A stretch of 64,000 bases of DNA from Patescibacteria group bacterium (GCA_038063875.1 JBBTUH010000028.1:17046-81045); one strand, 5' to 3'. Shown: positions 1-64,000, counted from the first letter of the stretch. The notes: a model not told the origin generated them from the sequence alone. Numbers and translations: made by a program.

Positions 1-1076
1 TATCCCAAAACGCAACGACCTACGTATTAGATTGCCTACAATCCGGATGGATTTCTTCGGCAGGCACCTACATCGGTCGGTTTGAAACAGCATACGCAAA
101 ATTTTTAGGTGTCCGCCATGCTATTACAACCAGTAACGGTACTGCGGCCCTCCATCTTGCTGTGGCAAGCCTTGGCATTACCACGGGCGATGAAGTGCTC
201 ATGCCAGATCTTACGATCATCTCTTGTCCTTTGGCCGTCATGTACACAGGCGCCACACCCGTATTTGTCGATGTCGACCCTGTTACCTTTACCATCGATC
301 CAAATCGCATTGAAGCAAAAATTACCAAACGTACACGCGCCATCATGGTGGTTCATCTCTACGGACATCCCTGCGACATGGATCCCATCATGGCACTTGC
401 CAAAAAGTACAAACTCGCTGTCATCGAGGACGCGGCAGAAGCACACGGAGCGCTGTACAAAGGGAAACCCGTAGGCACAATCGGTACAATCGGCGCTTTT
501 AGTTTCTACGCCAATAAAATTGTCACAACAGGAGAGGGCGGCATGGTCATCACCAATCAAACACGTCTTGCCACTACCGCACGACTGCTCAAAGATCTCT
601 CCCACAGCCCTACACGTCGCTTTTGGCATACCAAGATTGGATTTAACTATCGACTCACCAATATATCGGCAGCTATTGGCTTGGCTCAACTTGAATCCAT
701 CAATACATACATCGCCAAAAAGAAATGGATGGCTAAAGAATACGCAAACGCATTAGCAGGTATTCCCTACCTCACACTCCCACAAGAAAAACCATGGGCA
801 GAGAGTGTGTACTGGATGTATGCCATCACCCTTACCAAAGATTCGCAAATAACGAAAAATGAACTACGAAACAGACTAAAGATTCGCGGTATAGACACGC
901 GGGATTTCTTTTACCCGTTACATACCCAACCGATATTGAGACACTTCGTAAACAAACACGATCGATTTCCCGTGTCAAACTTCGCCGCACGAAACGGCTT
1001 TTACCTCCCGTCTGGTCTGGCAATCACCAAGGAAGAAATTCAAAAAGTTGCAAAAGAACTCAAAGATATCTTATGA
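1..1076 (+). CDS. DegT/DnrJ/EryC1/StrS-family PLP-dependent sugar aminotransferase (5' end outside the window)
   Basis: The frame is open from base 3 (SQNATTYVLDCLQSGWISSAGTYIGRFETAYAKFLGVRHAITTSNGTAALHLA...) and continues into the listed ORF ending at 1076. Motifs are typical of DegT-type aminotransferases, including the TSNGTAAL / GDEV and KxxTTGEGGM (PLP lysine) regions. The stop overlaps the next gene's start (ATGA). Confidence 0.8.
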   Translation, partial: SQNATTYVLDCLQSGWISSAGTYIGRFETAYAKFLGVRHAITTSNGTAALHLAVASLGITTGDEVLMPDLTIISCPLAVMYTGATPVFVDVDPVTFTIDPNRIEAKITKRTRAIMVVHLYGHPCDMDPIMALAKKYKLAVIEDAAEAHGALYKGKPVGTIGTIGAFSFYANKIVTTGEGGMVITNQTRLATTARLLKDLSHSPTRRFWHTKIGFNYRLTNISAAIGLAQLESINTYIAKKKWMAKEYANALAGIPYLTLPQEKPWAESVYWMYAITLTKDSQITKNELRNRLKIRGIDTRDFFYPLHTQPILRHFVNKHDRFPVSNFAARNGFYLPSGLAITKEEIQKVAKELKDIL

Positions 1077-1720
1077 AATGCACCATACTCCTTCCCACAT
1101 ACAATGAGGCAGAAAATATTGCAGACCTTATTGCTGATATTCAAAAGTATCTTCCCACCGCAGATATATTGGTCGTTGATGATAATTCCCCAGATGGTAC
1201 GGCAAAAAAAGTAAAAACAAATGCTCGCGTTGACCTACTCGTGCGTCGAAACAATCGCGGTCTCACCAATAGTTTACGTGATGGCATACAAACCACAAAG
1301 ACTGATGTGGTGGCATGGATGGATTGTGACTTTTCCCATCCAGCCTTTGTGTTGCCGCAATTATTATCAGCAGTACATAACGGAGCAGATTTAGCACTCG
1401 CGAGCCGTATTCATAACCACGGACTAAGCGCACTACTCAATACTATTGCCATGCTCTTTTTTGGTAAAAAAATAACCGATTACACCACGGGATTTCTTGC
1501 GGTACGAAAAACAGTGCTTGATCATATCCCACTTCGCGGTAATTATGGAGAATATTGTATAGATTTACTGGTCCGCGCACAGGCGGCAGGATACCGCATA
1601 CAAGAAATTCCATACACCAGCCCGCCTAGACGTGCTGGAGTTTCAAAAACTATGCCGTTTCGTCAAGGATATGGATATATTGCAACCATCATACGACTCC
1701 TATGGACATCCGGCAAATAA
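1073..1720 (+). CDS. GT2-family glycosyltransferase, DPM1/GtrB-like polyprenyl-phosphate sugar synthase (short form, no C-terminal TM)
   Basis: The N-terminus reads ILLPTYNEAENI...LVVDDNSPDGT, followed by the DxD-type motif 'MDCDFSHP'. This is the classic GT-A fold of dolichyl/undecaprenyl-phosphate sugar synthases. The start is translationally coupled to the upstream aminotransferase. Confidence 0.75.
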   Translation: MKCTILLPTYNEAENIADLIADIQKYLPTADILVVDDNSPDGTAKKVKTNARVDLLVRRNNRGLTNSLRDGIQTTKTDVVAWMDCDFSHPAFVLPQLLSAVHNGADLALASRIHNHGLSALLNTIAMLFFGKKITDYTTGFLAVRKTVLDHIPLRGNYGEYCIDLLVRAQAAGYRIQEIPYTSPPRRAGVSKTMPFRQGYGYIATIIRLLWTSGK

Positions 1721-2277
1721 AATCATCTGATATTTCCGCAGTCACAGCGCTCCACATCCGCACACTTCCCTCAGCTATCGCTCGGATTGGCAATCCCTAC
1801 CTTTCGGATTTATACCACGCGCTCGATAAAAATCTCTGTCTTGTCGCTGTCGATGATGCAATGATTGTTGGGGTTATCAGCGCAACACAGGATTTAAAAA
1901 AAACACAAAAACAGATGCTGCGTGTATTTTTTTCTCCACACGTACTTTTCAACATCGCTTCAGCAATCGTAAAACAGCGCATTTCAATCACAGAACTTCT
2001 TGATCGCATCGTCACAGAACGCCAAATATTGCAAATATTTTCGACACCTTACCCCACCATCCTTACATTTTTCGTAGACAAATCTCATCAACGGCAGGGA
2101 GTAGGTACGCAGCTACTTCGCGCACTTCTAACAAAGTTGCCGAAAAATGTACCAGTATTTGTTGATACAGAAATCTCAAACGTCAACGCTACACGGTGGT
2201 ATCAAGCACGTGGCTTTCGTAAACAAAAGATTATCAACAGAAGCATCGTGCTGATGCTTATACCGCCCCCAAAATAA
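1702..2277 (+). CDS. GNAT-family N-acetyltransferase
   Basis: The C-terminal motif A reads 'RQGVGTQLLRALL', followed by '...ARGFRK', as in the GNAT acetyl-CoA binding fold. The start overlaps the GT2 gene. Confidence 0.5.
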   Translation: MDIRQIKSSDISAVTALHIRTLPSAIARIGNPYLSDLYHALDKNLCLVAVDDAMIVGVISATQDLKKTQKQMLRVFFSPHVLFNIASAIVKQRISITELLDRIVTERQILQIFSTPYPTILTFFVDKSHQRQGVGTQLLRALLTKLPKNVPVFVDTEISNVNATRWYQARGFRKQKIINRSIVLMLIPPPK

Positions 2278-4136
2278 AATATAGTAGGCTGATATTCATA
2301 GATAATCGTATGAAATCCTTTAGGAACAAAAAGTGTTCGAAATGTGTCCTTCGTCTTATCGATGCTCACTTTTTTACCATCTATTGTTGCTATCCACCCG
2401 GGGTACCAAACCTCAGAACTTATAAGCGTATCATTACATGTTGAATCAGTCGTCAATTCTATTTTATTCGGCAAATAGTTAGTTATTGTTACTTTACCGC
2501 AATCAGTGAAAAAATAAAAACGTGGTTTTACTGTAGTGTTTTCATATACTCGATACGTCGGTTGCTCTCGGACAAGACGGTATCGCGAATTCCCAATAAA
2601 CGAATCGTATGCGGCAGGGACAATAATATATTTAATATTCAAAAAATCAATTTCAGTAGCTGAATTTGATGTAAGATATGGCACTTGAACATCAACATCA
2701 AGCACTGCTTCTTTCCCACTCTTTCCTGAAGCAAGGGCAATGAATTCATAGTAGCTTCGAAGAATGGATGGATCATACCCCGTAGCAGACTGTATGCCAT
2801 ACGCCATCACGCTATCAAAATCCAAAGCATCTCTAGGAGTTACCCACACCCCAAAATTTTGCAACACTCGGTGTGGTTTCGTGTCTTGTTTCAAGAGTGC
2901 AATAAGTTCTCTGTCATGACGTGCTGCTGGAATTGGCTTCATTTCTATAAAATTTCTGGCAAAAAAAATTAATTCCACTATAACGATTACGCCAATTAAC
3001 CGTTGCAACCAAATAATTTTTATCATGGAAAAACCTATACCAGCAAGTCCTGCCAATCCAAACACTACGAGAATTAAATGCCTAGGGGGAATACGGAGGT
3101 ACTGATACATAGGGATAAATTGATAGAGAAGTTTTTGTAAATCAACGGGTGCATTGGGCCCAAGGGAAACCCAAATACCAAATACAACAATGAAAACAAA
3201 TACAAGAGACTTCCTCAATCCTAAAACAGCAAGCGCGAGTCCCCCTATCCCCACAAAGGCACTGTGTTCAATAAAATTTGGTGGCGGACCTATATACGTA
3301 TACGGATTGCCAAACGCAAAAGGATGTAAGAATTGCAATAAACTCCGCCACTCTAGTGATCCATACGAATGCCAAACGTACGGAAATTCAAACGTCCGAA
3401 TGCTTTGACCAAAAAATTCCGCTGCGGGAAGAATTTGTATTGCCGCAAGACAAACTCCTATAAATAATGCGATAAAAACCAACACTAAAGGACGAGCACT
3501 TCTTTGTTTAACACTTTCAAAAACTGCAACTATCAAAACTGCTATGACGGTAAAAAATGCCATAGTCTGATAACCTGATAAAAGTTGCAATGCAAATACG
3601 ACACTTGCAATCACGATGTTCTTTTTTTCTCGTGAAAACGCCCACACAGTCCATGGCATCCATGATGCTGCTGCGATCACATCTACGTGCCCTGCAAACG
3701 TACGCGCCATAAAAAACCCCGAGAGACCAAAAATCACTCCACTTATCCACCCACCTATCTCCCACATTTCCCCTCGTTCCCTTATTACCCATATCATAAA
3801 AATTCTCATCCCCAGCATCGCCCAAAAAATATGAAACGCTATATGCCACGAATAGGCGACATTAAGAGGTAAGAAAGAAAATAACCAATTTGGCGGATAC
3901 CAAATATTTACCACTGGATTTGCGATAAACGGCTCTCCGCCAAACAAATACGGATTCCACCATGGGAATATGCCCTGAGATATCCACGTGTTAAAAAACT
4001 CCCGATAAAAATAATACTGCCTATGGATATCATCACCAAAGACCATGTGTGTCGCATCTGGAAATAAAGCTTTTCCAAAAACTAAACCCACAAGCACTAC
4101 GTACCCCAAAATCGTATACATTATTTTTGTGCGCAT
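2202..4136 (-). CDS. Polytopic membrane protein, YfhO/GT-C-like glycosyltransferase
   Basis: The 644-aa protein has more than ten predicted TM helices. Its N-terminal region 'FFNTWISQGIFPWWNPYLFGGEPFIANP' resembles YfhO-family membrane glycosyltransferases, and a large C-terminal extracytoplasmic domain follows. The gene lies in an operon with the methyltransferase and GT-C genes. Confidence 0.5.
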   Translation of the reverse strand: MRTKIMYTILGYVVLVGLVFGKALFPDATHMVFGDDIHRQYYFYREFFNTWISQGIFPWWNPYLFGGEPFIANPVVNIWYPPNWLFSFLPLNVAYSWHIAFHIFWAMLGMRIFMIWVIRERGEMWEIGGWISGVIFGLSGFFMARTFAGHVDVIAAASWMPWTVWAFSREKKNIVIASVVFALQLLSGYQTMAFFTVIAVLIVAVFESVKQRSARPLVLVFIALFIGVCLAAIQILPAAEFFGQSIRTFEFPYVWHSYGSLEWRSLLQFLHPFAFGNPYTYIGPPPNFIEHSAFVGIGGLALAVLGLRKSLVFVFIVVFGIWVSLGPNAPVDLQKLLYQFIPMYQYLRIPPRHLILVVFGLAGLAGIGFSMIKIIWLQRLIGVIVIVELIFFARNFIEMKPIPAARHDRELIALLKQDTKPHRVLQNFGVWVTPRDALDFDSVMAYGIQSATGYDPSILRSYYEFIALASGKSGKEAVLDVDVQVPYLTSNSATEIDFLNIKYIIVPAAYDSFIGNSRYRLVREQPTYRVYENTTVKPRFYFFTDCGKVTITNYLPNKIELTTDSTCNDTLISSEVWYPGWIATIDGKKVSIDKTKDTFRTLFVPKGFHTIIYEYQPTIFYFGGGISISTMLLLIIFCLRKPRA

Positions 4137-4846
4137 ACAACCATTGTTGCTCCATTGTAAAATCGTATAAATCGTGACAATAAAAGTTCAACATGAAACA
4201 ACCATTTTAATACCATGTTTATAATCGGTGGCATTTTTTGAAGGTGAGCAGCCACTTCTTTTTTATTGTGCCACACACGATAAAATGGCAATAACAACGA
4301 ATTCCAATATGATTGCCGTACTATCTTAAACCCTGTGCTATGCAACTTTTCTAAAAGCTCCTCATATTCATACCGTCGCACATGACCAGACTGCGTATCT
4401 ACCAAAGACCACATGTCCCTACCCGCGGGAACGGTAAGCAAAAGATATCCATTTACCGTGAGTAATCGATAACATGCCTGCAAAAATCCTTTATCATCCC
4501 GTATATGCTCAAGCACATCAAACGCACCCACGACGTCATAGCGTTTGGCTGACGTGTACCTAAAGATTGACTGACGTATCAGTTTCCCGTGTGTTCGTTT
4601 TGCAGCATAGGAAAGTGCCTTTTCGTTTACATCCAACCCTGTCGTGATGAATCCAAGCTTTTCCAGTGTCGCCATCACAATCCCCGTCCCACATCCTATC
4701 TCGAGAAACGTCTTTGATGTGTATGGACTGGAGATAGTAGCATGGATCAGTGAAGTGATCATGGTATTTCTTGCCGTAAACCAAAAATGATGGTCTTCTA
4801 CTGACGCAATCATTTGATACAAGGATGATGGATACGTTTGCGACAT
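4121..4846 (-). CDS. Class I SAM-dependent methyltransferase
   Basis: Motif I is 'FLEIGCGTGIVMATLEKLGF..TGLDVNEKAL' and post-I is 'VVGAFDVLEHI'. Confidence 0.75.
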   Translation of the reverse strand: MSQTYPSSLYQMIASVEDHHFWFTARNTMITSLIHATISSPYTSKTFLEIGCGTGIVMATLEKLGFITTGLDVNEKALSYAAKRTHGKLIRQSIFRYTSAKRYDVVGAFDVLEHIRDDKGFLQACYRLLTVNGYLLLTVPAGRDMWSLVDTQSGHVRRYEYEELLEKLHSTGFKIVRQSYWNSLLLPFYRVWHNKKEVAAHLQKMPPIINMVLKWLFHVELLLSRFIRFYNGATMVVCAQK

Positions 4847-4848
4847 AG

Positions 4849-6411
4849 TTATTCAAGAGAATACACGGTCACATAGGCATTTGAATATCTGTTGATCAAG
4901 AATGGGTAAGGAATGCGTAAATCCCGCACACCTGCTTCTGATTTCTCTTCCGGTCCGTAAAAAACAACACGAAGAGCATTTTGCTTCATCCATAGTTTGG
5001 CATCATCAGGGCTCATACGTCCCGCAAAAAATTGTGCTGCGATTTCCTTTTTCTTTTCAAAAGAAACAGTATTATCATGCCCCATATACACAGTGCGACC
5101 GATATACGCCGGTATATAATTCCCAGCAGTACTCCCCGAGAGCACTACTGAATCGACCGTAAAATTATCTTGGATATACCCCATACCGGCAACAAAATCT
5201 TTCAATGGATACATGACGAAACTGCCCGTCGGTACAAGCGGGGACGTTGCACGTATTTTGTGATCGATAAAGTCTCGTTGCCACAACCATGAAGAATACA
5301 TATGGAGAAGACCCATGGCAATAAGCACAATAGCCACAACGCGCCTTGGTCGACCAATTTTATACAACAAATATGCCGAAAGTACACCAAGCGGCACGTG
5401 GGGGATCATTTCAGAAAACCGCAACGGACTCTGTTGAGGGACAAATTTAAAAACGACAAGCAGTCCAATCCACGAAATCACCCATGCGACAGACAAAAAC
5501 ATTCCTCGTTCTCTTTTCCAAAGCGCGACGATAAGTCCTATAAGTCCTATAGGACCAATTGGCCCTATCGCTTTTATATATTCAAGATAGTCAAACGGCA
5601 ATGGTCGTATAACATCGACCTCAATTAATCGTTTCCATGGGTACACGTGCGTCATAAGACCCAAATACACAAGAGAAGGCATACTGATAAGAAATATAAG
5701 AAGGTAGGGCGTGATAAATTTCACCATCCCCTTCCCCTGCAAAAGTGCATACACCCCCATTACGGTGTAAACAAACAAAAGTCCTGGTGGAAACACCATT
5801 CCCAAAAGAAGTGCCAATATTCCCAAAAATATAGTATTTTTCCTTGATGGAAGCATCATCACCAAAAATACGATGAGTGCTTGCCCTGCTAAAAGATGGG
5901 GAATAAAGGTAATGCGTTGCAAACTATCCATCACAGACCACCACGGCATATACCCTCCAAACCTAGGAATGCCTTCAACAAACACAAGTTTTGACCATGA
6001 TGACGCCGTGACAACAAGTAAAAAGGCAAGTATATTGTAATTTGTATATTTGGCAATCAGCGCTAATAGTGTTACGGCCAAGACAACGCGCGCTACATGA
6101 TACACATCTCCAGCTTTCCCCCACGGTACACGCACAGAGGCACCAACTCGACCCATCAGAACGTACAGCTCATGGATAAGCGAACCATCATGAGGCTCAG
6201 AAGTATATCGCTCTACACTGGTCCACCTGCCTTCTAATCCTTGACGTATGCGAGAAAGGTAGAAATTATAATCCGTAGGGAAATTATGTACGAGCTCAAA
6301 CTGACGATTAGGCTGGAGATCACCTGATCGTTTCAACTCATACAATGTCGGAAGCAAAGAAAACAAAACAAACCCAAGTATAATAATATTCCATATCCAT
6401 TTTCTTGCCAT
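4849..6411 (-). CDS. Polytopic membrane protein, putative GT-C glycosyltransferase (paralogue A)
   Basis: The 520-aa protein has about 12 TM helices. Its N-terminal loop 'HNFPTDYNFYLSRIRQGLEGRW' is paralogous to the ORF at 8249..9886 ('HNYPEDYFYYLHLMRQGYDGQW'). Confidence 0.5.
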   Translation of the reverse strand: MARKWIWNIIILGFVLFSLLPTLYELKRSGDLQPNRQFELVHNFPTDYNFYLSRIRQGLEGRWTSVERYTSEPHDGSLIHELYVLMGRVGASVRVPWGKAGDVYHVARVVLAVTLLALIAKYTNYNILAFLLVVTASSWSKLVFVEGIPRFGGYMPWWSVMDSLQRITFIPHLLAGQALIVFLVMMLPSRKNTIFLGILALLLGMVFPPGLLFVYTVMGVYALLQGKGMVKFITPYLLIFLISMPSLVYLGLMTHVYPWKRLIEVDVIRPLPFDYLEYIKAIGPIGPIGLIGLIVALWKRERGMFLSVAWVISWIGLLVVFKFVPQQSPLRFSEMIPHVPLGVLSAYLLYKIGRPRRVVAIVLIAMGLLHMYSSWLWQRDFIDHKIRATSPLVPTGSFVMYPLKDFVAGMGYIQDNFTVDSVVLSGSTAGNYIPAYIGRTVYMGHDNTVSFEKKKEIAAQFFAGRMSPDDAKLWMKQNALRVVFYGPEEKSEAGVRDLRIPYPFLINRYSNAYVTVYSLE

Positions 6412-6425
6412 AGTTATTATTCTAT

Positions 6426-6959
6426 GTGATAATGCGTATCATGGATACTCCGATAATTTATAAACAAGACTACTCTCCCAAACCAACAATCGATAATGTC
6501 CAAATACTCCAAATCCGTAATTTTGTGGGAGAAAACGGCGACTTCTCCGAACTCTTGCGCTTGACGGATGCTGGTGAAAGTGAACTCATTGCAGGGTTTC
6601 ATATTCGTCAGATAAACAGAAGCAAGCAATATACCAAGGCAGTTAAAGCATGGCACCTTCACTATAAACAAGACGAAATATGGTACGTACCGCCTGATGA
6701 ACATCTTCTTTTGGGGCTTTGGGATGTGCGTGATGATTCTAAAACGAAAGGGGTACTTCAAAAAATCCCGTTAGGCGGCGGCAATTCGATAGCAGTCTAT
6801 ATCCCCCGAGGAGTTGCACATGGCGCGGTCAATTTCTCTGGCAAAAAAGCAAATGTCTACTACTTTGTGAACAATCAATTTGATCAGGCTTCGCCTGACG
6901 AACATCGCCTACCATGGGACGCCGCTGGAAAAGAATTCTGGGATGCTCCAAAAGAATAG
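6426..6959 (+). CDS. RmlC-like cupin (dTDP-4-dehydrorhamnose 3,5-epimerase / sugar ketoisomerase family)
   Basis: 'KAWHLHYKQDEIWYVPPDEHLLLGLWDVRDDSKTKG' parallels the RmlC 'RGLHyQ...QxKLVRvv.G.ifDVaVDlR..SptfG' core, including the His and Lys, and 'PRGVAHG' matches GfAHGF. The true start may be a few codons downstream (MRIM/MDTP). Confidence 0.6.
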   Translation: MIMRIMDTPIIYKQDYSPKPTIDNVQILQIRNFVGENGDFSELLRLTDAGESELIAGFHIRQINRSKQYTKAVKAWHLHYKQDEIWYVPPDEHLLLGLWDVRDDSKTKGVLQKIPLGGGNSIAVYIPRGVAHGAVNFSGKKANVYYFVNNQFDQASPDEHRLPWDAAGKEFWDAPKE

Positions 6960-7555
6960 TAAAAATGGATGATGCACCAAACACAAAAACTATAGGACTC
7001 GCGCTCGTCATAAGCGTTATTCTTATTTCTGGCGTATTTGTTGCATTTTCCAATGCCAATAAACAACAAGGCCAAATAGTACTCCCTGCTGGCGGCACGT
7101 ATTTAGGACCCACCCCCACGAATACACAAGAAAACTGGATCCAGCGCAAAGGTAAAATCTACCCCTATGCCTTTCTCTACCCTGACACGCTCTCTCTTGG
7201 TGAATTTCCAAATGACCCCACTGATAGTGTGACAATGTTTATTGCTAACACAGATGCAAATACCAACCTCTTTTTTCGTGTCGAAACACTAACCGTCAAA
7301 CCAATTGAGTACGCACAAAACTGGTGGAAACAATACAACTGGAAAGGCGTATCATCTGTCAGTGCATTTACCAATAGTAAGGGATTGACAGGCTACCGCG
7401 CTAAATATCTGGATAATAACGGTACTACTCCATACGACCACGTATTTTTTGAAGTGCCTAAGCAAACTGATTTAATAATCTGGATCAGTGGCAAACTATT
7501 TGAGCCGAGTGTGTTTGATACGCTCGTTGACTCTGTCGACTGGAAATTGCCTTAA
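6914..7555 (+). CDS. Hypothetical membrane-anchored exported protein
   Basis: The likely start is M at about 6965 (MDDAPNTKT). It has a single N-terminal TM helix (IGLALVISVILISGVFVAF) followed by a soluble Asn/Thr-rich domain. No family was recognised. Confidence 0.4.
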   Translation: MGRRWKRILGCSKRIVKMDDAPNTKTIGLALVISVILISGVFVAFSNANKQQGQIVLPAGGTYLGPTPTNTQENWIQRKGKIYPYAFLYPDTLSLGEFPNDPTDSVTMFIANTDANTNLFFRVETLTVKPIEYAQNWWKQYNWKGVSSVSAFTNSKGLTGYRAKYLDNNGTTPYDHVFFEVPKQTDLIIWISGKLFEPSVFDTLVDSVDWKLP

Positions 7556-7560
7556 AAAAT

Positions 7561-7983
7561 CTAATTTTTTGCCCCTATCAACTCTATTTTCCCCAACTGC
7601 TTTGCTTTATCAAAATATTTTTTATCAGCAGTTATGTACATCGCATTTCTTGCTATCGAAAGCACGTGGTAAGACGCGTCGTAGACCGTCGTTCCACAGT
7701 CATAGGAAAACGATAATGCTTTCTGAATAAGCGCATCGCTTAGAGGCACGATAAGTATCGGGAGTTGTAGCAAAATTGAGCCTATTTCCTCCGCTATCTT
7801 TTGATCCTTAAGAGTAAATCGAAGTCCGTTTGCCACCTCAAGAGGAAGAAGTGGTGTAGAAAGTAAAATTAACGTTCTTTTTTTGGCATCACGTAACATA
7901 TTGGAAAATATATCTACTAATGCAGTATCTTCTTTAAGTAAAAATCGTAAAATGACGGATGCGTCCACGACAAAAGTTTTCAT
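7561..7983 (-). CDS. vapC: PIN-domain ribonuclease toxin (VapC-like)
   Basis: 'VVDASVIL' supplies the first acidic residue, with 'LLSTPLLPLEVANGL' following. The distal 'TTVYDASYHVLS' carries the D/E of the PIN fold. The start overlaps the upstream antitoxin stop by 4 bp. Confidence 0.75.
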   Translation of the reverse strand: MKTFVVDASVILRFLLKEDTALVDIFSNMLRDAKKRTLILLSTPLLPLEVANGLRFTLKDQKIAEEIGSILLQLPILIVPLSDALIQKALSFSYDCGTTVYDASYHVLSIARNAMYITADKKYFDKAKQLGKIELIGAKN

Positions 7984-8252
7984 ATTCTTCCTTTCGTGAT
8001 CGCCGCACGAATTGCATGATCAGACACTCTGGGTAATCGGTTGCGAATTGCTATAAAGTCTTCTACAGGATCTTTACTGGTATCCCGAAGGAGCTTCTCT
8101 TCCAGTACTTTAGTGATAAACCTACTTACATGCCGCTTCCCTACGGTTGCAGAAAGATACTCTGCTATATGTACGGGCAAACTAATACTGATTTTATTTA
8201 CAGTCATACTCATAGTATGAATTACATTACTACTATTTTTCGTGTTTGTCAA
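7980..8252 (-). CDS. Putative antitoxin (RHH-like) of the VapC pair
   Basis: The 90-aa ORF is translationally coupled to the PIN gene. 'ISISLPVHIAEYLSATVGKRHVSRFITKVLEEKL' fits a ribbon-helix-helix pattern. The real start may be the internal Met (MSMTVNK). Confidence 0.45.
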   Translation of the reverse strand: MTNTKNSSNVIHTMSMTVNKISISLPVHIAEYLSATVGKRHVSRFITKVLEEKLLRDTSKDPVEDFIAIRNRLPRVSDHAIRAAITKGRI

Positions 8253-9886
8253 TCTCGTATGAAATCACCGTACCTCATACACAGACACTCCCCCGAAACA
8301 AACGATGGACGTGATTTTAAAAGCGGCAAAAAATCGGTTCCTGTAATGCCTACCATCGTAATCACATGTGACACTCGATACAATAAAAGGAGTTCTTTTT
8401 TCCTTACAAGCGGCGTATCGCTTGAAAATAAAAAAGTATTCATATCCGTCATTTTTGACTCATTTTGCCATGTCATTAGTCGGTGACCCGACACGCTTCT
8501 ACATGATGTGTACGAAGGCACCATCGTATCTACCCAATCAGATGAAGCGACGACACACGAATCTTTAGATGGGATGCTATTAAGATACATAAATGCTTTT
8601 TGTATATCGATGGGGATGTACACCTGCGGATTGTCGATTTTAGATTCCATTTTTCGTAAAGAAGCTGATACACTTACATACCAAGAAGGAACACTCAAAA
8701 CGATAACTATAATGACCAAAAGCGTCAACGTACTCTTTCGCTTGTATGTACGTTCAATCCACAAAAGTCCCTGCGTAGCCAAGATACCAAGCGCAATCCA
8801 TTGGTATCCTGCAAGATACCGGCTATTTGAGAGAGGTAAAAACGGTCCTATCACAAACAAAAAAACCCATCCTACTATTACCCAGCACACGAGCATACGA
8901 GAAATTGTGTTTGTCCCAAATCCTACGACTGCTCCAAGAAGAGCTACCCATAATACTGGACCAAACGATTGTATATACGCGCGTACAGAAACAGCAAGCA
9001 AGCCTCCTTGCTCCCACGGTGGGGCGTACGTCGTCCACGGAAACGAAGAGTGCGCCAGCGACTGATGATACAGCGCGACTATCCCTGCTACACCCATACT
9101 GATTACCCCGAGAAGGAGCGTCTGGGTGTTCATCGTTCGTTTTTTTATAAAACTCATCACGATCTCTATCCCCAACCATATTCCTATCGTACTAACGTAG
9201 GTAATAAGGATGACCGGACTTATAAACCCCATAATGATCGTCATCATGACTGCAAATATCATCGGTAACAGACGATCTCTAAGCGAGCGTGATTGTTTTT
9301 TCACCGAATCAGTCAATAAAAGAAGCAGCAGCAAAAAGAAAATTTTTGACCACAAATGGTGCGGTATAAATGACAAACGCATCAACGGGTCAAGCTCGGT
9401 CCATACACGAATAAGAGAAGGAACGTGTACTCCGTTTTGTCCCCAGTCTGGCCAAAATGTAGCGGATAACGTAATGACCAGCGCGCCAATCCGATATCGT
9501 AAGTCTGGAAATACCCGCCGTATTACGCCATATATACACCCCATCAGAGTTACGGCTCCGGTAACCCTCGCAATGGTATACAACGCATCCATCCCCAACG
9601 GAAATATGAGCGCTACTTTACCCAATACAATAAAAAAAATCGCCACAAGCTGTGGTGTAAATACCTCGGGCGTCATACGAGTGGTAGATAACCATTGCCC
9701 ATCGTATCCTTGACGCATAAGGTGAAGGTAATAAAAATAATCTTCCGGATAGTTATGAAGAAACGAATAGACTGTTTTCGTCGGCGTTTGAATTGCATAC
9801 AAAAACGTTTCCAAAAAAGAAAGAACAACAAAAATAACAATGACGACAGTTACCACTCGCATTTCTTTCGTTCCCATAGATCCCAT
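8249..9886 (-). CDS. Polytopic membrane protein, putative GT-C glycosyltransferase (paralogue B)
   Basis: The 545-aa protein has more than 12 TM helices and is a paralogue of 4849..6411, sharing the N-terminal 'HNYPEDYFYYLHLMRQGYDGQW' loop. Confidence 0.5.
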   Translation of the reverse strand: MGSMGTKEMRVVTVVIVIFVVLSFLETFLYAIQTPTKTVYSFLHNYPEDYFYYLHLMRQGYDGQWLSTTRMTPEVFTPQLVAIFFIVLGKVALIFPLGMDALYTIARVTGAVTLMGCIYGVIRRVFPDLRYRIGALVITLSATFWPDWGQNGVHVPSLIRVWTELDPLMRLSFIPHHLWSKIFFLLLLLLLTDSVKKQSRSLRDRLLPMIFAVMMTIIMGFISPVILITYVSTIGIWLGIEIVMSFIKKRTMNTQTLLLGVISMGVAGIVALYHQSLAHSSFPWTTYAPPWEQGGLLAVSVRAYIQSFGPVLWVALLGAVVGFGTNTISRMLVCWVIVGWVFLFVIGPFLPLSNSRYLAGYQWIALGILATQGLLWIERTYKRKSTLTLLVIIVIVLSVPSWYVSVSASLRKMESKIDNPQVYIPIDIQKAFMYLNSIPSKDSCVVASSDWVDTMVPSYTSCRSVSGHRLMTWQNESKMTDMNTFLFSSDTPLVRKKELLLLYRVSHVITMVGITGTDFLPLLKSRPSFVSGECLCMRYGDFIRD

Positions 9887-9929
9887 GAGCGTATGATATA
9901 CTAAAACACAAGAAAAATTACGCGAACCC

Positions 9930-9958
9930 TTGAAATCCTATAGTAAATCTGTTATACT
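9930..9958 (+). promoter_or_regulatory. Sigma70-like promoter (TTGAAA-17 nt-TATACT) driving a leaderless transcript of the 9965/9968 ORF
   Basis: The -35 hexamer TTGAAA (9930-9935), a 17-nt spacer and the -10 hexamer TATACT (9953-9958) are present. The ATG at 9968 is only ~10 nt downstream, with no room for an SD. Confidence 0.45.
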
Positions 9959-9964
9959 CTATTA

Positions 9965-10759
9965 TTGATGAATATACCTGAAGCAACACCTGTTCATCGT
10001 TCATACGAACATCTGCATTTTAATCTCGACGTCCTCAAAATGAGCAAAGAGGAGAAACTCGATTGGCTGGCAAATCATGCCCTCGCTCTGGAGCACAAAT
10101 ATCTTCGCCAAATTCATGGACTTCCCCAAATCGCGCCAGAAGGAAAAATTCAATTTTTGACGGGCGGCAAACTAAAAGACGTAACGAAAGCGATAGATTT
10201 TGACGGCTTTCCGATACATACGCGCTATATCACTAAACCCAAAGATCCCTCACCTAAATTAGGAGAGATACCAGAAGCACTCGGTGAAATTTCAAACTGG
10301 TTTGAAAAATATGCAGAGAACAATGGCAGGCATATCCCTGCTCCATCCAAAATTGCGCCAATGAACGAAATCGGTGATATAATTTTCTGTTTAGCAAACC
10401 TTACCTCGCTTGATAAATCGGCACCCCTTGCATACACCCAATACATGGAAGAAATAGCCAGCTCACTTGGTGTCCCACTAGACAAACTCCTCACCATTAC
10501 GGTACTCAAGTATAATTATCGATTAGGTCAAGGCAAAAGCCAAAAAAATCATCAAATAGAAGACCAAATTCTCGCATCGTTTCTAGAATCTGCCAAAAAT
10601 CCAGATGGATCACCATACATAAGAGAACCAACAAATGAACAGTTGCATTCGACGTTCCATACATTATCAGGAATTGATAATTTGCTCGTCAATCGAGTAC
10701 ACGACTTAAAACAACTCCGTGACTTAGGTATTGCACCGTATACTAATAAATCTTCATAA
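9965..10759 (+). CDS. Hypothetical soluble protein
   Basis: The 264-aa ORF has coding-like composition and no TM helix. The probable ATG is at 9968, immediately downstream of a TTGAAA-17-TATACT promoter (leaderless). No family was recognised. Confidence 0.45.
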   Translation: MMNIPEATPVHRSYEHLHFNLDVLKMSKEEKLDWLANHALALEHKYLRQIHGLPQIAPEGKIQFLTGGKLKDVTKAIDFDGFPIHTRYITKPKDPSPKLGEIPEALGEISNWFEKYAENNGRHIPAPSKIAPMNEIGDIIFCLANLTSLDKSAPLAYTQYMEEIASSLGVPLDKLLTITVLKYNYRLGQGKSQKNHQIEDQILASFLESAKNPDGSPYIREPTNEQLHSTFHTLSGIDNLLVNRVHDLKQLRDLGIAPYTNKSS

Positions 10760-10801
10760 ACTCTTCTGGTCGCCACGCTTTGTATTTCGTATGATAGTCT
10801 C

Positions 10802-12544
10802 ATGAGACTTCCTCTTTTGTTTGCCTTAGCCATTGTTATTCGTCTCCTCCTCATCCCCAATCCGGGGTTTGAAGCAGATATATCATTTTGGAAATCGTGG
10901 GGGCTTGCCACCTACGACAAAGGAATTGTGGAAGGCATGAAGGTGACCAATAACAACTATCCCACCCCTTTTGCCTATACCCTAGGCGGCATGGTGTGGG
11001 TGTATAGCATGTTTCAAGACCCACACATCTTTAATGATTTCTGGAACAACACGAACCTTCTGTTTCTCACGATAAGTAAACTCTTCCCAATCTTGGCTGA
11101 TGTTGGCATTGCCGCCATCATTCTCTATATCGGAAAAAATACCAAAAAACTAGGATTTCCCACTTTGCCTCCTATTGGATATTGGATATTGAGTATTGGA
11201 TATTTGCTAAGTCCCATCTCAATAATAGATGGTTCGGTGTGGGGACAAATAGACAGCGTGGGCGTGTTTATTTTTCTTATTTCTTTACTTTTTATTCTCA
11301 AAAAACAGCCCTTCGTAGGGGGACTTATTTTTATGCTTGCCATGATGACAAAATTACAAAATATGATTTATGGTCCGCTCTTTTTCCTCTTTGCATGGCA
11401 ATATGGTGGCTTCACGTTCGTAATCCAAGCCATTGCAGGAGCACTGGCGGGTTTTCTCGGACTCAATGCCCAATTTTTCCTCACCAAAAATGCTGATCGA
11501 GTACTCGCCTCCCTTACAGAAAATTATGATTATTTCCCGTGGATGAGCCTGAACGCCTATAACCTCTGGTGGATTGTAAGTGGAGCCAAAGGCATGGCGA
11601 CTTCAGATAAATTAAGCGTCATCGGTATGGTGAATGCGAAAACTGTCGGGCTCCTATTATTTTCAGGATTTTATTTGTTCGCGATGCTAAGACAATTTGT
11701 TAAAAACAATCTACAAACATGTATTGAAGGGCTAATTATCATAAACGCTAGCTTCTTTCTTTTTCAAACCCAATCTCACGATAGATATGCATTTCCCCTC
11801 TCGGTCTTTATTCTTCTATTAGCTCCATTTGTAAAAAACAAAAAACTTTTTATACTCTTGTATTCTCTATTTACCGTGTTTTATTTTTATAATCTTCACA
11901 CCGCACTGGTAATAAACTATCCAAATAACGGCATACCCCTTCTCTCTCTTCTCACACAGCCATTTTTTACTATGACAACGTCATATATTTTACTCGGACT
12001 ATTTAGTGTATTTCTTTTTTCTCTCACAAAATTATTTGTATTAGTTCCTATCGTTGTAGTAATTATCCTATCAATTCTCAACCTGCCATTACGTACAAAA
12101 AATCCTATATCTTTAAACAAGATAACACCCTTTGTAAGCGAGCAGCAATATGGCACACGACAGATTGATAAAACGGTCCAAGGCTCGTTTGGTGGACCAA
12201 ATACATGGACACGACTCTCCGTCCAATATGCATTTTATAGACAAGGAATCGGCACACACGCCAACTCCAAATATACCTATAATCTCAATAAAAACTTTTC
12301 TCGCTTTGAAACGGATTTTGGCATAGATACAGAATCGGGAACCAAAGCGTCAGCCATTTTTGAAATATATGGCGATGACACATTATTATTTCGATCAGAA
12401 AAAATGGGTCGATTTGATCTCCCAAAGCATGTCAGTGTCACTGTGGTCGATGTCAAAAATCTTACGCTCATCACGACAGACGCAGGGGACGGCAATACGG
12501 ACGATCATACAGACTGGTTACATCCTAAACTATGGCCAAAATAA
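10802..12544 (+). CDS. GT-C-type membrane glycosyltransferase with C-terminal NPCBM-like carbohydrate-binding domain
   Basis: The N-terminus has about 12 TM helices, with an early loop 'GFEADISFWKSWG' like the PMT/ArnT DE-loop. The C-terminal ~135 aa, '...FEIYGDDTLLFRSEKMG...LTLITTDAGDGNTDDHTDWLHPKLW', matches the NPCBM motif (tDaGdGxdyDHadWadA.L). Confidence 0.5.
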   Translation: MRLPLLFALAIVIRLLLIPNPGFEADISFWKSWGLATYDKGIVEGMKVTNNNYPTPFAYTLGGMVWVYSMFQDPHIFNDFWNNTNLLFLTISKLFPILADVGIAAIILYIGKNTKKLGFPTLPPIGYWILSIGYLLSPISIIDGSVWGQIDSVGVFIFLISLLFILKKQPFVGGLIFMLAMMTKLQNMIYGPLFFLFAWQYGGFTFVIQAIAGALAGFLGLNAQFFLTKNADRVLASLTENYDYFPWMSLNAYNLWWIVSGAKGMATSDKLSVIGMVNAKTVGLLLFSGFYLFAMLRQFVKNNLQTCIEGLIIINASFFLFQTQSHDRYAFPLSVFILLLAPFVKNKKLFILLYSLFTVFYFYNLHTALVINYPNNGIPLLSLLTQPFFTMTTSYILLGLFSVFLFSLTKLFVLVPIVVVIILSILNLPLRTKNPISLNKITPFVSEQQYGTRQIDKTVQGSFGGPNTWTRLSVQYAFYRQGIGTHANSKYTYNLNKNFSRFETDFGIDTESGTKASAIFEIYGDDTLLFRSEKMGRFDLPKHVSVTVVDVKNLTLITTDAGDGNTDDHTDWLHPKLWPK

Positions 12545-14667
12545 TCGGCATTACTTTTCTCCTTTTTGCTATTGGGTTTAATCTGTGGACGTACCGCATG
12601 GAACCTACGGCAAAAACAGATCCAAACGACAATACGTTTCAATACGCGCTCGTTGATAGAACAAACCAAATATGGGACTTCGCACTCAGCACTCGGAACT
12701 TTCTACTTCTTTTTGACCACTGGGTACCCAATTGGGCGCAAGGATACAACCTCCCCTACTACTACTCTCACATCCCACAAATAATAATTGTTGCCTCTTG
12801 GCGCATTTTTTACTTTGGATCGCTTTTTCAATATTATCACTATGTGATCTATCTCTTGCTTTGTCTTTTTCCTTTATCTCTTTTTGTCGCACTTCGTATC
12901 ATCGGACTTTCTTGGATTTCCGCAGGACTTGGCGCACTTATTGCTTCGCATCTTTCCACCGACGGATTATATGGACTAGATCCTGCATCATTTCTCTGGC
13001 GAGGATATGGTCTCTCAAGTCAGCTCTTTGCCATGATCTGGCTACCTCTTGTATTAGCATATGCATTTCGTGGGAAAATAAAGCCAACGATTCTTACGCT
13101 TGCGCTCACAACTGCCGGCCATCTTGGAATTGGTATCATTGCATTTTTTAGTGTTGCCATTGTTGGCTTCAAACACATAAAAAAACTTCCAATAATTTAC
13201 GGTGGCGTTCTACTTCTTCTTGGGTATTGGATTATTCCAATTCTTAAAGATAGTGCGTACCACAATATCTCTGTCTGGGATCCTATTTGGAAATTTGACT
13301 CGTACGGCTATCGTGAGGTGTTGAAAAATCTCTTCAACGGCGATCTGTTTGATTTTGGTCGCCTCCCCGTTCTTACGTTACTCGTATTCATCGGCATATT
13401 TGTTTCATTGTTGAGTATTGAGCATTGGTCATTGGGTATTCTTTTTCTCTTCTGGCTTTTATTTTACTTTGGTCGTACCACATGGGGCGGACTCATTAAC
13501 CTTATCCCAAGTATGGAAGAATTCCATCTCTCGCGCTTCATCGTCGGTGTTCACATCGCAGGATTATTTTTAATACCAATAGGTTTTGAGTGGATCATAA
13601 AAAAATTCCGTCCAGCAACACTATTAATCGTATGTATTGGATTATTGGTTTATCCTCAAACTCTCCGTTATAGCGCTCACAATGACTTCCTCATCAAACG
13701 GGCGAATACAAACGCATCCAAGGTCGAATCCGATACTGCAGCGTTACTCGAGACTCTACGCTCTACACTTTCTACTAACCCTGGTCGTGTCTACTTTGGC
13801 CGCGGTGGTGGATGGGGCAAAGACTTTCGTGTGGCAGAAACACCGATGTATCTTTACATGTCTACCTTTGGCATACCGACACTGACATGGCTTCCAGAGA
13901 CATGGTCACCCAATTCAGACACAGAGCAGTATTTTTCTGAAAATATGATCAATCACTATACACTCTACAACGTGCGCTATGTCGTGACCCCTATCGATCT
14001 TCCGCAAGACAAAATCCAACCCTTTTGGAAGCTTCTCACCGCCTCAAAGACATGGAGAATCTATACAGTCGACACTGAGGGATATATTACAGCAGGATTT
14101 CGCCCAACGATTGTCAGTACGGACAAACAATCATTTCGAAATGTCGTACGACTTTGGATTCAGTCAGACAACACACATGCCAAAAATCTCTATCCTCAAC
14201 TGACATTTGACACAAACTATCCCAAGAATTCTGGATTACCCAACTTTCGCATGATAGACGAGGTGACGTACAAAGTGCCAGATGGATCCACCCATAACCT
14301 TTTTGCAGAAGCCCCCATATATCAATCACCAATCACCAATACCCAAATCCCAACAATTCTTTCTCAATCCAATGATAACGACATGATTTTTAAAGCCACG
14401 ATTGATGTTCCAGAGAACTGTACTGAATGTATCGTCATTTTGCACCAGACGTATCACCCATCGTGGAAGGCAACCATCGATGGAAAACTCGTCGAAACGC
14501 TTATCGTTTTCCCTTTCTACACCGCAGTAAAAGTGGATTCAGGAAAACATGAATTGGTATTCTCATATCGCCCCTCGGGGATAAAAATAGTACTACTTAT
14601 GATTTCTCTGATAACTTTAGGTTCTCTCCTGTACCTTTGCAGACGGGCACTCTTTTCACATACTTGA
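12532..14667 (+). CDS. Large polytopic membrane protein, GT-C/YfhO-like, with C-terminal extracytoplasmic domain and terminal TM
   Basis: The 711-aa protein has about 13 N-terminal TM helices, then a ~350-aa soluble domain and a final TM (IVLLMISLITLGSLLYL). The start overlaps the previous GT-C gene by 13 bp. Confidence 0.45.
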   Translation: MAKIIGITFLLFAIGFNLWTYRMEPTAKTDPNDNTFQYALVDRTNQIWDFALSTRNFLLLFDHWVPNWAQGYNLPYYYSHIPQIIIVASWRIFYFGSLFQYYHYVIYLLLCLFPLSLFVALRIIGLSWISAGLGALIASHLSTDGLYGLDPASFLWRGYGLSSQLFAMIWLPLVLAYAFRGKIKPTILTLALTTAGHLGIGIIAFFSVAIVGFKHIKKLPIIYGGVLLLLGYWIIPILKDSAYHNISVWDPIWKFDSYGYREVLKNLFNGDLFDFGRLPVLTLLVFIGIFVSLLSIEHWSLGILFLFWLLFYFGRTTWGGLINLIPSMEEFHLSRFIVGVHIAGLFLIPIGFEWIIKKFRPATLLIVCIGLLVYPQTLRYSAHNDFLIKRANTNASKVESDTAALLETLRSTLSTNPGRVYFGRGGGWGKDFRVAETPMYLYMSTFGIPTLTWLPETWSPNSDTEQYFSENMINHYTLYNVRYVVTPIDLPQDKIQPFWKLLTASKTWRIYTVDTEGYITAGFRPTIVSTDKQSFRNVVRLWIQSDNTHAKNLYPQLTFDTNYPKNSGLPNFRMIDEVTYKVPDGSTHNLFAEAPIYQSPITNTQIPTILSQSNDNDMIFKATIDVPENCTECIVILHQTYHPSWKATIDGKLVETLIVFPFYTAVKVDSGKHELVFSYRPSGIKIVLLMISLITLGSLLYLCRRALFSHT

Positions 14668-14684
14668 CAAAATAAGTATATATT

Positions 14685-15869
14685 TTGTATACTATGATTA
14701 TGAAATATATCCATCGTAGCTTGGAATCACAGGTGATCTCCATACTCTCATCTGGAAAAGTTCTCGTGCTTGTTGGTGCTCGACAAGTGGGGAAAACGAC
14801 GCTTATTCAAAATATAGTGAAAGACACGCGTCACACATTTCTCAATATGGATCGCACCATAGATGCAAATCGCCTCCATACTGCAAGCCTCCTGTCGCCT
14901 GAAGAAGCGATGCGAACACTTGGAAATCCTAACACTCTGGTCATAGACGAAGCGCAACGCATCCCCCAAGTAGGACGGATCGTCAAAGGCTGGTTTGATA
15001 GCAATATACAGTGCAAAATCATCCTTCTTGGCTCATCTTCACTGCAACTTCTTGATCATACGGCGGAACCGCTCACCGGCAGAAATCTCAAATGTATACT
15101 TCCCCCACTCTCTATAAAAGAAGCGCTGACGACGCAATCATGGTTTGATACACACATTCCCACCTCGATTACTACAAAAACCTATCACGCCCAGTTGCAC
15201 GATTTTCTTCTCCAACGCATGACCTACGGCAGCTATCCTGAATCGGTACAACACACCTCACCCACTGCATATCTTCACAACCTCGTAGAGGACTATCTTT
15301 TCAAAGATATTTATAGCCTCGGACTCACGCGTTCGCCGCAAACCCTCCAAAAACTTGTACAATTACTCGCATTACAAATTGGCTCGGAAGTCTCTATCAA
15401 CGAACTTTCTTCATCGCTTGGAATTTCTCGCACCACTGTGGAACGATATTTGGACCTACTGGAACAAACATTTGTTATTTTTCGTATCCGACCATACTTT
15501 ACCAATGCTCGAAAAGAACTCATAAAAAATTATAAAATCTATTTTTGGGATACCGGTGTACGAAACGCCATCATAGGCCAACTCGAACCAAGAGAAGATA
15601 GGGTTGATATAGGCCCTCTATGGGAAAATTGGGTGTTTTCAGAATGGAAGAAAAAGCTAAGTAACGCACAGCGACCCACCTCTCTTCATTTTTGGCGCAC
15701 AAGGCAGGGTTCTGAGGTAGATATGGTAATCAAACAAGAATCAAAACTTACCGCATTTGAATGCAAATGGTCGACGAAAAAAGATACGCGTAAAAGTCTC
15801 TTTTCCTCTGACTATGGTGTCCCCGTCACTCCTATGAATCCTGAAACGATTTGGGCGCATCTTTTGTGA
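14685..15869 (+). CDS. AAA+ ATPase of the AAA_14/DUF4143 family
   Basis: Walker A is 'LVLVGARQVGKTTL' and Walker B is 'TLVIDEAQR'. The C-terminal region, with 'WENWVFSEW' and 'HFWRTRQGSEVDMV', is typical of DUF4143 ATP-binding proteins. Confidence 0.7.
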   Translation: MYTMIMKYIHRSLESQVISILSSGKVLVLVGARQVGKTTLIQNIVKDTRHTFLNMDRTIDANRLHTASLLSPEEAMRTLGNPNTLVIDEAQRIPQVGRIVKGWFDSNIQCKIILLGSSSLQLLDHTAEPLTGRNLKCILPPLSIKEALTTQSWFDTHIPTSITTKTYHAQLHDFLLQRMTYGSYPESVQHTSPTAYLHNLVEDYLFKDIYSLGLTRSPQTLQKLVQLLALQIGSEVSINELSSSLGISRTTVERYLDLLEQTFVIFRIRPYFTNARKELIKNYKIYFWDTGVRNAIIGQLEPREDRVDIGPLWENWVFSEWKKKLSNAQRPTSLHFWRTRQGSEVDMVIKQESKLTAFECKWSTKKDTRKSLFSSDYGVPVTPMNPETIWAHLL

Positions 15870-15962
15870 TGTATACTAATTCCCCGAACACCCACCTTCG
15901 GGCAAATATGAAATAATCCCTTTATTCTTGTATTAATTTCAAGCAGTACTTATACTACAATC

Positions 15963-16283
15963 ATGAACCACTCTATTCCCAAAGACGTCCAAATGATTGT
16001 TGATCAAATCATAACTAACTATAAACCACAAAAAATAGTTCTTTTTGGCTCACACGCTGAGGGACATGCGACGAAAGATAGCGACTATGATCTTTTCATG
16101 ATCAAAAACACTTCTGGAACTATATCCAAACGTCAATACGACGTATGGAAATCTATCGATAACTGGAGCATACCCTTTGATTTTATTGTCTATACCCCAG
16201 AAGAAGTCAAACAAGCAACTATTGATAAAAGTTGGTTTCTCAATCAAATAGAAACGAAAGGAAAAGTATTGTATGCCAATTAA
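15963..16283 (+). CDS. Minimal nucleotidyltransferase (Pol-beta superfamily, MNT-type)
   Basis: The motif 'KIVLFGSHAEGHATKDSDYDLFMI' has the form G[SG]x9-13DxD. The 106-aa size is typical of MNT antitoxin-like NTases. No HEPN partner was seen. Confidence 0.65.
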   Translation: MNHSIPKDVQMIVDQIITNYKPQKIVLFGSHAEGHATKDSDYDLFMIKNTSGTISKRQYDVWKSIDNWSIPFDFIVYTPEEVKQATIDKSWFLNQIETKGKVLYAN

Positions 16284-16350
16284 CGCCCAGCGTTGGCTCG
16301 ACAAAGCCACCACCTGCTGGCAGACTTAGGACGAGGACTGCGCCTTGAAT

Positions 16351-16746
16351 CTATGTTTTGCGTATCGCGTGAGGATAAAACGTATCAAAGGAAAGGATGC
16401 CATCAAGACCATATTTCTCTATCACCGCAAGATTGGCACAATCGACAAAGGAACATCCTTTTTTAGTTTGTTTGAGAAAAAGCTCCCATGCTGCGTTTTC
16501 TAGCGCTTCTTCAAGATGAATTTTTATCAGATCTAAATTCGGATATTCATTATAAAATCGTCTTACATCATCCATATCAACCTTATGGCTTAGTACTGTT
16601 CCAACCTCTTGAAGCACATGACCTAAACAATAGAGTGTACCGTTGTCATTTTTTACTTTTTGATATATCGTGTTGGATCGCTTGTGATGAGGATCATGAG
16701 GCACAAATAGTCCAAATAAAAAGTCTGAATCTACGAGTAATTTCAT
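16351..16746 (-). CDS. vapC: PIN-domain ribonuclease toxin (VapC-like)
   Basis: 'LLVDSDFLFGL' supplies the first Asp, and '..SFVDCANLAVIEKYGLDGILSFD' supplies the distal acidic residues of PIN. The gene is coupled to the upstream RHH gene. Confidence 0.7.
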   Translation of the reverse strand: MKLLVDSDFLFGLFVPHDPHHKRSNTIYQKVKNDNGTLYCLGHVLQEVGTVLSHKVDMDDVRRFYNEYPNLDLIKIHLEEALENAAWELFLKQTKKGCSFVDCANLAVIEKYGLDGILSFDTFYPHAIRKT

Positions 16747-16991
16747 ATTGCATACTTTTCGTAATATTCATGAAATACATCCACAGCATTTGTCTTAACT
16801 TTCGCTTTGCAGGCCCCAATAAATCCTTTTCCCCACACTTTCTTTCTCTTTGTTAGTACAGTAATATCTTTTTTCAACACCTCCCTAGCTCCCTCACGAA
16901 GAAGCTCGGAAATATTCTTTTTGCTTGTGGCTGCCAAGAGTGTCAAGTCTCTATGGAGATCATCTGGTATATATACTTGCGTTCGTATCAT
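16743..16991 (-). CDS. Ribbon-helix-helix (CopG/Arc-type) antitoxin
   Basis: 'TQVYIPDDLHRDLTLLAATSKKNISELLREGAREVL' is a canonical RHH β-strand plus two helices. The 4-bp overlap with the PIN gene marks a classic type II TA operon. Confidence 0.6.
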   Translation of the reverse strand: MIRTQVYIPDDLHRDLTLLAATSKKNISELLREGAREVLKKDITVLTKRKKVWGKGFIGACKAKVKTNAVDVFHEYYEKYAI

Positions 16992-17000
16992 ATAGGCCCA

Positions 17001-17037
17001 TTGTATGTTGTATGTTGTATGTTGTCAACATACACAT
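17001..17037. repeat. Tandem (TTGTATG)x3 direct repeat followed by a near-palindrome; candidate RHH-antitoxin operator
   Basis: The sequence is ttgtatg ttgtatg ttgtatg ttgtcaacatacaca. Its last part forms an imperfect inverted repeat (tgtatgttg / caacataca). It is located 10-46 bp upstream of the RHH-PIN operon start (16991, minus strand). Confidence 0.4.
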
Positions 17038-17125
17038 ATCCGTCCCCCACTGTAAATATCTATTCGACCACACTTGGGGCACGGACACCGAGTGGCTTGT
17101 CATTTTTCATCACGTATAAGCTGCT

Positions 17126-20100
17126 TCATATGTAATGATTCTGTAATCCTGTCAATACATTATTTTTAAATCGGCTCTTCCCTTTGTTCATGTCACGTAT
17201 CACAGCATGTGTTTTGGTGACCGAACTCTCGATAGTGACTAGTTGCTGCGACCATCTATATACTTCAGGTTGTGGCAGTTTTATTTCGTCATTTTCTTCT
17301 AGATTATTACGATTTTTTTGAAATATATTTCTTACTGCGTTAAATAACTCTATCCCCGCTTCTTTCACTTGCGTCACTGCGGGTGAATTGCCTGTCATTT
17401 TTCCTCCGACTACTCCTAGTAGAAACTTCCCGACACGATAGACAAGGTATCCAATCCGGATAGGTGTCTGAATCACGAAAGATATCGCATTTGATACCGC
17501 TGATTGTGTAATAGCGGCAGGTGCCATAACCAATGGGTTTATCTGCGCGCCAAATGCATTGCCCACCATTTGCGCCAAACTATTGATGATAAGAAACGCG
17601 ACGGTTTTACTGGTTGCCGCACGAAGCATTAAATGTCCGACTGGTGTCAATGGCGATGTCACGGCATCGGTAAGTGGCGCAACAGAAAGATTGAAAGGCA
17701 ACGCAAACGCTTCCTCTGTATCTAAAGTATTCCATAATCGTCTCACCGGTACAAAGCGCAATATTTTCTGTTGTGGGGTTGTGGCTTCAAAGACTGGCAC
17801 AGTCTTTTTACCCTGCAACGTCAGAACCGATATGTCACTTACACGATGAATTTCATATCCCTTTGCCTGTAATTGCTCGATCGTTGTTTCTGAAAACAGT
17901 GTCGCGTGGGTAATAGATCTCCACAAAAATGATTGCACTATGTCTACGGGGAGATGGATAAGGTCAGACACAAGAAATACACCAGTTATCACGCGGGCTA
18001 CCACCTGATCATTCTGTTGTAGGTAGGTAATAATTTCTGAAAGAGTAATGGGGTCAACAATACTTGCACCTACAGATTGAAGCATTACGGGTGTTTGCAT
18101 CAAAAAATGAAATATCTCCGGGCCATAAGCATATAAAGATGCTCCAGTAGAAACTATCCCAAGTCCACCCAATAACCAAAATGGCGTTTTCATTTGTGAT
18201 ATATTTTGTAACAAATTTTCATATTTTGCATTTTTCTTTAGATTTGTGACGATGAGTTCTGGTAATTTGTTTTCTTCTGTGATACTAAACCGTCTCGGGC
18301 CCTGTGGCCCTGTAAACAAATTCTGAGGTTTTTTTCCATTGAAAAATGTTTGTATCTGAATCACGAGGCTAGGACGAAGAGTTTCGAGGAGTTGCTGCGC
18401 ATTTACGTTAGGACTATTCGTAAGAAGTGCCTGATACTCTTTCGTTCCCTCAACAGCTGCCACCCAATCATCTATAGTGATTGGTTTCCCATCCAACTCT
18501 TTCTCCAACGCAGGGCGCAAGGACTCAATAAAATCCGCAGTCACAACAGATGTGATATTTTTCACACGAGCTTCCCTTATTTTCTGCGCCTTCACCTCCG
18601 CTTCCTCAAGTGACATGTCAGGATTTAACACAGGTAGCCCAGTATCGGCATACGATAAATACGTAAAGTCATATGATCCTGCCCGAAGCAGTTGCAACGA
18701 CTGTGTTAATTCATCAAATCCGTATGTTTGTAGCATTGCAGAAAAATCGTCATTGTTTTGTTGTTGTCCAATGTCCATTGATACAATTATCCGCTGTACC
18801 ACCTTCATCACAGATTCTGGATTCTGCGATAAAATAGAATCATCCAAAAGCGCTTCAGAATCAATTTCTTTTTGAATATCACGAAGAATTTGCCGTCTAA
18901 AGTGAGACAATCCTCCATTTATTCTCCTTAATTGTGCATCAAAACTATTGACGTAATAATACTTCGCTTCATCAGATAAAAGCTTCACTTCAGACTCTGA
19001 AAGTGATGTACGAATACTATTCGTAGACCATGTTTTTACTTTAGACATATCCCCACGAAATAAACGGCGCTGGAGAGCTACCATAAAATCTTCTGAAGAC
19101 CGTCCATTTCCATCCGGTTTTATATGAAGAAAGTCTGCGATGCTTGACGCCACAAGAGTAAACTCATAAATTTCAGTATCTGAAAATTTTTCGCCATTTG
19201 ATGATTGTTCAAGTACATGGTCAATCTGTGAAAACAACACTTTTGCCAACGGAGAAACGACAGAAAATGGCACAGTAAGTAAAGATGGTCCATTTGAATC
19301 ATCTTCTCCACGAATCATTGTTCCTGCAATATTTTTTACTCTTTCACTTCCAAATAAAAATGACCCATTATCAATTCCATCGGCAGTAAACCAATTTGTT
19401 CTGTCTGCGACAAACCAAATCCAATCAAGGTCTATATTTGGATTTATATACGCAACAACTCGTTCAAGCGGTGTGGCACCCGTCTCGATTGATGCTATCG
19501 TATGAAACATCGTCCTACTGTCCACCGTGTCAAATACCCCATCATCAATAGCATGCCTCACAATATTCGTTCGATCCATAAAGAACGCAAGACCATGACG
19601 CGCAGAATCAGCCTGAAGTAATGTTGAAAAATCCGGATAATCTTCTGTTAAAATATCCGACATTCTCCGCCCAAACATATCATTTGTTATCGATTGAGGT
19701 AAATATCTATCAAGTTTTTTTAAAACAACACTCTGTTCTCCTACCCCCAGACTAGACGATGATGGCACCACATTCAAATTTTTTGGAAATATAAATGGGA
19801 ATACTTTACGCAATTGTTGTCCTGCCCGCACTGTTTTCTGCATCCACAACAAAGCTGAAGGGTAGCGATCAAGATTGAAATTTTTAATCACTCGTCCAAA
19901 TGCGGTACAGCCCGATGTTGCCCCCAAAACGTCTCCATCTTGAGAAAAATCCGCCGCATATACTCGTGATATACTAAAAAGCGGTGTGGGGGTACTCGAG
20001 TAGGAAATCTGTGTTATAGTAGCACTTGGATGATAAGCCAGATTTGACTCTACTCTTGTAGAATCTCCAAAGTCCCCGCGAGGGGATTTTTTGGTGGTAT

Positions 20101-23100
20101 CAGCAACAGAATCCCCTCCTCCACACTCTTTTTGAAGCGCCTCCAACTGAGCCTTTTTCTGCAATTCTTTATCATTGAGAGTCTTCACGTCGCCAAATAT
20201 CGCCCGCATGATCGAACCTGCAAATGCGCGAGTCTTTATAAGCGCACCCTCAAAAGATATTTGGTTTTGCGTTGCATTCTCCCTTGTCCTAATCTGATCA
20301 AAACCAAAGCGACTATTTGATTCAGAAAGCCCAAATGGCCCATTGAGAATAGAATTTTGTTGATCTATGTTTTTTCCCCAATTTCCAAAAACTTCATCAG
20401 TCGTAAGATGGAAATATCCTATGATTTGCGAAGCATCATATCCTCGTAATTGCGCAAACGGAATAATAAGTTCAGAAAAATCTCCGTTTGCGCTCATACG
20501 ATACAGTGCCAATTTTCCCTCTTCTGTATCCCAATCAAATAGCTTTGCTTCTTTGAGTGTCTGTAATATAAATATCAACCCTTGAGCTCCTTTCCAATAA
20601 AATATTTCCTCAAATTTCTTCGTTGACAATCCAACCTTATCAGCAATCAAATACTGCAAAGTAGTAACCACGAGCTCTTGAGATTCGTCATGATTGACAC
20701 GTGCAGTTCTATTTCCTATAAGAAATATGTGCAATTTCTCATGAAGCATTTCGACAGCCGCCCATACAGGATCATCAATTATACTTTGTGCGATAATAAG
20801 CCCTCCGCCTGTAGCGCTCCCCCGCGCTCCCACTGGTAATGATCGAACAATCGTTATGTCGTTTACTGGATCTGAAGGATAATCAATCGCATACTGATAT
20901 CCAGGCAACAACTGATACATCAATGATGCAAGTGTAGAAACAAATTGAGCGGGCAGACCACTTTTCTGCACCTCTTTTGAAATAATCGCACCTATGACTC
21001 GTTTTTTTTCTGCAACAGTGCCAAATGGGAAATTAAATTGTACTTGAGATGAAACGAAATCCGGTATAGTCGTGAATTGATCACGTTCCACGACAGCTTG
21101 TTCTCTATTAAATGCATCACTTGCGGCAATCGCGCTTTCTTCATGAACAGGAATATAATCTCCAAGATCAGCGGCATTTTGAAAAGAATCCCAAATATCT
21201 TTTTGTTTGGTATCCAATGCCAATATGTCTCTCACTACATGGCGCGCTATCCATTTTCGATCAGAAATACTCAAGTTTTCATATACATTAAGCTCATTCA
21301 TTATTTGATCTTGAAGTGACTCGTCAATCTGTATGAAGCTCTCTTCGACTCGTTGGATTCGATCTATCAATATCTTTATAGATTTGGGTATTTCATCGCG
21401 TATTGCTAATCGAACTTGCTGTCCAACCCACTGTTTCCTCACCCCTTGCCATAATTCACCCATCCTCTCCCAAAGCTGCATCTGGATCGGTTCGGCAAAA
21501 TGCGGTATCCCCTGATCTCCCCACCATTTTTTCACTTTACCCACTGTAGTTCTAACAAAAACTTGAGCCCTCTGCCACCAAGGTTTTCCTTGCACTACTT
21601 GAATAGTATCAACTGTCGCATGTTCAACACTTAGTGCTTTAATATAGGCTGCTGCCTTTTCTAACGATTCATTTATATATGGAGAGTCCCCATCATGGTT
21701 GTATGGAATATAGGCAACAATTTCTTCTGGTTTGACCTCTAGTTTAAGAGCGACTTCATAATTATTTACATGCTCTAGTCTTTCTTTATGAATGCTTAGT
21801 ATTAAAACTCCGCCTGTTTTTTCACCCCCAGTATAACGTGAAGCTTGTGTTATGTCGGTTGATGCCGATACATATGGAGACAGATTGGTAGGCGTGACTT
21901 CACCTGAATTTGAAAATACGTTTGTGACAATTACTGCGTCTTTGTAAGTTAATCCAAGATCACCATATGGGTTACCTGATGATAAATACTTATTGATAGA
22001 TGACTCTAGTAGATCTAAATTTTTTAACAATTCAGGGTTTATAGTAGAAACTCTCATTAAATTAAATCTTTCAGGAGAAGGATTGTTGACAAAGTTGTTT
22101 ACCGCTTCTATCAATAAGGGGTTCTGAGGATCGTAGCGAATAATATTGGATGTTTGATCGAATACTAAAGTTGCATCGTTTATCCCTCTGTACACAACAA
22201 CATTCTCATCTTTTGGTGAATTATAAATAATCGCACTCTTTGGCCCAGAACCCGAAGAGTATTCGGGCAGATCGATAACTTTGCCGGGGTATTTTAATTT
22301 TTTTAAAAGAACCTCGTTTTCTACGTGGGTTATCTCGGGTCCACCCCACCATTTTCTCACTGCACCCCACGCCCGCTGCCACAAAGGTTGTAACCTTACT
22401 TTTTGAATAGAGTTAACTTCCTTTGCAGGCACAGCCAATATATTTGCCGCATTTCCTGTGTCTATAGCAGGAGCGTTTTGTTGAATAACACTCGATCCCT
22501 TAAATTCGGTAGAGGCTATAAATGTAAATAGCGCTTGAGTTTTTTTCTGATCCTTATAAAGGGTGACTTGTTTCCCAAATGGAGCTTTGATCGGTGTTTT
22601 TGAATCATATTTAGTGGTAGGCGCCTTCATACCCTCATACCAGTAATATCCTCCTTCTTTTGGAATTACCCTTGTTAGTTCAGCTTCGACTTCTTGTACT
22701 TCCATACCAACAGAAAGTATGGCGCACCCACTGTCTGCCGCAAAAACTGATGGAATATGGAGAAATCCAGAACTACCACAACCAGAATTGTCTACAGCTG
22801 ATGTAATAAGATCTTCATAGGTAACAACAGGCGTCCCTTGTGTTTTGAGCCAAGTACTAAAAGCCCGATTGAGTGGAAATTGACTAATCCATTTATATTG
22901 ATCCACATACTCTCGATCACCTATTTCAACAGCATCCTTACTCGCTTGTGGTCCTCTATGTTCATACGCAGGTAACATGGCGTAAAACGTCTGCAACGGC
23001 CGTGAATGCACACCATAACTATTTATAGAACTATCAGTGTCTTCGATTAAAATTGTCTGAACATAATGACTCACCTCATCATAACTAAACATGTATGTAA

Positions 23101-26100
23101 TATTTTGGTTAATACTCGTAAATATATAATTTTTCTTCTGATGCTTCAGTGGTCCTCCAACCACCTCATAGCTTCCGCGAAGCCCATGAGCAAAATCAGG
23201 CATATCTGTGTCAAGGTACGTCGTAGTATCAACTGCATATCCACGCCCCGTTGCTAAAAATGGCCAAAAAGACTCCATTCCACTGGTACTGTTTGTCGGT
23301 AATTCAAATTCAGCAGTGTACGTTGGATCTACTTTTTGTGTTCGTGGAATAATTGAATCAAATAATGCAGCAATCTTATCTCCGTCGCTAAAAGAGATAT
23401 ACCCACTCAAATCCACAAACGACCCTGACACTATCTTTTCATCTAACGCAACCTGTATTTCTGCTGGAAGCACTGTATCCTGCTCACCTATCCCCTTACT
23501 TAAAATATATCTGGTAGACGAATTGACAAAGCTACTTGGTGTCTTATCACCAGACTGAAGTGGCTCAATAGATGGAATAACTCTCCACGATTCCCCTGAA
23601 TTACTTTTATAAAACATGCGATATTGTGGCTGTCCATGTGTATATACCACCCCAAGAGCAAAAGACCGATCTTGAAATGGTATTTTTATTGGATCAGAAA
23701 GATATACGTATATATCTTTCCCCAGTAAAACTTTTTGAGTAAATTTGATCTGTAATTCTTCTAGCAACACAAGTAGTTCTCTCGGTGACATCGTCGGTAC
23801 GTACAACTGGGGAGAATAGTAGGCAAGATCTTTTATCAGTTTCGCCTGCTCAGTTGTCTTATCGATCTCTAAAGCTATATTTTCTGCACGTATTGGATTT
23901 TCAAATGGTATCGTGCGTTTAAATTGCGAAACAATAAGCTCATTAATATCAGAAACAATTTCTACCACCAACTCTTCTGGTATCCACGACACATAGTTCG
24001 TAGCTCTTGTTGGTGTAATATTTAATCTTGTATTTTGTGCAACGCGTTCCTCAACTACTCGCCCAACCTCTGGCTCTGTAGCGGCATATGCATTATTGAG
24101 GTAAAGTGCCTCATTTTCCGAAACAACCATCGCTTTAGGCAAACGTATTCCGATAATATTTACTAAACTAGGACTCGAATATCGTAAATGAAGCGTTGAA
24201 TTGACAGCTTCTTTAGAAGACGCATAGAGCCGTACCTTTGTGGCATCAGTCGTATCACCGAATCTCCCAAAATATCCTGGAATTACCCGCTCATCACTGT
24301 TTCCTATCGTGTAGTATACGGTGACCCATTCAGAATCTGGGAGTTTTTCAAGAATACTTTTTTGAATAGCCAACCTCTCATTTCCAGAGGATTTATACAC
24401 TTTATCTAATGTCTGCGCGTCATATCCCGCTTGTTGCAATAATGCAGTGGTTTTTGGCGAAACATACTCACTACTCATACGAGTATTCGTACCTATACCA
24501 GTACTAAACACTGTTTTTAATATTTCTTCTGAGACTGCTGCATTGCCAGTATCAAATGTAGTAGTTAGATTAAATAATCGTGCCAAATTTGGATCTATAA
24601 TATGTAAAACTTGCTGATCTCCCCACCATTTTTTCATTGCCTCCACTGCCCTCTCCCATACTGGCAAATCTTTCTCTCCATATCTATGCACAAATCCACC
24701 TATCAACTTCTGCCATGCTGTGGCTGCCAACACATCTTCGTCTTTTTCAAACTTATTTTCTGGCTCAATTGATACTAGTTTCAATCGTTCCTTTTCCGTA
24801 ACCCCTAATTCTGCCAATCGAATTGGTCCGCGCTTTTCTAATACGACATTGGTAGAAAGATAGCGTCTCAGCCAATCCCAGTGATGCACTGGTAAATCTT
24901 GTCGTGGCAATCCGTTTAAAAAGAAATGAGTATCTATAGAACTCAGCGCATCTTGATTAGACGCTTGCGCCAGCACAGCAAACGCGTTATCTATAATTAC
25001 AATATTTGCCGCCTCCTGCTCTGTAGTCGACCCCGCATCCGTAAATACCACATCAGTTATAGACAAAGAAGGATGAGAATAATACTGGACACCCCCAATA
25101 GAAAGATCCCTCAGTGCGTTTCCTAACGCAGTACGGAGCACTTCGATATCGACCAGAGTACCTTGCGGCAACATGATGATAAAGTCATTAGCCGATGGAT
25201 GGAATACAATTTGTGCAGTGACCCCCGTCTTTCGCAAGAACTCCCGCGTCACATGCTCGACTACAGGACGAAATTGCTTCTTAATCAGCTCGTCGCCAGC
25301 CACATCTCCCAGAGTTTTTTCAAAATCTGTATTGACATGCTTTAAGACTCCTGCAAATCCGACTCGCAACATGCGCACCGCATTCCCGTAGCCTTTGGTT
25401 GTACGCACCGTCTCAATGACCCTGACGACATCAGGAAACACACGAAGTGTTTCATCGGGATTTTCTTTCTGCAATGCCGACTGCACATCGTTAGCTGTAT
25501 CCTCAAGCAGATCATCTACCATCAGCGTCGCCACCACCTGTGTCAAAAACGTTTTAAATCCTTCATCATTTGTGTCTAATGTATCAATAGAATCTAAAAT
25601 AGCATTGAGCCTAGGGTGCGTCTTTCGATAATTTTGAATCTGCTCTCCTGTATACGGCTTCTGATTTTTAGCGGCCAGCATAAATTTTTGCCTGTCAATA
25701 CGAGATAGATCTTCTAAGCTAAGCTTTTCTTCAAACGATGTATGAAGCCCTATAGACTGCGATACGATACGATCCTTTACATACAACATCTTTTGATCAG
25801 ATAGCAACACATCAAACGCTTGCGTCAAAGGGTTGGATGCATTTTTTACTGCGTGTATATCACGTACGATGATGGCATATTTGTCTCCCGTGACACGAAG
25901 ATACGCATATTGACGGGATCCGTCTTTTATCTTGTCTCGTGCTTTATCAAAAAGCCACATAATTTTTTTTAAAAGATGATCCCCAACTGTATGCTGATCC
26001 CATACATTTTTTGCAGACTTATTGGCATTAAAAAGTTCTTGCACATCATCGACGCGCAACACTCGCCAACCGAGTGCTTCCAAAAGTAACCATACTGAAG

Positions 26101-29100
26101 ATCGATAGGTCATCTGTGGCATTTGTCCCGATATATTCATCGCAGCCAACCACTCGTCCGGATCAGACAACTGTGCTAAGGATTTTTTGTCAAACATATC
26201 GCGGGTAAGAGGTGGCAACGACTTTTGATGTAACGGATCAAAAAAATGTTCGGTAAAAAGTGTGAGAACTGCAGGATCGCCCAAAAGAAGCGTTTTGAAT
26301 ACTTTGGCGAAAGGATCGGTAGGGCTTCTGTCAGAAAAGGTAAGAAACGCCTGTACTATGGTCGCTGCCACAACCTCCCCTTGCTGCTTACGAAACGAAT
26401 CGTTTTCAGAAAACGGCGAACGATGTGTAGGCGCCTCAGCTTGCATGAGCTTTTGACTTTGAATATACATACTAACCCCAGTAGGAGCGATAATTTCCCA
26501 ATCAGAAAAATAGGTTGCCAGTGCTTGTAGCGACTGCTTAACATACACGTCTCCTGTAAGCGCGGACTCATCTTGCCCATCTGCCAAAACTATTCGCACA
26601 TTCTTGATTTTTTCATCCATAATTATCACGAGTGCAGGCGTACTATCGTATGACGACACCAACAAAACCATCGCCCCACGCTCCATTGATTGATATACCT
26701 CATTCTGAATATCGTCATTATTGATATATTTTTGGAGCTCTTCAAGACGAGATGCTTTTTCACTTCTTATCGTCTTTAAATCGATACTTCCCACTGCTAA
26801 ATATTCTATTTGCTGTATGTCTTGCGCTAACAATTGCTTTTCTAACTCATGAAAAAGTCTTGGAAGATCCTTCGGATCAATGCTTGATGGAATACCATGA
26901 GAAGCAAAATATTCTTCATCAAAAATATAGCGTGCGATACCTACCTGATCCAAAAATACTATTTCTCCCTCAGGAGTTACAAGTGCGTTTACATATTTCG
27001 GCTGACTGGCTACAACCGTGTTAAGATCCCCGTGTGGAAGTTGTGTATCGAGATACAGCGTCTCTAGAGCAGACTGTAGCTTTTTGTACAGAATTATTTT
27101 ATCCGTTAATGATTCTGTATCATTTATTGCTTGAAGTAGCGATTTTCCCTGTATATATTCCATTACAGCCATTTGATTTATGTTGTTTGCATCTTTCACC
27201 CATCCATAAAAGGCTGGCTTTACCCTTGAAGATATTGGTTGTATTGCCATTTCCTGTCCGTTTAATGAAGCGCGAAATAATTCGTCAGTGGACACATCTA
27301 TACGCCGTCTCTCACGAAAATCTGGTGGTGGATCGTTCAATAAGGAAGTGTCGTGATACACTTTTACAACCACACGTTCAAACGCCTTGCTCTGAGGCGC
27401 CTTACGGTATCCAATGACAACATTCGCCTGAGCACCACCTCCAATTCTATCCTTTGTTACAAACACGAGTGAACCATCACCAAAAAGCGTGTAGTGCGGC
27501 GCTCCAAAAGCTTGGAGCCCAATTTTTAATACTAATTGTATACGATCAGGTATCAATTTTATTTCCTCTCTCGCGTACCGCCATGTCCCTGGTTGCAGCG
27601 CTGCACGAATTTGTGTAGGTAACGAGGAAATGGACGATATATTGGTCAATAGTGGTGCTACATATGGCACAAACCATGGAGCGACGTATTGATTGAGCAA
27701 ATTTCCTATGACGGTTAAAATATTTGAAAGGACGGTCGGATCAGCTCCTGTAGCACTTCCTAATTGTCTTGGCAACAGCAACGCTGCTGATCCAGTAATT
27801 TTTTTCCAAAAAGATTCTGGTTGTGAGCTTGTGCTGTTTGCGGTAGACACGTCTGTCCTCACCCCAGGTAAATCAAAATACGATTGAGGTACGTAAATCC
27901 CCAATGGGACATCTACATTAAATGATAAATTGATCTGCCTATCCTTTCCAACCTTTATAGTCGGATATAATGTACCCAAGTCAAGAATTGCTCCCTCTGT
28001 AAGCGGTGTCCATTCATCTTTTTTTAGATGCTCAGCATTAAGCTTGTATTGGAATGCACTACTTGTTTTTATATATAACAATCCATTTTCTGTTCGCAAT
28101 CGAAATGCCTCATCAGGAAACTGATTTGCTGGAAGCTTTATATCAGACGTTGATCCTGATCCAGCCACTAATTCTTTTTTCTTTGGATTCTCCACCGGTA
28201 ATTGTTGTTGGAAAAATATAAATTGTGTCCCCAAATCATCAATAGGCACACCGTTACTATATCCAAGTGTTGATAATTTTTCAGCGGCTTGCTTTGGATT
28301 TTGACTTCTCTGCAACACTTCTTCTATCACATCATCTACAGAATTAAACCGATCAGGAATTTTTGATTGCGAAACCTTAGACACCCAATCAGAACTCAGC
28401 ATTATCCTGTCCCCAGGCTGCAGTTGATATATCGATATATGTATCTGTTCGACAGACAACTTGCCATACCCGAAGACCTTTGGAGCGCTTGTTTCCACAG
28501 AGTCATACGCCTGCACTGCATCCCCTGCTTCTAATAATGGTTGTAATATACTACCTTTAAATAATGGGACACCTTGTGCATCATATAACTGACCCATGTG
28601 ATAAATTTTTCCATTTCGTAAAATACGAGCCTCTGCATCTCCTATTCGTATCATCATGATTTTATTATTTGGTAATAATTTTGCGATCACGCCTGTAGTA
28701 GGAAATTGACCTAATTCTTCCGCCAAAACTCTCTCACTACTCGCCAACTCACCATTTAATACTTGACGAAATCTTTCTAAATTTTCTTGTGTCCACACCC
28801 AAGTGGCCTTTCGTATTTGCCCAATCTTATCGGATTTAAAAAAGTCAATAATATTATTAAATAATCGTATTGCGCCTTTCTGAGAATTAATAAACTCTCC
28901 GCGTAAAACAGATACTCCATCAGACACCATAGCCACACCACTTTGAATACCAAACGCTGCATAGTCATTTATACTTACCCCTTTTTGTGGGATTTCCGTG
29001 TTTAAATATCCCTCAGTTAAGAGCGCATGAGAAATCAAATATTCATCATCTTTTGTAGGACGCAATTGCGAAATCAACGGTGTTGGCAGTGGGGTACGAT

Positions 29101-32100
29101 CGTTCTCATCTTCAACACGCGTCTGCTCATCAATCGCAATACGAGACTGTGCAGTATTCAACGAAAATCTCGCAAAAAATGGTGTGCTCCATTTCAAAAA
29201 TGAACTTTGAAGAATAGTCTCTGGCGCAGGCATCCAGGCACGAATTTTATCCATCACATATTCTGCAGCGGGTTGGGCAGGTTTCTCATTTACTAAGCTT
29301 TGTTTTTCATCAATAGTAATTCTAGTATTTGATCGTATCAACTCTTCATCTACTCCTACTGTCTGAGCCATAATTGCAGTCAAGCGATTCGCCCGCTCGT
29401 TCTTCTTAGCTCTTGCAATCAGTCGCTGAATCCGATCTTGACTCCACGTACGAAATAATTCACGCGTTGAAATGGAAATATGCACCAAACTAATCTGAGG
29501 AAACTGATCCTGATTCGCAACGATATATTGTAATGCATCTTTTCCGCTTACTACTCCATTTGGCGTATTCACATCCCAGCGATCATCTAGTGTAAACCCT
29601 AAATTATTCACAGCAAACGCCGCCATCACAAGATTCGTCGAACCCACAAGCTTCCTTGGTCGGGAAAACGCTGATAAAGATCGAAGTCGCGAAACAAATG
29701 AGTCCATGTCGACCAATCCTAATCCCATCGTAAGGGCGTCGTAATCATGATTCTGCTTGACGCTTATTGGAACAAAATGAATATTCCAAGATTGAAACGG
29801 AATATATATATTTTCAAAAATTGGATGATCATAAAAAAACTCAGTCATTGACTGTCCAATTGATGTATCTGTTAATCTCAAAAGCTTTATACCTTTTGAC
29901 AAAAGATCCACTAACACTGTGTTTATAGTTGGAGCATCAAATCGTATGGCGCCATGAGCATCTGCTCCCTTTTTAAGCTCTTGTATAAGCCGAAGTGCAT
30001 CGGTGTCCAGTTGTGTAAGCCGTTGCCTAAATTCATCATCTGAATAATTATGCATCAATGATTGATCATCTTTTATAAGAGCGCTAAATACCATTTGCTC
30101 GAGACCGAGATGAACAAGCACATCCTGATTGTCTGCAAACAATGAGGTTCCAATTATTCTTCTGATCTCCTCGCGAATTATTTTGGTGTTTCGTATGCTT
30201 ATGATGGTGCGCAATAGAGTTCCCACAACTTTTTCTTGTTGAAACGTATTTTCTGAATTAACAAGGCCAATCTCAAATTTCATTTTTCTTAAAAGCTCAT
30301 CTATCACAATAGTTCTATCGTTACTTGAAAGTTCGGTTGAATGTAAATACAACAACGTAGAAAGCATGGTCTTATTCCCAGATGCTTGAGACATACGAGA
30401 AGGCTCCTGTTCAAGAATGAGTCGGGGGAGTTGTGCCAGCAACACAATTGGGTGAATTTTCGACACGTCGATGTTAGCTTCTTCTGCGATAGCGCGAACA
30501 CGCTGATCATCTAATCTAAACTGCTCAGCAAGTGATGAAATTATGTCATCTGATGTATATGTGTCGGTTTGCGGTGTGATACTCTCCACACCTAATATCA
30601 ATACACGAAACTGTGACCAAGTCGCGATAAATCGATCATATAATTGATGAACATTATCAAGTATTGAAATAATCGGTGGCTCCATCCCGAATGCCACAGC
30701 TTCCTCAGTTACACCAATAACATTACTGAACGCACACGGATTCGACAGGCCACCACCATCTTGTGCATATACTTTTTCTATCAACATGGCGCTGCCACAT
30801 GCACGATTTTGTATAGAACTAGTTACATTTCTCACTACTTGCTGTGCAGGTATTACGATGGGATCATACGCTCGATGAAGCGCTTTTCCTGCTCGCACCG
30901 CCTGGAGAGCAAACCTCGGATCAATGCGTTGACGCACTTGTCTGATAGCTTGTGTTATAGATTGTTGCGTCGGAATCGGTTGCACTTTAGCTGGTGCAGT
31001 CACAACAGGTTGTTCTACATTTTGAGCTGTATTACTAATCCGCTTCACTTCTGGAGAAAAATTTTGTGAAAAAAGATATTGTACTGATTGTTTCAGAGAG
31101 GTATCAAGTTGCCACAATGCTTTCCACCAGTACATAATTGCTTCTCGAACAAGAGATCGTCGTGCATCCGGACCTTTAAAATACTCATCAAATTCGGCAT
31201 CATATCTACGCTCATCAAAAGATGTTACCCCTTCTCTTTTGAATGTAAGCTCCTTTTGATAATCCGCATTGTGCCGTGCGATAATGGCTGCTTTTGCTTT
31301 CCATGTATTTATACTTTTTTTCACCTGACCGCTCATCAAATTTGATTGCGCGGGTATAGGCTGAACTTTAAATGCTGCCTGCGCGTCTTCCTTATATATT
31401 TCATTTGTTATGATGTCTTGAAATGGCTTATAATAATTTCTCACTGCATCAACATCCAATTGTTTATAGGTCCATTCACCAAAAGATTCTTTGTTATTCC
31501 ATGTTGGCAAATATCCAGGACCTAATAAAATATTATATGCGGATAGGAATGGTAGCTTAATTATTCCTAACGACGATTCTTGTGGAATAAGTGTGATGGC
31601 ATGTAAATTTTGAACAAGATAGTACAAAAAATAATCAGTGAGTGTCTTATGTTGTTCACCCGCAAAATCTCTCGCTATTTGATCTCTCCGAATTAAATCA
31701 AACAATAGTCCTTGATCTAACTCACCATTTGATCCAACCCAGGGGGTATCAGTTTCAAAACTTTTTCCTTGCTGAATTATAGCTAATATATGCTGCAGTT
31801 CAACTAATAAACTCTCAAAACCATTATCATTTTCCACTCTTTTAGCCAGATCCTTTGAGATTTCTCCAATAACTTGAGCGAGCCGGACAGTTCTCCCGCC
31901 AGTTGAGTCACCGAGAAATCCTTCTCCGTGACGGAGTCGAACATAATCAAGAAGGGTTGCACCGTCCATTGTGTATTCCACTCCGGATTCAAAAATAGTT
32001 CGCGTTGCTAGTTTATCATCAAGTGCATCCGTGATAGTTGCAATTGATGTTATGGTTATACCATTGGGATATAATGCGTTTATCGCATCTCTAAATCCGT

Positions 32101-35100
32101 TAAATCCAAACGCTGTTACAGAATCTATAGGTCTACCCGTCAACCATTCAAAACGTAATCTAGCATTTACCATCGGATCATTCTGATTTCCATCGCTTAC
32201 GATGGGAAATAAAATATTTTGTTGAAACGTTATCCCAGCAGGGTCTTTTGGCAACAGTTTACCCATAGCGTCATTAATTTGAGATCCGTCTGCCATAAAA
32301 AACTTACGAGAAAGCGCTATGAATGAAAATTCACCTGTTTGAGTGTTAAGAAACACAATGATATTTTGATCGTTCTTAGTCGACGTAATTGGAATATTTG
32401 GATCCTCGTCACCTATGCTGTTTAAATGAGAATCCATGCCTAAAATAAGGAATGAAACTATTGGGTTTTCAAATACTGCTTTTTTTTGTTCATCTGTCGG
32501 ATTTGCTACTCCTACTATTCGTAGCCAAAAAGATTCTCCTTCAAGGTTTGCTAGTAGAACCCGTTGATTTACTGCCCATCTATAAATTCCTTTTGACATG
32601 AATGCAACAAGTGGATTTTTTGCAGACTGTGAATCTATCCAATCCTGTTGTATGGACTCTTCATACTGATCTTGTTGCGTCGTTGTTGCAGTTTCTGTGG
32701 GTAACTGTGCTGTAGCAGTATCTACAGGAGCAGACGTTTCAGAGGGCGATGCTGTTTCTGGATTCGTTTGAATTTGCTGGATTATCGCAGCTGGCTCCCT
32801 TATCGGCAGTTGAGGTGTCGGAGAAAAAGCGACGTTTAGCCAAATCACCACACTCAACAAGCCGTACGCTATAGATAGCACGCCAATCGTGACACCTGCA
32901 GTCCATTTCAATCCGTCTCCCACCCACTGAAGCCATGTTTTTTTATATGGATCTTTGGTGAGATTCATCGTTACCACATCTGTATTATCTGGAAACGTTA
33001 TAACAAGGTTTGTCGTTTGCTTTTTTACCGTATCTAAATTAAATCGAACAGCTCTGCTGCCCACTTGAGCAGTATCCAACGATACCGCTGTCGCCACGGC
33101 ACGTTCCTCTACTCGCTCAATTTGATAAAGAGCAAATCGTGAAATATCATGCACGATAACGGGGACAAACAAAGGATTACCGGTCACAAAAAGAATGCCT
33201 CGAGTAAAGATATGTATAAACCCTTGGACAAATCTGAAGTTTGTTGGAACAGATGCGTCCCACCAGTTTGGAAAAAGTACAAAATCGCGAGACGTCCGTA
33301 CGATCGCCTTAAGCGAATCTGATGGAATTATCTGCTCAACTAGACGCAGTCCATCATGTGCAATCCACGGCAGTATTCCTATCGGTCCTCCGCGAATCCA
33401 CATCCATCCATCACGCAGTGCCATAATGCCAAGGTTGGCAGCCTGCTTCGTACCACTATACTCGAATGAAAATGGCTTTACCCATGCATGTACTAAGCCA
33501 ACCACTCCATCGCGAACAACTCGTGTCGGTCCCCACTTTCCTAACGATGCGAAAAATCCTGGCTTAGCAAGTCGTGTCTCTTTTTCTCCTGTGGTAATTA
33601 TGATGTTTCTCCTCTCTTCACTGGTCACTTGAATCTTTGGTGCTACATCAAGATAAAATCTCGCTCGTTCTATATCTATCTTTATGTTATCGGTAATTGC
33701 CTCCGGACCATCAACTGATTCAAACACACTAATCAATCGGCTATATTCTACCTCCAACGGCTTACCATTTACTTGCAAACGAATATCTGGACTGGATTTT
33801 TTTAATTGTCGAAGCAACACCGATATTTCTCCCACAAGTGTTTGTTTTTCCACTTTTGCTACTTCTAATCTAGCGTTTGCAATGAGAGCGCGGGCGACTA
33901 TCATATCTAATTCATAAGATAATGATACTGACGCTCCATTCACCTGACGGGCAACTTCAGGAAAAATTGTCTCGCTCACTAATTCTGCCTCCACGAATTC
34001 CGCTAATGCTTCATCATCTGAATACCCAGAGATTGCCTGCGTTAATCGTTCGTGAAGAATGATATATTGATCTGCGCCTAATAGTAAAACTTGCTCAAAT
34101 CTTTCCGCTGCAGCCAAGATGTCTGTAAGGTTGGCTGTTTGAATAAAATATACCAATGGTGAAGTATCACGTGTATCAAATTGTTTTATGAAAGGCACAA
34201 ATACAGATATGGTCTCTAGTCTCCCGAGTGTTATTTCCACTTGTTTGTTTATAGAATTCTCTCTCTGTTTACTCGTCATCGACGAATCAATGACAGATCG
34301 CACCGCCTCATCTATTCTTGATCGAATTATTGATCTCAATGCCACTCTTGCAATACCCGCTATTTGGAAACTACCCGGCTTATCAAATAACAAGAGCTCA
34401 CTGGCATCTCGTAAGAGTGTGATATCTGTCAAAAGCACACCGCTTGTTTTAACCAGCTCTTCATACCATTTTTGTCGAGCATCTTCTTTTTGCTTTTGGG
34501 CGATGAGCGAATTTTGAGTTTCGTTCAGTCGTCTCGCAAGCCCGCGAATTGCGCTTGCCCGCTCTACTTCTGACTGCTCGGTAAACCAATCGCCAAGTCG
34601 TGCATGAAGTAATGTTTCGAGTCCTTGGGTATCAAGAGTTTCTTTTTCAATTAATGTATCGACTATAAATTCAGTCTGTTCGCTATACCAACGACGATAT
34701 GCATCAACTACTCCATCAATTGCTTTTTTATCTATATTCAATATGTTTTGCGCGCGGTTTTGAAGAAATACTGAAGGTAACAGGGAAATACCATCAAACC
34801 ACCCGTCATCACGAAGTTTTCGTTTAATAAGGTTAAATGACACACGATCATTGCGATATAAGGCTTCCTCAACCAGATTTTGCCTATATACGTCAGCCAC
34901 TTGAGCGTCCCATTGGGTCAGTTCTTCCATCGCTCTTTCGGTCACTAATCGCGCATACGCAGGAATGAAAGATGATGCTTGCTCGTCAGATTCAAGTCGT
35001 TGATCTTCCTCTAGTACAGTTCTCACGATTTTCTCAATTTTTGACTTCATAGTGCTCACGCTATCCCCTATAATTACCGTAGCCATGACTCGCTTTTGTA

Positions 35101-38100
35101 TTTCTGTAAGATTATTTGTAAACACGTGTGCAATAAAAAGCTTTGCCTGCGTTCGCTCTTCTTTTTTATTTGTGAGTTGGGCCACAACTTCACCCAAAAC
35201 AAAACTCAAATACTGCTGTGCTTCTGCAACGCCACTTATTTGCTCAAACCCATGATTAAACGCCGCATTTTCGGCTATATCCCTTTCAGCAAAAGACTGT
35301 TTGATATCAGCCTGTAATTGAACGCGCACAGCTTCTCGATCGTTCAAATACATTTCATACTGTAGTGCCAAAGCGATTCCTTTTTCTGGACCAAGGACAG
35401 ACTCCATAATTTCTCCAGTTCTTTGGGGAATCACTGCTCGTGCTGCTTGTGGTTGATCTTTTACATCACCAAGCCACGTTTCTATACTTTTATACATCTC
35501 GTTTATAAATTCTTTGTCACTCATCCCGCGAGCTAATAGAATATCATCAGAGGTGATTCCCTCTTCTTTCAGTCTCTGTCGAAGCAATAAACTAATTTCA
35601 CTTTTCTTTGCTCCATTTAAATACGCCTGAACAACTGGTCCATCCCGATGCGTAGCAAAAAGCAAAAAGTCCGCAGTGCGAACACGCAATGCATCTTGTA
35701 TGACAGGTAGAGATTCTAACAATCCCGTGATCAACAGCTGCCTATGCGCTGTACGCCATGCGGCTTTTGATTCTTCTGATTCTAATTTTGCAATGAATGC
35801 AGTGGATTCTTCTCTCGCCAGTTGTTTTTGTCGCAATTTTAGTAATTCAGCAGCTTTTATTTGCGATTCTGTAAGTGGTACGGTGATTGGCTTATCTACA
35901 TAAAATAACCCTAATCCATAGGCTGTAAGAGCTGGTTCTCCGAGATCCATCATGAAAGAAGCCTCATCCATCACTTTCTGTACTTCACCAAACATGTTCC
36001 ACAATGCAATTGGAGGGACTAACGCCGGTGTCAAAGCTTCACCTGCAACTGCAGTAAGAAGCAATACTTGTGGGTTTGATATGGATTGATTCGCTTTTCT
36101 CACTTCTGCCGCACGTTTTTCAATACTAGGAGCTAACTCAGCAGCTTGTTTTACTGCGGCAATTTCTAATACTGCCCTACGATCCTGTTCTGCCCTCAAC
36201 TGTTCGAGTTGCAACGCTAATTGTTTTTCAGCGTCTAACGACGTAGTAATTGCGCTTATGTCCAATCGTGCTTGATCAGAGACTGATGCTTGATCAAACA
36301 AACGTTCTTCCGATTGCCCAATTTTTGCTGTAACAGACCGGAGTAATTTACCAACCTGCCTATCTAGTTGAAGCTGCAAAACAGTTTCAAATGCCAAAAA
36401 TGCTTCGGAAATTGCTTCTATTTTTTCCACAGTCTTAATGCGATCAAGTGCTTTATCTTTTAACAACACATCTAGCTCTTCAAGAAGTGACAATGGTGTT
36501 TCACGCGTCACTGTTAATCCTGCTGTATTTAAGGCATTTTTGAGCGTTCTTGTAGCTACACGTGATGTATTTGATAAAGGGAAAAAAGAAATGCGCGCAG
36601 CAAGAGACTGCAACCCTTGCACGAGTGGCGATATTTGTGCCCTACGTTCTGCTATTTGTTGTCGAAGTTCCTCTCGATGAACAGATCGTTTTTCTGCTGC
36701 CCTCAATTTCTTTTCTTCATCTACAATTTTTTGCAATCGTGCCTGTTCTTGCGCGTCTACCTTACTAACTCGCAACTGTTCAGAAGCATCTTGTGTGGCA
36801 AAAAATGCATCTACTTTCTGTTGCAATGCTTCATCTTCCTTTTCCATCTGTGCCAATCGCTCTGTAGCATACGTTTGACGCGCTTTCTCAATGACTTCCT
36901 GTCTCCACTCAGGATAATCTCTTTTGGCATCGACAAATAACGTGGCGCTAATATTTCTTCTTTTATCAACTAACATTGCATCAATACGAGCTTGTAGTTG
37001 TTCTTCTGATCCACCAAAGACTATTAACTTATGTAAAGCGGAATTAGTCACAAATATATTTTTCAACGTTCCTAGTTGCATAAGTGCGGTAAGCTGACGA
37101 ATCTGGCTTCCCGTTTGAATACTTCGCGACACACCACTACTAAATGGCAAAGTTAGTTCAACGACAGGACCAACAACTGGCGTGACACCAGTTAATAACG
37201 AACGTCCGACTAATTGAGGAGTTGTAATGGAACTATCAACCTCATCCAATGCTTTAAATACTGCAGCTACTGAACGGCTCCAGCTTGCCATATCTTTATA
37301 CACTTGGTCTTCAGAATCTCGCCGCTGAGTTTGTGCTTTTTTGATATCATTTGCATATGTTTTATTGAGCGTCTGCGTTGTGCCACTAATCCAATCTGAT
37401 TTTTTTAGATTAAGAAGCGCAAATATCTCATCGGTCACATTATTTTTGTCTAAAACACCTTGAATAGTCGTTTGTACAACTTGTTCAGAGTACCCACCAA
37501 CGATTGCATTCTTTACATATTCATCTTTCAAAATAACGCTTTGTACTGTGGTCAATAATATATTTGCGTCTATTTGTCGAATTCTCTCAGCTTCTTCCAC
37601 CTTCTGTTGTTCTCCAATATCTGTAACCAACGCATCTATCGCAATCCGTTTTTTTTGAGCAACCTGTGCTTGCTCCCTCGTTAATCGATCCGCTTCACGC
37701 GCAACGGATTGTTGAGCAACTTCACGCAGTCTCCTTGCTACTCTCAAATCTTGTAGCTTTTTTCTTGTATTTACGTATGCAGTAAATTGTCGAATTCGTG
37801 GAAAACCAGTCACTACTGATGAAGGCACGACTACTGGAATCAACGCATCTTGTATCACATCTAAACGACCACCTACGCGCAATTCATTACCCGTGAGCCA
37901 AATCGCCTGAGAGAAATTTCCCAAATATTCAGTGATTAAGGCAAATGGGCTTGACGCCCCACCACCCGGTGCGTCACCACTTTTTCTCATCAACAAATAC
38001 TGTGCTATATCTGCAACAATTTGGTTATAGGAATCTGTCGTTATACTTTTAAAATTTGGACTAAACTTAGTGAGGGTGTTTTCTATTTCTGTACGATGGG

Positions 38101-41100
38101 TCTTGAGGAAATCTGCTTCAGACACTCCTTCCCTCACCCACTCAGAGCTTGATTTCTCCAATGCCTTCAATGCAAGCTGTTCTTGGGTAAGCACTGTAGG
38201 TATTTGATCTGTATTGACAGTGATTGATATGATTGTCCGAGCGTAGACCTTAAGGAGCTCCTCAACCAAATTATTGTCAATTGCTTGAACAAGGTGTGGC
38301 GAAACGTGATCTTCATTCCACGTTGCGTTTTGAGTTAATGCTCGGATGATCTCTGCAGAATCTGATGGCACATTCGTCAAATCTCCAGCTGTAAGAGTAG
38401 CAAGCACTCGAGCAACAATCTGTTTCTCCGTAGCACTTGTTAACCCAACAATATTTGCAAATTGATCCAAAATTTTCTGCACCTCTATTTTCGCCGAAAC
38501 GGGTATAGATTCTCCCTCACTCCATACATTATATTTTCTCAAAAACAAAACGAATGCATTGATGCGATCTGTAATAGAATCTAAAATGACTCTGTCCGTT
38601 TCTCTATACTGCAAATCTTTCGGTGCTACTGCGTTGTAGTTTGTTATGGTTCGTAGTAATAATGCTGTCGTCGAATCAGCTTCAGTCGCACTTACTGATA
38701 CAGCATTTACATCTTGTTGGACTTGATAGATGGTCTGTAGCATTGGATCAATGAGGGTCGTACGCAATGAACTTCGAACATTAGCTGCTACTTGTGCGGC
38801 GGTTGACAATCTCACGGCAAGATCAGCGTTGGAATTTTCATCGCCTATAAGTAAAAAGGTTATATACTGCTCTAGCTTCGTGAACTTTTTATCTGCGGCA
38901 AATAGATCAAAAAATTCTATTAATTTTGCTTCGCTCATCGGGAGATCACCGTTATTTTTTATCAACGCTCTTAACTTTTCGCTAATTGTCTTGACTGCTT
39001 TTTCTGCTTGCGCATCGATTTTATCAAGATCAGTAATAGATTTGCGCCCTCTTACAAGCAATGTATCGACAAATGTCGATGCAAAGTCTGTAAGCTTTTT
39101 TTGTGTTCTCCCTGGTGCATTGGTATCTCCACTCTCTATCGATCTTACCCATGATGCAAATACGGTATCAATAGAAAATAATTTCTTTAACGTCCCAAAC
39201 GCTGTGAACTCTTTTCCATCTTCAGTAAACCATGCTGTGCGTACTACATCTGCTTGAATGTCTAAGATTGATTTCTTCGGCGCATTTTTAGCTGCAAGAA
39301 GCGCTATAATTTCACCATCTGGATCTTTATAGATAAATGGTTTTTCCTCTCCTATCCGGATATATAGTTGCCAGTCTTCGAGCGTGAATGCGCGTATTTT
39401 TTGCAATCCATTCTTTATCGACTCAAATAACTCAATAAAATCTTCTTTGGTCAACGGAACTTCATCTGTCGTTTGCTTTATACGAATGCTTCCTTTTTGT
39501 ATAGCCTCTTCCCGCCATATAACAGCCTGAAGCAATAGATCTACATACTCCTGTTGCGTCGAAGGGACGAGGAACGGAACCTCTGACGAATTTATAGGCT
39601 CTTTATTGAATAACGCTGGTGTCACCTCTATCGTCTCATTATATTTATCTTGATAAAGCCGTAAAAACTCATATACCGTCATCATCCGAGCCATTGCAAC
39701 AGAAGAAAGCTGTTTACTTTTGTAGTCGTATGGTAAATATAAGTCAAACTGTGGGCGATCCAATATCACAGTGAAAAGTAAAGAAAAGTAACCAACAGTA
39801 TACCTTCGTATCTCATCTACTGAAAGTTTAGGTCGATATTTATATGACCCATGATCAAATAACATAAATGTATATGTCCCATCATCTTTTTTCACCAACA
39901 TAAGGTTATGTCCATAAATTAACTCAACATCATCAATGTACATATGATTCTTTGATAATTTCTCAATAAAATTGATATACAATGGGGCAAGCTCTGCCGG
40001 TGGTAAAGCTTCATATATCGCTCCAAACTCTACCCCTACCACCAATGGAGCAATATAAAATAAATGTGACGGAGATACATATGACACGGGGTTAACCAGT
40101 CTCGATTGAACAGCGTCTTCTGGTAATCTTCGATATTCTGCTAACCCTAAATAGTCTCCAACTGGCTTAACAATAAATCGCTCTAGATTTGACCTATTTG
40201 TTAACTCATATACTATTCGAGAATTATCTTCAGCATTCGGCAACGCCCGAATTACCCATGTGTCATCCAAAATTGTGCTTACAATTTTTCCTGACTGAAT
40301 ATATTCGTATATTTTATTGTCTGAATCGATCGATAAATCGATTGTATTTATGCTTAATTGAGTAGCTTTATAATGCGAATATAACGCCTTCATAACCCGC
40401 TCTGTTATCAATGTCAGATTCGCCGATTGCAACTTAAATGATGCTAATTTCAAATACTTTTGAACCACTACGGTGTAGCTCAACATAAACTCTACTTCTG
40501 TCGTTGGCGCCTCATGTCCGGCAAGAACTGACTGTGGATCAACCCATATCTTGGTCATATCGTTAATAAGCCCTATTACACTTCCCTGACTTATATCTCC
40601 AAGCAACAATGCTTGCACAAACCCAGTCAGATATTCCAATGCGCCATCCGTATTCTTATCTATAGCTGCTTTCAAATCAGTAAGGGGCTTTTGTACCTCT
40701 GACTGATTTAGTGCGTTTATTACTGCGTCATACGTTGCGACTGGAATAACCACTCCTTTAAATGCCAGCTCGATTGCCTTAATCAATGGCGCCTGAAACT
40801 CAGGCTTTAAACTATCCGGCGTCAACTTGCCCGCGATGTATTGGTTTGATTTTTCTTGCACTTTTTTATGCAACTGCTCCTGTGAAATGGGTGGCTGATT
40901 TGATTTACCAATATCCGAATATAAGCCAACTTCTTTCGCCAAACTCAACCATGCGATAATATCCGCTTCTATACTCTTAATCTTCTTTAATCCATCAGTA
41001 TCAGCTGGTAACTTCGACGTATCAAAAACTTTAAACATAGTATTTGCTTTACTCGCGTTAATCAATTCATCTTCATTGTCCTTTGTGTCTGCAAGAATAT

Positions 41101-44100
41101 ACTTTTGCCCTACCCAAAACTTTAACGATAATGGGGTTTCGTTTTCAAGAACGCCTAAACCCCCAAATTTCTGCTCAATAACTACCTTTTCTATAATTGC
41201 CAAAACCTTCGGCCCGAACCCTTTCCCAGGATCTGTTGCATCAAGTTTACTTATGACGGGAATCACGGATAACCCACTTTGGCCTAACAAGACAGGAATT
41301 AATGTGTGATTTAGCGCATCAGACACAAACGGGTCTGGCTTAAGAAAAACGATTTCTATCTTATCAAGCAGCGATGAGGATCCATCCATAACAAGGCCCA
41401 CACCGCGTGAGGTTTTCTGTAGAGAAACTCTGATCCCATTGGTTTCTTTATTGCTATCAAATTCCTTATTGAGAGCATCTCTGATCGCCTCAACTTTATC
41501 TTGTTCGACGAAAGCTACTTCTTTATCCAAAGGCACAGCTTGTTTATTTTCCAACCCATCAACATATTTTTGAGCTTCTATGATCTTATCGTCATATATT
41601 TCTCTAAGCGTTGGGATAGTATAACCGCTAAGAGTATTCACGACCTTGGCCCCAAGTCTCTCCAAGACAGCCAAAACAGGGTTTGTTGACAACGTTTCTG
41701 TTTGTTTCAAAACGTCGACTAATGCTTCAAGCTCAGTTTGTGGATCATCCGCAATCTTCATCTTCATGATCGCGTCAAAGTCCGATAGATACATGGTGTT
41801 TATAAAGCTACCTACCGCATCGATAACCTCTTTATTTTCCACAGGCTTCTTTGACGCCTTTACTAATTCGTTTGCCAGTTTAAGACGGTCGTCATTTGAA
41901 GCCTTGCTATATCTTTTCGCCTCATCAGGTTTATTGAGTATCCGCATGATCTGCGCCAATTTTTGATTAGCAAAGTAGGCGGCAGTGCTAAAGAGCATTT
42001 CATTACCATCTTTTTTCTCCGCGTGTTTTTCTCGATCTGCCTCAACCATCGCAAGAATAGTTTCAAGATCACCCTTTGCGTCTTCGTGACGACCTTGCGA
42101 GAGCGCTTTTGCTATATTCGTAAACAAATCAATAAATTGATCTTTTAGTTTTAAACAATCATCACAAGCCTTCGGATTTGCACGCGCAGTTTCGGTTAAC
42201 GCACTTGAGAGATCCTGAAATTCTGTTGTTACGTTTATGCCAAGGTTCTCAACTTCTTGCTCTACAAATTCATCGCCTGCGCTCAATAATGCGACGGGAA
42301 CAACTCCGGATTGTAATACACTATCTGCTCGTTTCAGAGCTTCTAGCTCATTGGTAAAGAAGAAGTTAGCATCTATCACATCTTCCATTTGTCCAATGAT
42401 GGGGAGAATCACATCTGCAGAGGCGCGGGTCGCAGGCGCAGTCCCGCCGTAATTCGTTATACCGCCTGTTACAGCTGCTATGACGCCATCTACAGTCGTA
42501 GGTTTTGTGTCGGATATAGCTAATCCTGTTTCTTGCAACTCTAAAAGCAAGGGCAAAAGCTTCGCCACTTTATCCGGCTGTTCTTCAAGTGGTATTTCAA
42601 TCGCTTCTTGAAAAACTTCAACCCGCTCTTTTACCCGCGCTCCAAACGATTGTTTCTCTTTTTCTACATCAGCATTTACTGTTTTTAGCCCATCGAGCGC
42701 AAATTCAAGCTGACCTTGTATTTTAATCGCTGTATCACGATTGATAATCGCATCGATGCTCACTAAAAAGCTCTGATCAGAAAGTGCTGTAAATATTCCA
42801 TCCAACGTTGTCGCTTTTGGAACAAATTGAACCCCTGCTTTTTCAAGCGATGACGATAATAGTTGTACAAGAAACGCGACTTTTTCTTTTCCAAGTGTTC
42901 CTTCTACATAGGATCGCTCAGCCCTAAGAAGCTCGATAGGAAACTGCAGAAGGAGTGATTTAATGATGCTAATTTCTTCAATGACTGGAGCTGGTTTTAG
43001 ATTGACGGCGTTGCCAACCGACGTCACGCTGGCTTGTTGAGCAACTTTTTCTGCAATCCTTGCTGCCACATTTATCGCCACCCGTGTCGCAGCCTCCTTG
43101 GATTGTGTTGTCAAAGATTTTCCTGTTGTTATAGCTTGAGCTATATACGTCGCAAGTTCAGCTCGGGCTGCTGCAATACTTCCTGGCAACCGATCTTTTT
43201 GATCCTTCAATAATGCGTTGAATTTCTCAACTAATGTTGCTTCCTGTTTCTCTGCCTCTGCCTGTAGAGCTGATTCATCAACCACAACATTAACAGTCGC
43301 TGGGGTTATTGTCGTAGAACTTGTTGTAGGATCTATTGCAACACGATCATCAGTGACTTTACTTCGTGCATCCTCAAGAACCAAAGCAATGCGCGTAAAC
43401 ACATCAGACGCTTCAATTGTCATTCGCACGAATCCCGCTGGGGGCAGGGCACTTAAGAACGTGGTTTGTAACTGCTCAAGCAGTACCACATCAGCTTGTG
43501 TATGTTCAATTATATTGCTGATAAGGGCTGAAAATGCTTGACCAAGCTTCACCTGATCTAAAAGATATTCTTGAAGCAATACAAAATTTGTGACGTTAAA
43601 TCCTTGCGCTATAAGCTTTTGAAGAATATCGCCTATCTCTTGTTGTCTCTCTACAACTGTTTTCGCTAACCCCAACTCAGATTCAGCTTGTTGTAATTTT
43701 ACCTTTGTCTCTTCAAGACTCGTGGTATTTATTGCCAAACTTGTTTCTACTTGTGTTATTTGTGTATCCAACGTATTCGATTCGAGGTTAGAAGCATTCT
43801 GTTGTGCGTTGGAAAGACGCGTAACTACAACCGCTTGTCTTGCTTGAAGTACTTGGAGTTGTGCTTGTACTTTCCGTGCTAATTGCAATGAATTATCAAG
43901 CTCTGTTTGTTTTTGTGTAAGCTCTACCGTATTTTCCTGAAACTTTCCGAATGACTTACCTACGACAATGACACCTGCTGAAATATTATCAACCTTTCCT
44001 CCCGCCTTTTTAACCTTTGCATCAGCTAATGCACGAACTTGAGACACAATTTCCTGCGCGATCTCTTTTCCATTCGTCTTACCCTTTGTCACATCTACAA

Positions 44101-47100
44101 AAAACCCTCCAGGAACCCCTGTTTTGTTTGCAAAGTTTCTATTATTATATATTTTGTTATGCCATCGAAGTGGATCGATGACGCCATCACTTACGGAAAT
44201 TAATACATCACCTTCCTGAACCTCAAAGGATTCTCTTACAACATGCGACAAATTTTCATTATTTCCCTGTAGGGCTCCATATACAACGTTACTCATTGGA
44301 TGCTCACCGGCTTCTTTTACCGTAACTTCGCCCATCTCAAGTAATTCACCCACAATTGAATGATCTTTCATTAACAAAAAGGCTGTACCATTTCGAACAA
44401 CCCATGTTTCTGCGTCTCCTGTGTGAATCACATGCGCTATTTGTTTTCCGTTTACCTCTTCTAGAATTGTGATATCGACAACCGCGCCACCACCAGCAAG
44501 ATCTGCGTTTCGTATTTCCTGATTAAGCCTATCAAATGTTTCATATAACCGAGATTGAATATCGATACGTCCATTTGAGGGTATTGAGATTTCATTAAAA
44601 TATATTTCTGCCACACGATTTTTAATGATCTGTGCAGCTACCGCACCTGATCCTTTCGATCCCATACCACCCATACCGTCAACCTCTACCATCATCACGG
44701 ATCCAAAAGCCGTAATTCCTGTTACATTGCGAACGACCAGCGCCGCATCCTCCATTGGATTAGCATTTTTTAGATACTTAGTACCTTTGTCTTCAGCGAT
44801 TCCAATATCACTTGAGGGAGCCACCGCTGGAATTTGTGATTGTAATGTCGCAATGGACGCCCGCAAGGCAATATGTTGCTGTCCAATTCCCTGTAATAGT
44901 CGCTTCTGCTCGTCGACAACTCTTGTAATATCAGCCAATTCCTTTGTGAAATTAGACACTTCTTCATTGGCTTTTTGTATAGCTTGTGGAAGTGATTCTT
45001 TTTTATACGTCTCTAACTCTTCGCGTCTTGTGTTTGCTTCGACAACCAGTCGCTCGTACTCAACCTGTTTACGCTTCAAATCATCGATGGTGTTTTGCAA
45101 CACAACAAGACCATCAGCTTGTGTTTGTTGTGCAAGGGGTTCAGTAACATACACAATGCTCACACCAGCAACTGGAACCTTCAAATACTGATCGCCACCA
45201 TCTAACTTTACGATCCAATATAGTAATCCTCCATCACTAAGCCCACCAGATTCATTTTCATTACTTTTTACGGTAGCCCTTGTAGTAGTAGTAACACCAT
45301 CCGCTGTGTACGTCACCTCAACTTTAGCATCCACCTCCACTGGATTATTTGCCTGCATCGAAATATTCGTCGCACCAGCTATGTATTTATATCCTGAAAC
45401 GGGCGCAGTTTGTACTACGGGTGCAATTATTTTTTCTTTGTAGACTGTATACGAACCATCCGTATTTCTAGAAAATAATATCTTTTTGTTTCCAAATTGA
45501 TAGGTAGTTTGATCTACTGGAATATCTATTGATGTACTTTTTACCACAGGGTTATCTTGTGCATCCACCACCCCATCTGCGTCAATAACAAGGTTTAATG
45601 ATTCAATATCGTTTACATTTTTTAAATTCACATGTGCATATTGCGTAGTGATGCCAGTTTGATTATTCGCAAAAACTATCTCTCCGGATACAGTAAGCCC
45701 AAAATAGACAGTCTGATTCCCCGAGATTACACCCATCAGTTCATAGATAGCCAGATCCACAGATGTTACGGGGACTGTGACTGGTGCAACAGGAATCGGC
45801 GCGACTTGTTGTGCCACAATAGATGAGGTCACATGATCTGCAAGTTTGTAGGATCGAACGCGGGCGAAATATTTCAACGGTGATTCTGGCCAATGAAGAT
45901 CCCAATACAAAAATCGTAATCGTCCTTGCGATGCGTTCAGGAAATTTGGTGTTTTATAGCCATCACTCAAAAACCTATGCACATCGTATGCCCACAACGA
46001 ATGTGAGATGGTGGAGAGAGGGAATGGTGTGAGAAACAATCCGACGCGTGTCAGCGCCCACACCACCGTATTGTTTCGTGGTGTCGCATTGAGAATACTT
46101 CGTGGAATAAACGAATAGAGATACCCATCGAGACTCCATTCATTAGGCTCTGTGATCGGAAGATCACTCAAAGGTGAGCGATACGGTACGGTAGGCGTAC
46201 TATTTGCCCGCATCACCGCGCTTTGCACCATCCTCATGCCCAACATGTGAGGAGCGGTAAAGAATCGTGTAACTGATGTCACTGTCTGCCAAAATCTATT
46301 GCCCAATGATGTGTTTGTATCACCGAGCGCTAAAAATCGTGCATTATAATAATGCTCCCAAAATCCTTCACGACTTCCCGCAAGAATATTAATCACCGTT
46401 GGCCGCATCAACACGGATTTCCACAGGCCACGCCATATACTGGGATTGGTGTCACTTAAGACGGTAATAATTCGCTCACCCAATATAAAATCTCTGGCAA
46501 GGGGTGTGCGCATGAGTGCATTGGCCAGTGCTACCACTGGAGCACGAACAGGCCATGTCACAAAACGAGCGATATCCCAGCCCCATGTGGCCGTTACATA
46601 GTACCCTGCCGCCAACGGATTGACGAGCCCAATACCAAATGGCACAGCCACCCGAAGCGTGGTCCACACCGCCAATTGTCCTGCACGTTCAGAGAGTGGC
46701 AATGAGCGATTAAAAACAGCAAAGGGGTTGGGACTTATGAGCCAATGTTTGACCATATCCCAACGCTGACTGAGTGTGAGACTTGCAGGAATTTGCGGTT
46801 GTGATTGTGCTACTTGCCCAGTAATAACCTGTGCTATTTGCTCTGGGGTGACATTTCGCGCATCGGCAAGTATAGAACCAATCACGTTTGTTATCGTTTG
46901 ATTCGGATCAGATAAATTAGCTATCGCAATAAGTAGCTTTTGCACACTACCCGTTGTCGTCTGATCGTATGCATTACTTATGACGCCACTCTCCATTTGT
47001 TCAAGAAGCGTCACCGTAATATTTGCCGCAGCCAACCCTAACGCAGCTGTTACATCAGGCGTTGGATTCGTAATTCCCAATGCTTGGGTCAACTGTTGTT

Positions 47101-50100
47101 GTATGTGTGCTTCAAGTGCTGTGTGAATCGTGTTAAATGATAATTTTGCTTGTTCCATAGCTGCCGCACGTTGTTCTAATTCTTGTAGTTTTTGTGGCGC
47201 TATCACGGTCGCTACATTCGGTCGATAAATGGTGGCAGTCGACAAATTAATTACATTTCTGTTTCGTTGTATAAATGCTTGTTCTGTACTCCCATTTCGT
47301 ATCGATAACCCTTGTGGAAATAACAATACTGCACTATTTGATGGATCATACTTTAGAGTCGAACTATCAGCTCCGCGTGAAAAGAATACGTCAGTAGAGT
47401 TTGCTCTAAAAGCATATGCAAAATCTGCCGGATTATCGATCCGTAAATTATAGGTATTTCCATCTGATGCAACATAACGAACCACATCCCCTGTTTTTAA
47501 CCCATCTGTTATGTTTACAATGCTGAGCGCTTGATATCCTGTTCCTGTCACAGACTCATTTTTCATTGCAGATGCCCGCGCAAGTACCGCTATATTTAAG
47601 CTCTGTTCTGCTTTTACCAGTGCAGCAAGAAGTACGGCTGGGGCAGCAAGGGTGTTACTGGTTGGACTTACTATTGCACCCTGTGGGACAGGCTGATCTA
47701 TGGGTATTTTGGGCACTTGTGCCCGTGACGGGACAAATTTTACTAGATCTTGAGGCTTCAAAATTGTGGGTATAAATGCTTGTCGAAATGCTTGCCAATT
47801 TTTGGCGATAAACTGTCCAAAGACTAGGGCTCTACTTGGTTGTGTCGCATTTGTAGCTTGCTGTAGTCGTGTTTGCTGATATGCAAGTACTTTTTGTAAC
47901 GGTGCCTCTTCAAGGCTGGCGATCAGTGGCGCCGTGATAGCCTGACTCATCTCTTCTACAAGCGCTTTTTTGTGCTCTACATCTCTCACTTTATCTAAAG
48001 CACCATCAGAAAACGTTACTATTTGCCCTATGTTCGCCTCCATCGCGATACGCAAATCAGATTGTGCATTTTGCAATGCTTTATTCTTAAATATCACACC
48101 GGAAGCAAGCAATATTTGATCTAGTGCTTTGATAAGCGTTTCTTTCTCTCCTTTTGTTTGATCTAAAATAGTCGCCTTGGCTTGATCACTCTGCGCATTC
48201 GTACCCATGAGCCCAACTTGACGCGACACTGCATTTTCATACGTAACCATGGCTGCCGCTGCGATATTGAGCCCTGCTACAGATAATTGATTAATATTTT
48301 GTATACCAGATTTTGTCAGTGAGGATTTTATGCGCTTGATTGCGTCCGCTTTCAGCGCATCTGTGATTTGCGCATCTGTACTATTTGCTATGGGTGCAAG
48401 AATGGTCTCAATTTGAGCTATTTGTGTATTCAATTGTTCTAATTCAGGTGAATCTGGCAGAGCTAAAGATTTCTGAACTATAAACGTCTGCTGTCGCACG
48501 ACTAGCCTCGATCGCTCTTGTTGGGCAAGGGAGAGTATGTGTCGTTCTTCTGGGGTTATAGATTTGCCTGAGATTGCTTTCTCCATCACCGTTTTCGCTT
48601 GACCTATCGCATCTACAGCGACTTTTGTAGACTCCACACTTCGTGCCGCAGCTGCTCGTTCTAGCTGCGCAATTTGCTCACGCGTGGATGTTTGTGGTGT
48701 TTGCCGACCCTCACGGCCTATGGTAGCTGCGATATCTGACTCAAATATCGCTTTGTTTATAAGTGCTGTTCTATCTGTAATGCGTGTCGCTCCCTGCAAA
48801 CTTGGCCGCACAGTGGACTCCGTGGGTGATCCAGCTTGAAGCGCTATTGGGACATCTTCATAGTTATAAATATTTTTTAGATAATACTCACGCACTTGTA
48901 TAGGTAATTTTGTAAATTCGGGGGTCGAGCGAATGCTGTTTATAAAATCGCGGGTCCGTGTAGCTGCTTTTTGAATAGCGACTGTACCTACTTGGGACGA
49001 TTCCGTAAGTGCATCGTTTACTCCTCCCACCTTGTCAAACTGCAACTTTAATCCATCAGAAAGAGACATTTCTCTTCCTTCATAATTCATCGTAAAGTCT
49101 TCCCCACCATATTGCTTCACCATTTTAGCCAATGAATCAATCGTATTTTTGACCATGTCAGAGTACCCATGGATCAAACTATTCGTAATTGAAATTTGTG
49201 TGCTGGCTGTTTCATTGGCAAGAAGTCGACTCCCTGCCTCCTCCAAAGCAATTGGTGTTAAACCATCTGCGGCTTGTCCATCAAGAAGATACACAGTGGT
49301 TTTTTCAGGTATTTCTCGAAACCTTCCAATACCTTGTGCGGCTGATGTTTGTGTGAGCGTTTTCGAGCTTCCAAAAAGATACGATGCGTCAGAGGGTGTG
49401 AATACACCTTGAATATCGGTCCCTCTTCCAGACCCTTGATCAAAAATCATGACAAACTTCTTGCCTGCTCTATTTTTATACGCGTATTCTTCTTCAAATC
49501 GCTGTATTGCCGTTTTTTCATTGTCCCCAATAATAGTTCTTTTTATTTTTCCATCCTGATCATAAAAAACTACTTTTTCATTTTCCGCAATATTTGTATC
49601 ATTATTTATTACGATCATTTCTACATCATCACCTAATGCGTTTGTCTTTTTTCGAAGACTTTGCAAGGTTATTTCTTTTGAATAATCTGGCATCTCGAGT
49701 ACAATTCGAGCGACACCCTCTGTACCTAATTCAATATTCGCATTGTCTACATCTTTTGCCCCAAACCATTCCGAATACTTAACGGGTTTTGTACTCTCTG
49801 AGCCAAAAATCTGAATAATAGATGTGAGTTTTTTTACTCCCGGAACGACAAGTTGCATATCAAGCGATAATTGAGCATCCAAAATAATGCTCTCTGGAGT
49901 ACCGGTAAATCCATACAGTCTATCTGCATAATGTCCCGTTCCAAGAGTCTGTTTCCATGATGAAGATTCTCCCTGAAGGGATACCGTGACCTGATCGATA
50001 AAGGCATTCGCTTGATCATGGGTAAAAGGCTTATTGCGCAATGAATTTTTTATCATTTGGCCAACAGTATCAAGTGCTAGTGCTTCATAGAGCGCTTGTG

Positions 50101-53100
50101 GCCGAGTATTTTGAAGCCTCCCTGTCCCGTCGCCGTACACCAATATGCCTTTCGGATCGAATCCATATCCACTTGTTGATCTACTTGATTGCTCCACAAT
50201 AGCATTTACTACTCCCGCTCTATCACTAAATTCTCCTTTAAATTCGCTTGAAGCTTCGTTTCCTTGATGATATTTTTCAAGTGCGGCTATCACCTCTCGT
50301 GAATTTGTCCGAGGATTTCCTGCCTCGTCATGGGTAATAGCATTCTTCTGCAAAAATTCTTCTACTGTTTGTGTGTCTCCTTGCGCCCTCGTCTTTTCAA
50401 ATGCTTGCCTTGCTGCTTCTAGGACTAAATCTTTGTACAATCCTTTTGCCAAATCTGTATCTGCAAGGGAGACGCTTTGTCCTTTTTGTACAAAAAGATC
50501 CTCTCCTATAGATCCTCCATTTTTCACGGTGCTCGCCTTTTCTATGAAATTTTTCGCTAAATCAGAATTAAATACGTCTCGATATTTTTGCGTTCGTATG
50601 GGATCATAGTCAGCTGCCAATCGTGAATCACCGCCGGAAGAAAACTGCATGCTATTTGCGATCACATCAAACTCGTCGATAAGAAGCATGGCTCCTTTTG
50701 TCCCCTCTCGAAACCCTTGCGTGAGAAGATCAGCATTTCTAGAGGCATGAAACTCATAAGGGGTCTCCAGCGTCGGGCTGTAAATGATGTCTGCATCGGA
50801 AAGTATTTGTTTGGCAAGTACATCATTTTGCCCATTGGTGATCTTATGAATACCTTCCGCATCGGCATAAATAATTTCTCTTCCCGAAGGATTGTAATAC
50901 ACTGCCTTTACACCGTTTTTATGGTGTACTAAAGGACTGTAGTCTTTCATCATACCCAAAACATCAGCCCACGAAGTAGCAAGAACGTTTACTTTCGCAC
51001 CGGTGAGCTTTACTTTTGCATCAGCAATTGCATTAAGAAGAAATGCAGATTTTCCTAAACCCGTCTGCCCGTTAAACAAAACACCTTTGACTGAACCAGA
51101 TATTTCCGTATCAAACAATGCTTTAATAAAAATTTCTGACTGATCTACTCGGGTCAAATGATCAGGCCCAATCATTTCGGAAATTCTTTCCTCTGTGGCT
51201 GTCGATAAATTTTCTTCTATTTTCTTTAAAAAGCTCGATGCTTCTTCAAGCATTTGTCTCGCTGCTTCTGTAGGCGGCCTACCGACGCCTGATTCTTTTG
51301 CCTGATTATCAATCAACTCTAGCTGTTTCTGCGCATTTCGCTCAATATGAAACCCTTCATTCTTCATCACATCTGCAACAACTGATAACTTACCAAGCGT
51401 GTTTGCTATCGCAACTTGCTTTTCAATCGATATTTCCTTCGGTCCAAACCACTTATATCTAAGGCTTGATGTATACGTCTTATCTTTTGCGTTTGCGATT
51501 GCCAACGCCTCATCGGCTTTCACCGTCAGTTCTTTTATCGCTTTATCAAAGGACTCAATATCTTTTGTTTGTTCAGTGGTTGGAGCTCCTCCTGCCTTTT
51601 CTACCAATGCACGTCTATTGGCAACAGCATCAGTCACCAAAGTAAGTGCGTCTGTATACTCAAGTCGCGCAGTATATACTGCCTCACGAACAGATTTCCC
51701 TGTTATAGCATCACTTATTGCTTCTCGAATCGGCTTCGTCGCCAAATCAAATCTTCCTCGCAACGAGCCTGCCTTAGCCAGCTCTGCCTGTTTTGCTATA
51801 ACCTCTCCACGTATCTTTGCACTGTTTTGTGACAATGATTGCATTTCTTGTGATTTATTATTTGCTGCAGCTACAGATCGCTCAGCTATACCTTTTGCAA
51901 ATATTCCATCCGCTTCAAGTTTGTTGAGCGATTCAAGCGCTTCCTTCGTGCGCGCGAGCATGCGTTCCGTTTCTTTAATTACTGATTCTGGCTGATTTGC
52001 ACGCGCTTTTAATTCTGCCAAATAGTCACTTGTTGCTTTGAGTGTTTTTTCATATGTTTCTTTCACCTTTGGCAACTGCGATGGATCCTTAATCACTTCA
52101 TTTTCTATAAGAATTTGGGTTTGTTTGGCTTCCACGTCGACAAGTCCATCCTTTCCTTCTTTGCCATACTGCAATTCTCGAATAGCTTGTGAGATCGTTC
52201 GCTCAATCGGTGTTTTCCGCGCTTCTATGGCAAGAGCTTTTGTAAGTTCTGTCGCTTGCAGTGCCGCAAGATATTTAGAAGACGTATTGCCCTCGGTACT
52301 TGCTATAGCTGAAAGTTCTTTGGCAGCGAGTCTATATGCCGCGAGTTCTTTCGTTTCTCTACCCGTCAATCTATCAAGAAGCGACCGATCAGGAGCACTC
52401 AGCGCTACTTTTTCCGCATTGTAACTCTGCTCTGCTGCTCGCACTGCCAATCGTGCTGATTCAACTTTTTGTATTGCCAACACTTGCTCAACCGGCACGA
52501 GCAACCCTGCTTGATTTTCAGTTTCACCCGTAGAAATAGTTCTCTTTACTACACCATCCGCATCTACAAATCGTTTTAAGACCTCCAAACTTTCCAAAAG
52601 GTTTTTGCCCACGACGGTTTGTTTGGCACTCGAATCATTCGCAAGCTGTTTTGAGAGCTCGAGCAGTTGATACGTCTCCCGCGCGACCGCATTTGTCGTA
52701 ATTCCGAGCCTGTTATTCACTTCAGACTGCATGCTCAATCTCGTCGCGTCTGTTATTTCAATTCCACCTATTGTTAATTTCTGGCCATTTTTCCAATTAA
52801 CAAGCGCTACCTTGTCCGCTATCGCTTGTGCCTGCTCAATATAGGGATTTTCTATAGTAGTAGGTTTACCAACGGCTTGTGTCTGTGCCAACTGCCCCTT
52901 AGAAAGCCCCGCCATCATGATAGTCGTTGCACATTGCTCAAACGGTACGCTTCCCGCAGCCGCTGCCGCACACGCGACTGCAGCTTGCCCGGTGTTTGTG
53001 TATAAATCCAAGCGTCCGATCGCTGTATTTGTCGTTTGCGAAATTATTGGTGACCCTTTTGGAACAAGGCTTGCAAGCCCTGTCACCGCTCGAGCACCCA

Positions 53101-56100
53101 TAACGGTTGCCATGCTAATGGAAAGCGCACAGTCGACCGTCAAGCGTCCTGCTTTACCACATGTGTCTGCTGCATTTAACGTAAATACTGTTGTTCCGAG
53201 TGCGTCACGGCCAATATGTGCAGCAGTGCTTTCGATAGGACTATATACATTCCGTATCAAACCACGTACGACATCGTCAGAAGAAGCGATAATCGCCTGT
53301 GCTGACAACCCTTCAGCATCTGCAAATGTTCTGAGTTTTAACACTGCATCATCAGCAGGAGCTATACGCGCGAGTATTTTTGCACCGCGTGAAGTTTTTG
53401 CCACAGCATCAGTCACAATACCGACGCCTGCTCCCGTTTCTACTGCTGCAGTACGAGCTAACGCGTTGACAGCTTTTAACCCAGAAAGTGATGACCATCC
53501 TGCAAACGCAGTCATACCAATAGATCTTCCACATGCCCAACCGTCCATACCTTGATACCATGTACACGCTTCTGTCGTGTCTTGCAGGCTTGTTCCCGTC
53601 ATATAAATTCCCATTGCATTTCCTGCAATTGATAAACCAGCTGTAGATACAATTCCTGTGCTAATTGCGCGAACAAGCTGAGCTCCGGGAAGAGCTATGG
53701 ATAAAAGTGTAGCTGTGGGTTTAGCAGCCTGCATGGTGTAACCACGAACTTGATCCCAAATTTCTTGGCCGCAATTTGAATTTTCTTTTACCTCATTCCC
53801 GCTGCATACTGCAAAAACATGCGCATTCTCTTTCAGTAGCTGGCCCTTGAGAAATCCACCATTTTCAAATTTGTTAAGAGCCAAGGCAGCGCTAACTAAT
53901 GGGCTATTCTTTTTTAAATCAGAAAGTGCTGCAGATGCCGCTACTGCGTCGTAGGTTCCATCCAACACTTTCTCAAACGTAATATCGACCCCTCCTGATC
54001 CCATAAGAAACTGGAGCTCTTGATCCCGAAGAAGTGCCGCCATCTGTATTTTTTGCTGCTCTATCGGTAACGTAGACGTAGTTTTGTTGTTCTCAAGATA
54101 AGAAGAAGCAATGATATCCGCCTGCTGATCTAAAAGAATCGACTTTTTTGCATCTATAGCTTCTGTGTATGCACGATTACGATAGTTTGCAGACGCACCA
54201 AACTGTCCTGTCACAGACGCTAACTCTGATTTGTATTTCTCTTGCCAAAGCGCCATTTCCTGTGCATACGTGTCTATATTTACGCCGCTTAGCGCTGCTC
54301 GTTCAAGCCACTTGGGATCAAAGGCTGCAAACCCATCTTTATTTTCTATGACATATCCGTACCCAGCGCTCATCCGGTCGGTCTCTGTATAGGCAGCAGC
54401 CACATTGTGCACCATATACTCGTATACATCGTCTTTTTTAGGATCAAGCGCGGCCGTTTTTTTCCACGTTTCAAACGCTTCCTTTTTTTCAGGATCTATA
54501 GCTAACTGCACCTTGTATTCAGAGAGCGCTATTGTAGCGTCGCTATACCGTATGTCTGCAGCTCGCAGTGCTGCGGCATCAAGATCCACTTGCGTTCGGA
54601 ATCTCTGGCTCAAAAAGGTATCGGGGTTTGCAAAGAAAACTGAACTAATCTTTACTCCTGCATCGATATTTTTATATTCCTCAATTGGTTTTATTTCTCC
54701 ATTCTTAATTTTTTCTATAAGCGCCGTCTCGCTATCCGTATCATTTGCCCGTACATATCCTGCAGCTTCAAATTTAGGTTTATGATTCAGATAAAATGAT
54801 AATTCTGATACCAGAGGGTCTTCTGCTGGAAGATCCGAAAAAATGCCTTTTGCCTTATTGTCTGCCACAAATTTGGTCACACTCCACCGATCAGCAGACC
54901 ACGCTTGCGTGCTTCGAACAAACGTGCTAAAAAAGTCATTTCCCTCTCGAAGCACTGGTTTGACTCCATCATCAGGTTTACCACTTCCAAACCAACCACC
55001 GGTAAGTACAACATCATTTTTTATGACAGGGTGCAACCGCTCTAGTTCTGCAATTGGATCCAATTGCCCTTTCGCAATCTTATTTAAATTCGTTTCAAGA
55101 TTGCCGGCGTTCTCCCATTCAACACGCAGCAAACCTATAGCCTTCTGTACCTCTGCGTCATACGTTTCACGAGAGGTGTCTTTTCCTTTATTTTTTGAGT
55201 CATTCTTCCAGTCTTCATATGAGACGTTCTGTGAACTACGCTCATTTAACGCCGTAACAAACGCTTGATCTTCTTTTGATAAAACTGCGAACACCTTTGC
55301 TGGGCGAAGATTTCTATCAGTGATTGTTCCCGCGAGTGCTGCCACTGCCGCCTCTGTAGTAGTAAATCGCGTTGTTGTAGAAATTTTCCCATCTTTTTTT
55401 GCCTGATTAAACGCATTCAGAATAGCTGCCTCATCTTTACTACCCATAAGTAATAGTTGTGATAACTGCAAATCATAAAGCCTGCTATTCACCGCACCAA
55501 GTTGGGTCGGCGCATTCTTTTTTGTAAAGTCTACAATCGTTTTGGTGACAAATTCAGGCTCACCACACTTATTCTTGTCCATTGTTGCAGTGACAAGCAT
55601 GCCGCAGAGAAGTCCCTCTACGCCAGGAGAGTCTTTATCAAGCATTGCAAGAAATATATCTGCACGCTGTGTCGCCACTTTTGCTGCTTCTGCAGCACCC
55701 AATAGTGGCGTAAGCTTCTTTTCAACTATATCTTGCGCAGTCTTAGTAGTACATTTCGGATCACCGTTACATAATCTTGTATTACTTTCATACAACGCGG
55801 TATATTTTCGCTGCTGTTGATATCCTTGATCAAGAATTTTTGCGATTTCTGCTTTTTGCTCCTCAGTCGTGGAAGAGGAGGCACTAACCTGCGCTCGTAC
55901 TTGCGCTTGAAGTGTTGACAACTCTTTTGACACATTTTGACAAGGATTTTCTGCTACTCCTCCTCTTCCTTTTATTGTTGATGGCTCTATTAAAGCCAAA
56001 CATTGCCCCATTTCTGCGTTTTTCAATACATATTCATACGTCAACTTCCCCAAAACAACCTCTTTATAATGAATTTCCCGTTTTTCTGCTGTATCCAAGC

Positions 56101-57325
56101 CAAGAGCGGTGAGCTTCTCATCAGCTTTTGCTTTCGCAAGATCCAATTTGGTTTTAATATCAACACAACTTTTTCGACGATCTTCATCCTCCATACAGTC
56201 GTTATACAAATCCTGCAGTGAAAGATACGAATCCGTTGCGGTTACACTTTGTTTATTCAGAAATTTGTTTTGCTGGAGCTTAGTATCTTCTTCTTTGGTA
56301 AAGCCAAAATTGGCTTCCAATACTTTTTTCGCATCGCTGACATCTTTAGAAATATCCTCGCAACCAATTGCTGACCGATTTTTTTCTAAACAACCATTGA
56401 GCGTATCAACCAGTGCCAAATACTCATCTATTTTTTTATTCTTCTCAATAGTTTCTAGCACCGTTGCTTTCCACGTTTTCCCCACACCGCTACCGAGTAA
56501 ATCTCCTTGACCATCTTTAAGATCTTTTATTGCTTCTTGATGACAAACTGAATCAGTTTTCCCACCACTCATACACGCAAGGTATGTATTTTGCTGCGCA
56601 TTATAGAGGACAAGCTCATCCTGATACATTTTGGTATCTTTTGAATCAATTGGAACTATTGTAAGCGGACAACCTGGACACGCCTGCCATGTGCCAACTC
56701 CCCCTTTGTTAACACATTGTCGACGTACCGTCCCCGACACTGGATCTTTTGCACCACCTATAGCTACGTTTCCTTCTGAAATTGTATTTTTCCCATCTGC
56801 TCCAGGACAAAATATGACTGCTGGTTTTGGTGTAGGAGCCACTGTACTTACTGTCGGAAGCGGGACTATCGTTGTGGCCACCGTAGGCAACGGATCACTA
56901 TCTAACGTCGGAGCTTTCGTTGGAAGTCCTATCGCAGCATCTCCTCCCTGACAATATGCAAGGTATATGCCAGACAGCCCTGCACAAGGATCATCTGGAT
57001 TTTCTTCCCCTTTTTCAATGATTATTGGTTTCGCTGGTTTCAGCGATGCACCAATACCAGTGGATCCATTATCGTTTATGACGCGCGCGAAATTCCGTAG
57101 ATCTGCTATGCCTCTGATTTGCAACTGTCGTGCAGTAATAAAAATACCACTGGCAACGAATGTAAAAATGATAATCCCAAGTATTGGCGCAAACCCCTGC
57201 TGTCTCTTATTATAATATTGAAGATAACAATCTATAAAGAAATAGATCAATCGTGGATATTTTGAAGCTGTTTGTGATTTTTTTTGTTCATATATTTTTT
57301 GTGATAAAAATTCTTGTATTTTCAA
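17126..57325 (-). CDS. Giant multidomain megaprotein (13,399 aa) with N-terminal signal anchor, Cys-rich and coiled-coil regions, and embedded ATPase, phosphatase, kinase-like and peptidase-like modules
   Basis: A single uninterrupted 40,200-nt ORF. It has a TTG start with an AGAGGA Shine-Dalgarno 8 nt upstream. Diagnostic motifs were located directly in the DNA: Walker A 'GQTGLGKS' (~51.05 kb), 'LLIDEFD', 'GFTGTP', 'GSGRGTDI', 'QGIGRFRE', PP2C 'VDGMGGMG' (~44.68 kb), 'GGGAQANVV...VVVKVY...HGDLNTV...FLDQVG' (~27.4 kb), 'YGHNLML...FMLFDHG' (~39.85 kb) and 'HEKLH' (~20.74 kb). Confidence 0.8.
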   Translation of the reverse strand: MKIQEFLSQKIYEQKKSQTASKYPRLIYFFIDCYLQYYNKRQQGFAPILGIIIFTFVASGIFITARQLQIRGIADLRNFARVINDNGSTGIGASLKPAKPIIIEKGEENPDDPCAGLSGIYLAYCQGGDAAIGLPTKAPTLDSDPLPTVATTIVPLPTVSTVAPTPKPAVIFCPGADGKNTISEGNVAIGGAKDPVSGTVRRQCVNKGGVGTWQACPGCPLTIVPIDSKDTKMYQDELVLYNAQQNTYLACMSGGKTDSVCHQEAIKDLKDGQGDLLGSGVGKTWKATVLETIEKNKKIDEYLALVDTLNGCLEKNRSAIGCEDISKDVSDAKKVLEANFGFTKEEDTKLQQNKFLNKQSVTATDSYLSLQDLYNDCMEDEDRRKSCVDIKTKLDLAKAKADEKLTALGLDTAEKREIHYKEVVLGKLTYEYVLKNAEMGQCLALIEPSTIKGRGGVAENPCQNVSKELSTLQAQVRAQVSASSSTTEEQKAEIAKILDQGYQQQRKYTALYESNTRLCNGDPKCTTKTAQDIVEKKLTPLLGAAEAAKVATQRADIFLAMLDKDSPGVEGLLCGMLVTATMDKNKCGEPEFVTKTIVDFTKKNAPTQLGAVNSRLYDLQLSQLLLMGSKDEAAILNAFNQAKKDGKISTTTRFTTTEAAVAALAGTITDRNLRPAKVFAVLSKEDQAFVTALNERSSQNVSYEDWKNDSKNKGKDTSRETYDAEVQKAIGLLRVEWENAGNLETNLNKIAKGQLDPIAELERLHPVIKNDVVLTGGWFGSGKPDDGVKPVLREGNDFFSTFVRSTQAWSADRWSVTKFVADNKAKGIFSDLPAEDPLVSELSFYLNHKPKFEAAGYVRANDTDSETALIEKIKNGEIKPIEEYKNIDAGVKISSVFFANPDTFLSQRFRTQVDLDAAALRAADIRYSDATIALSEYKVQLAIDPEKKEAFETWKKTAALDPKKDDVYEYMVHNVAAAYTETDRMSAGYGYVIENKDGFAAFDPKWLERAALSGVNIDTYAQEMALWQEKYKSELASVTGQFGASANYRNRAYTEAIDAKKSILLDQQADIIASSYLENNKTTSTLPIEQQKIQMAALLRDQELQFLMGSGGVDITFEKVLDGTYDAVAASAALSDLKKNSPLVSAALALNKFENGGFLKGQLLKENAHVFAVCSGNEVKENSNCGQEIWDQVRGYTMQAAKPTATLLSIALPGAQLVRAISTGIVSTAGLSIAGNAMGIYMTGTSLQDTTEACTWYQGMDGWACGRSIGMTAFAGWSSLSGLKAVNALARTAAVETGAGVGIVTDAVAKTSRGAKILARIAPADDAVLKLRTFADAEGLSAQAIIASSDDVVRGLIRNVYSPIESTAAHIGRDALGTTVFTLNAADTCGKAGRLTVDCALSISMATVMGARAVTGLASLVPKGSPIISQTTNTAIGRLDLYTNTGQAAVACAAAAAGSVPFEQCATTIMMAGLSKGQLAQTQAVGKPTTIENPYIEQAQAIADKVALVNWKNGQKLTIGGIEITDATRLSMQSEVNNRLGITTNAVARETYQLLELSKQLANDSSAKQTVVGKNLLESLEVLKRFVDADGVVKRTISTGETENQAGLLVPVEQVLAIQKVESARLAVRAAEQSYNAEKVALSAPDRSLLDRLTGRETKELAAYRLAAKELSAIASTEGNTSSKYLAALQATELTKALAIEARKTPIERTISQAIRELQYGKEGKDGLVDVEAKQTQILIENEVIKDPSQLPKVKETYEKTLKATSDYLAELKARANQPESVIKETERMLARTKEALESLNKLEADGIFAKGIAERSVAAANNKSQEMQSLSQNSAKIRGEVIAKQAELAKAGSLRGRFDLATKPIREAISDAITGKSVREAVYTARLEYTDALTLVTDAVANRRALVEKAGGAPTTEQTKDIESFDKAIKELTVKADEALAIANAKDKTYTSSLRYKWFGPKEISIEKQVAIANTLGKLSVVADVMKNEGFHIERNAQKQLELIDNQAKESGVGRPPTEAARQMLEEASSFLKKIEENLSTATEERISEMIGPDHLTRVDQSEIFIKALFDTEISGSVKGVLFNGQTGLGKSAFLLNAIADAKVKLTGAKVNVLATSWADVLGMMKDYSPLVHHKNGVKAVYYNPSGREIIYADAEGIHKITNGQNDVLAKQILSDADIIYSPTLETPYEFHASRNADLLTQGFREGTKGAMLLIDEFDVIANSMQFSSGGDSRLAADYDPIRTQKYRDVFNSDLAKNFIEKASTVKNGGSIGEDLFVQKGQSVSLADTDLAKGLYKDLVLEAARQAFEKTRAQGDTQTVEEFLQKNAITHDEAGNPRTNSREVIAALEKYHQGNEASSEFKGEFSDRAGVVNAIVEQSSRSTSGYGFDPKGILVYGDGTGRLQNTRPQALYEALALDTVGQMIKNSLRNKPFTHDQANAFIDQVTVSLQGESSSWKQTLGTGHYADRLYGFTGTPESIILDAQLSLDMQLVVPGVKKLTSIIQIFGSESTKPVKYSEWFGAKDVDNANIELGTEGVARIVLEMPDYSKEITLQSLRKKTNALGDDVEMIVINNDTNIAENEKVVFYDQDGKIKRTIIGDNEKTAIQRFEEEYAYKNRAGKKFVMIFDQGSGRGTDIQGVFTPSDASYLFGSSKTLTQTSAAQGIGRFREIPEKTTVYLLDGQAADGLTPIALEEAGSRLLANETASTQISITNSLIHGYSDMVKNTIDSLAKMVKQYGGEDFTMNYEGREMSLSDGLKLQFDKVGGVNDALTESSQVGTVAIQKAATRTRDFINSIRSTPEFTKLPIQVREYYLKNIYNYEDVPIALQAGSPTESTVRPSLQGATRITDRTALINKAIFESDIAATIGREGRQTPQTSTREQIAQLERAAAARSVESTKVAVDAIGQAKTVMEKAISGKSITPEERHILSLAQQERSRLVVRQQTFIVQKSLALPDSPELEQLNTQIAQIETILAPIANSTDAQITDALKADAIKRIKSSLTKSGIQNINQLSVAGLNIAAAAMVTYENAVSRQVGLMGTNAQSDQAKATILDQTKGEKETLIKALDQILLASGVIFKNKALQNAQSDLRIAMEANIGQIVTFSDGALDKVRDVEHKKALVEEMSQAITAPLIASLEEAPLQKVLAYQQTRLQQATNATQPSRALVFGQFIAKNWQAFRQAFIPTILKPQDLVKFVPSRAQVPKIPIDQPVPQGAIVSPTSNTLAAPAVLLAALVKAEQSLNIAVLARASAMKNESVTGTGYQALSIVNITDGLKTGDVVRYVASDGNTYNLRIDNPADFAYAFRANSTDVFFSRGADSSTLKYDPSNSAVLLFPQGLSIRNGSTEQAFIQRNRNVINLSTATIYRPNVATVIAPQKLQELEQRAAAMEQAKLSFNTIHTALEAHIQQQLTQALGITNPTPDVTAALGLAAANITVTLLEQMESGVISNAYDQTTTGSVQKLLIAIANLSDPNQTITNVIGSILADARNVTPEQIAQVITGQVAQSQPQIPASLTLSQRWDMVKHWLISPNPFAVFNRSLPLSERAGQLAVWTTLRVAVPFGIGLVNPLAAGYYVTATWGWDIARFVTWPVRAPVVALANALMRTPLARDFILGERIITVLSDTNPSIWRGLWKSVLMRPTVINILAGSREGFWEHYYNARFLALGDTNTSLGNRFWQTVTSVTRFFTAPHMLGMRMVQSAVMRANSTPTVPYRSPLSDLPITEPNEWSLDGYLYSFIPRSILNATPRNNTVVWALTRVGLFLTPFPLSTISHSLWAYDVHRFLSDGYKTPNFLNASQGRLRFLYWDLHWPESPLKYFARVRSYKLADHVTSSIVAQQVAPIPVAPVTVPVTSVDLAIYELMGVISGNQTVYFGLTVSGEIVFANNQTGITTQYAHVNLKNVNDIESLNLVIDADGVVDAQDNPVVKSTSIDIPVDQTTYQFGNKKILFSRNTDGSYTVYKEKIIAPVVQTAPVSGYKYIAGATNISMQANNPVEVDAKVEVTYTADGVTTTTRATVKSNENESGGLSDGGLLYWIVKLDGGDQYLKVPVAGVSIVYVTEPLAQQTQADGLVVLQNTIDDLKRKQVEYERLVVEANTRREELETYKKESLPQAIQKANEEVSNFTKELADITRVVDEQKRLLQGIGQQHIALRASIATLQSQIPAVAPSSDIGIAEDKGTKYLKNANPMEDAALVVRNVTGITAFGSVMMVEVDGMGGMGSKGSGAVAAQIIKNRVAEIYFNEISIPSNGRIDIQSRLYETFDRLNQEIRNADLAGGGAVVDITILEEVNGKQIAHVIHTGDAETWVVRNGTAFLLMKDHSIVGELLEMGEVTVKEAGEHPMSNVVYGALQGNNENLSHVVRESFEVQEGDVLISVSDGVIDPLRWHNKIYNNRNFANKTGVPGGFFVDVTKGKTNGKEIAQEIVSQVRALADAKVKKAGGKVDNISAGVIVVGKSFGKFQENTVELTQKQTELDNSLQLARKVQAQLQVLQARQAVVVTRLSNAQQNASNLESNTLDTQITQVETSLAINTTSLEETKVKLQQAESELGLAKTVVERQQEIGDILQKLIAQGFNVTNFVLLQEYLLDQVKLGQAFSALISNIIEHTQADVVLLEQLQTTFLSALPPAGFVRMTIEASDVFTRIALVLEDARSKVTDDRVAIDPTTSSTTITPATVNVVVDESALQAEAEKQEATLVEKFNALLKDQKDRLPGSIAAARAELATYIAQAITTGKSLTTQSKEAATRVAINVAARIAEKVAQQASVTSVGNAVNLKPAPVIEEISIIKSLLLQFPIELLRAERSYVEGTLGKEKVAFLVQLLSSSLEKAGVQFVPKATTLDGIFTALSDQSFLVSIDAIINRDTAIKIQGQLEFALDGLKTVNADVEKEKQSFGARVKERVEVFQEAIEIPLEEQPDKVAKLLPLLLELQETGLAISDTKPTTVDGVIAAVTGGITNYGGTAPATRASADVILPIIGQMEDVIDANFFFTNELEALKRADSVLQSGVVPVALLSAGDEFVEQEVENLGINVTTEFQDLSSALTETARANPKACDDCLKLKDQFIDLFTNIAKALSQGRHEDAKGDLETILAMVEADREKHAEKKDGNEMLFSTAAYFANQKLAQIMRILNKPDEAKRYSKASNDDRLKLANELVKASKKPVENKEVIDAVGSFINTMYLSDFDAIMKMKIADDPQTELEALVDVLKQTETLSTNPVLAVLERLGAKVVNTLSGYTIPTLREIYDDKIIEAQKYVDGLENKQAVPLDKEVAFVEQDKVEAIRDALNKEFDSNKETNGIRVSLQKTSRGVGLVMDGSSSLLDKIEIVFLKPDPFVSDALNHTLIPVLLGQSGLSVIPVISKLDATDPGKGFGPKVLAIIEKVVIEQKFGGLGVLENETPLSLKFWVGQKYILADTKDNEDELINASKANTMFKVFDTSKLPADTDGLKKIKSIEADIIAWLSLAKEVGLYSDIGKSNQPPISQEQLHKKVQEKSNQYIAGKLTPDSLKPEFQAPLIKAIELAFKGVVIPVATYDAVINALNQSEVQKPLTDLKAAIDKNTDGALEYLTGFVQALLLGDISQGSVIGLINDMTKIWVDPQSVLAGHEAPTTEVEFMLSYTVVVQKYLKLASFKLQSANLTLITERVMKALYSHYKATQLSINTIDLSIDSDNKIYEYIQSGKIVSTILDDTWVIRALPNAEDNSRIVYELTNRSNLERFIVKPVGDYLGLAEYRRLPEDAVQSRLVNPVSYVSPSHLFYIAPLVVGVEFGAIYEALPPAELAPLYINFIEKLSKNHMYIDDVELIYGHNLMLVKKDDGTYTFMLFDHGSYKYRPKLSVDEIRRYTVGYFSLLFTVILDRPQFDLYLPYDYKSKQLSSVAMARMMTVYEFLRLYQDKYNETIEVTPALFNKEPINSSEVPFLVPSTQQEYVDLLLQAVIWREEAIQKGSIRIKQTTDEVPLTKEDFIELFESIKNGLQKIRAFTLEDWQLYIRIGEEKPFIYKDPDGEIIALLAAKNAPKKSILDIQADVVRTAWFTEDGKEFTAFGTLKKLFSIDTVFASWVRSIESGDTNAPGRTQKKLTDFASTFVDTLLVRGRKSITDLDKIDAQAEKAVKTISEKLRALIKNNGDLPMSEAKLIEFFDLFAADKKFTKLEQYITFLLIGDENSNADLAVRLSTAAQVAANVRSSLRTTLIDPMLQTIYQVQQDVNAVSVSATEADSTTALLLRTITNYNAVAPKDLQYRETDRVILDSITDRINAFVLFLRKYNVWSEGESIPVSAKIEVQKILDQFANIVGLTSATEKQIVARVLATLTAGDLTNVPSDSAEIIRALTQNATWNEDHVSPHLVQAIDNNLVEELLKVYARTIISITVNTDQIPTVLTQEQLALKALEKSSSEWVREGVSEADFLKTHRTEIENTLTKFSPNFKSITTDSYNQIVADIAQYLLMRKSGDAPGGGASSPFALITEYLGNFSQAIWLTGNELRVGGRLDVIQDALIPVVVPSSVVTGFPRIRQFTAYVNTRKKLQDLRVARRLREVAQQSVAREADRLTREQAQVAQKKRIAIDALVTDIGEQQKVEEAERIRQIDANILLTTVQSVILKDEYVKNAIVGGYSEQVVQTTIQGVLDKNNVTDEIFALLNLKKSDWISGTTQTLNKTYANDIKKAQTQRRDSEDQVYKDMASWSRSVAAVFKALDEVDSSITTPQLVGRSLLTGVTPVVGPVVELTLPFSSGVSRSIQTGSQIRQLTALMQLGTLKNIFVTNSALHKLIVFGGSEEQLQARIDAMLVDKRRNISATLFVDAKRDYPEWRQEVIEKARQTYATERLAQMEKEDEALQQKVDAFFATQDASEQLRVSKVDAQEQARLQKIVDEEKKLRAAEKRSVHREELRQQIAERRAQISPLVQGLQSLAARISFFPLSNTSRVATRTLKNALNTAGLTVTRETPLSLLEELDVLLKDKALDRIKTVEKIEAISEAFLAFETVLQLQLDRQVGKLLRSVTAKIGQSEERLFDQASVSDQARLDISAITTSLDAEKQLALQLEQLRAEQDRRAVLEIAAVKQAAELAPSIEKRAAEVRKANQSISNPQVLLLTAVAGEALTPALVPPIALWNMFGEVQKVMDEASFMMDLGEPALTAYGLGLFYVDKPITVPLTESQIKAAELLKLRQKQLAREESTAFIAKLESEESKAAWRTAHRQLLITGLLESLPVIQDALRVRTADFLLFATHRDGPVVQAYLNGAKKSEISLLLRQRLKEEGITSDDILLARGMSDKEFINEMYKSIETWLGDVKDQPQAARAVIPQRTGEIMESVLGPEKGIALALQYEMYLNDREAVRVQLQADIKQSFAERDIAENAAFNHGFEQISGVAEAQQYLSFVLGEVVAQLTNKKEERTQAKLFIAHVFTNNLTEIQKRVMATVIIGDSVSTMKSKIEKIVRTVLEEDQRLESDEQASSFIPAYARLVTERAMEELTQWDAQVADVYRQNLVEEALYRNDRVSFNLIKRKLRDDGWFDGISLLPSVFLQNRAQNILNIDKKAIDGVVDAYRRWYSEQTEFIVDTLIEKETLDTQGLETLLHARLGDWFTEQSEVERASAIRGLARRLNETQNSLIAQKQKEDARQKWYEELVKTSGVLLTDITLLRDASELLLFDKPGSFQIAGIARVALRSIIRSRIDEAVRSVIDSSMTSKQRENSINKQVEITLGRLETISVFVPFIKQFDTRDTSPLVYFIQTANLTDILAAAERFEQVLLLGADQYIILHERLTQAISGYSDDEALAEFVEAELVSETIFPEVARQVNGASVSLSYELDMIVARALIANARLEVAKVEKQTLVGEISVLLRQLKKSSPDIRLQVNGKPLEVEYSRLISVFESVDGPEAITDNIKIDIERARFYLDVAPKIQVTSEERRNIIITTGEKETRLAKPGFFASLGKWGPTRVVRDGVVGLVHAWVKPFSFEYSGTKQAANLGIMALRDGWMWIRGGPIGILPWIAHDGLRLVEQIIPSDSLKAIVRTSRDFVLFPNWWDASVPTNFRFVQGFIHIFTRGILFVTGNPLFVPVIVHDISRFALYQIERVEERAVATAVSLDTAQVGSRAVRFNLDTVKKQTTNLVITFPDNTDVVTMNLTKDPYKKTWLQWVGDGLKWTAGVTIGVLSIAYGLLSVVIWLNVAFSPTPQLPIREPAAIIQQIQTNPETASPSETSAPVDTATAQLPTETATTTQQDQYEESIQQDWIDSQSAKNPLVAFMSKGIYRWAVNQRVLLANLEGESFWLRIVGVANPTDEQKKAVFENPIVSFLILGMDSHLNSIGDEDPNIPITSTKNDQNIIVFLNTQTGEFSFIALSRKFFMADGSQINDAMGKLLPKDPAGITFQQNILFPIVSDGNQNDPMVNARLRFEWLTGRPIDSVTAFGFNGFRDAINALYPNGITITSIATITDALDDKLATRTIFESGVEYTMDGATLLDYVRLRHGEGFLGDSTGGRTVRLAQVIGEISKDLAKRVENDNGFESLLVELQHILAIIQQGKSFETDTPWVGSNGELDQGLLFDLIRRDQIARDFAGEQHKTLTDYFLYYLVQNLHAITLIPQESSLGIIKLPFLSAYNILLGPGYLPTWNNKESFGEWTYKQLDVDAVRNYYKPFQDIITNEIYKEDAQAAFKVQPIPAQSNLMSGQVKKSINTWKAKAAIIARHNADYQKELTFKREGVTSFDERRYDAEFDEYFKGPDARRSLVREAIMYWWKALWQLDTSLKQSVQYLFSQNFSPEVKRISNTAQNVEQPVVTAPAKVQPIPTQQSITQAIRQVRQRIDPRFALQAVRAGKALHRAYDPIVIPAQQVVRNVTSSIQNRACGSAMLIEKVYAQDGGGLSNPCAFSNVIGVTEEAVAFGMEPPIISILDNVHQLYDRFIATWSQFRVLILGVESITPQTDTYTSDDIISSLAEQFRLDDQRVRAIAEEANIDVSKIHPIVLLAQLPRLILEQEPSRMSQASGNKTMLSTLLYLHSTELSSNDRTIVIDELLRKMKFEIGLVNSENTFQQEKVVGTLLRTIISIRNTKIIREEIRRIIGTSLFADNQDVLVHLGLEQMVFSALIKDDQSLMHNYSDDEFRQRLTQLDTDALRLIQELKKGADAHGAIRFDAPTINTVLVDLLSKGIKLLRLTDTSIGQSMTEFFYDHPIFENIYIPFQSWNIHFVPISVKQNHDYDALTMGLGLVDMDSFVSRLRSLSAFSRPRKLVGSTNLVMAAFAVNNLGFTLDDRWDVNTPNGVVSGKDALQYIVANQDQFPQISLVHISISTRELFRTWSQDRIQRLIARAKKNERANRLTAIMAQTVGVDEELIRSNTRITIDEKQSLVNEKPAQPAAEYVMDKIRAWMPAPETILQSSFLKWSTPFFARFSLNTAQSRIAIDEQTRVEDENDRTPLPTPLISQLRPTKDDEYLISHALLTEGYLNTEIPQKGVSINDYAAFGIQSGVAMVSDGVSVLRGEFINSQKGAIRLFNNIIDFFKSDKIGQIRKATWVWTQENLERFRQVLNGELASSERVLAEELGQFPTTGVIAKLLPNNKIMMIRIGDAEARILRNGKIYHMGQLYDAQGVPLFKGSILQPLLEAGDAVQAYDSVETSAPKVFGYGKLSVEQIHISIYQLQPGDRIMLSSDWVSKVSQSKIPDRFNSVDDVIEEVLQRSQNPKQAAEKLSTLGYSNGVPIDDLGTQFIFFQQQLPVENPKKKELVAGSGSTSDIKLPANQFPDEAFRLRTENGLLYIKTSSAFQYKLNAEHLKKDEWTPLTEGAILDLGTLYPTIKVGKDRQINLSFNVDVPLGIYVPQSYFDLPGVRTDVSTANSTSSQPESFWKKITGSAALLLPRQLGSATGADPTVLSNILTVIGNLLNQYVAPWFVPYVAPLLTNISSISSLPTQIRAALQPGTWRYAREEIKLIPDRIQLVLKIGLQAFGAPHYTLFGDGSLVFVTKDRIGGGAQANVVIGYRKAPQSKAFERVVVKVYHDTSLLNDPPPDFRERRRIDVSTDELFRASLNGQEMAIQPISSRVKPAFYGWVKDANNINQMAVMEYIQGKSLLQAINDTESLTDKIILYKKLQSALETLYLDTQLPHGDLNTVVASQPKYVNALVTPEGEIVFLDQVGIARYIFDEEYFASHGIPSSIDPKDLPRLFHELEKQLLAQDIQQIEYLAVGSIDLKTIRSEKASRLEELQKYINNDDIQNEVYQSMERGAMVLLVSSYDSTPALVIIMDEKIKNVRIVLADGQDESALTGDVYVKQSLQALATYFSDWEIIAPTGVSMYIQSQKLMQAEAPTHRSPFSENDSFRKQQGEVVAATIVQAFLTFSDRSPTDPFAKVFKTLLLGDPAVLTLFTEHFFDPLHQKSLPPLTRDMFDKKSLAQLSDPDEWLAAMNISGQMPQMTYRSSVWLLLEALGWRVLRVDDVQELFNANKSAKNVWDQHTVGDHLLKKIMWLFDKARDKIKDGSRQYAYLRVTGDKYAIIVRDIHAVKNASNPLTQAFDVLLSDQKMLYVKDRIVSQSIGLHTSFEEKLSLEDLSRIDRQKFMLAAKNQKPYTGEQIQNYRKTHPRLNAILDSIDTLDTNDEGFKTFLTQVVATLMVDDLLEDTANDVQSALQKENPDETLRVFPDVVRVIETVRTTKGYGNAVRMLRVGFAGVLKHVNTDFEKTLGDVAGDELIKKQFRPVVEHVTREFLRKTGVTAQIVFHPSANDFIIMLPQGTLVDIEVLRTALGNALRDLSIGGVQYYSHPSLSITDVVFTDAGSTTEQEAANIVIIDNAFAVLAQASNQDALSSIDTHFFLNGLPRQDLPVHHWDWLRRYLSTNVVLEKRGPIRLAELGVTEKERLKLVSIEPENKFEKDEDVLAATAWQKLIGGFVHRYGEKDLPVWERAVEAMKKWWGDQQVLHIIDPNLARLFNLTTTFDTGNAAVSEEILKTVFSTGIGTNTRMSSEYVSPKTTALLQQAGYDAQTLDKVYKSSGNERLAIQKSILEKLPDSEWVTVYYTIGNSDERVIPGYFGRFGDTTDATKVRLYASSKEAVNSTLHLRYSSPSLVNIIGIRLPKAMVVSENEALYLNNAYAATEPEVGRVVEERVAQNTRLNITPTRATNYVSWIPEELVVEIVSDINELIVSQFKRTIPFENPIRAENIALEIDKTTEQAKLIKDLAYYSPQLYVPTMSPRELLVLLEELQIKFTQKVLLGKDIYVYLSDPIKIPFQDRSFALGVVYTHGQPQYRMFYKSNSGESWRVIPSIEPLQSGDKTPSSFVNSSTRYILSKGIGEQDTVLPAEIQVALDEKIVSGSFVDLSGYISFSDGDKIAALFDSIIPRTQKVDPTYTAEFELPTNSTSGMESFWPFLATGRGYAVDTTTYLDTDMPDFAHGLRGSYEVVGGPLKHQKKNYIFTSINQNITYMFSYDEVSHYVQTILIEDTDSSINSYGVHSRPLQTFYAMLPAYEHRGPQASKDAVEIGDREYVDQYKWISQFPLNRAFSTWLKTQGTPVVTYEDLITSAVDNSGCGSSGFLHIPSVFAADSGCAILSVGMEVQEVEAELTRVIPKEGGYYWYEGMKAPTTKYDSKTPIKAPFGKQVTLYKDQKKTQALFTFIASTEFKGSSVIQQNAPAIDTGNAANILAVPAKEVNSIQKVRLQPLWQRAWGAVRKWWGGPEITHVENEVLLKKLKYPGKVIDLPEYSSGSGPKSAIIYNSPKDENVVVYRGINDATLVFDQTSNIIRYDPQNPLLIEAVNNFVNNPSPERFNLMRVSTINPELLKNLDLLESSINKYLSSGNPYGDLGLTYKDAVIVTNVFSNSGEVTPTNLSPYVSASTDITQASRYTGGEKTGGVLILSIHKERLEHVNNYEVALKLEVKPEEIVAYIPYNHDGDSPYINESLEKAAAYIKALSVEHATVDTIQVVQGKPWWQRAQVFVRTTVGKVKKWWGDQGIPHFAEPIQMQLWERMGELWQGVRKQWVGQQVRLAIRDEIPKSIKILIDRIQRVEESFIQIDESLQDQIMNELNVYENLSISDRKWIARHVVRDILALDTKQKDIWDSFQNAADLGDYIPVHEESAIAASDAFNREQAVVERDQFTTIPDFVSSQVQFNFPFGTVAEKKRVIGAIISKEVQKSGLPAQFVSTLASLMYQLLPGYQYAIDYPSDPVNDITIVRSLPVGARGSATGGGLIIAQSIIDDPVWAAVEMLHEKLHIFLIGNRTARVNHDESQELVVTTLQYLIADKVGLSTKKFEEIFYWKGAQGLIFILQTLKEAKLFDWDTEEGKLALYRMSANGDFSELIIPFAQLRGYDASQIIGYFHLTTDEVFGNWGKNIDQQNSILNGPFGLSESNSRFGFDQIRTRENATQNQISFEGALIKTRAFAGSIMRAIFGDVKTLNDKELQKKAQLEALQKECGGGDSVADTTKKSPRGDFGDSTRVESNLAYHPSATITQISYSSTPTPLFSISRVYAADFSQDGDVLGATSGCTAFGRVIKNFNLDRYPSALLWMQKTVRAGQQLRKVFPFIFPKNLNVVPSSSSLGVGEQSVVLKKLDRYLPQSITNDMFGRRMSDILTEDYPDFSTLLQADSARHGLAFFMDRTNIVRHAIDDGVFDTVDSRTMFHTIASIETGATPLERVVAYINPNIDLDWIWFVADRTNWFTADGIDNGSFLFGSERVKNIAGTMIRGEDDSNGPSLLTVPFSVVSPLAKVLFSQIDHVLEQSSNGEKFSDTEIYEFTLVASSIADFLHIKPDGNGRSSEDFMVALQRRLFRGDMSKVKTWSTNSIRTSLSESEVKLLSDEAKYYYVNSFDAQLRRINGGLSHFRRQILRDIQKEIDSEALLDDSILSQNPESVMKVVQRIIVSMDIGQQQNNDDFSAMLQTYGFDELTQSLQLLRAGSYDFTYLSYADTGLPVLNPDMSLEEAEVKAQKIREARVKNITSVVTADFIESLRPALEKELDGKPITIDDWVAAVEGTKEYQALLTNSPNVNAQQLLETLRPSLVIQIQTFFNGKKPQNLFTGPQGPRRFSITEENKLPELIVTNLKKNAKYENLLQNISQMKTPFWLLGGLGIVSTGASLYAYGPEIFHFLMQTPVMLQSVGASIVDPITLSEIITYLQQNDQVVARVITGVFLVSDLIHLPVDIVQSFLWRSITHATLFSETTIEQLQAKGYEIHRVSDISVLTLQGKKTVPVFEATTPQQKILRFVPVRRLWNTLDTEEAFALPFNLSVAPLTDAVTSPLTPVGHLMLRAATSKTVAFLIINSLAQMVGNAFGAQINPLVMAPAAITQSAVSNAISFVIQTPIRIGYLVYRVGKFLLGVVGGKMTGNSPAVTQVKEAGIELFNAVRNIFQKNRNNLEENDEIKLPQPEVYRWSQQLVTIESSVTKTHAVIRDMNKGKSRFKNNVLTGLQNHYI

Positions 57326-57430
57326 AAAATAAATCCTCTTACTATTACTATGATTCGTATATAGCTACCCTGTCAAGCTGAAAATTTTGGTTCTTGACAA
57401 CCACTCCCCATTTTCGTCTACACTAAAGTC

Positions 57431-57637
57431 ATGAGAAAGAAACTCCATCATAAAAAATCAAAAGCTGTACGCACGCGTAAACCAAAAGAATCTTTTCTCG
57501 TTCTTATCAGAAGTTGGATGCTTCTTGTTATGTTTGCGCTCATGTTGGGACTAGGAGCTGTGGTCGGCACATTCTTTAACGATAAGACTGCAGAATCAGC
57601 ACCAACGGTCGCTGGTGTTTCTATAGAAGCTAACTAA
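57431..57637 (+). CDS. Small bitopic membrane protein (hypothetical)
   Basis: The 68-aa protein has an N-terminal Lys/Arg-rich segment (MRKKLHHKKSKAVRTRKPK), one TM helix (MLLVMFALMLGLGAVVGTFF) and a short tail. It is divergent from the giant gene, and a TTGACA hexamer lies about 35 bp upstream. Confidence 0.35.
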   Translation: MRKKLHHKKSKAVRTRKPKESFLVLIRSWMLLVMFALMLGLGAVVGTFFNDKTAESAPTVAGVSIEAN

Positions 57638-57678
57638 CCAAACCCCTGTCGTTTCGTAGATTTCAGTTTCTTATTAAG

Positions 57679-57749
57679 TGGACCTGAGGGGAATCGAACC
57701 CCTTACTCTTCTATGCCATAGAAGTGTGTTACCGGTATACCACAGGCCC
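57679..57749 (-). tRNA. tRNA-Ala: tRNA-Ala (anticodon GGC), CCA not encoded
   Basis: The minus-strand sequence GGGCCTGTGGTATACCGGTAACACACTTCTATGGCATAGAAGAGTAAGGGGTTCGATTCCCCTCAGGTCCA has an acceptor stem with a G3:U70 wobble (the Ala identity element). The anticodon loop is AT-GGC-AT, the T-arm is GGGG/TTCGATT/CCCC and the discriminator is A. Confidence 0.6.
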
Positions 57750-57765
57750 ATTTGTTTTTCTCTTG

Positions 57766-57836
57766 TGGACCGTGGGAGAATCGGACTCCCGCCTCCGCAA
57801 TGCGAATGCGGCGTATTACCACTGTACTAACGGCCC
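57766..57836 (-). tRNA. tRNA-Ala: tRNA-Ala (anticodon CGC), CCA not encoded
   Basis: The minus-strand sequence GGGCCGTTAGTACAGTGGTAATACGCCGCATTCGCATTGCGGAGGCGGGAGTCCGATTCTCCCACGGTCCA again has a G3:U70 wobble. The anticodon stem is CCGCA/TGCGG with loop TT-CGC-AT, and the T-arm is GGGAG/TCCGATT/CTCCC. Confidence 0.55.
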
Positions 57837-58921
57837 TATTTCAAAAACGGCAACGGACTTACAATAGCACCACCCTTACGCACTTCAAAATGAAGATGTG
57901 TGCCCGTTGATCGACCTGTAGAACCCATTTTTCCTATCACCTGACCTCTTGAGACCGTATCGCCATTTTTCACATATATCTCTATCAAATGTGCATACAA
58001 CGTAGTTAACCCATCGCCATGATTTACGATCACATGCCGTCCATACCCGTATGTGAGATATTCTACCAGCGTCACTTGCCCATCCCCTGCCGCGATCACA
58101 GAAGGCTGCGATGGATTGGCGATATCTACAGCCATGTGATACCAAATCGGATACTGTGTAATCACACCGGCGGTCGGCCAAGAAAGTTGACCATTGCCGC
58201 CTGCGATAAGTGCGTCTGCCATAAACGCTCGCGGGGCGATAGGTGCTGACAGAGGCATCACACCATCTGGTACGACCAGCGTCTGCCCGACGCTTAAGGC
58301 AAACGTATCTAAATCAGTAAAATCGTTAAAGGGAAAGTTTAGTATTTTTTGTGCTTCTGTCTGATATTTTTTGGCTATAGAATAAATAGTTTCACCCTCG
58401 CGAACTTTGTGGACTATCCCTGTAACGGGTGGAATTTTTAACTCCTGACTTAAACTCAAACTATCCTTTTTTAGATCATTTGCCCACTTTACACTATCAA
58501 CGGACACACCAAATTTCTCTGCAACCGTTGAGAGGGTATCACCCTTTTCGACAGTGTATGTTATCGTTTGATCACGTGGTTTTTGAGATATTTGCGTCTG
58601 TATCCCGTACTCAGAAACATCAAGAGAAGTAAGGACTGCGGATGGAGGTGTGAAATCAGCCAGAGCACTGGGTACACCAGAAGGATAACTATTGGCAAGA
58701 ATTGGCGCCGATACAAAGGCTGCAAGAACGAGTACGCTGACAGAAAAATGAAAAAACGGTCGTTGATACCCACCACGTCTTGCCATCAACACATCGACAA
58801 GCACATCTTTCTTGGCTTCAAAGCGTACGCCAAATTTTCGCAATCGTCTAAAAAGATAGGTGTACCATCCTCTACCCCACAAGCGTATATCATCGATAAA
58901 GAGGGCGAAATATTTTCGCAT
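57836..58921 (-). CDS. LysM-domain M23 family metalloendopeptidase (cell-wall hydrolase)
   Basis: There are two LysM repeats ('YTVEKGDTLSTVAEKFGVSVDSVKWAN', 'HKVREGETIYSIAKKY'). The C-terminal M23 core is 'HMAVDIA...GYGRHVIVNHGDGLTTLYAHL...GSTGRSTGTHLHFEV' (HxxxD ... HxH). The more plausible start is the internal Met at about 58786 (MARRGGYQRP + TM anchor). Confidence 0.75.
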   Translation of the reverse strand: MRKYFALFIDDIRLWGRGWYTYLFRRLRKFGVRFEAKKDVLVDVLMARRGGYQRPFFHFSVSVLVLAAFVSAPILANSYPSGVPSALADFTPPSAVLTSLDVSEYGIQTQISQKPRDQTITYTVEKGDTLSTVAEKFGVSVDSVKWANDLKKDSLSLSQELKIPPVTGIVHKVREGETIYSIAKKYQTEAQKILNFPFNDFTDLDTFALSVGQTLVVPDGVMPLSAPIAPRAFMADALIAGGNGQLSWPTAGVITQYPIWYHMAVDIANPSQPSVIAAGDGQVTLVEYLTYGYGRHVIVNHGDGLTTLYAHLIEIYVKNGDTVSRGQVIGKMGSTGRSTGTHLHFEVRKGGAIVSPLPFLK

Positions 58922-58936
58922 AATATAAAGGAGTGA

Positions 58937-60556
58937 TTAATCCTTGCCAAGTACTTCCAAAAATTCTGCGTTTGACTCAGTCTTACCCATCCTATCGATA
59001 AGCATGAGTGTGCGCTCATCGTCTGATAAGAGTGCCAACATGTGCCGCAAGGTCGTGACACGTTTCATACTTTCCTCTCCTAAGAGTAATTCATCGTGAC
59101 GCGTACCGCTTTTCCCGACATCAATTGCCGGAAACACCCGTCGCTCTTGTAACGTTCGCGAGAGGTGAAGCTCCATGTTCCCTGTGCCTTTAAACTCTTC
59201 GTAGATGAGGTCATCCATCCGACTCCCCGTCTCGATAAGTGCTGTCCCTATAATCGTCAATGACCCGCCCTCGGTTGCGCGATTAAGCTTAGGCTGATCG
59301 CCCGTAAGATTTGCAGCTTGTTCTTCTGGCGTGATAAATGGCTCATTGCATCTGGCTGCTCCCAAAAATTTCTTGGCTGGATATAACGCTGCTGGATCAA
59401 ATCCTCCGGTAAGCGTCCGACCTGACGGATTGACAACCATGTTGTAGGCTCTTGCAAGCCTTGTGATGGAATCAAGAAGTATAACAACGTCATGCCCCAT
59501 CTCAATTAACCGCTTGGCGCGATCCAGTGCTACTTCAGCCACGCGCGTTTGATGATCAGGTGCTTCGTCAAAGTTACTGGCATATACCTCACCCTTTACT
59601 GATCGCATGATATCGGTGACTTCTTCTGGTCTTTCTCCAATAAGCACTGCCATAAGATGCACTTGTGGATAGTTTGCCGCAATACCTGCGGCTAACTCTT
59701 TAAGGACTGTGGTCTTCCCTGCTTTCGGTGGCGATACCACAAGTCCTCTTTGACCAAATCCGATGGGTGCTAATAAATCAATCATGCGTGTAGACAATGG
59801 ATTTTTCCCTGTCTCAAGTTTTAGTAACGTATTAGGATAAATGGGTACGAGATCTTCAAATCGTGGTCTCTTCTCCATCATTTCAGCGGGCAACTCATTG
59901 ACCTTCTCAACCTTGAGCAATCCGTAATACCGTTCATTTTCTTTGGGAGCTCTTGCCTGTCCCTCTACCATGTCGCCGTTTCGCAAGAGAAATCGTCTAA
60001 TTTGTGATTGAGAAATGTACACATCTTTCTCGCTTGGAGTATATTTAGGTCGTAAAAATCCGTGACCGTCGGGCATGGTATCAAGGATTCCACGAACCGT
60101 CTCTGTGGGCACATTTACATCTTGAGTAAACGGAACGTCTACGAAATCTTGCCGTGGCCGATCAACGTATGGCTCTCTATATCCACGATCTTGCGGCCTT
60201 CTGTATCCTCCCTGAGGGTTATACCCGCCGCCGCGAAAATCTCGATTGCCAAATCGTCGAGTATTTCCCTGACCGCCGCGAAAATCTCTTATCCCAAATC
60301 GTCTATTTCCACCTTCATAATTGCTTCGTGGTGCAGGAGTGTGCTGTACAAATTGTTCAACTGGTGTTTCAGATTTTTCTACTACTGGTGCCTCGTCTAT
60401 AGGCTTGACGCCCCCTACAAAATCATCGATGCTTACCGGTGGTGGCAGCGATTCTGCCGAAGGCACGACCGCACTATCGATCTCATCATGTTTTAATTTT
60501 ATTTTGACTGGTGATTTACGGGTTGCTTTAAAAGCCATACTACTTGGAAACGCCAA
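58937..60556 (-). CDS. rho: Transcription termination factor Rho with RG-rich N-terminal insertion
   Basis: The C-terminal RecA-like domain carries Walker A 'SPPKAGKTTVL', 'VHLMAVLIGERPEEV' and Walker B 'DVVILLDSITRLARAYN', and the tail is typical of Rho. The N-terminal ~170 aa carries FGxRDFRGG repeats. The track start is TTG at 60556, and an ATG lies 7 codons downstream (60536-60538). Confidence 0.85.
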   Translation of the reverse strand: MAFPSSMAFKATRKSPVKIKLKHDEIDSAVVPSAESLPPPVSIDDFVGGVKPIDEAPVVEKSETPVEQFVQHTPAPRSNYEGGNRRFGIRDFRGGQGNTRRFGNRDFRGGGYNPQGGYRRPQDRGYREPYVDRPRQDFVDVPFTQDVNVPTETVRGILDTMPDGHGFLRPKYTPSEKDVYISQSQIRRFLLRNGDMVEGQARAPKENERYYGLLKVEKVNELPAEMMEKRPRFEDLVPIYPNTLLKLETGKNPLSTRMIDLLAPIGFGQRGLVVSPPKAGKTTVLKELAAGIAANYPQVHLMAVLIGERPEEVTDIMRSVKGEVYASNFDEAPDHQTRVAEVALDRAKRLIEMGHDVVILLDSITRLARAYNMVVNPSGRTLTGGFDPAALYPAKKFLGAARCNEPFITPEEQAANLTGDQPKLNRATEGGSLTIIGTALIETGSRMDDLIYEEFKGTGNMELHLSRTLQERRVFPAIDVGKSGTRHDELLLGEESMKRVTTLRHMLALLSDDERTLMLIDRMGKTESNAEFLEVLGKD

Positions 60557-60661
60557 ATTCCAAAAGAAAATGATACTTATGTAAGGGAATTCATGAAAAA
60601 CAAACTACCCGAGGAAACTTTGAAACTCTATCCCATATTTAACCAGATTATAGTACTGGTG

Positions 60662-62668
60662 TCAATAATCAATTTCGTATATCACTGTTTCACCAGAACG
60701 GAGGACCTCCTGACCAAGAATGGTAAACTTGTCTTCTACAAGTTTCGTAAATTTTTGTCGTTCAAGAATTCCCACGATGATGTATCGTACGTTGTATTGG
60801 TTTAAAAGCTCTTTCGTCTCTGTTAAATCTTCTGACTCATATATTCGCCGTACATCCTCGCGTCTTGGCGAGACGACGTCGTAGCTTCCACGCCATAACC
60901 ACTCATGCACTGCCCATCCCACGACAGTGGGAATTCCTGTAAACGTCGAAAAACGCTGGTAATCCGTATAACTATCCCCATCCGCCTCGACAAGAACCGA
61001 AGGATTTTTTTGATCCTTTAACCATTGAATAGCTGCAAAATCATCCGGATACTCACGTTCGAGCCACGAAAGTCCGTAAACTCCTTCATAATTTTTTAAA
61101 CCCCCAAAATAACTCCGCACAGAAAAGAATGGATATATCGAGACAAGAAACAGCAGTGGGATCAAAAGGAGTATGACCATCTTTTTTCTCCAAAGCGACA
61201 CTATGGCGTATCCACTCACGATAGAAAACAATATAAAGGCTTCATACCCCAGTTTAAACATCGTGTTGCTTCTGAAATGCTGTGGGTAGATATCTTTAAA
61301 ATAGAAGAATTCTGGGAAAATAGTCAGTGCAATAGAGAAGAAAAAGAAAATCATAAGAAGTTTTTCTATATGAGTAAATTTTTTACTCCGTATATATCCA
61401 ATCCACAATCCTCCACTGACCCAAAAAAATCCCCAGAGAAGTGACATCATCCAGAATGGTGATCGCTGACACTTCTCTACCCCTTCAAAAAGAAGTGGCC
61501 CTATTTTTGTATGGGCCAAAAAGCTAGGAGGACAATTTACTGCAATGCCATTGACAAAAGATGTAAAGTGCACGAGAAACGGCAGGCTAGTGAATAGAGC
61601 TACAACGATAGCTATCCCTAATGCTTTCCATTTGTGTATTGGTGATTGGATATTGGATATTGCAAGAACCACACAAAACAATCCGAAGTATATGGGTCCA
61701 TCAAGGGCGTTGGTCATCAGGAGTACGCCACAGAGAAAACCGTAGAATATATAGGGAATTTTTCCCTGCAGGAGCAGTGCTATTGCCAGCAACACAAACG
61801 GAATGCTCAACACGTGACCATGGACATCAGAGACGACGAAGGAATAGCTTGGAAACTCATGGATGGTAAAGGGAATAAATCGTGTCGCATTGGCATACCA
61901 ATATGTTTCTATCCCCTTTAGTGTCCATCCAAGATTCCAAAACGGTTTCACGTTATCTCCCGTATATCCGTTCGTAAATGCATAGATCGTTTGCATATTG
62001 CCGGCTAGTGTCACGAGAAACGCAGTAAATAAACCGCCGCTTATTTTCTTTGTCAATTCTCTTCCTATCGAAAAACTCATAGTAAAACAAAGAGCAAAAA
62101 TGGTAGAAAGCATAAGATTAAACGTGTAGGAAAGATCTAAGTTTGAAGCCTTGGTCACCATGGCAGTGACCAAATGTCCGAAATAATAATAATTTATAGA
62201 ATGTGGCGGATACCACATGTCTACGGGAGGGAAATATGAGCTATTAAGGATGGACTGCATGAACCCATAATCCATAAACTTCTCAAGCCCCCGAATACTC
62301 GGCTCATGCGCTTTCACCCACGTCCAGAGAAGAAGCGCTACGAAAAAAAATAGTTCTTCAACTAGTATTGTTTTCCAAATAGGTGACTTAGGTAACCTAG
62401 GCGTCCTAAGTAACCTATTGAGAACAAAACCAAAAGCAAATAGTATACCTATAGCCATGAGGATCGTCCCTATCGTAAACGGTGCGATACGCGCCATGCC
62501 AAATACAAACACGAGCCACCCTATTACGGCGAGCCCGACTGCTTTGGAAAAAAGATACCCCTGATCAAACCATGCATGAAAAAGAAGTCGTGTGAGAGGA
62601 AACGCCGCAGCACCGATAAGAAACAACACACTCCACCACCTGATACCAATAAAGAAGTCAGAGATCAT
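60662..62668 (-). CDS. Polytopic GT-C-like membrane protein with 'YYY' motif (DUF2298/TIGR03662-like)
   Basis: The 668-aa protein has about 14 TM helices. A loop reading 'FPPVDMWYPPHSINYYYFGHL' resembles the conserved YYY motif of the Chloroflexi/Archaea YYY-domain membrane proteins. Confidence 0.5.
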   Translation of the reverse strand: MISDFFIGIRWWSVLFLIGAAAFPLTRLLFHAWFDQGYLFSKAVGLAVIGWLVFVFGMARIAPFTIGTILMAIGILFAFGFVLNRLLRTPRLPKSPIWKTILVEELFFFVALLLWTWVKAHEPSIRGLEKFMDYGFMQSILNSSYFPPVDMWYPPHSINYYYFGHLVTAMVTKASNLDLSYTFNLMLSTIFALCFTMSFSIGRELTKKISGGLFTAFLVTLAGNMQTIYAFTNGYTGDNVKPFWNLGWTLKGIETYWYANATRFIPFTIHEFPSYSFVVSDVHGHVLSIPFVLLAIALLLQGKIPYIFYGFLCGVLLMTNALDGPIYFGLFCVVLAISNIQSPIHKWKALGIAIVVALFTSLPFLVHFTSFVNGIAVNCPPSFLAHTKIGPLLFEGVEKCQRSPFWMMSLLWGFFWVSGGLWIGYIRSKKFTHIEKLLMIFFFFSIALTIFPEFFYFKDIYPQHFRSNTMFKLGYEAFILFSIVSGYAIVSLWRKKMVILLLIPLLFLVSIYPFFSVRSYFGGLKNYEGVYGLSWLEREYPDDFAAIQWLKDQKNPSVLVEADGDSYTDYQRFSTFTGIPTVVGWAVHEWLWRGSYDVVSPRREDVRRIYESEDLTETKELLNQYNVRYIIVGILERQKFTKLVEDKFTILGQEVLRSGETVIYEIDY

Positions 62669-63165
62669 AGGGGTTGTTTTTCACTGCGCAAGGCAATGGT
62701 ATTGATAGCACCTGCTACCCGCTCCATAACAGTGCCCCCCAACTTGGCGCTATAATAGGCAAGACGAGATGCAAGACGCACCACAAGCATTGTTCCGCCT
62801 AATCCACCAAATACAATGGCGTTCTTTTTTAAATCAAAATTTTTTGAACTTAAATCTGGCTTTTGACCCTGAAGGGCAACTGACAGTTCAGGATGAGTTA
62901 TAACATGATTTATCCCCTGTGTGTTTTTTTTCATGTCGAGACCAAATTTTATTACACCAGCCCCACACCCTACTGAAAGTGCGACATCAAGAGCAGCCGA
63001 TCCTACCTTTGCAAGGTTACCAATTGAATCCGCATTATGGTGAAGAATTTCTCGCACGTTAGAAAATTTTCGTGCAGTCATCTGATCGGCTATTGATCGC
63101 ATTTTATTTGCCCATTCTCGATCCACTGGTATATTTACCAATGCTTCCCACATTTTTTTTCCCAA
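62665..63165 (-). CDS. Hypothetical protein
   Basis: The 166-aa ORF starts at TTG, and its stop overlaps the start of 60662..62668 (operon). It has a Gly-rich segment, 'GCGAGVIKFG...VFGGLGGTMLVV'. No family was recognised. Confidence 0.4.
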   Translation of the reverse strand: MGKKMWEALVNIPVDREWANKMRSIADQMTARKFSNVREILHHNADSIGNLAKVGSAALDVALSVGCGAGVIKFGLDMKKNTQGINHVITHPELSVALQGQKPDLSSKNFDLKKNAIVFGGLGGTMLVVRLASRLAYYSAKLGGTVMERVAGAINTIALRSEKQPL

Positions 63166-63259
63166 CTGTTTCTACAACAGGAGATTGTTTGGGTATCTGT
63201 TCATTCTGACCTTCCATAGGAGTAGGATACACGAGCTTTCTTAGTGATACAATACTCTC

Positions 63260-64000
63260 ATGAAAATAGCTATTATTGGCGGGGGTATTACAGGACTTAC
63301 AGCTGCCTACCAACTTTCCAAAAAAGGGCACAGTGTTACTATTTTTGAAAAGGAATCATGTCTTGGAGGACTCGCGTACGGCTTCAAACAAAAAAAATGG
63401 AAGTGGCGTCTAGAGGCGGCATACCATCATTTATTTACCAATGACAAGGCAATACTCGGGCTTATCAAAGAACTTGGACTCAAGGACAAACTCATTCTCT
63501 CCCGCCCAATCACCGCAACACTCTATAAAGACAAACAATATCAACTTGATTCGCCTGCCACCCTTTTTGCGTTCCCTGCTCTCACATTTTTAGATAAAGT
63601 ACGAACGGCAATCCTATTGGGAATGCTCAAAATCAACCCATTTTGGCAACCACTCGAGCATTTTACCGCTGAACAACTTTGTATCTCAATAGGTGGAAAA
63701 AATGCATTCAATACAATCTGGAAGCCTCTCCTCTATGGAAAATTTAGTCGCTATGCACCTACTATTTCAGCGGCATGGCTCTGGGCGAGAATAAAAAAAC
63801 GCACACCACGTCTTTATTACATTAAGGGTGGGTTTCACACACTCATTTCTGCACTTGAACAATCAATAACAAAAAATAATGGAAAAATACTTATTAACAC
63901 ATCCGTCAACTCTTTAAATTTACTCCGCACACAGTTCGACAAAATACTTCTTACCATCCCAACAGCTCTTGCGAAGAAATTGATTCCGAATTTGGAATCA
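63260..64000 (+). CDS. FAD/NAD(P)-binding oxidoreductase (amine-oxidase / protoporphyrinogen-oxidase-like fold), 3' end outside the window
   Basis: The N-terminal dinucleotide-binding motif is 'MKIAIIGGGITGLTAAYQLSKKGHSVTIFEKESCLGGLA' (GxGxxG ... E ... GG). The frame is open from the ATG at 63260 to the window end. An extended -10 (TGaTACAAT) sits immediately upstream, so the transcript is leaderless. Confidence 0.6.
   Translation, partial: MKIAIIGGGITGLTAAYQLSKKGHSVTIFEKESCLGGLAYGFKQKKWKWRLEAAYHHLFTNDKAILGLIKELGLKDKLILSRPITATLYKDKQYQLDSPATLFAFPALTFLDKVRTAILLGMLKINPFWQPLEHFTAEQLCISIGGKNAFNTIWKPLLYGKFSRYAPTISAAWLWARIKKRTPRLYYIKGGFHTLISALEQSITKNNGKILINTSVNSLNLLRTQFDKILLTIPTALAKKLIPNLES

Follow-up and report, generated by a model that had tools for sequence, protein, structure and literature searches.

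The locus considered here raises a question of sidedness: where can ATP-dependent enzymes act when they are carried by a protein whose N-terminus is built like a membrane-anchored, exported stalk? The segment in question (positions 55916-57325) lies in a 64,000-nucleotide stretch of Patescibacteria DNA, the whole of which is referred to as the window, and all features described below are on its minus strand. By translation, the segment corresponds to aa 1-470 of a giant ORF (17126..57325) of 13,399 aa with a TTG start. A Shine-Dalgarno-like AAGAGGA (57334-57340) is found 8 nt upstream of the TTG, and a promoter-like TTGACA-18-CATAGT (57347-57376) is also found upstream, both as consensus matches only. 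An alternative TTG at codon 26 was ruled out as the start, as aa 3-125 are 52% identical to the relative L008 and conservation from aa 3 implies that translation begins further upstream. The length of 13,399 codons and the calling of the same start and the same product in independent Hainich groundwater assemblies likewise rule out a chance ORF or an assembly artefact. The segment is the true N-terminus of a giant envelope protein from a groundwater CPR bacterium of Microgenomates type. Nearby genes are of cell-envelope type (an M23/LysM peptidase, two YfhO-like proteins, GT87/NPCBM, DUF2298 and sugar-modifying enzymes), and the protein itself has no internal repeats by self-BLAST at 1e-5.

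The first part of the protein agrees closely with the initial annotation, which had described a basic tail, a TM helix and a PT-rich linker. The N-tail (aa 1-44, 57194..57325) is net basic (8 K/R against 3 D/E), carries a conserved L(I/F)(Y/H)FFIDCY motif and contains C33, the sole unpaired cysteine of the entire protein; it is predicted to be cytoplasmic. TM1 (aa 45-65, 57131..57193; FAPILGIIIFTFVASGIFITA) has the hydrophobicity expected of an uncleaved signal-anchor, with a Kyte-Doolittle 19-mer value of 2.42 and a summed Hessa-type dG of -0.5 kcal/mol, and the family N-termini point the same way; these and all other TM calls made here use simple hydrophobicity scales. TM1 is followed directly by a conserved juxtamembrane motif, R..G(I/E).(D/E)LR.FA. 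The charges that flank TM1 in the 13,399-aa protein, +1 N-terminally and +2 C-terminally, are not decisive for orientation. The PT-rich spacer (aa 134-171, 56813..56926) is unique in the protein, and 0/50 shuffles yield a segment of this kind.

The distribution of cysteine past TM1 is highly ordered. All of the cysteines (34/34) fall into 17 sequence-local pairs with gaps of 3-72 residues (median 11), and by permutation such local pairing has P < 5e-6 in both of the two blocks tested. Thirteen pairs are placed up to aa 1465, the number of cysteines being 14 in aa 110-470 and rising to 18 at aa 587 and to 26 at aa 1465; the more than 15 cysteines previously ascribed to residues ~110-470 were thus slightly overstated (15 with C33). 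The Cys-pair modules (aa 114-587, 55565..56986) comprise nine local pairs, among them a conserved W.QCPGCPLT motif at 216-220, and include ~62-aa helical modules, recognised by eye only, with one Cx9C pair each. Relatives at 25-50% identity retain these pairs, and single-sequence AF2 gives a mostly helical model of low confidence over aa ~260-640 (pLDDT 41.6 for aa 100-640). Four further pairs are located in an Ala/Gly-rich domain (aa ~1090-1480, 52886..54058) that was delineated from family alignment A2 and through which the relatives were found. This domain holds the best-conserved signature of the family (LNKFENG..LKGQ and MTG(S/T)SLQDT.E.C), and across A2 (35-58% identity) its Cys pairs are either invariant or lost together. 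From aa 1501 to the end cysteine makes up 0.067% of residues, ~8-fold below the 0.55% of 17 neighbouring ORFs (Poisson P 4e-19), with 2 cysteines observed and ~36 expected in aa 1501-8141. The CDDC at aa 5054-5057 (42155..42166) contains the sole cysteines between aa 1466 and 8842, and several relatives likewise have a CxxC in their variable C-terminal region. Zn or Fe-S sites were considered and rejected, as the pairs are single, ~10 residues apart and form no clusters of four. Exported proteins reportedly exclude cysteine and favour even numbers of it, and the giant protein resembles them in that its cysteines are excluded or strictly paired. The paired residues are therefore candidates for disulfide bonds.

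The same head, comprising N-tail, TM, PT linkers and paired cysteines, is found in 11 relatives from Gottesmanbacteria, Woesebacteria and other Patescibacteria. The family is rare: when 1.84 billion representatives were searched exhaustively by HMMER with aa 1-1200, the 12 matches were all fragments or same-family members. Homology searches with aa 1-1600 and aa 1951-2700 returned nothing beyond near-identical fragments and a profile search from family alignment A1 found no further relatives. An N-terminal TM is present in 12/12 family N-termini, behind N-tails of 3 to 76 aa. A single unpaired cysteine lies in the N-tail of 10/12 members, and the number of cysteines after the TM is even in 10/12, the exceptions being one truncated fragment and L015, whose odd extra cysteine is in a C-terminal domain past a TM cluster. 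In relatives the PT linkers are expanded and multiplied, and the Cys modules after the TM vary in copy number and include four-Cys modules. The mean charge of the 15 residues that precede the TM is more positive than that of the 15 that follow, and in 9/12 members the charge of the N flank equals or exceeds that of the C flank.

Such features bear directly on an inverted arrangement, with TM1 N-out/C-in and the whole bulk of the protein, including the PT/Cys region, in the cytoplasm, which the initial annotation had kept as an option. The arrangement would place every ATP-dependent domain in a cytoplasmic milieu, and the near balance of charges around TM1 would permit it. However, it would require the translocation of tails that reach 76 aa in the family and in one member (P0007) hold 13 K/R and 0 acidic residues, and such tails are not known to be translocated without a signal; it would also put strictly paired, co-conserved cysteines, expanded PT linkers and the four-Cys modules of relatives inside, the only unpaired cysteine outside, and the LCP domain described below, with its anchor, on the wrong face. 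We consider it extremely improbable. The N-in orientation, by which the basic tail with its FFIDCY motif and lone cysteine would stay in the cytoplasm and aa 45-65 would act as an uncleaved Sec signal-anchor, is very probably correct, in agreement with the signal-anchor and exported PT/Cys stalk read from this segment at the outset: unpaired cysteine occurs before the TM and paired cysteine after it. What follows the anchor (the juxtamembrane motif, the Pro/Thr spacer and a chain of small modules with one local Cys pair each) would form a wall-spanning, disulfide-stabilised stalk, and it is by such an exported stalk that the family is headed.

The conflict arises with the first enzyme behind the stalk. 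Across the 11 relatives aa ~100-3830 form a colinear core, in the order stalk, Ala/Gly-rich stapled domain, helical region, SF2/SecA-like ATPase and Trp/Arg-rich domain, and the C-terminal tail is variable. The SF2 ATPase (SecA/DEAD/ResIII-like; aa ~2060-2760, 49046..51148) was assigned from motifs and family-level matches. Its motifs occur in order, namely I (GQTGLGKS, 2086-2093), II (LLIDEFD, 2214-2220), III (YGFTGTP, 2471-2477), V (GSGRGTDI, 2631-2638) and VI (QGIGRFRE, 2664-2671), and are conserved over 10 family members at 18-51% identity. The region of the 13,399-aa protein itself has no Pfam or PDB sequence match even at E 10, whereas in relatives HMMs reach ResIII in 5/10 (1.7e-4), DEAD in 2/10 (9e-6) and SecA_DEAD in 1/10 (2e-4), all near or below cut-offs. 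Family profiles against the PDB gave the ASCC3 helicase as best match for the ATPase (E 0.33) and otherwise just Era (E 0.08), and hhalign against eight E. coli controls scored SecA (42.6) barely above UvrB (41.0), with RhlE at 36.8. A ~250-aa insert separates motifs II and III, where SecA has its PPXD (a match of position only), and a SecA scaffold and wing were not detected in the giant protein. At family level, the evidence identifies an SF2/SecA-like motor.

In 10/10 family members no hydrophobic segment separates the Cys-paired stalk from this ATPase. As no family member has a TM there, the conflict between exported stalk and ATP-dependent enzyme that the initial annotation pointed out is real for the ATPase, which would work either outside the producer's cytoplasm or before its own export.

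Conventional crossings being absent, an unconventional one may be considered, in which the Ala/Gly-rich stapled domain (aa ~1200-1480) would itself traverse the producer's membrane, e.g. as an oligomeric amphipathic bundle, so that the chain from the SF2/SecA-like motor as far as TM2 (described below) would be cytoplasmic. This is the sole reading that gives the ATPase and PP2C a normal ATP/metal milieu with the LCP domain outside, and the domain in question is both the most conserved part of the family and the site of the least polar segments between stalk and ATPase (19-mers of 4.4-5.1 kcal/mol). Moreover, a self-export role has been proposed for the motors of giant proteins, the TM predictions of which are unreliable (West-Roberts et al. 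2023, bioRxiv 10.1101/2023.11.21.568195). Nevertheless, the candidate helices score far above insertion thresholds and in relatives contain E, Q, R or K at conserved positions, the four interleaved Cys pairs would all need to be on one side, L010, L015 and P0006 have an additional Cys pair after the ATPase, and the depletion of cysteine persists through the stretch that would be cytoplasmic. A crossing of this type is very unlikely.

Further membrane elements are indicated downstream of the ATPase. The Trp/Arg/Pro-rich hydrophobic domain (aa ~3520-3830, 45836..46768) is conserved across the family (NILAGSR.G, LNATPRNN and LWAYD..R) and is probably membrane-associated. In relatives it harbours TM-hairpin insertions and is followed closely by strong TMs, but in the 13,399-aa protein no segment of it reaches the normal TM threshold, so that a crossing at this point can be surmised from the relatives only. 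TM2 (aa 8141-8167, 32825..32905; core VTIGVLSIAYGLLSVVIWL) is as strong as TM1 in hydrophobicity. A lone internal hydrophobic 19-mer was discounted as evidence for a TM, given that such segments often arise by chance when a sequence of this length is shuffled, and TM2 was accepted for its flanks and its LCP context: it is Lys-rich on the N side and leads on the C side, through an acidic Ser/Thr/Pro/Ala-rich linker, into the LCP domain. Near the C-terminus a cluster of moderately hydrophobic segments is seen at aa ~13049-13310 (17396..18181). The initial annotation contained neither TM2 and the LCP domain nor the Trp/Arg-rich domain, the C-terminal hydrophobic cluster and the strain-variable C-terminal cargo.

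That cargo comprises three domains of differing certainty. The PP2C (PPM) phosphatase (aa ~4185-4455, 43961..44773) is solidly identified by its matches to PstP (1txo/2cm1) and Stp1 (2pk0) in the PDB (E ~3e-11) and to NCBIfam Stp1_PP2C (E 1.2e-18; 67 bits against an equivalog cut-off of 230), with all metal motifs present (MED 4191-4193, DGMGG 4216-4220, HTGDA with D4304, SDG 4379-4381 and DN 4446-4447). In the same region Pfam PP2C models gave no match, and SpoIIE alone was hit (E 0.0055). The protein-kinase-like region (aa ~9955-10135, 26921..27463) displays, on inspection, a G-loop (IGGGAQANV), K9988, a hinge (MEYIQG), H10098-G-D10100 in a catalytic loop with an atypical insert, and D10126. 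HMMs for PK_Tyr_Ser-Thr (0.0047), Bud32 (0.0048), RIO1 (0.021), PrkT (0.031) and ABC1 (0.22) all converge on one common stretch below their curated cut-offs, PDB sequences gave no match at E 10, and the single-sequence AF2 model (pLDDT 34) is unusable; a kinase identity is weakly supported. Hence, of the ATPase, kinase and PP2C domains claimed earlier, PP2C is firm and the ATPase holds at family level, whereas the kinase has weak support. The LytR-CpsA-Psr (LCP)-like domain (aa ~8285-8495, 31841..32473) is the only Pfam match in a scan of the whole protein (PF03816, 29.9 bits vs a cut-off of 24.6, profile positions 58-147 of 150), and scanning in 1000-aa chunks at E <= 1 adds just faint SpoIIE and kinase hints. 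TIGR00350 also matches (E 2.7e-5), at 24.5 bits below its cut-off of 62.3. Inspection indicates that the catalytic Arg motifs are only partly kept, with GMDSH, KNDQ and ALSRK standing for what we take to be the reference motifs GxDxR, RSDT and SIPRD, respectively. The metagenome scan found no relative of the TM2-LCP cassette. The PP2C cassette is missing from L001, a strain at 95% identity, and the C-terminal cargo of other relatives includes FHA (E 1e-19), HopA1-like and PRTase-CE domains.

The finding of a second TM and a membrane-associated domain indicates that the protein is probably multi-pass and not a single-pass ectoprotein, as had been implied. The exported chain would re-enter the membrane at the Trp/Arg-rich domain and cross again at TM2, which would leave PP2C in the cytoplasm and LCP, preceded by an anchor of its own, on the outer face, with strain-variable cargo (here PP2C, LCP and the kinase-like domain) placed after the core. 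LCP enzymes work on the external side of the membrane of their own cell. In relatives, FHA domains and an unpaired cysteine are located after the TM cluster, which fits a cytoplasmic C-terminal part. Given these further crossings and the cytoplasm-type features past the TMs of relatives, PP2C and the kinase need not be outside. Against a multi-pass arrangement, the depletion of cysteine is equally strong in the putatively cytoplasmic aa 1501-8141, which a fully exported protein explains better, and both the kinase-like domain and the motif-intact SF2 ATPase would lie outside. For the part of the protein beyond the stalk we therefore hold a multi-pass course to have an even chance, and for the explanation as a whole (an N-in anchor, an exported stapled stalk and a multi-pass remainder) our confidence is slightly above even.

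A fully exported protein is the essence of the reading that the initial annotation preferred. Everything after TM1 would be exported and presented by the stalk to a partner cell, in or on which the SF2 motor, PP2C and the kinase-like domain would work, while the Ala/Gly-rich and Trp/Arg-rich domains and TM2 would insert into the partner's membrane. It accounts for the uninterrupted run from stalk to ATPase, for the Cys pairs that flank the ATPase in L010, L015 and P0006, and for cysteine depletion and pairing along the full length. The retention of ATPase motifs at 18-20% identity implies selection for activity, the cargo is strain-variable in the manner of polymorphic toxins (with L001 lacking the PP2C cassette), relatives carry HopA1-like and PRTase-CE domains, and CPR bacteria are widely regarded as episymbionts. 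However, TM2 is hydrophobic enough for stop-transfer in the producer's own SecYEG, where its flanks obey the positive-inside rule, the family habit of LCP enzymes points to the producer's own membrane, and the FHA domains and unpaired cysteine past the TM cluster of relatives agree with a C-terminus in the cytoplasm. The window showed neither an autoprocessing protease nor an immunity gene nor a gene for a dedicated secretion system, and we know of no precedent for the delivery of ~10,000 aa into another cell. Export of the whole chain toward a partner is rather unlikely. Its boldest form is a long shot: a CPR episymbiont would use a disulfide-stapled stalk, anchored in its own membrane, to bring an integral SecA-like motor and a series of enzymes that varies between strains into the partner cell. 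If true, the motor would burn the partner's ATP to draw in what remains of the chain, the internal TM/LCP cassette would end up in the membrane of the partner, and a single gene would encode a new contact-dependent delivery device.

The preferred arrangement, with an anchored stalk and a multi-pass remainder, may be compared with known systems. Giant membrane proteins of Omnitrophota and some Actinobacteriota ('Archaeovorins' and related) possess divergent SecA_DEAD-like domains, Ser/Thr phosphatase domains have been reported in such proteins, and their sidedness and function are recognised as unsolved questions (West-Roberts et al. 2023, bioRxiv 10.1101/2023.11.21.568195). The present protein resembles the Omnitrophota giants in being one very long ORF (40 kb) of an ultra-small bacterium, mostly without detectable domains, and in combining TM segments, a fast-evolving SF2/SecA-like ATPase for which no SecA scaffold or wing was detected, a Ser/Thr phosphatase domain and 'cytoplasmic' enzymes predicted outside. 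It differs in phylum (Patescibacteria/Microgenomates) and in having ~2 strong TMs plus weaker hydrophobic domains in place of 'numerous' TMs, and none of the HEAT, GH, GT, peptidase, NUDIX or dockerin domains was found in its 13,399 aa at E <= 1. The published description of the Omnitrophota giants mentions neither the Cys-paired PT stalk nor the Ala/Gly-rich stapled and Trp/Arg-rich domains.

Gram-positive wall-spanning surface proteins and actinobacterial O-glycosylated Pro/Thr linkers follow a plan in which an export signal precedes a spacer that lifts domains through the wall. An N-terminal export signal followed by a Pro/Thr-rich spacer is common to the giant protein and these, but its signal would be an anchor that stays uncleaved and carries a conserved tail in the cytoplasm, a motif scan found no LPXTG, and its stalk leads to ATPase, phosphatase and kinase-type domains instead of adhesin repeats. 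With polymorphic and multi-effector toxins (MARTX, CdiA and Rhs) it shares a conserved N-terminal part and strain-variable C-terminal cassettes; in contrast to these, its N-terminus is predicted to anchor it in the membrane of the producer, it has no repeats, and neither in the protein nor in neighbouring genes were T1SS, T5SS or T6SS signals, an autoprocessing cysteine protease domain or an immunity gene detected. The PP2C with full metal motifs resembles PstP/Stp1 and, together with the FHA domains of relatives, recalls PstP-PknB-FhaA/B modules, and the LCP-like domain behind a TM and linker recalls the stand-alone TagT/U; unlike either, all parts are fused in one giant chain, and unlike TagT/U-type LCP the LCP-like domain has lost part of its catalytic Arg motifs to other residues. 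Resemblance to atypical kinases (Bud32/RIO) is weak in the kinase-like region.

Giant genes can occupy several percent of an ultra-small genome. The present family is small and non-repetitive, and its cysteines, which stand alone in the terminal segments but always occur in pairs between them, constitute a built-in marker of sidedness, so that the paradox of a motif-intact SF2/SecA-like ATPase in an apparently exported segment becomes testable. To our knowledge, no host-interaction machinery has been described for Gottesmanbacteria and Woesebacteria, and the strain-variable cargo provides a handle on host interaction in these groups. An answer to the ATPase paradox would reveal either self-export of such proteins or the delivery of enzymes by CPR bacteria to their partners.

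The segment 55916–57325 (−) encodes residues 1–470 of a single giant ORF of 13,399 aa (window 17126..57325, −) that starts at TTG, contains no repeats and is of ordinary composition except for its cysteines. Consensus matches on the same strand comprise a Shine-Dalgarno-like AAGAGGA 8 nt upstream of the TTG codon and, just upstream of this element, a promoter-like TTGACA-18-CATAGT. These matches make the TTG start credible, as do two further points: the same 13,399-aa product with the same start codon is called in the independently assembled contigs ERZ1292621/24/25 (0.1 and 0.2 µm fractions of groundwater from Hainich), and residues 3–125 share 52% identity with the closest species-level relative. 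The head of the giant protein largely bears out the initial annotation, in that residues 1–44 are basic (8 K/R versus 3 D/E), residues 45–65 (FAPILGIIIFTFVASGIFITA; TM1) are among the two most hydrophobic 19-mers of the protein, and residues 134–171 form a PT-rich linker, the sole window of this type along the 13,399 residues; 0 of 50 shuffles produced one. The Cys-rich module is likewise present, although the count of more than 15 Cys within residues ∼110–470 was too high (14, or 15 with the N-tail residue C33 included), and the Cys-bearing part extends to residue 1465, past the ∼470 originally given. The motif W.QCPGCPLT (residues 216–220 of the giant protein, nt 56666–56680) is invariant across the family, and from its likeness to a thioredoxin-type CxxC active site CPGC might be redox-active instead of a structural staple.

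The 34 Cys after TM1 fall into 17 sequence-local pairs, with within-pair gaps of 3–72 residues (median 11) and spacings between pairs of up to 3,786 residues. Random placement never matched this pairing in either block (P < 5e-6 each for residues 67–1500 and for residue 1501 to the end), and beyond the first 1,500 residues Cys makes up 0.067% of the protein versus 0.55% in 17 neighbouring ORFs (Poisson P 4e-19). The only partnerless Cys is C33, which lies N-terminal to TM1. Cysteines that are paired and otherwise excluded are a known signature of exported bacterial proteins (cysteine exclusion, even-number bias), and we infer from the sequence that the pairs would be joined by disulfide bonds.

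Relatives of the head are scarcely detectable: against 5.8 billion proteins, a word-indexed search returned near-identical fragments only, and 12 proteins matched when HMMER was run exhaustively on 1.84 billion representatives. Family loci were found by scanning two collections with alignment A2, built on the most conserved region (the Ala/Gly-rich, Cys-stapled domain, residues ∼1090–1480), which gave 11 loci among one genome per GTDB species and 3 further loci among 241 million metagenome records. The 11 loci belong to Candidatus Gottesmanbacteria, to Woesebacteria, to one MAG from Hainich labelled ‘Patescibacteria group’ and to several third-party MAGs that bear the title ‘uncultured Gammaproteobacteria’. 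Two genes among the relatives are complete (L015, 4,514 aa; L018, 3,742 aa). Six GTDB representative MAGs (loci L008, L009, L012, L015, L017 and L018) carry the Patescibacteria-type giant gene with Rho and M23/LysM synteny under the title ‘uncultured Gammaproteobacteria bacterium’, which looks like a placeholder or wrong taxonomy. The 364-kb contig of locus L007 (ERZ1286166 contig_3783) carries Rho and a giant gene broken into many short ORFs, of which L009 is the clean counterpart; this looks like frameshift errors of long-read assembly, and giant genes in such assemblies would be overlooked by protein-level searches.

All family N-termini follow a common plan, namely tail, TM, RERTGELRQFA, PT linkers and Cys modules, W.QCPGCPLT.IP.DS.DTKKYQDE and helical Cx9C modules. 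The tails span 3–76 aa, mostly with the motif L(F/I)HFFIDCY, and one of them has 13 K/R and 0 acidic residues; the TM carries GF..LPL.LL..., and the number of PT-rich linkers and Cys modules differs between members. At 35–58% identity in alignment A2, Cys pairs are either invariant or lost jointly. An even number of Cys follows the TM in 10 of 12 members; the other two are a truncated fragment and L015, where the surplus Cys belongs to the C-terminal domain beyond the strong-TM cluster. The shared plan, the basic tails, the joint conservation of Cys pairs and the even counts support, at the level of sequence, an N-in topology with an exported stalk, whereas the inverted topology offered earlier as an alternative is disfavoured by the family N-tails, the paired Cys and the PT linkers. 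As the TM calls use simple hydrophobicity scales, the topology of the giant protein is one that we infer; its robust part is that the N-tail would be inside and residues 67 to about 1470 outside.

The enzymes attributed to the protein fared differently. The PP2C domain is firmly established: residues 4193–4386 match PstP and Stp1 (E about 3e-11), NCBIfam Stp1_PP2C is hit at E 1.2e-18, and the metal-binding motifs are complete (MED, DGMGG, GD, SDG, DN). The ATPase is assigned as an SF2 enzyme with two RecA domains by its motifs (Walker A GQTGLGKS, LLIDEFD, YGFTGTP, GSGRGTDI, QGIGRFRE) and by family-level matches. The giant protein's own ATPase region had no match in Pfam or PDB sequence searches; the motifs are kept across 10 family members at 18–51% identity, and the relatives' regions match ResIII (5 of 10), DEAD (2 of 10, 9e-6) and SecA_DEAD (2e-4). 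When aligned by hhalign with eight E. coli ATPases, SecA ranked top, barely above UvrB and RhlE and far above SF1 helicases and Rho. The kinase is weakly indicated, with five kinase-clan models from two libraries matching one stretch in register, all below cut-offs (best E 0.0047). Inspection of that stretch shows what look like a G-loop, Lys, HxD and DFG-type Asp, and single-sequence AF2 of the region gave no usable model.

The colinear family core spans residues ∼100–3830, with variable cargo downstream. The 95%-identical strain L001, which retains 91–99% identity across the first 3,925 aa, is without residues 3926–5248, PP2C included. At L001 14914–14949, 1,323 aa are cleanly deleted or replaced, the PP2C cassette and the CDDC motif being gone, with strong divergence downstream; on the H52 contig (L002), the call measures 10,054 aa instead of 13,399 aa. 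In the relatives, the cargo C-terminal to the TMs includes FHA (E 1e-19), HopA1-effector-like domains (27 bits, above the Pfam cut-off; L010 residues ∼4355–4449, L012, and L015 residues 4310–4400) and a PRTase-CE domain (L009 residues ∼4850–5045), the latter two types being known elsewhere as parts of effector or conflict systems.

Several elements escaped the initial annotation. A Trp/Arg/Pro-rich hydrophobic domain (residues ∼3520–3830) is conserved in nine relatives, with TM-hairpin insertions in some and 1–3 strong TMs directly after it in most. A second strong hydrophobic helix, TM2 (residues 8141–8167), lies N-terminal to a LytR-CpsA-Psr (LCP) domain that scores above the Pfam gathering threshold (residues ∼8285–8495). 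TM2 is flanked on its N side by a Lys-rich stretch and on its C side by an acidic linker rich in Ser/Thr/Pro/Ala; together with the LCP domain it is arranged like a complete LCP enzyme of the stand-alone type, the catalytic domain of which acts outside the membrane. A C-terminal hydrophobic cluster is also present. The C-terminal motif PIRIGYLVYRVGKF (residues 13288–13301, nt 17423–17464) resembles PLRIGWDVYRIGRVL of the relatives' Trp/Arg-rich domain (21 aa, E 0.002–0.03); part of the Trp/Arg-rich domain might occur here a second time, in degenerate form. The Trp/Arg-rich domain is likely the point at which the chain enters the membrane again, and TM2 likely the point of its next exit, which would place PP2C inside and LCP outside; a cytoplasmic C-terminal part fits the FHA domains and unpaired Cys found after the TM cluster in relatives. 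Three points speak against this likely multi-pass arrangement: in the giant protein itself no segment of the Trp/Arg-rich domain reaches the hydrophobicity of a normal TM, Cys depletion is equally extreme in the presumed cytoplasmic stretch (2 Cys versus about 36 expected), and the kinase-like domain would end up outside.

Between the last stalk Cys pair and Walker A, none of the 10 family members has a 19-mer better than +6 kcal/mol, and L010, L015 and the relative P0006 have an additional Cys pair C-terminal to the ATPase. From these two features, a motif-intact SF2 ATPase under purifying selection appears to be located in an exported segment, which is the central paradox of the family. The observation of the initial annotation is confirmed and its interpretation partly supported. 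Three explanations of the paradox are conceivable. The motor may be active in a partner cell, as was first proposed, or the Ala/Gly-rich stapled domain may span the membrane unconventionally. Alternatively, the motor may be active in the cytoplasm before its own export, i.e. as a cis-acting export motor of the kind suggested for the Omnitrophota giant proteins (West-Roberts et al. 2023, bioRxiv 10.1101/2023.11.21.568195).

A surface role of the giant protein fits its neighbourhood of envelope genes, in which an M23/LysM peptidase gene is accompanied by a flanking envelope-glycan cluster (window 105–15869 and 60662–62668) encoding a DegT sugar aminotransferase, GT2, a GNAT acetyltransferase, a methyltransferase, a dTDP-sugar epimerase-like protein, two YfhO-like membrane proteins, GT87 fused to NPCBM, and DUF2298. 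These enzymes could glycosylate the PT spacer or make a polymer handled by the LCP-like domain. Two tRNA-Ala genes (GGC and CGC anticodons; 57678–57749 and 57765–57836, −) separate the giant gene from the peptidase gene, whose stop codon directly adjoins the second of them; in L001 this place is taken instead by a gene for 273 aa. Divergent from the giant gene lies a small gene (57431–57637, +), also called in other Hainich assemblies; its product is basic, 68 aa long and has a single TM-like segment (MRKKLHHKKSK...LLVMFALMLGLGAVVG). Convergent with the 3′ end of the giant gene is an AAA_14/DUF4143 ATPase gene (14685–15869, +), of a type often found in mobile or defence contexts.

Among proteins described so far, those nearest in kind are the giants of Omnitrophota and some Actinobacteriota, which have TM regions, divergent SecA_DEAD domains without scaffold and wing, and sometimes Ser/Thr phosphatases, and for which the authors likewise met implausible ‘extracellular’ enzyme placements (bioRxiv 10.1101/2023.11.21.568195). 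The present family differs in its phylum, its few TMs and its Cys-paired PT stalk, and the HEAT, GH and peptidase domain set of those proteins was not found in Pfam domain scans of the giant protein. No description of the Patescibacteria family was found in the literature searchable for this analysis, and the family, marked by its cysteines, lends itself as a compact test case to the study of how giant bacterial proteins are exported and what topology they adopt.
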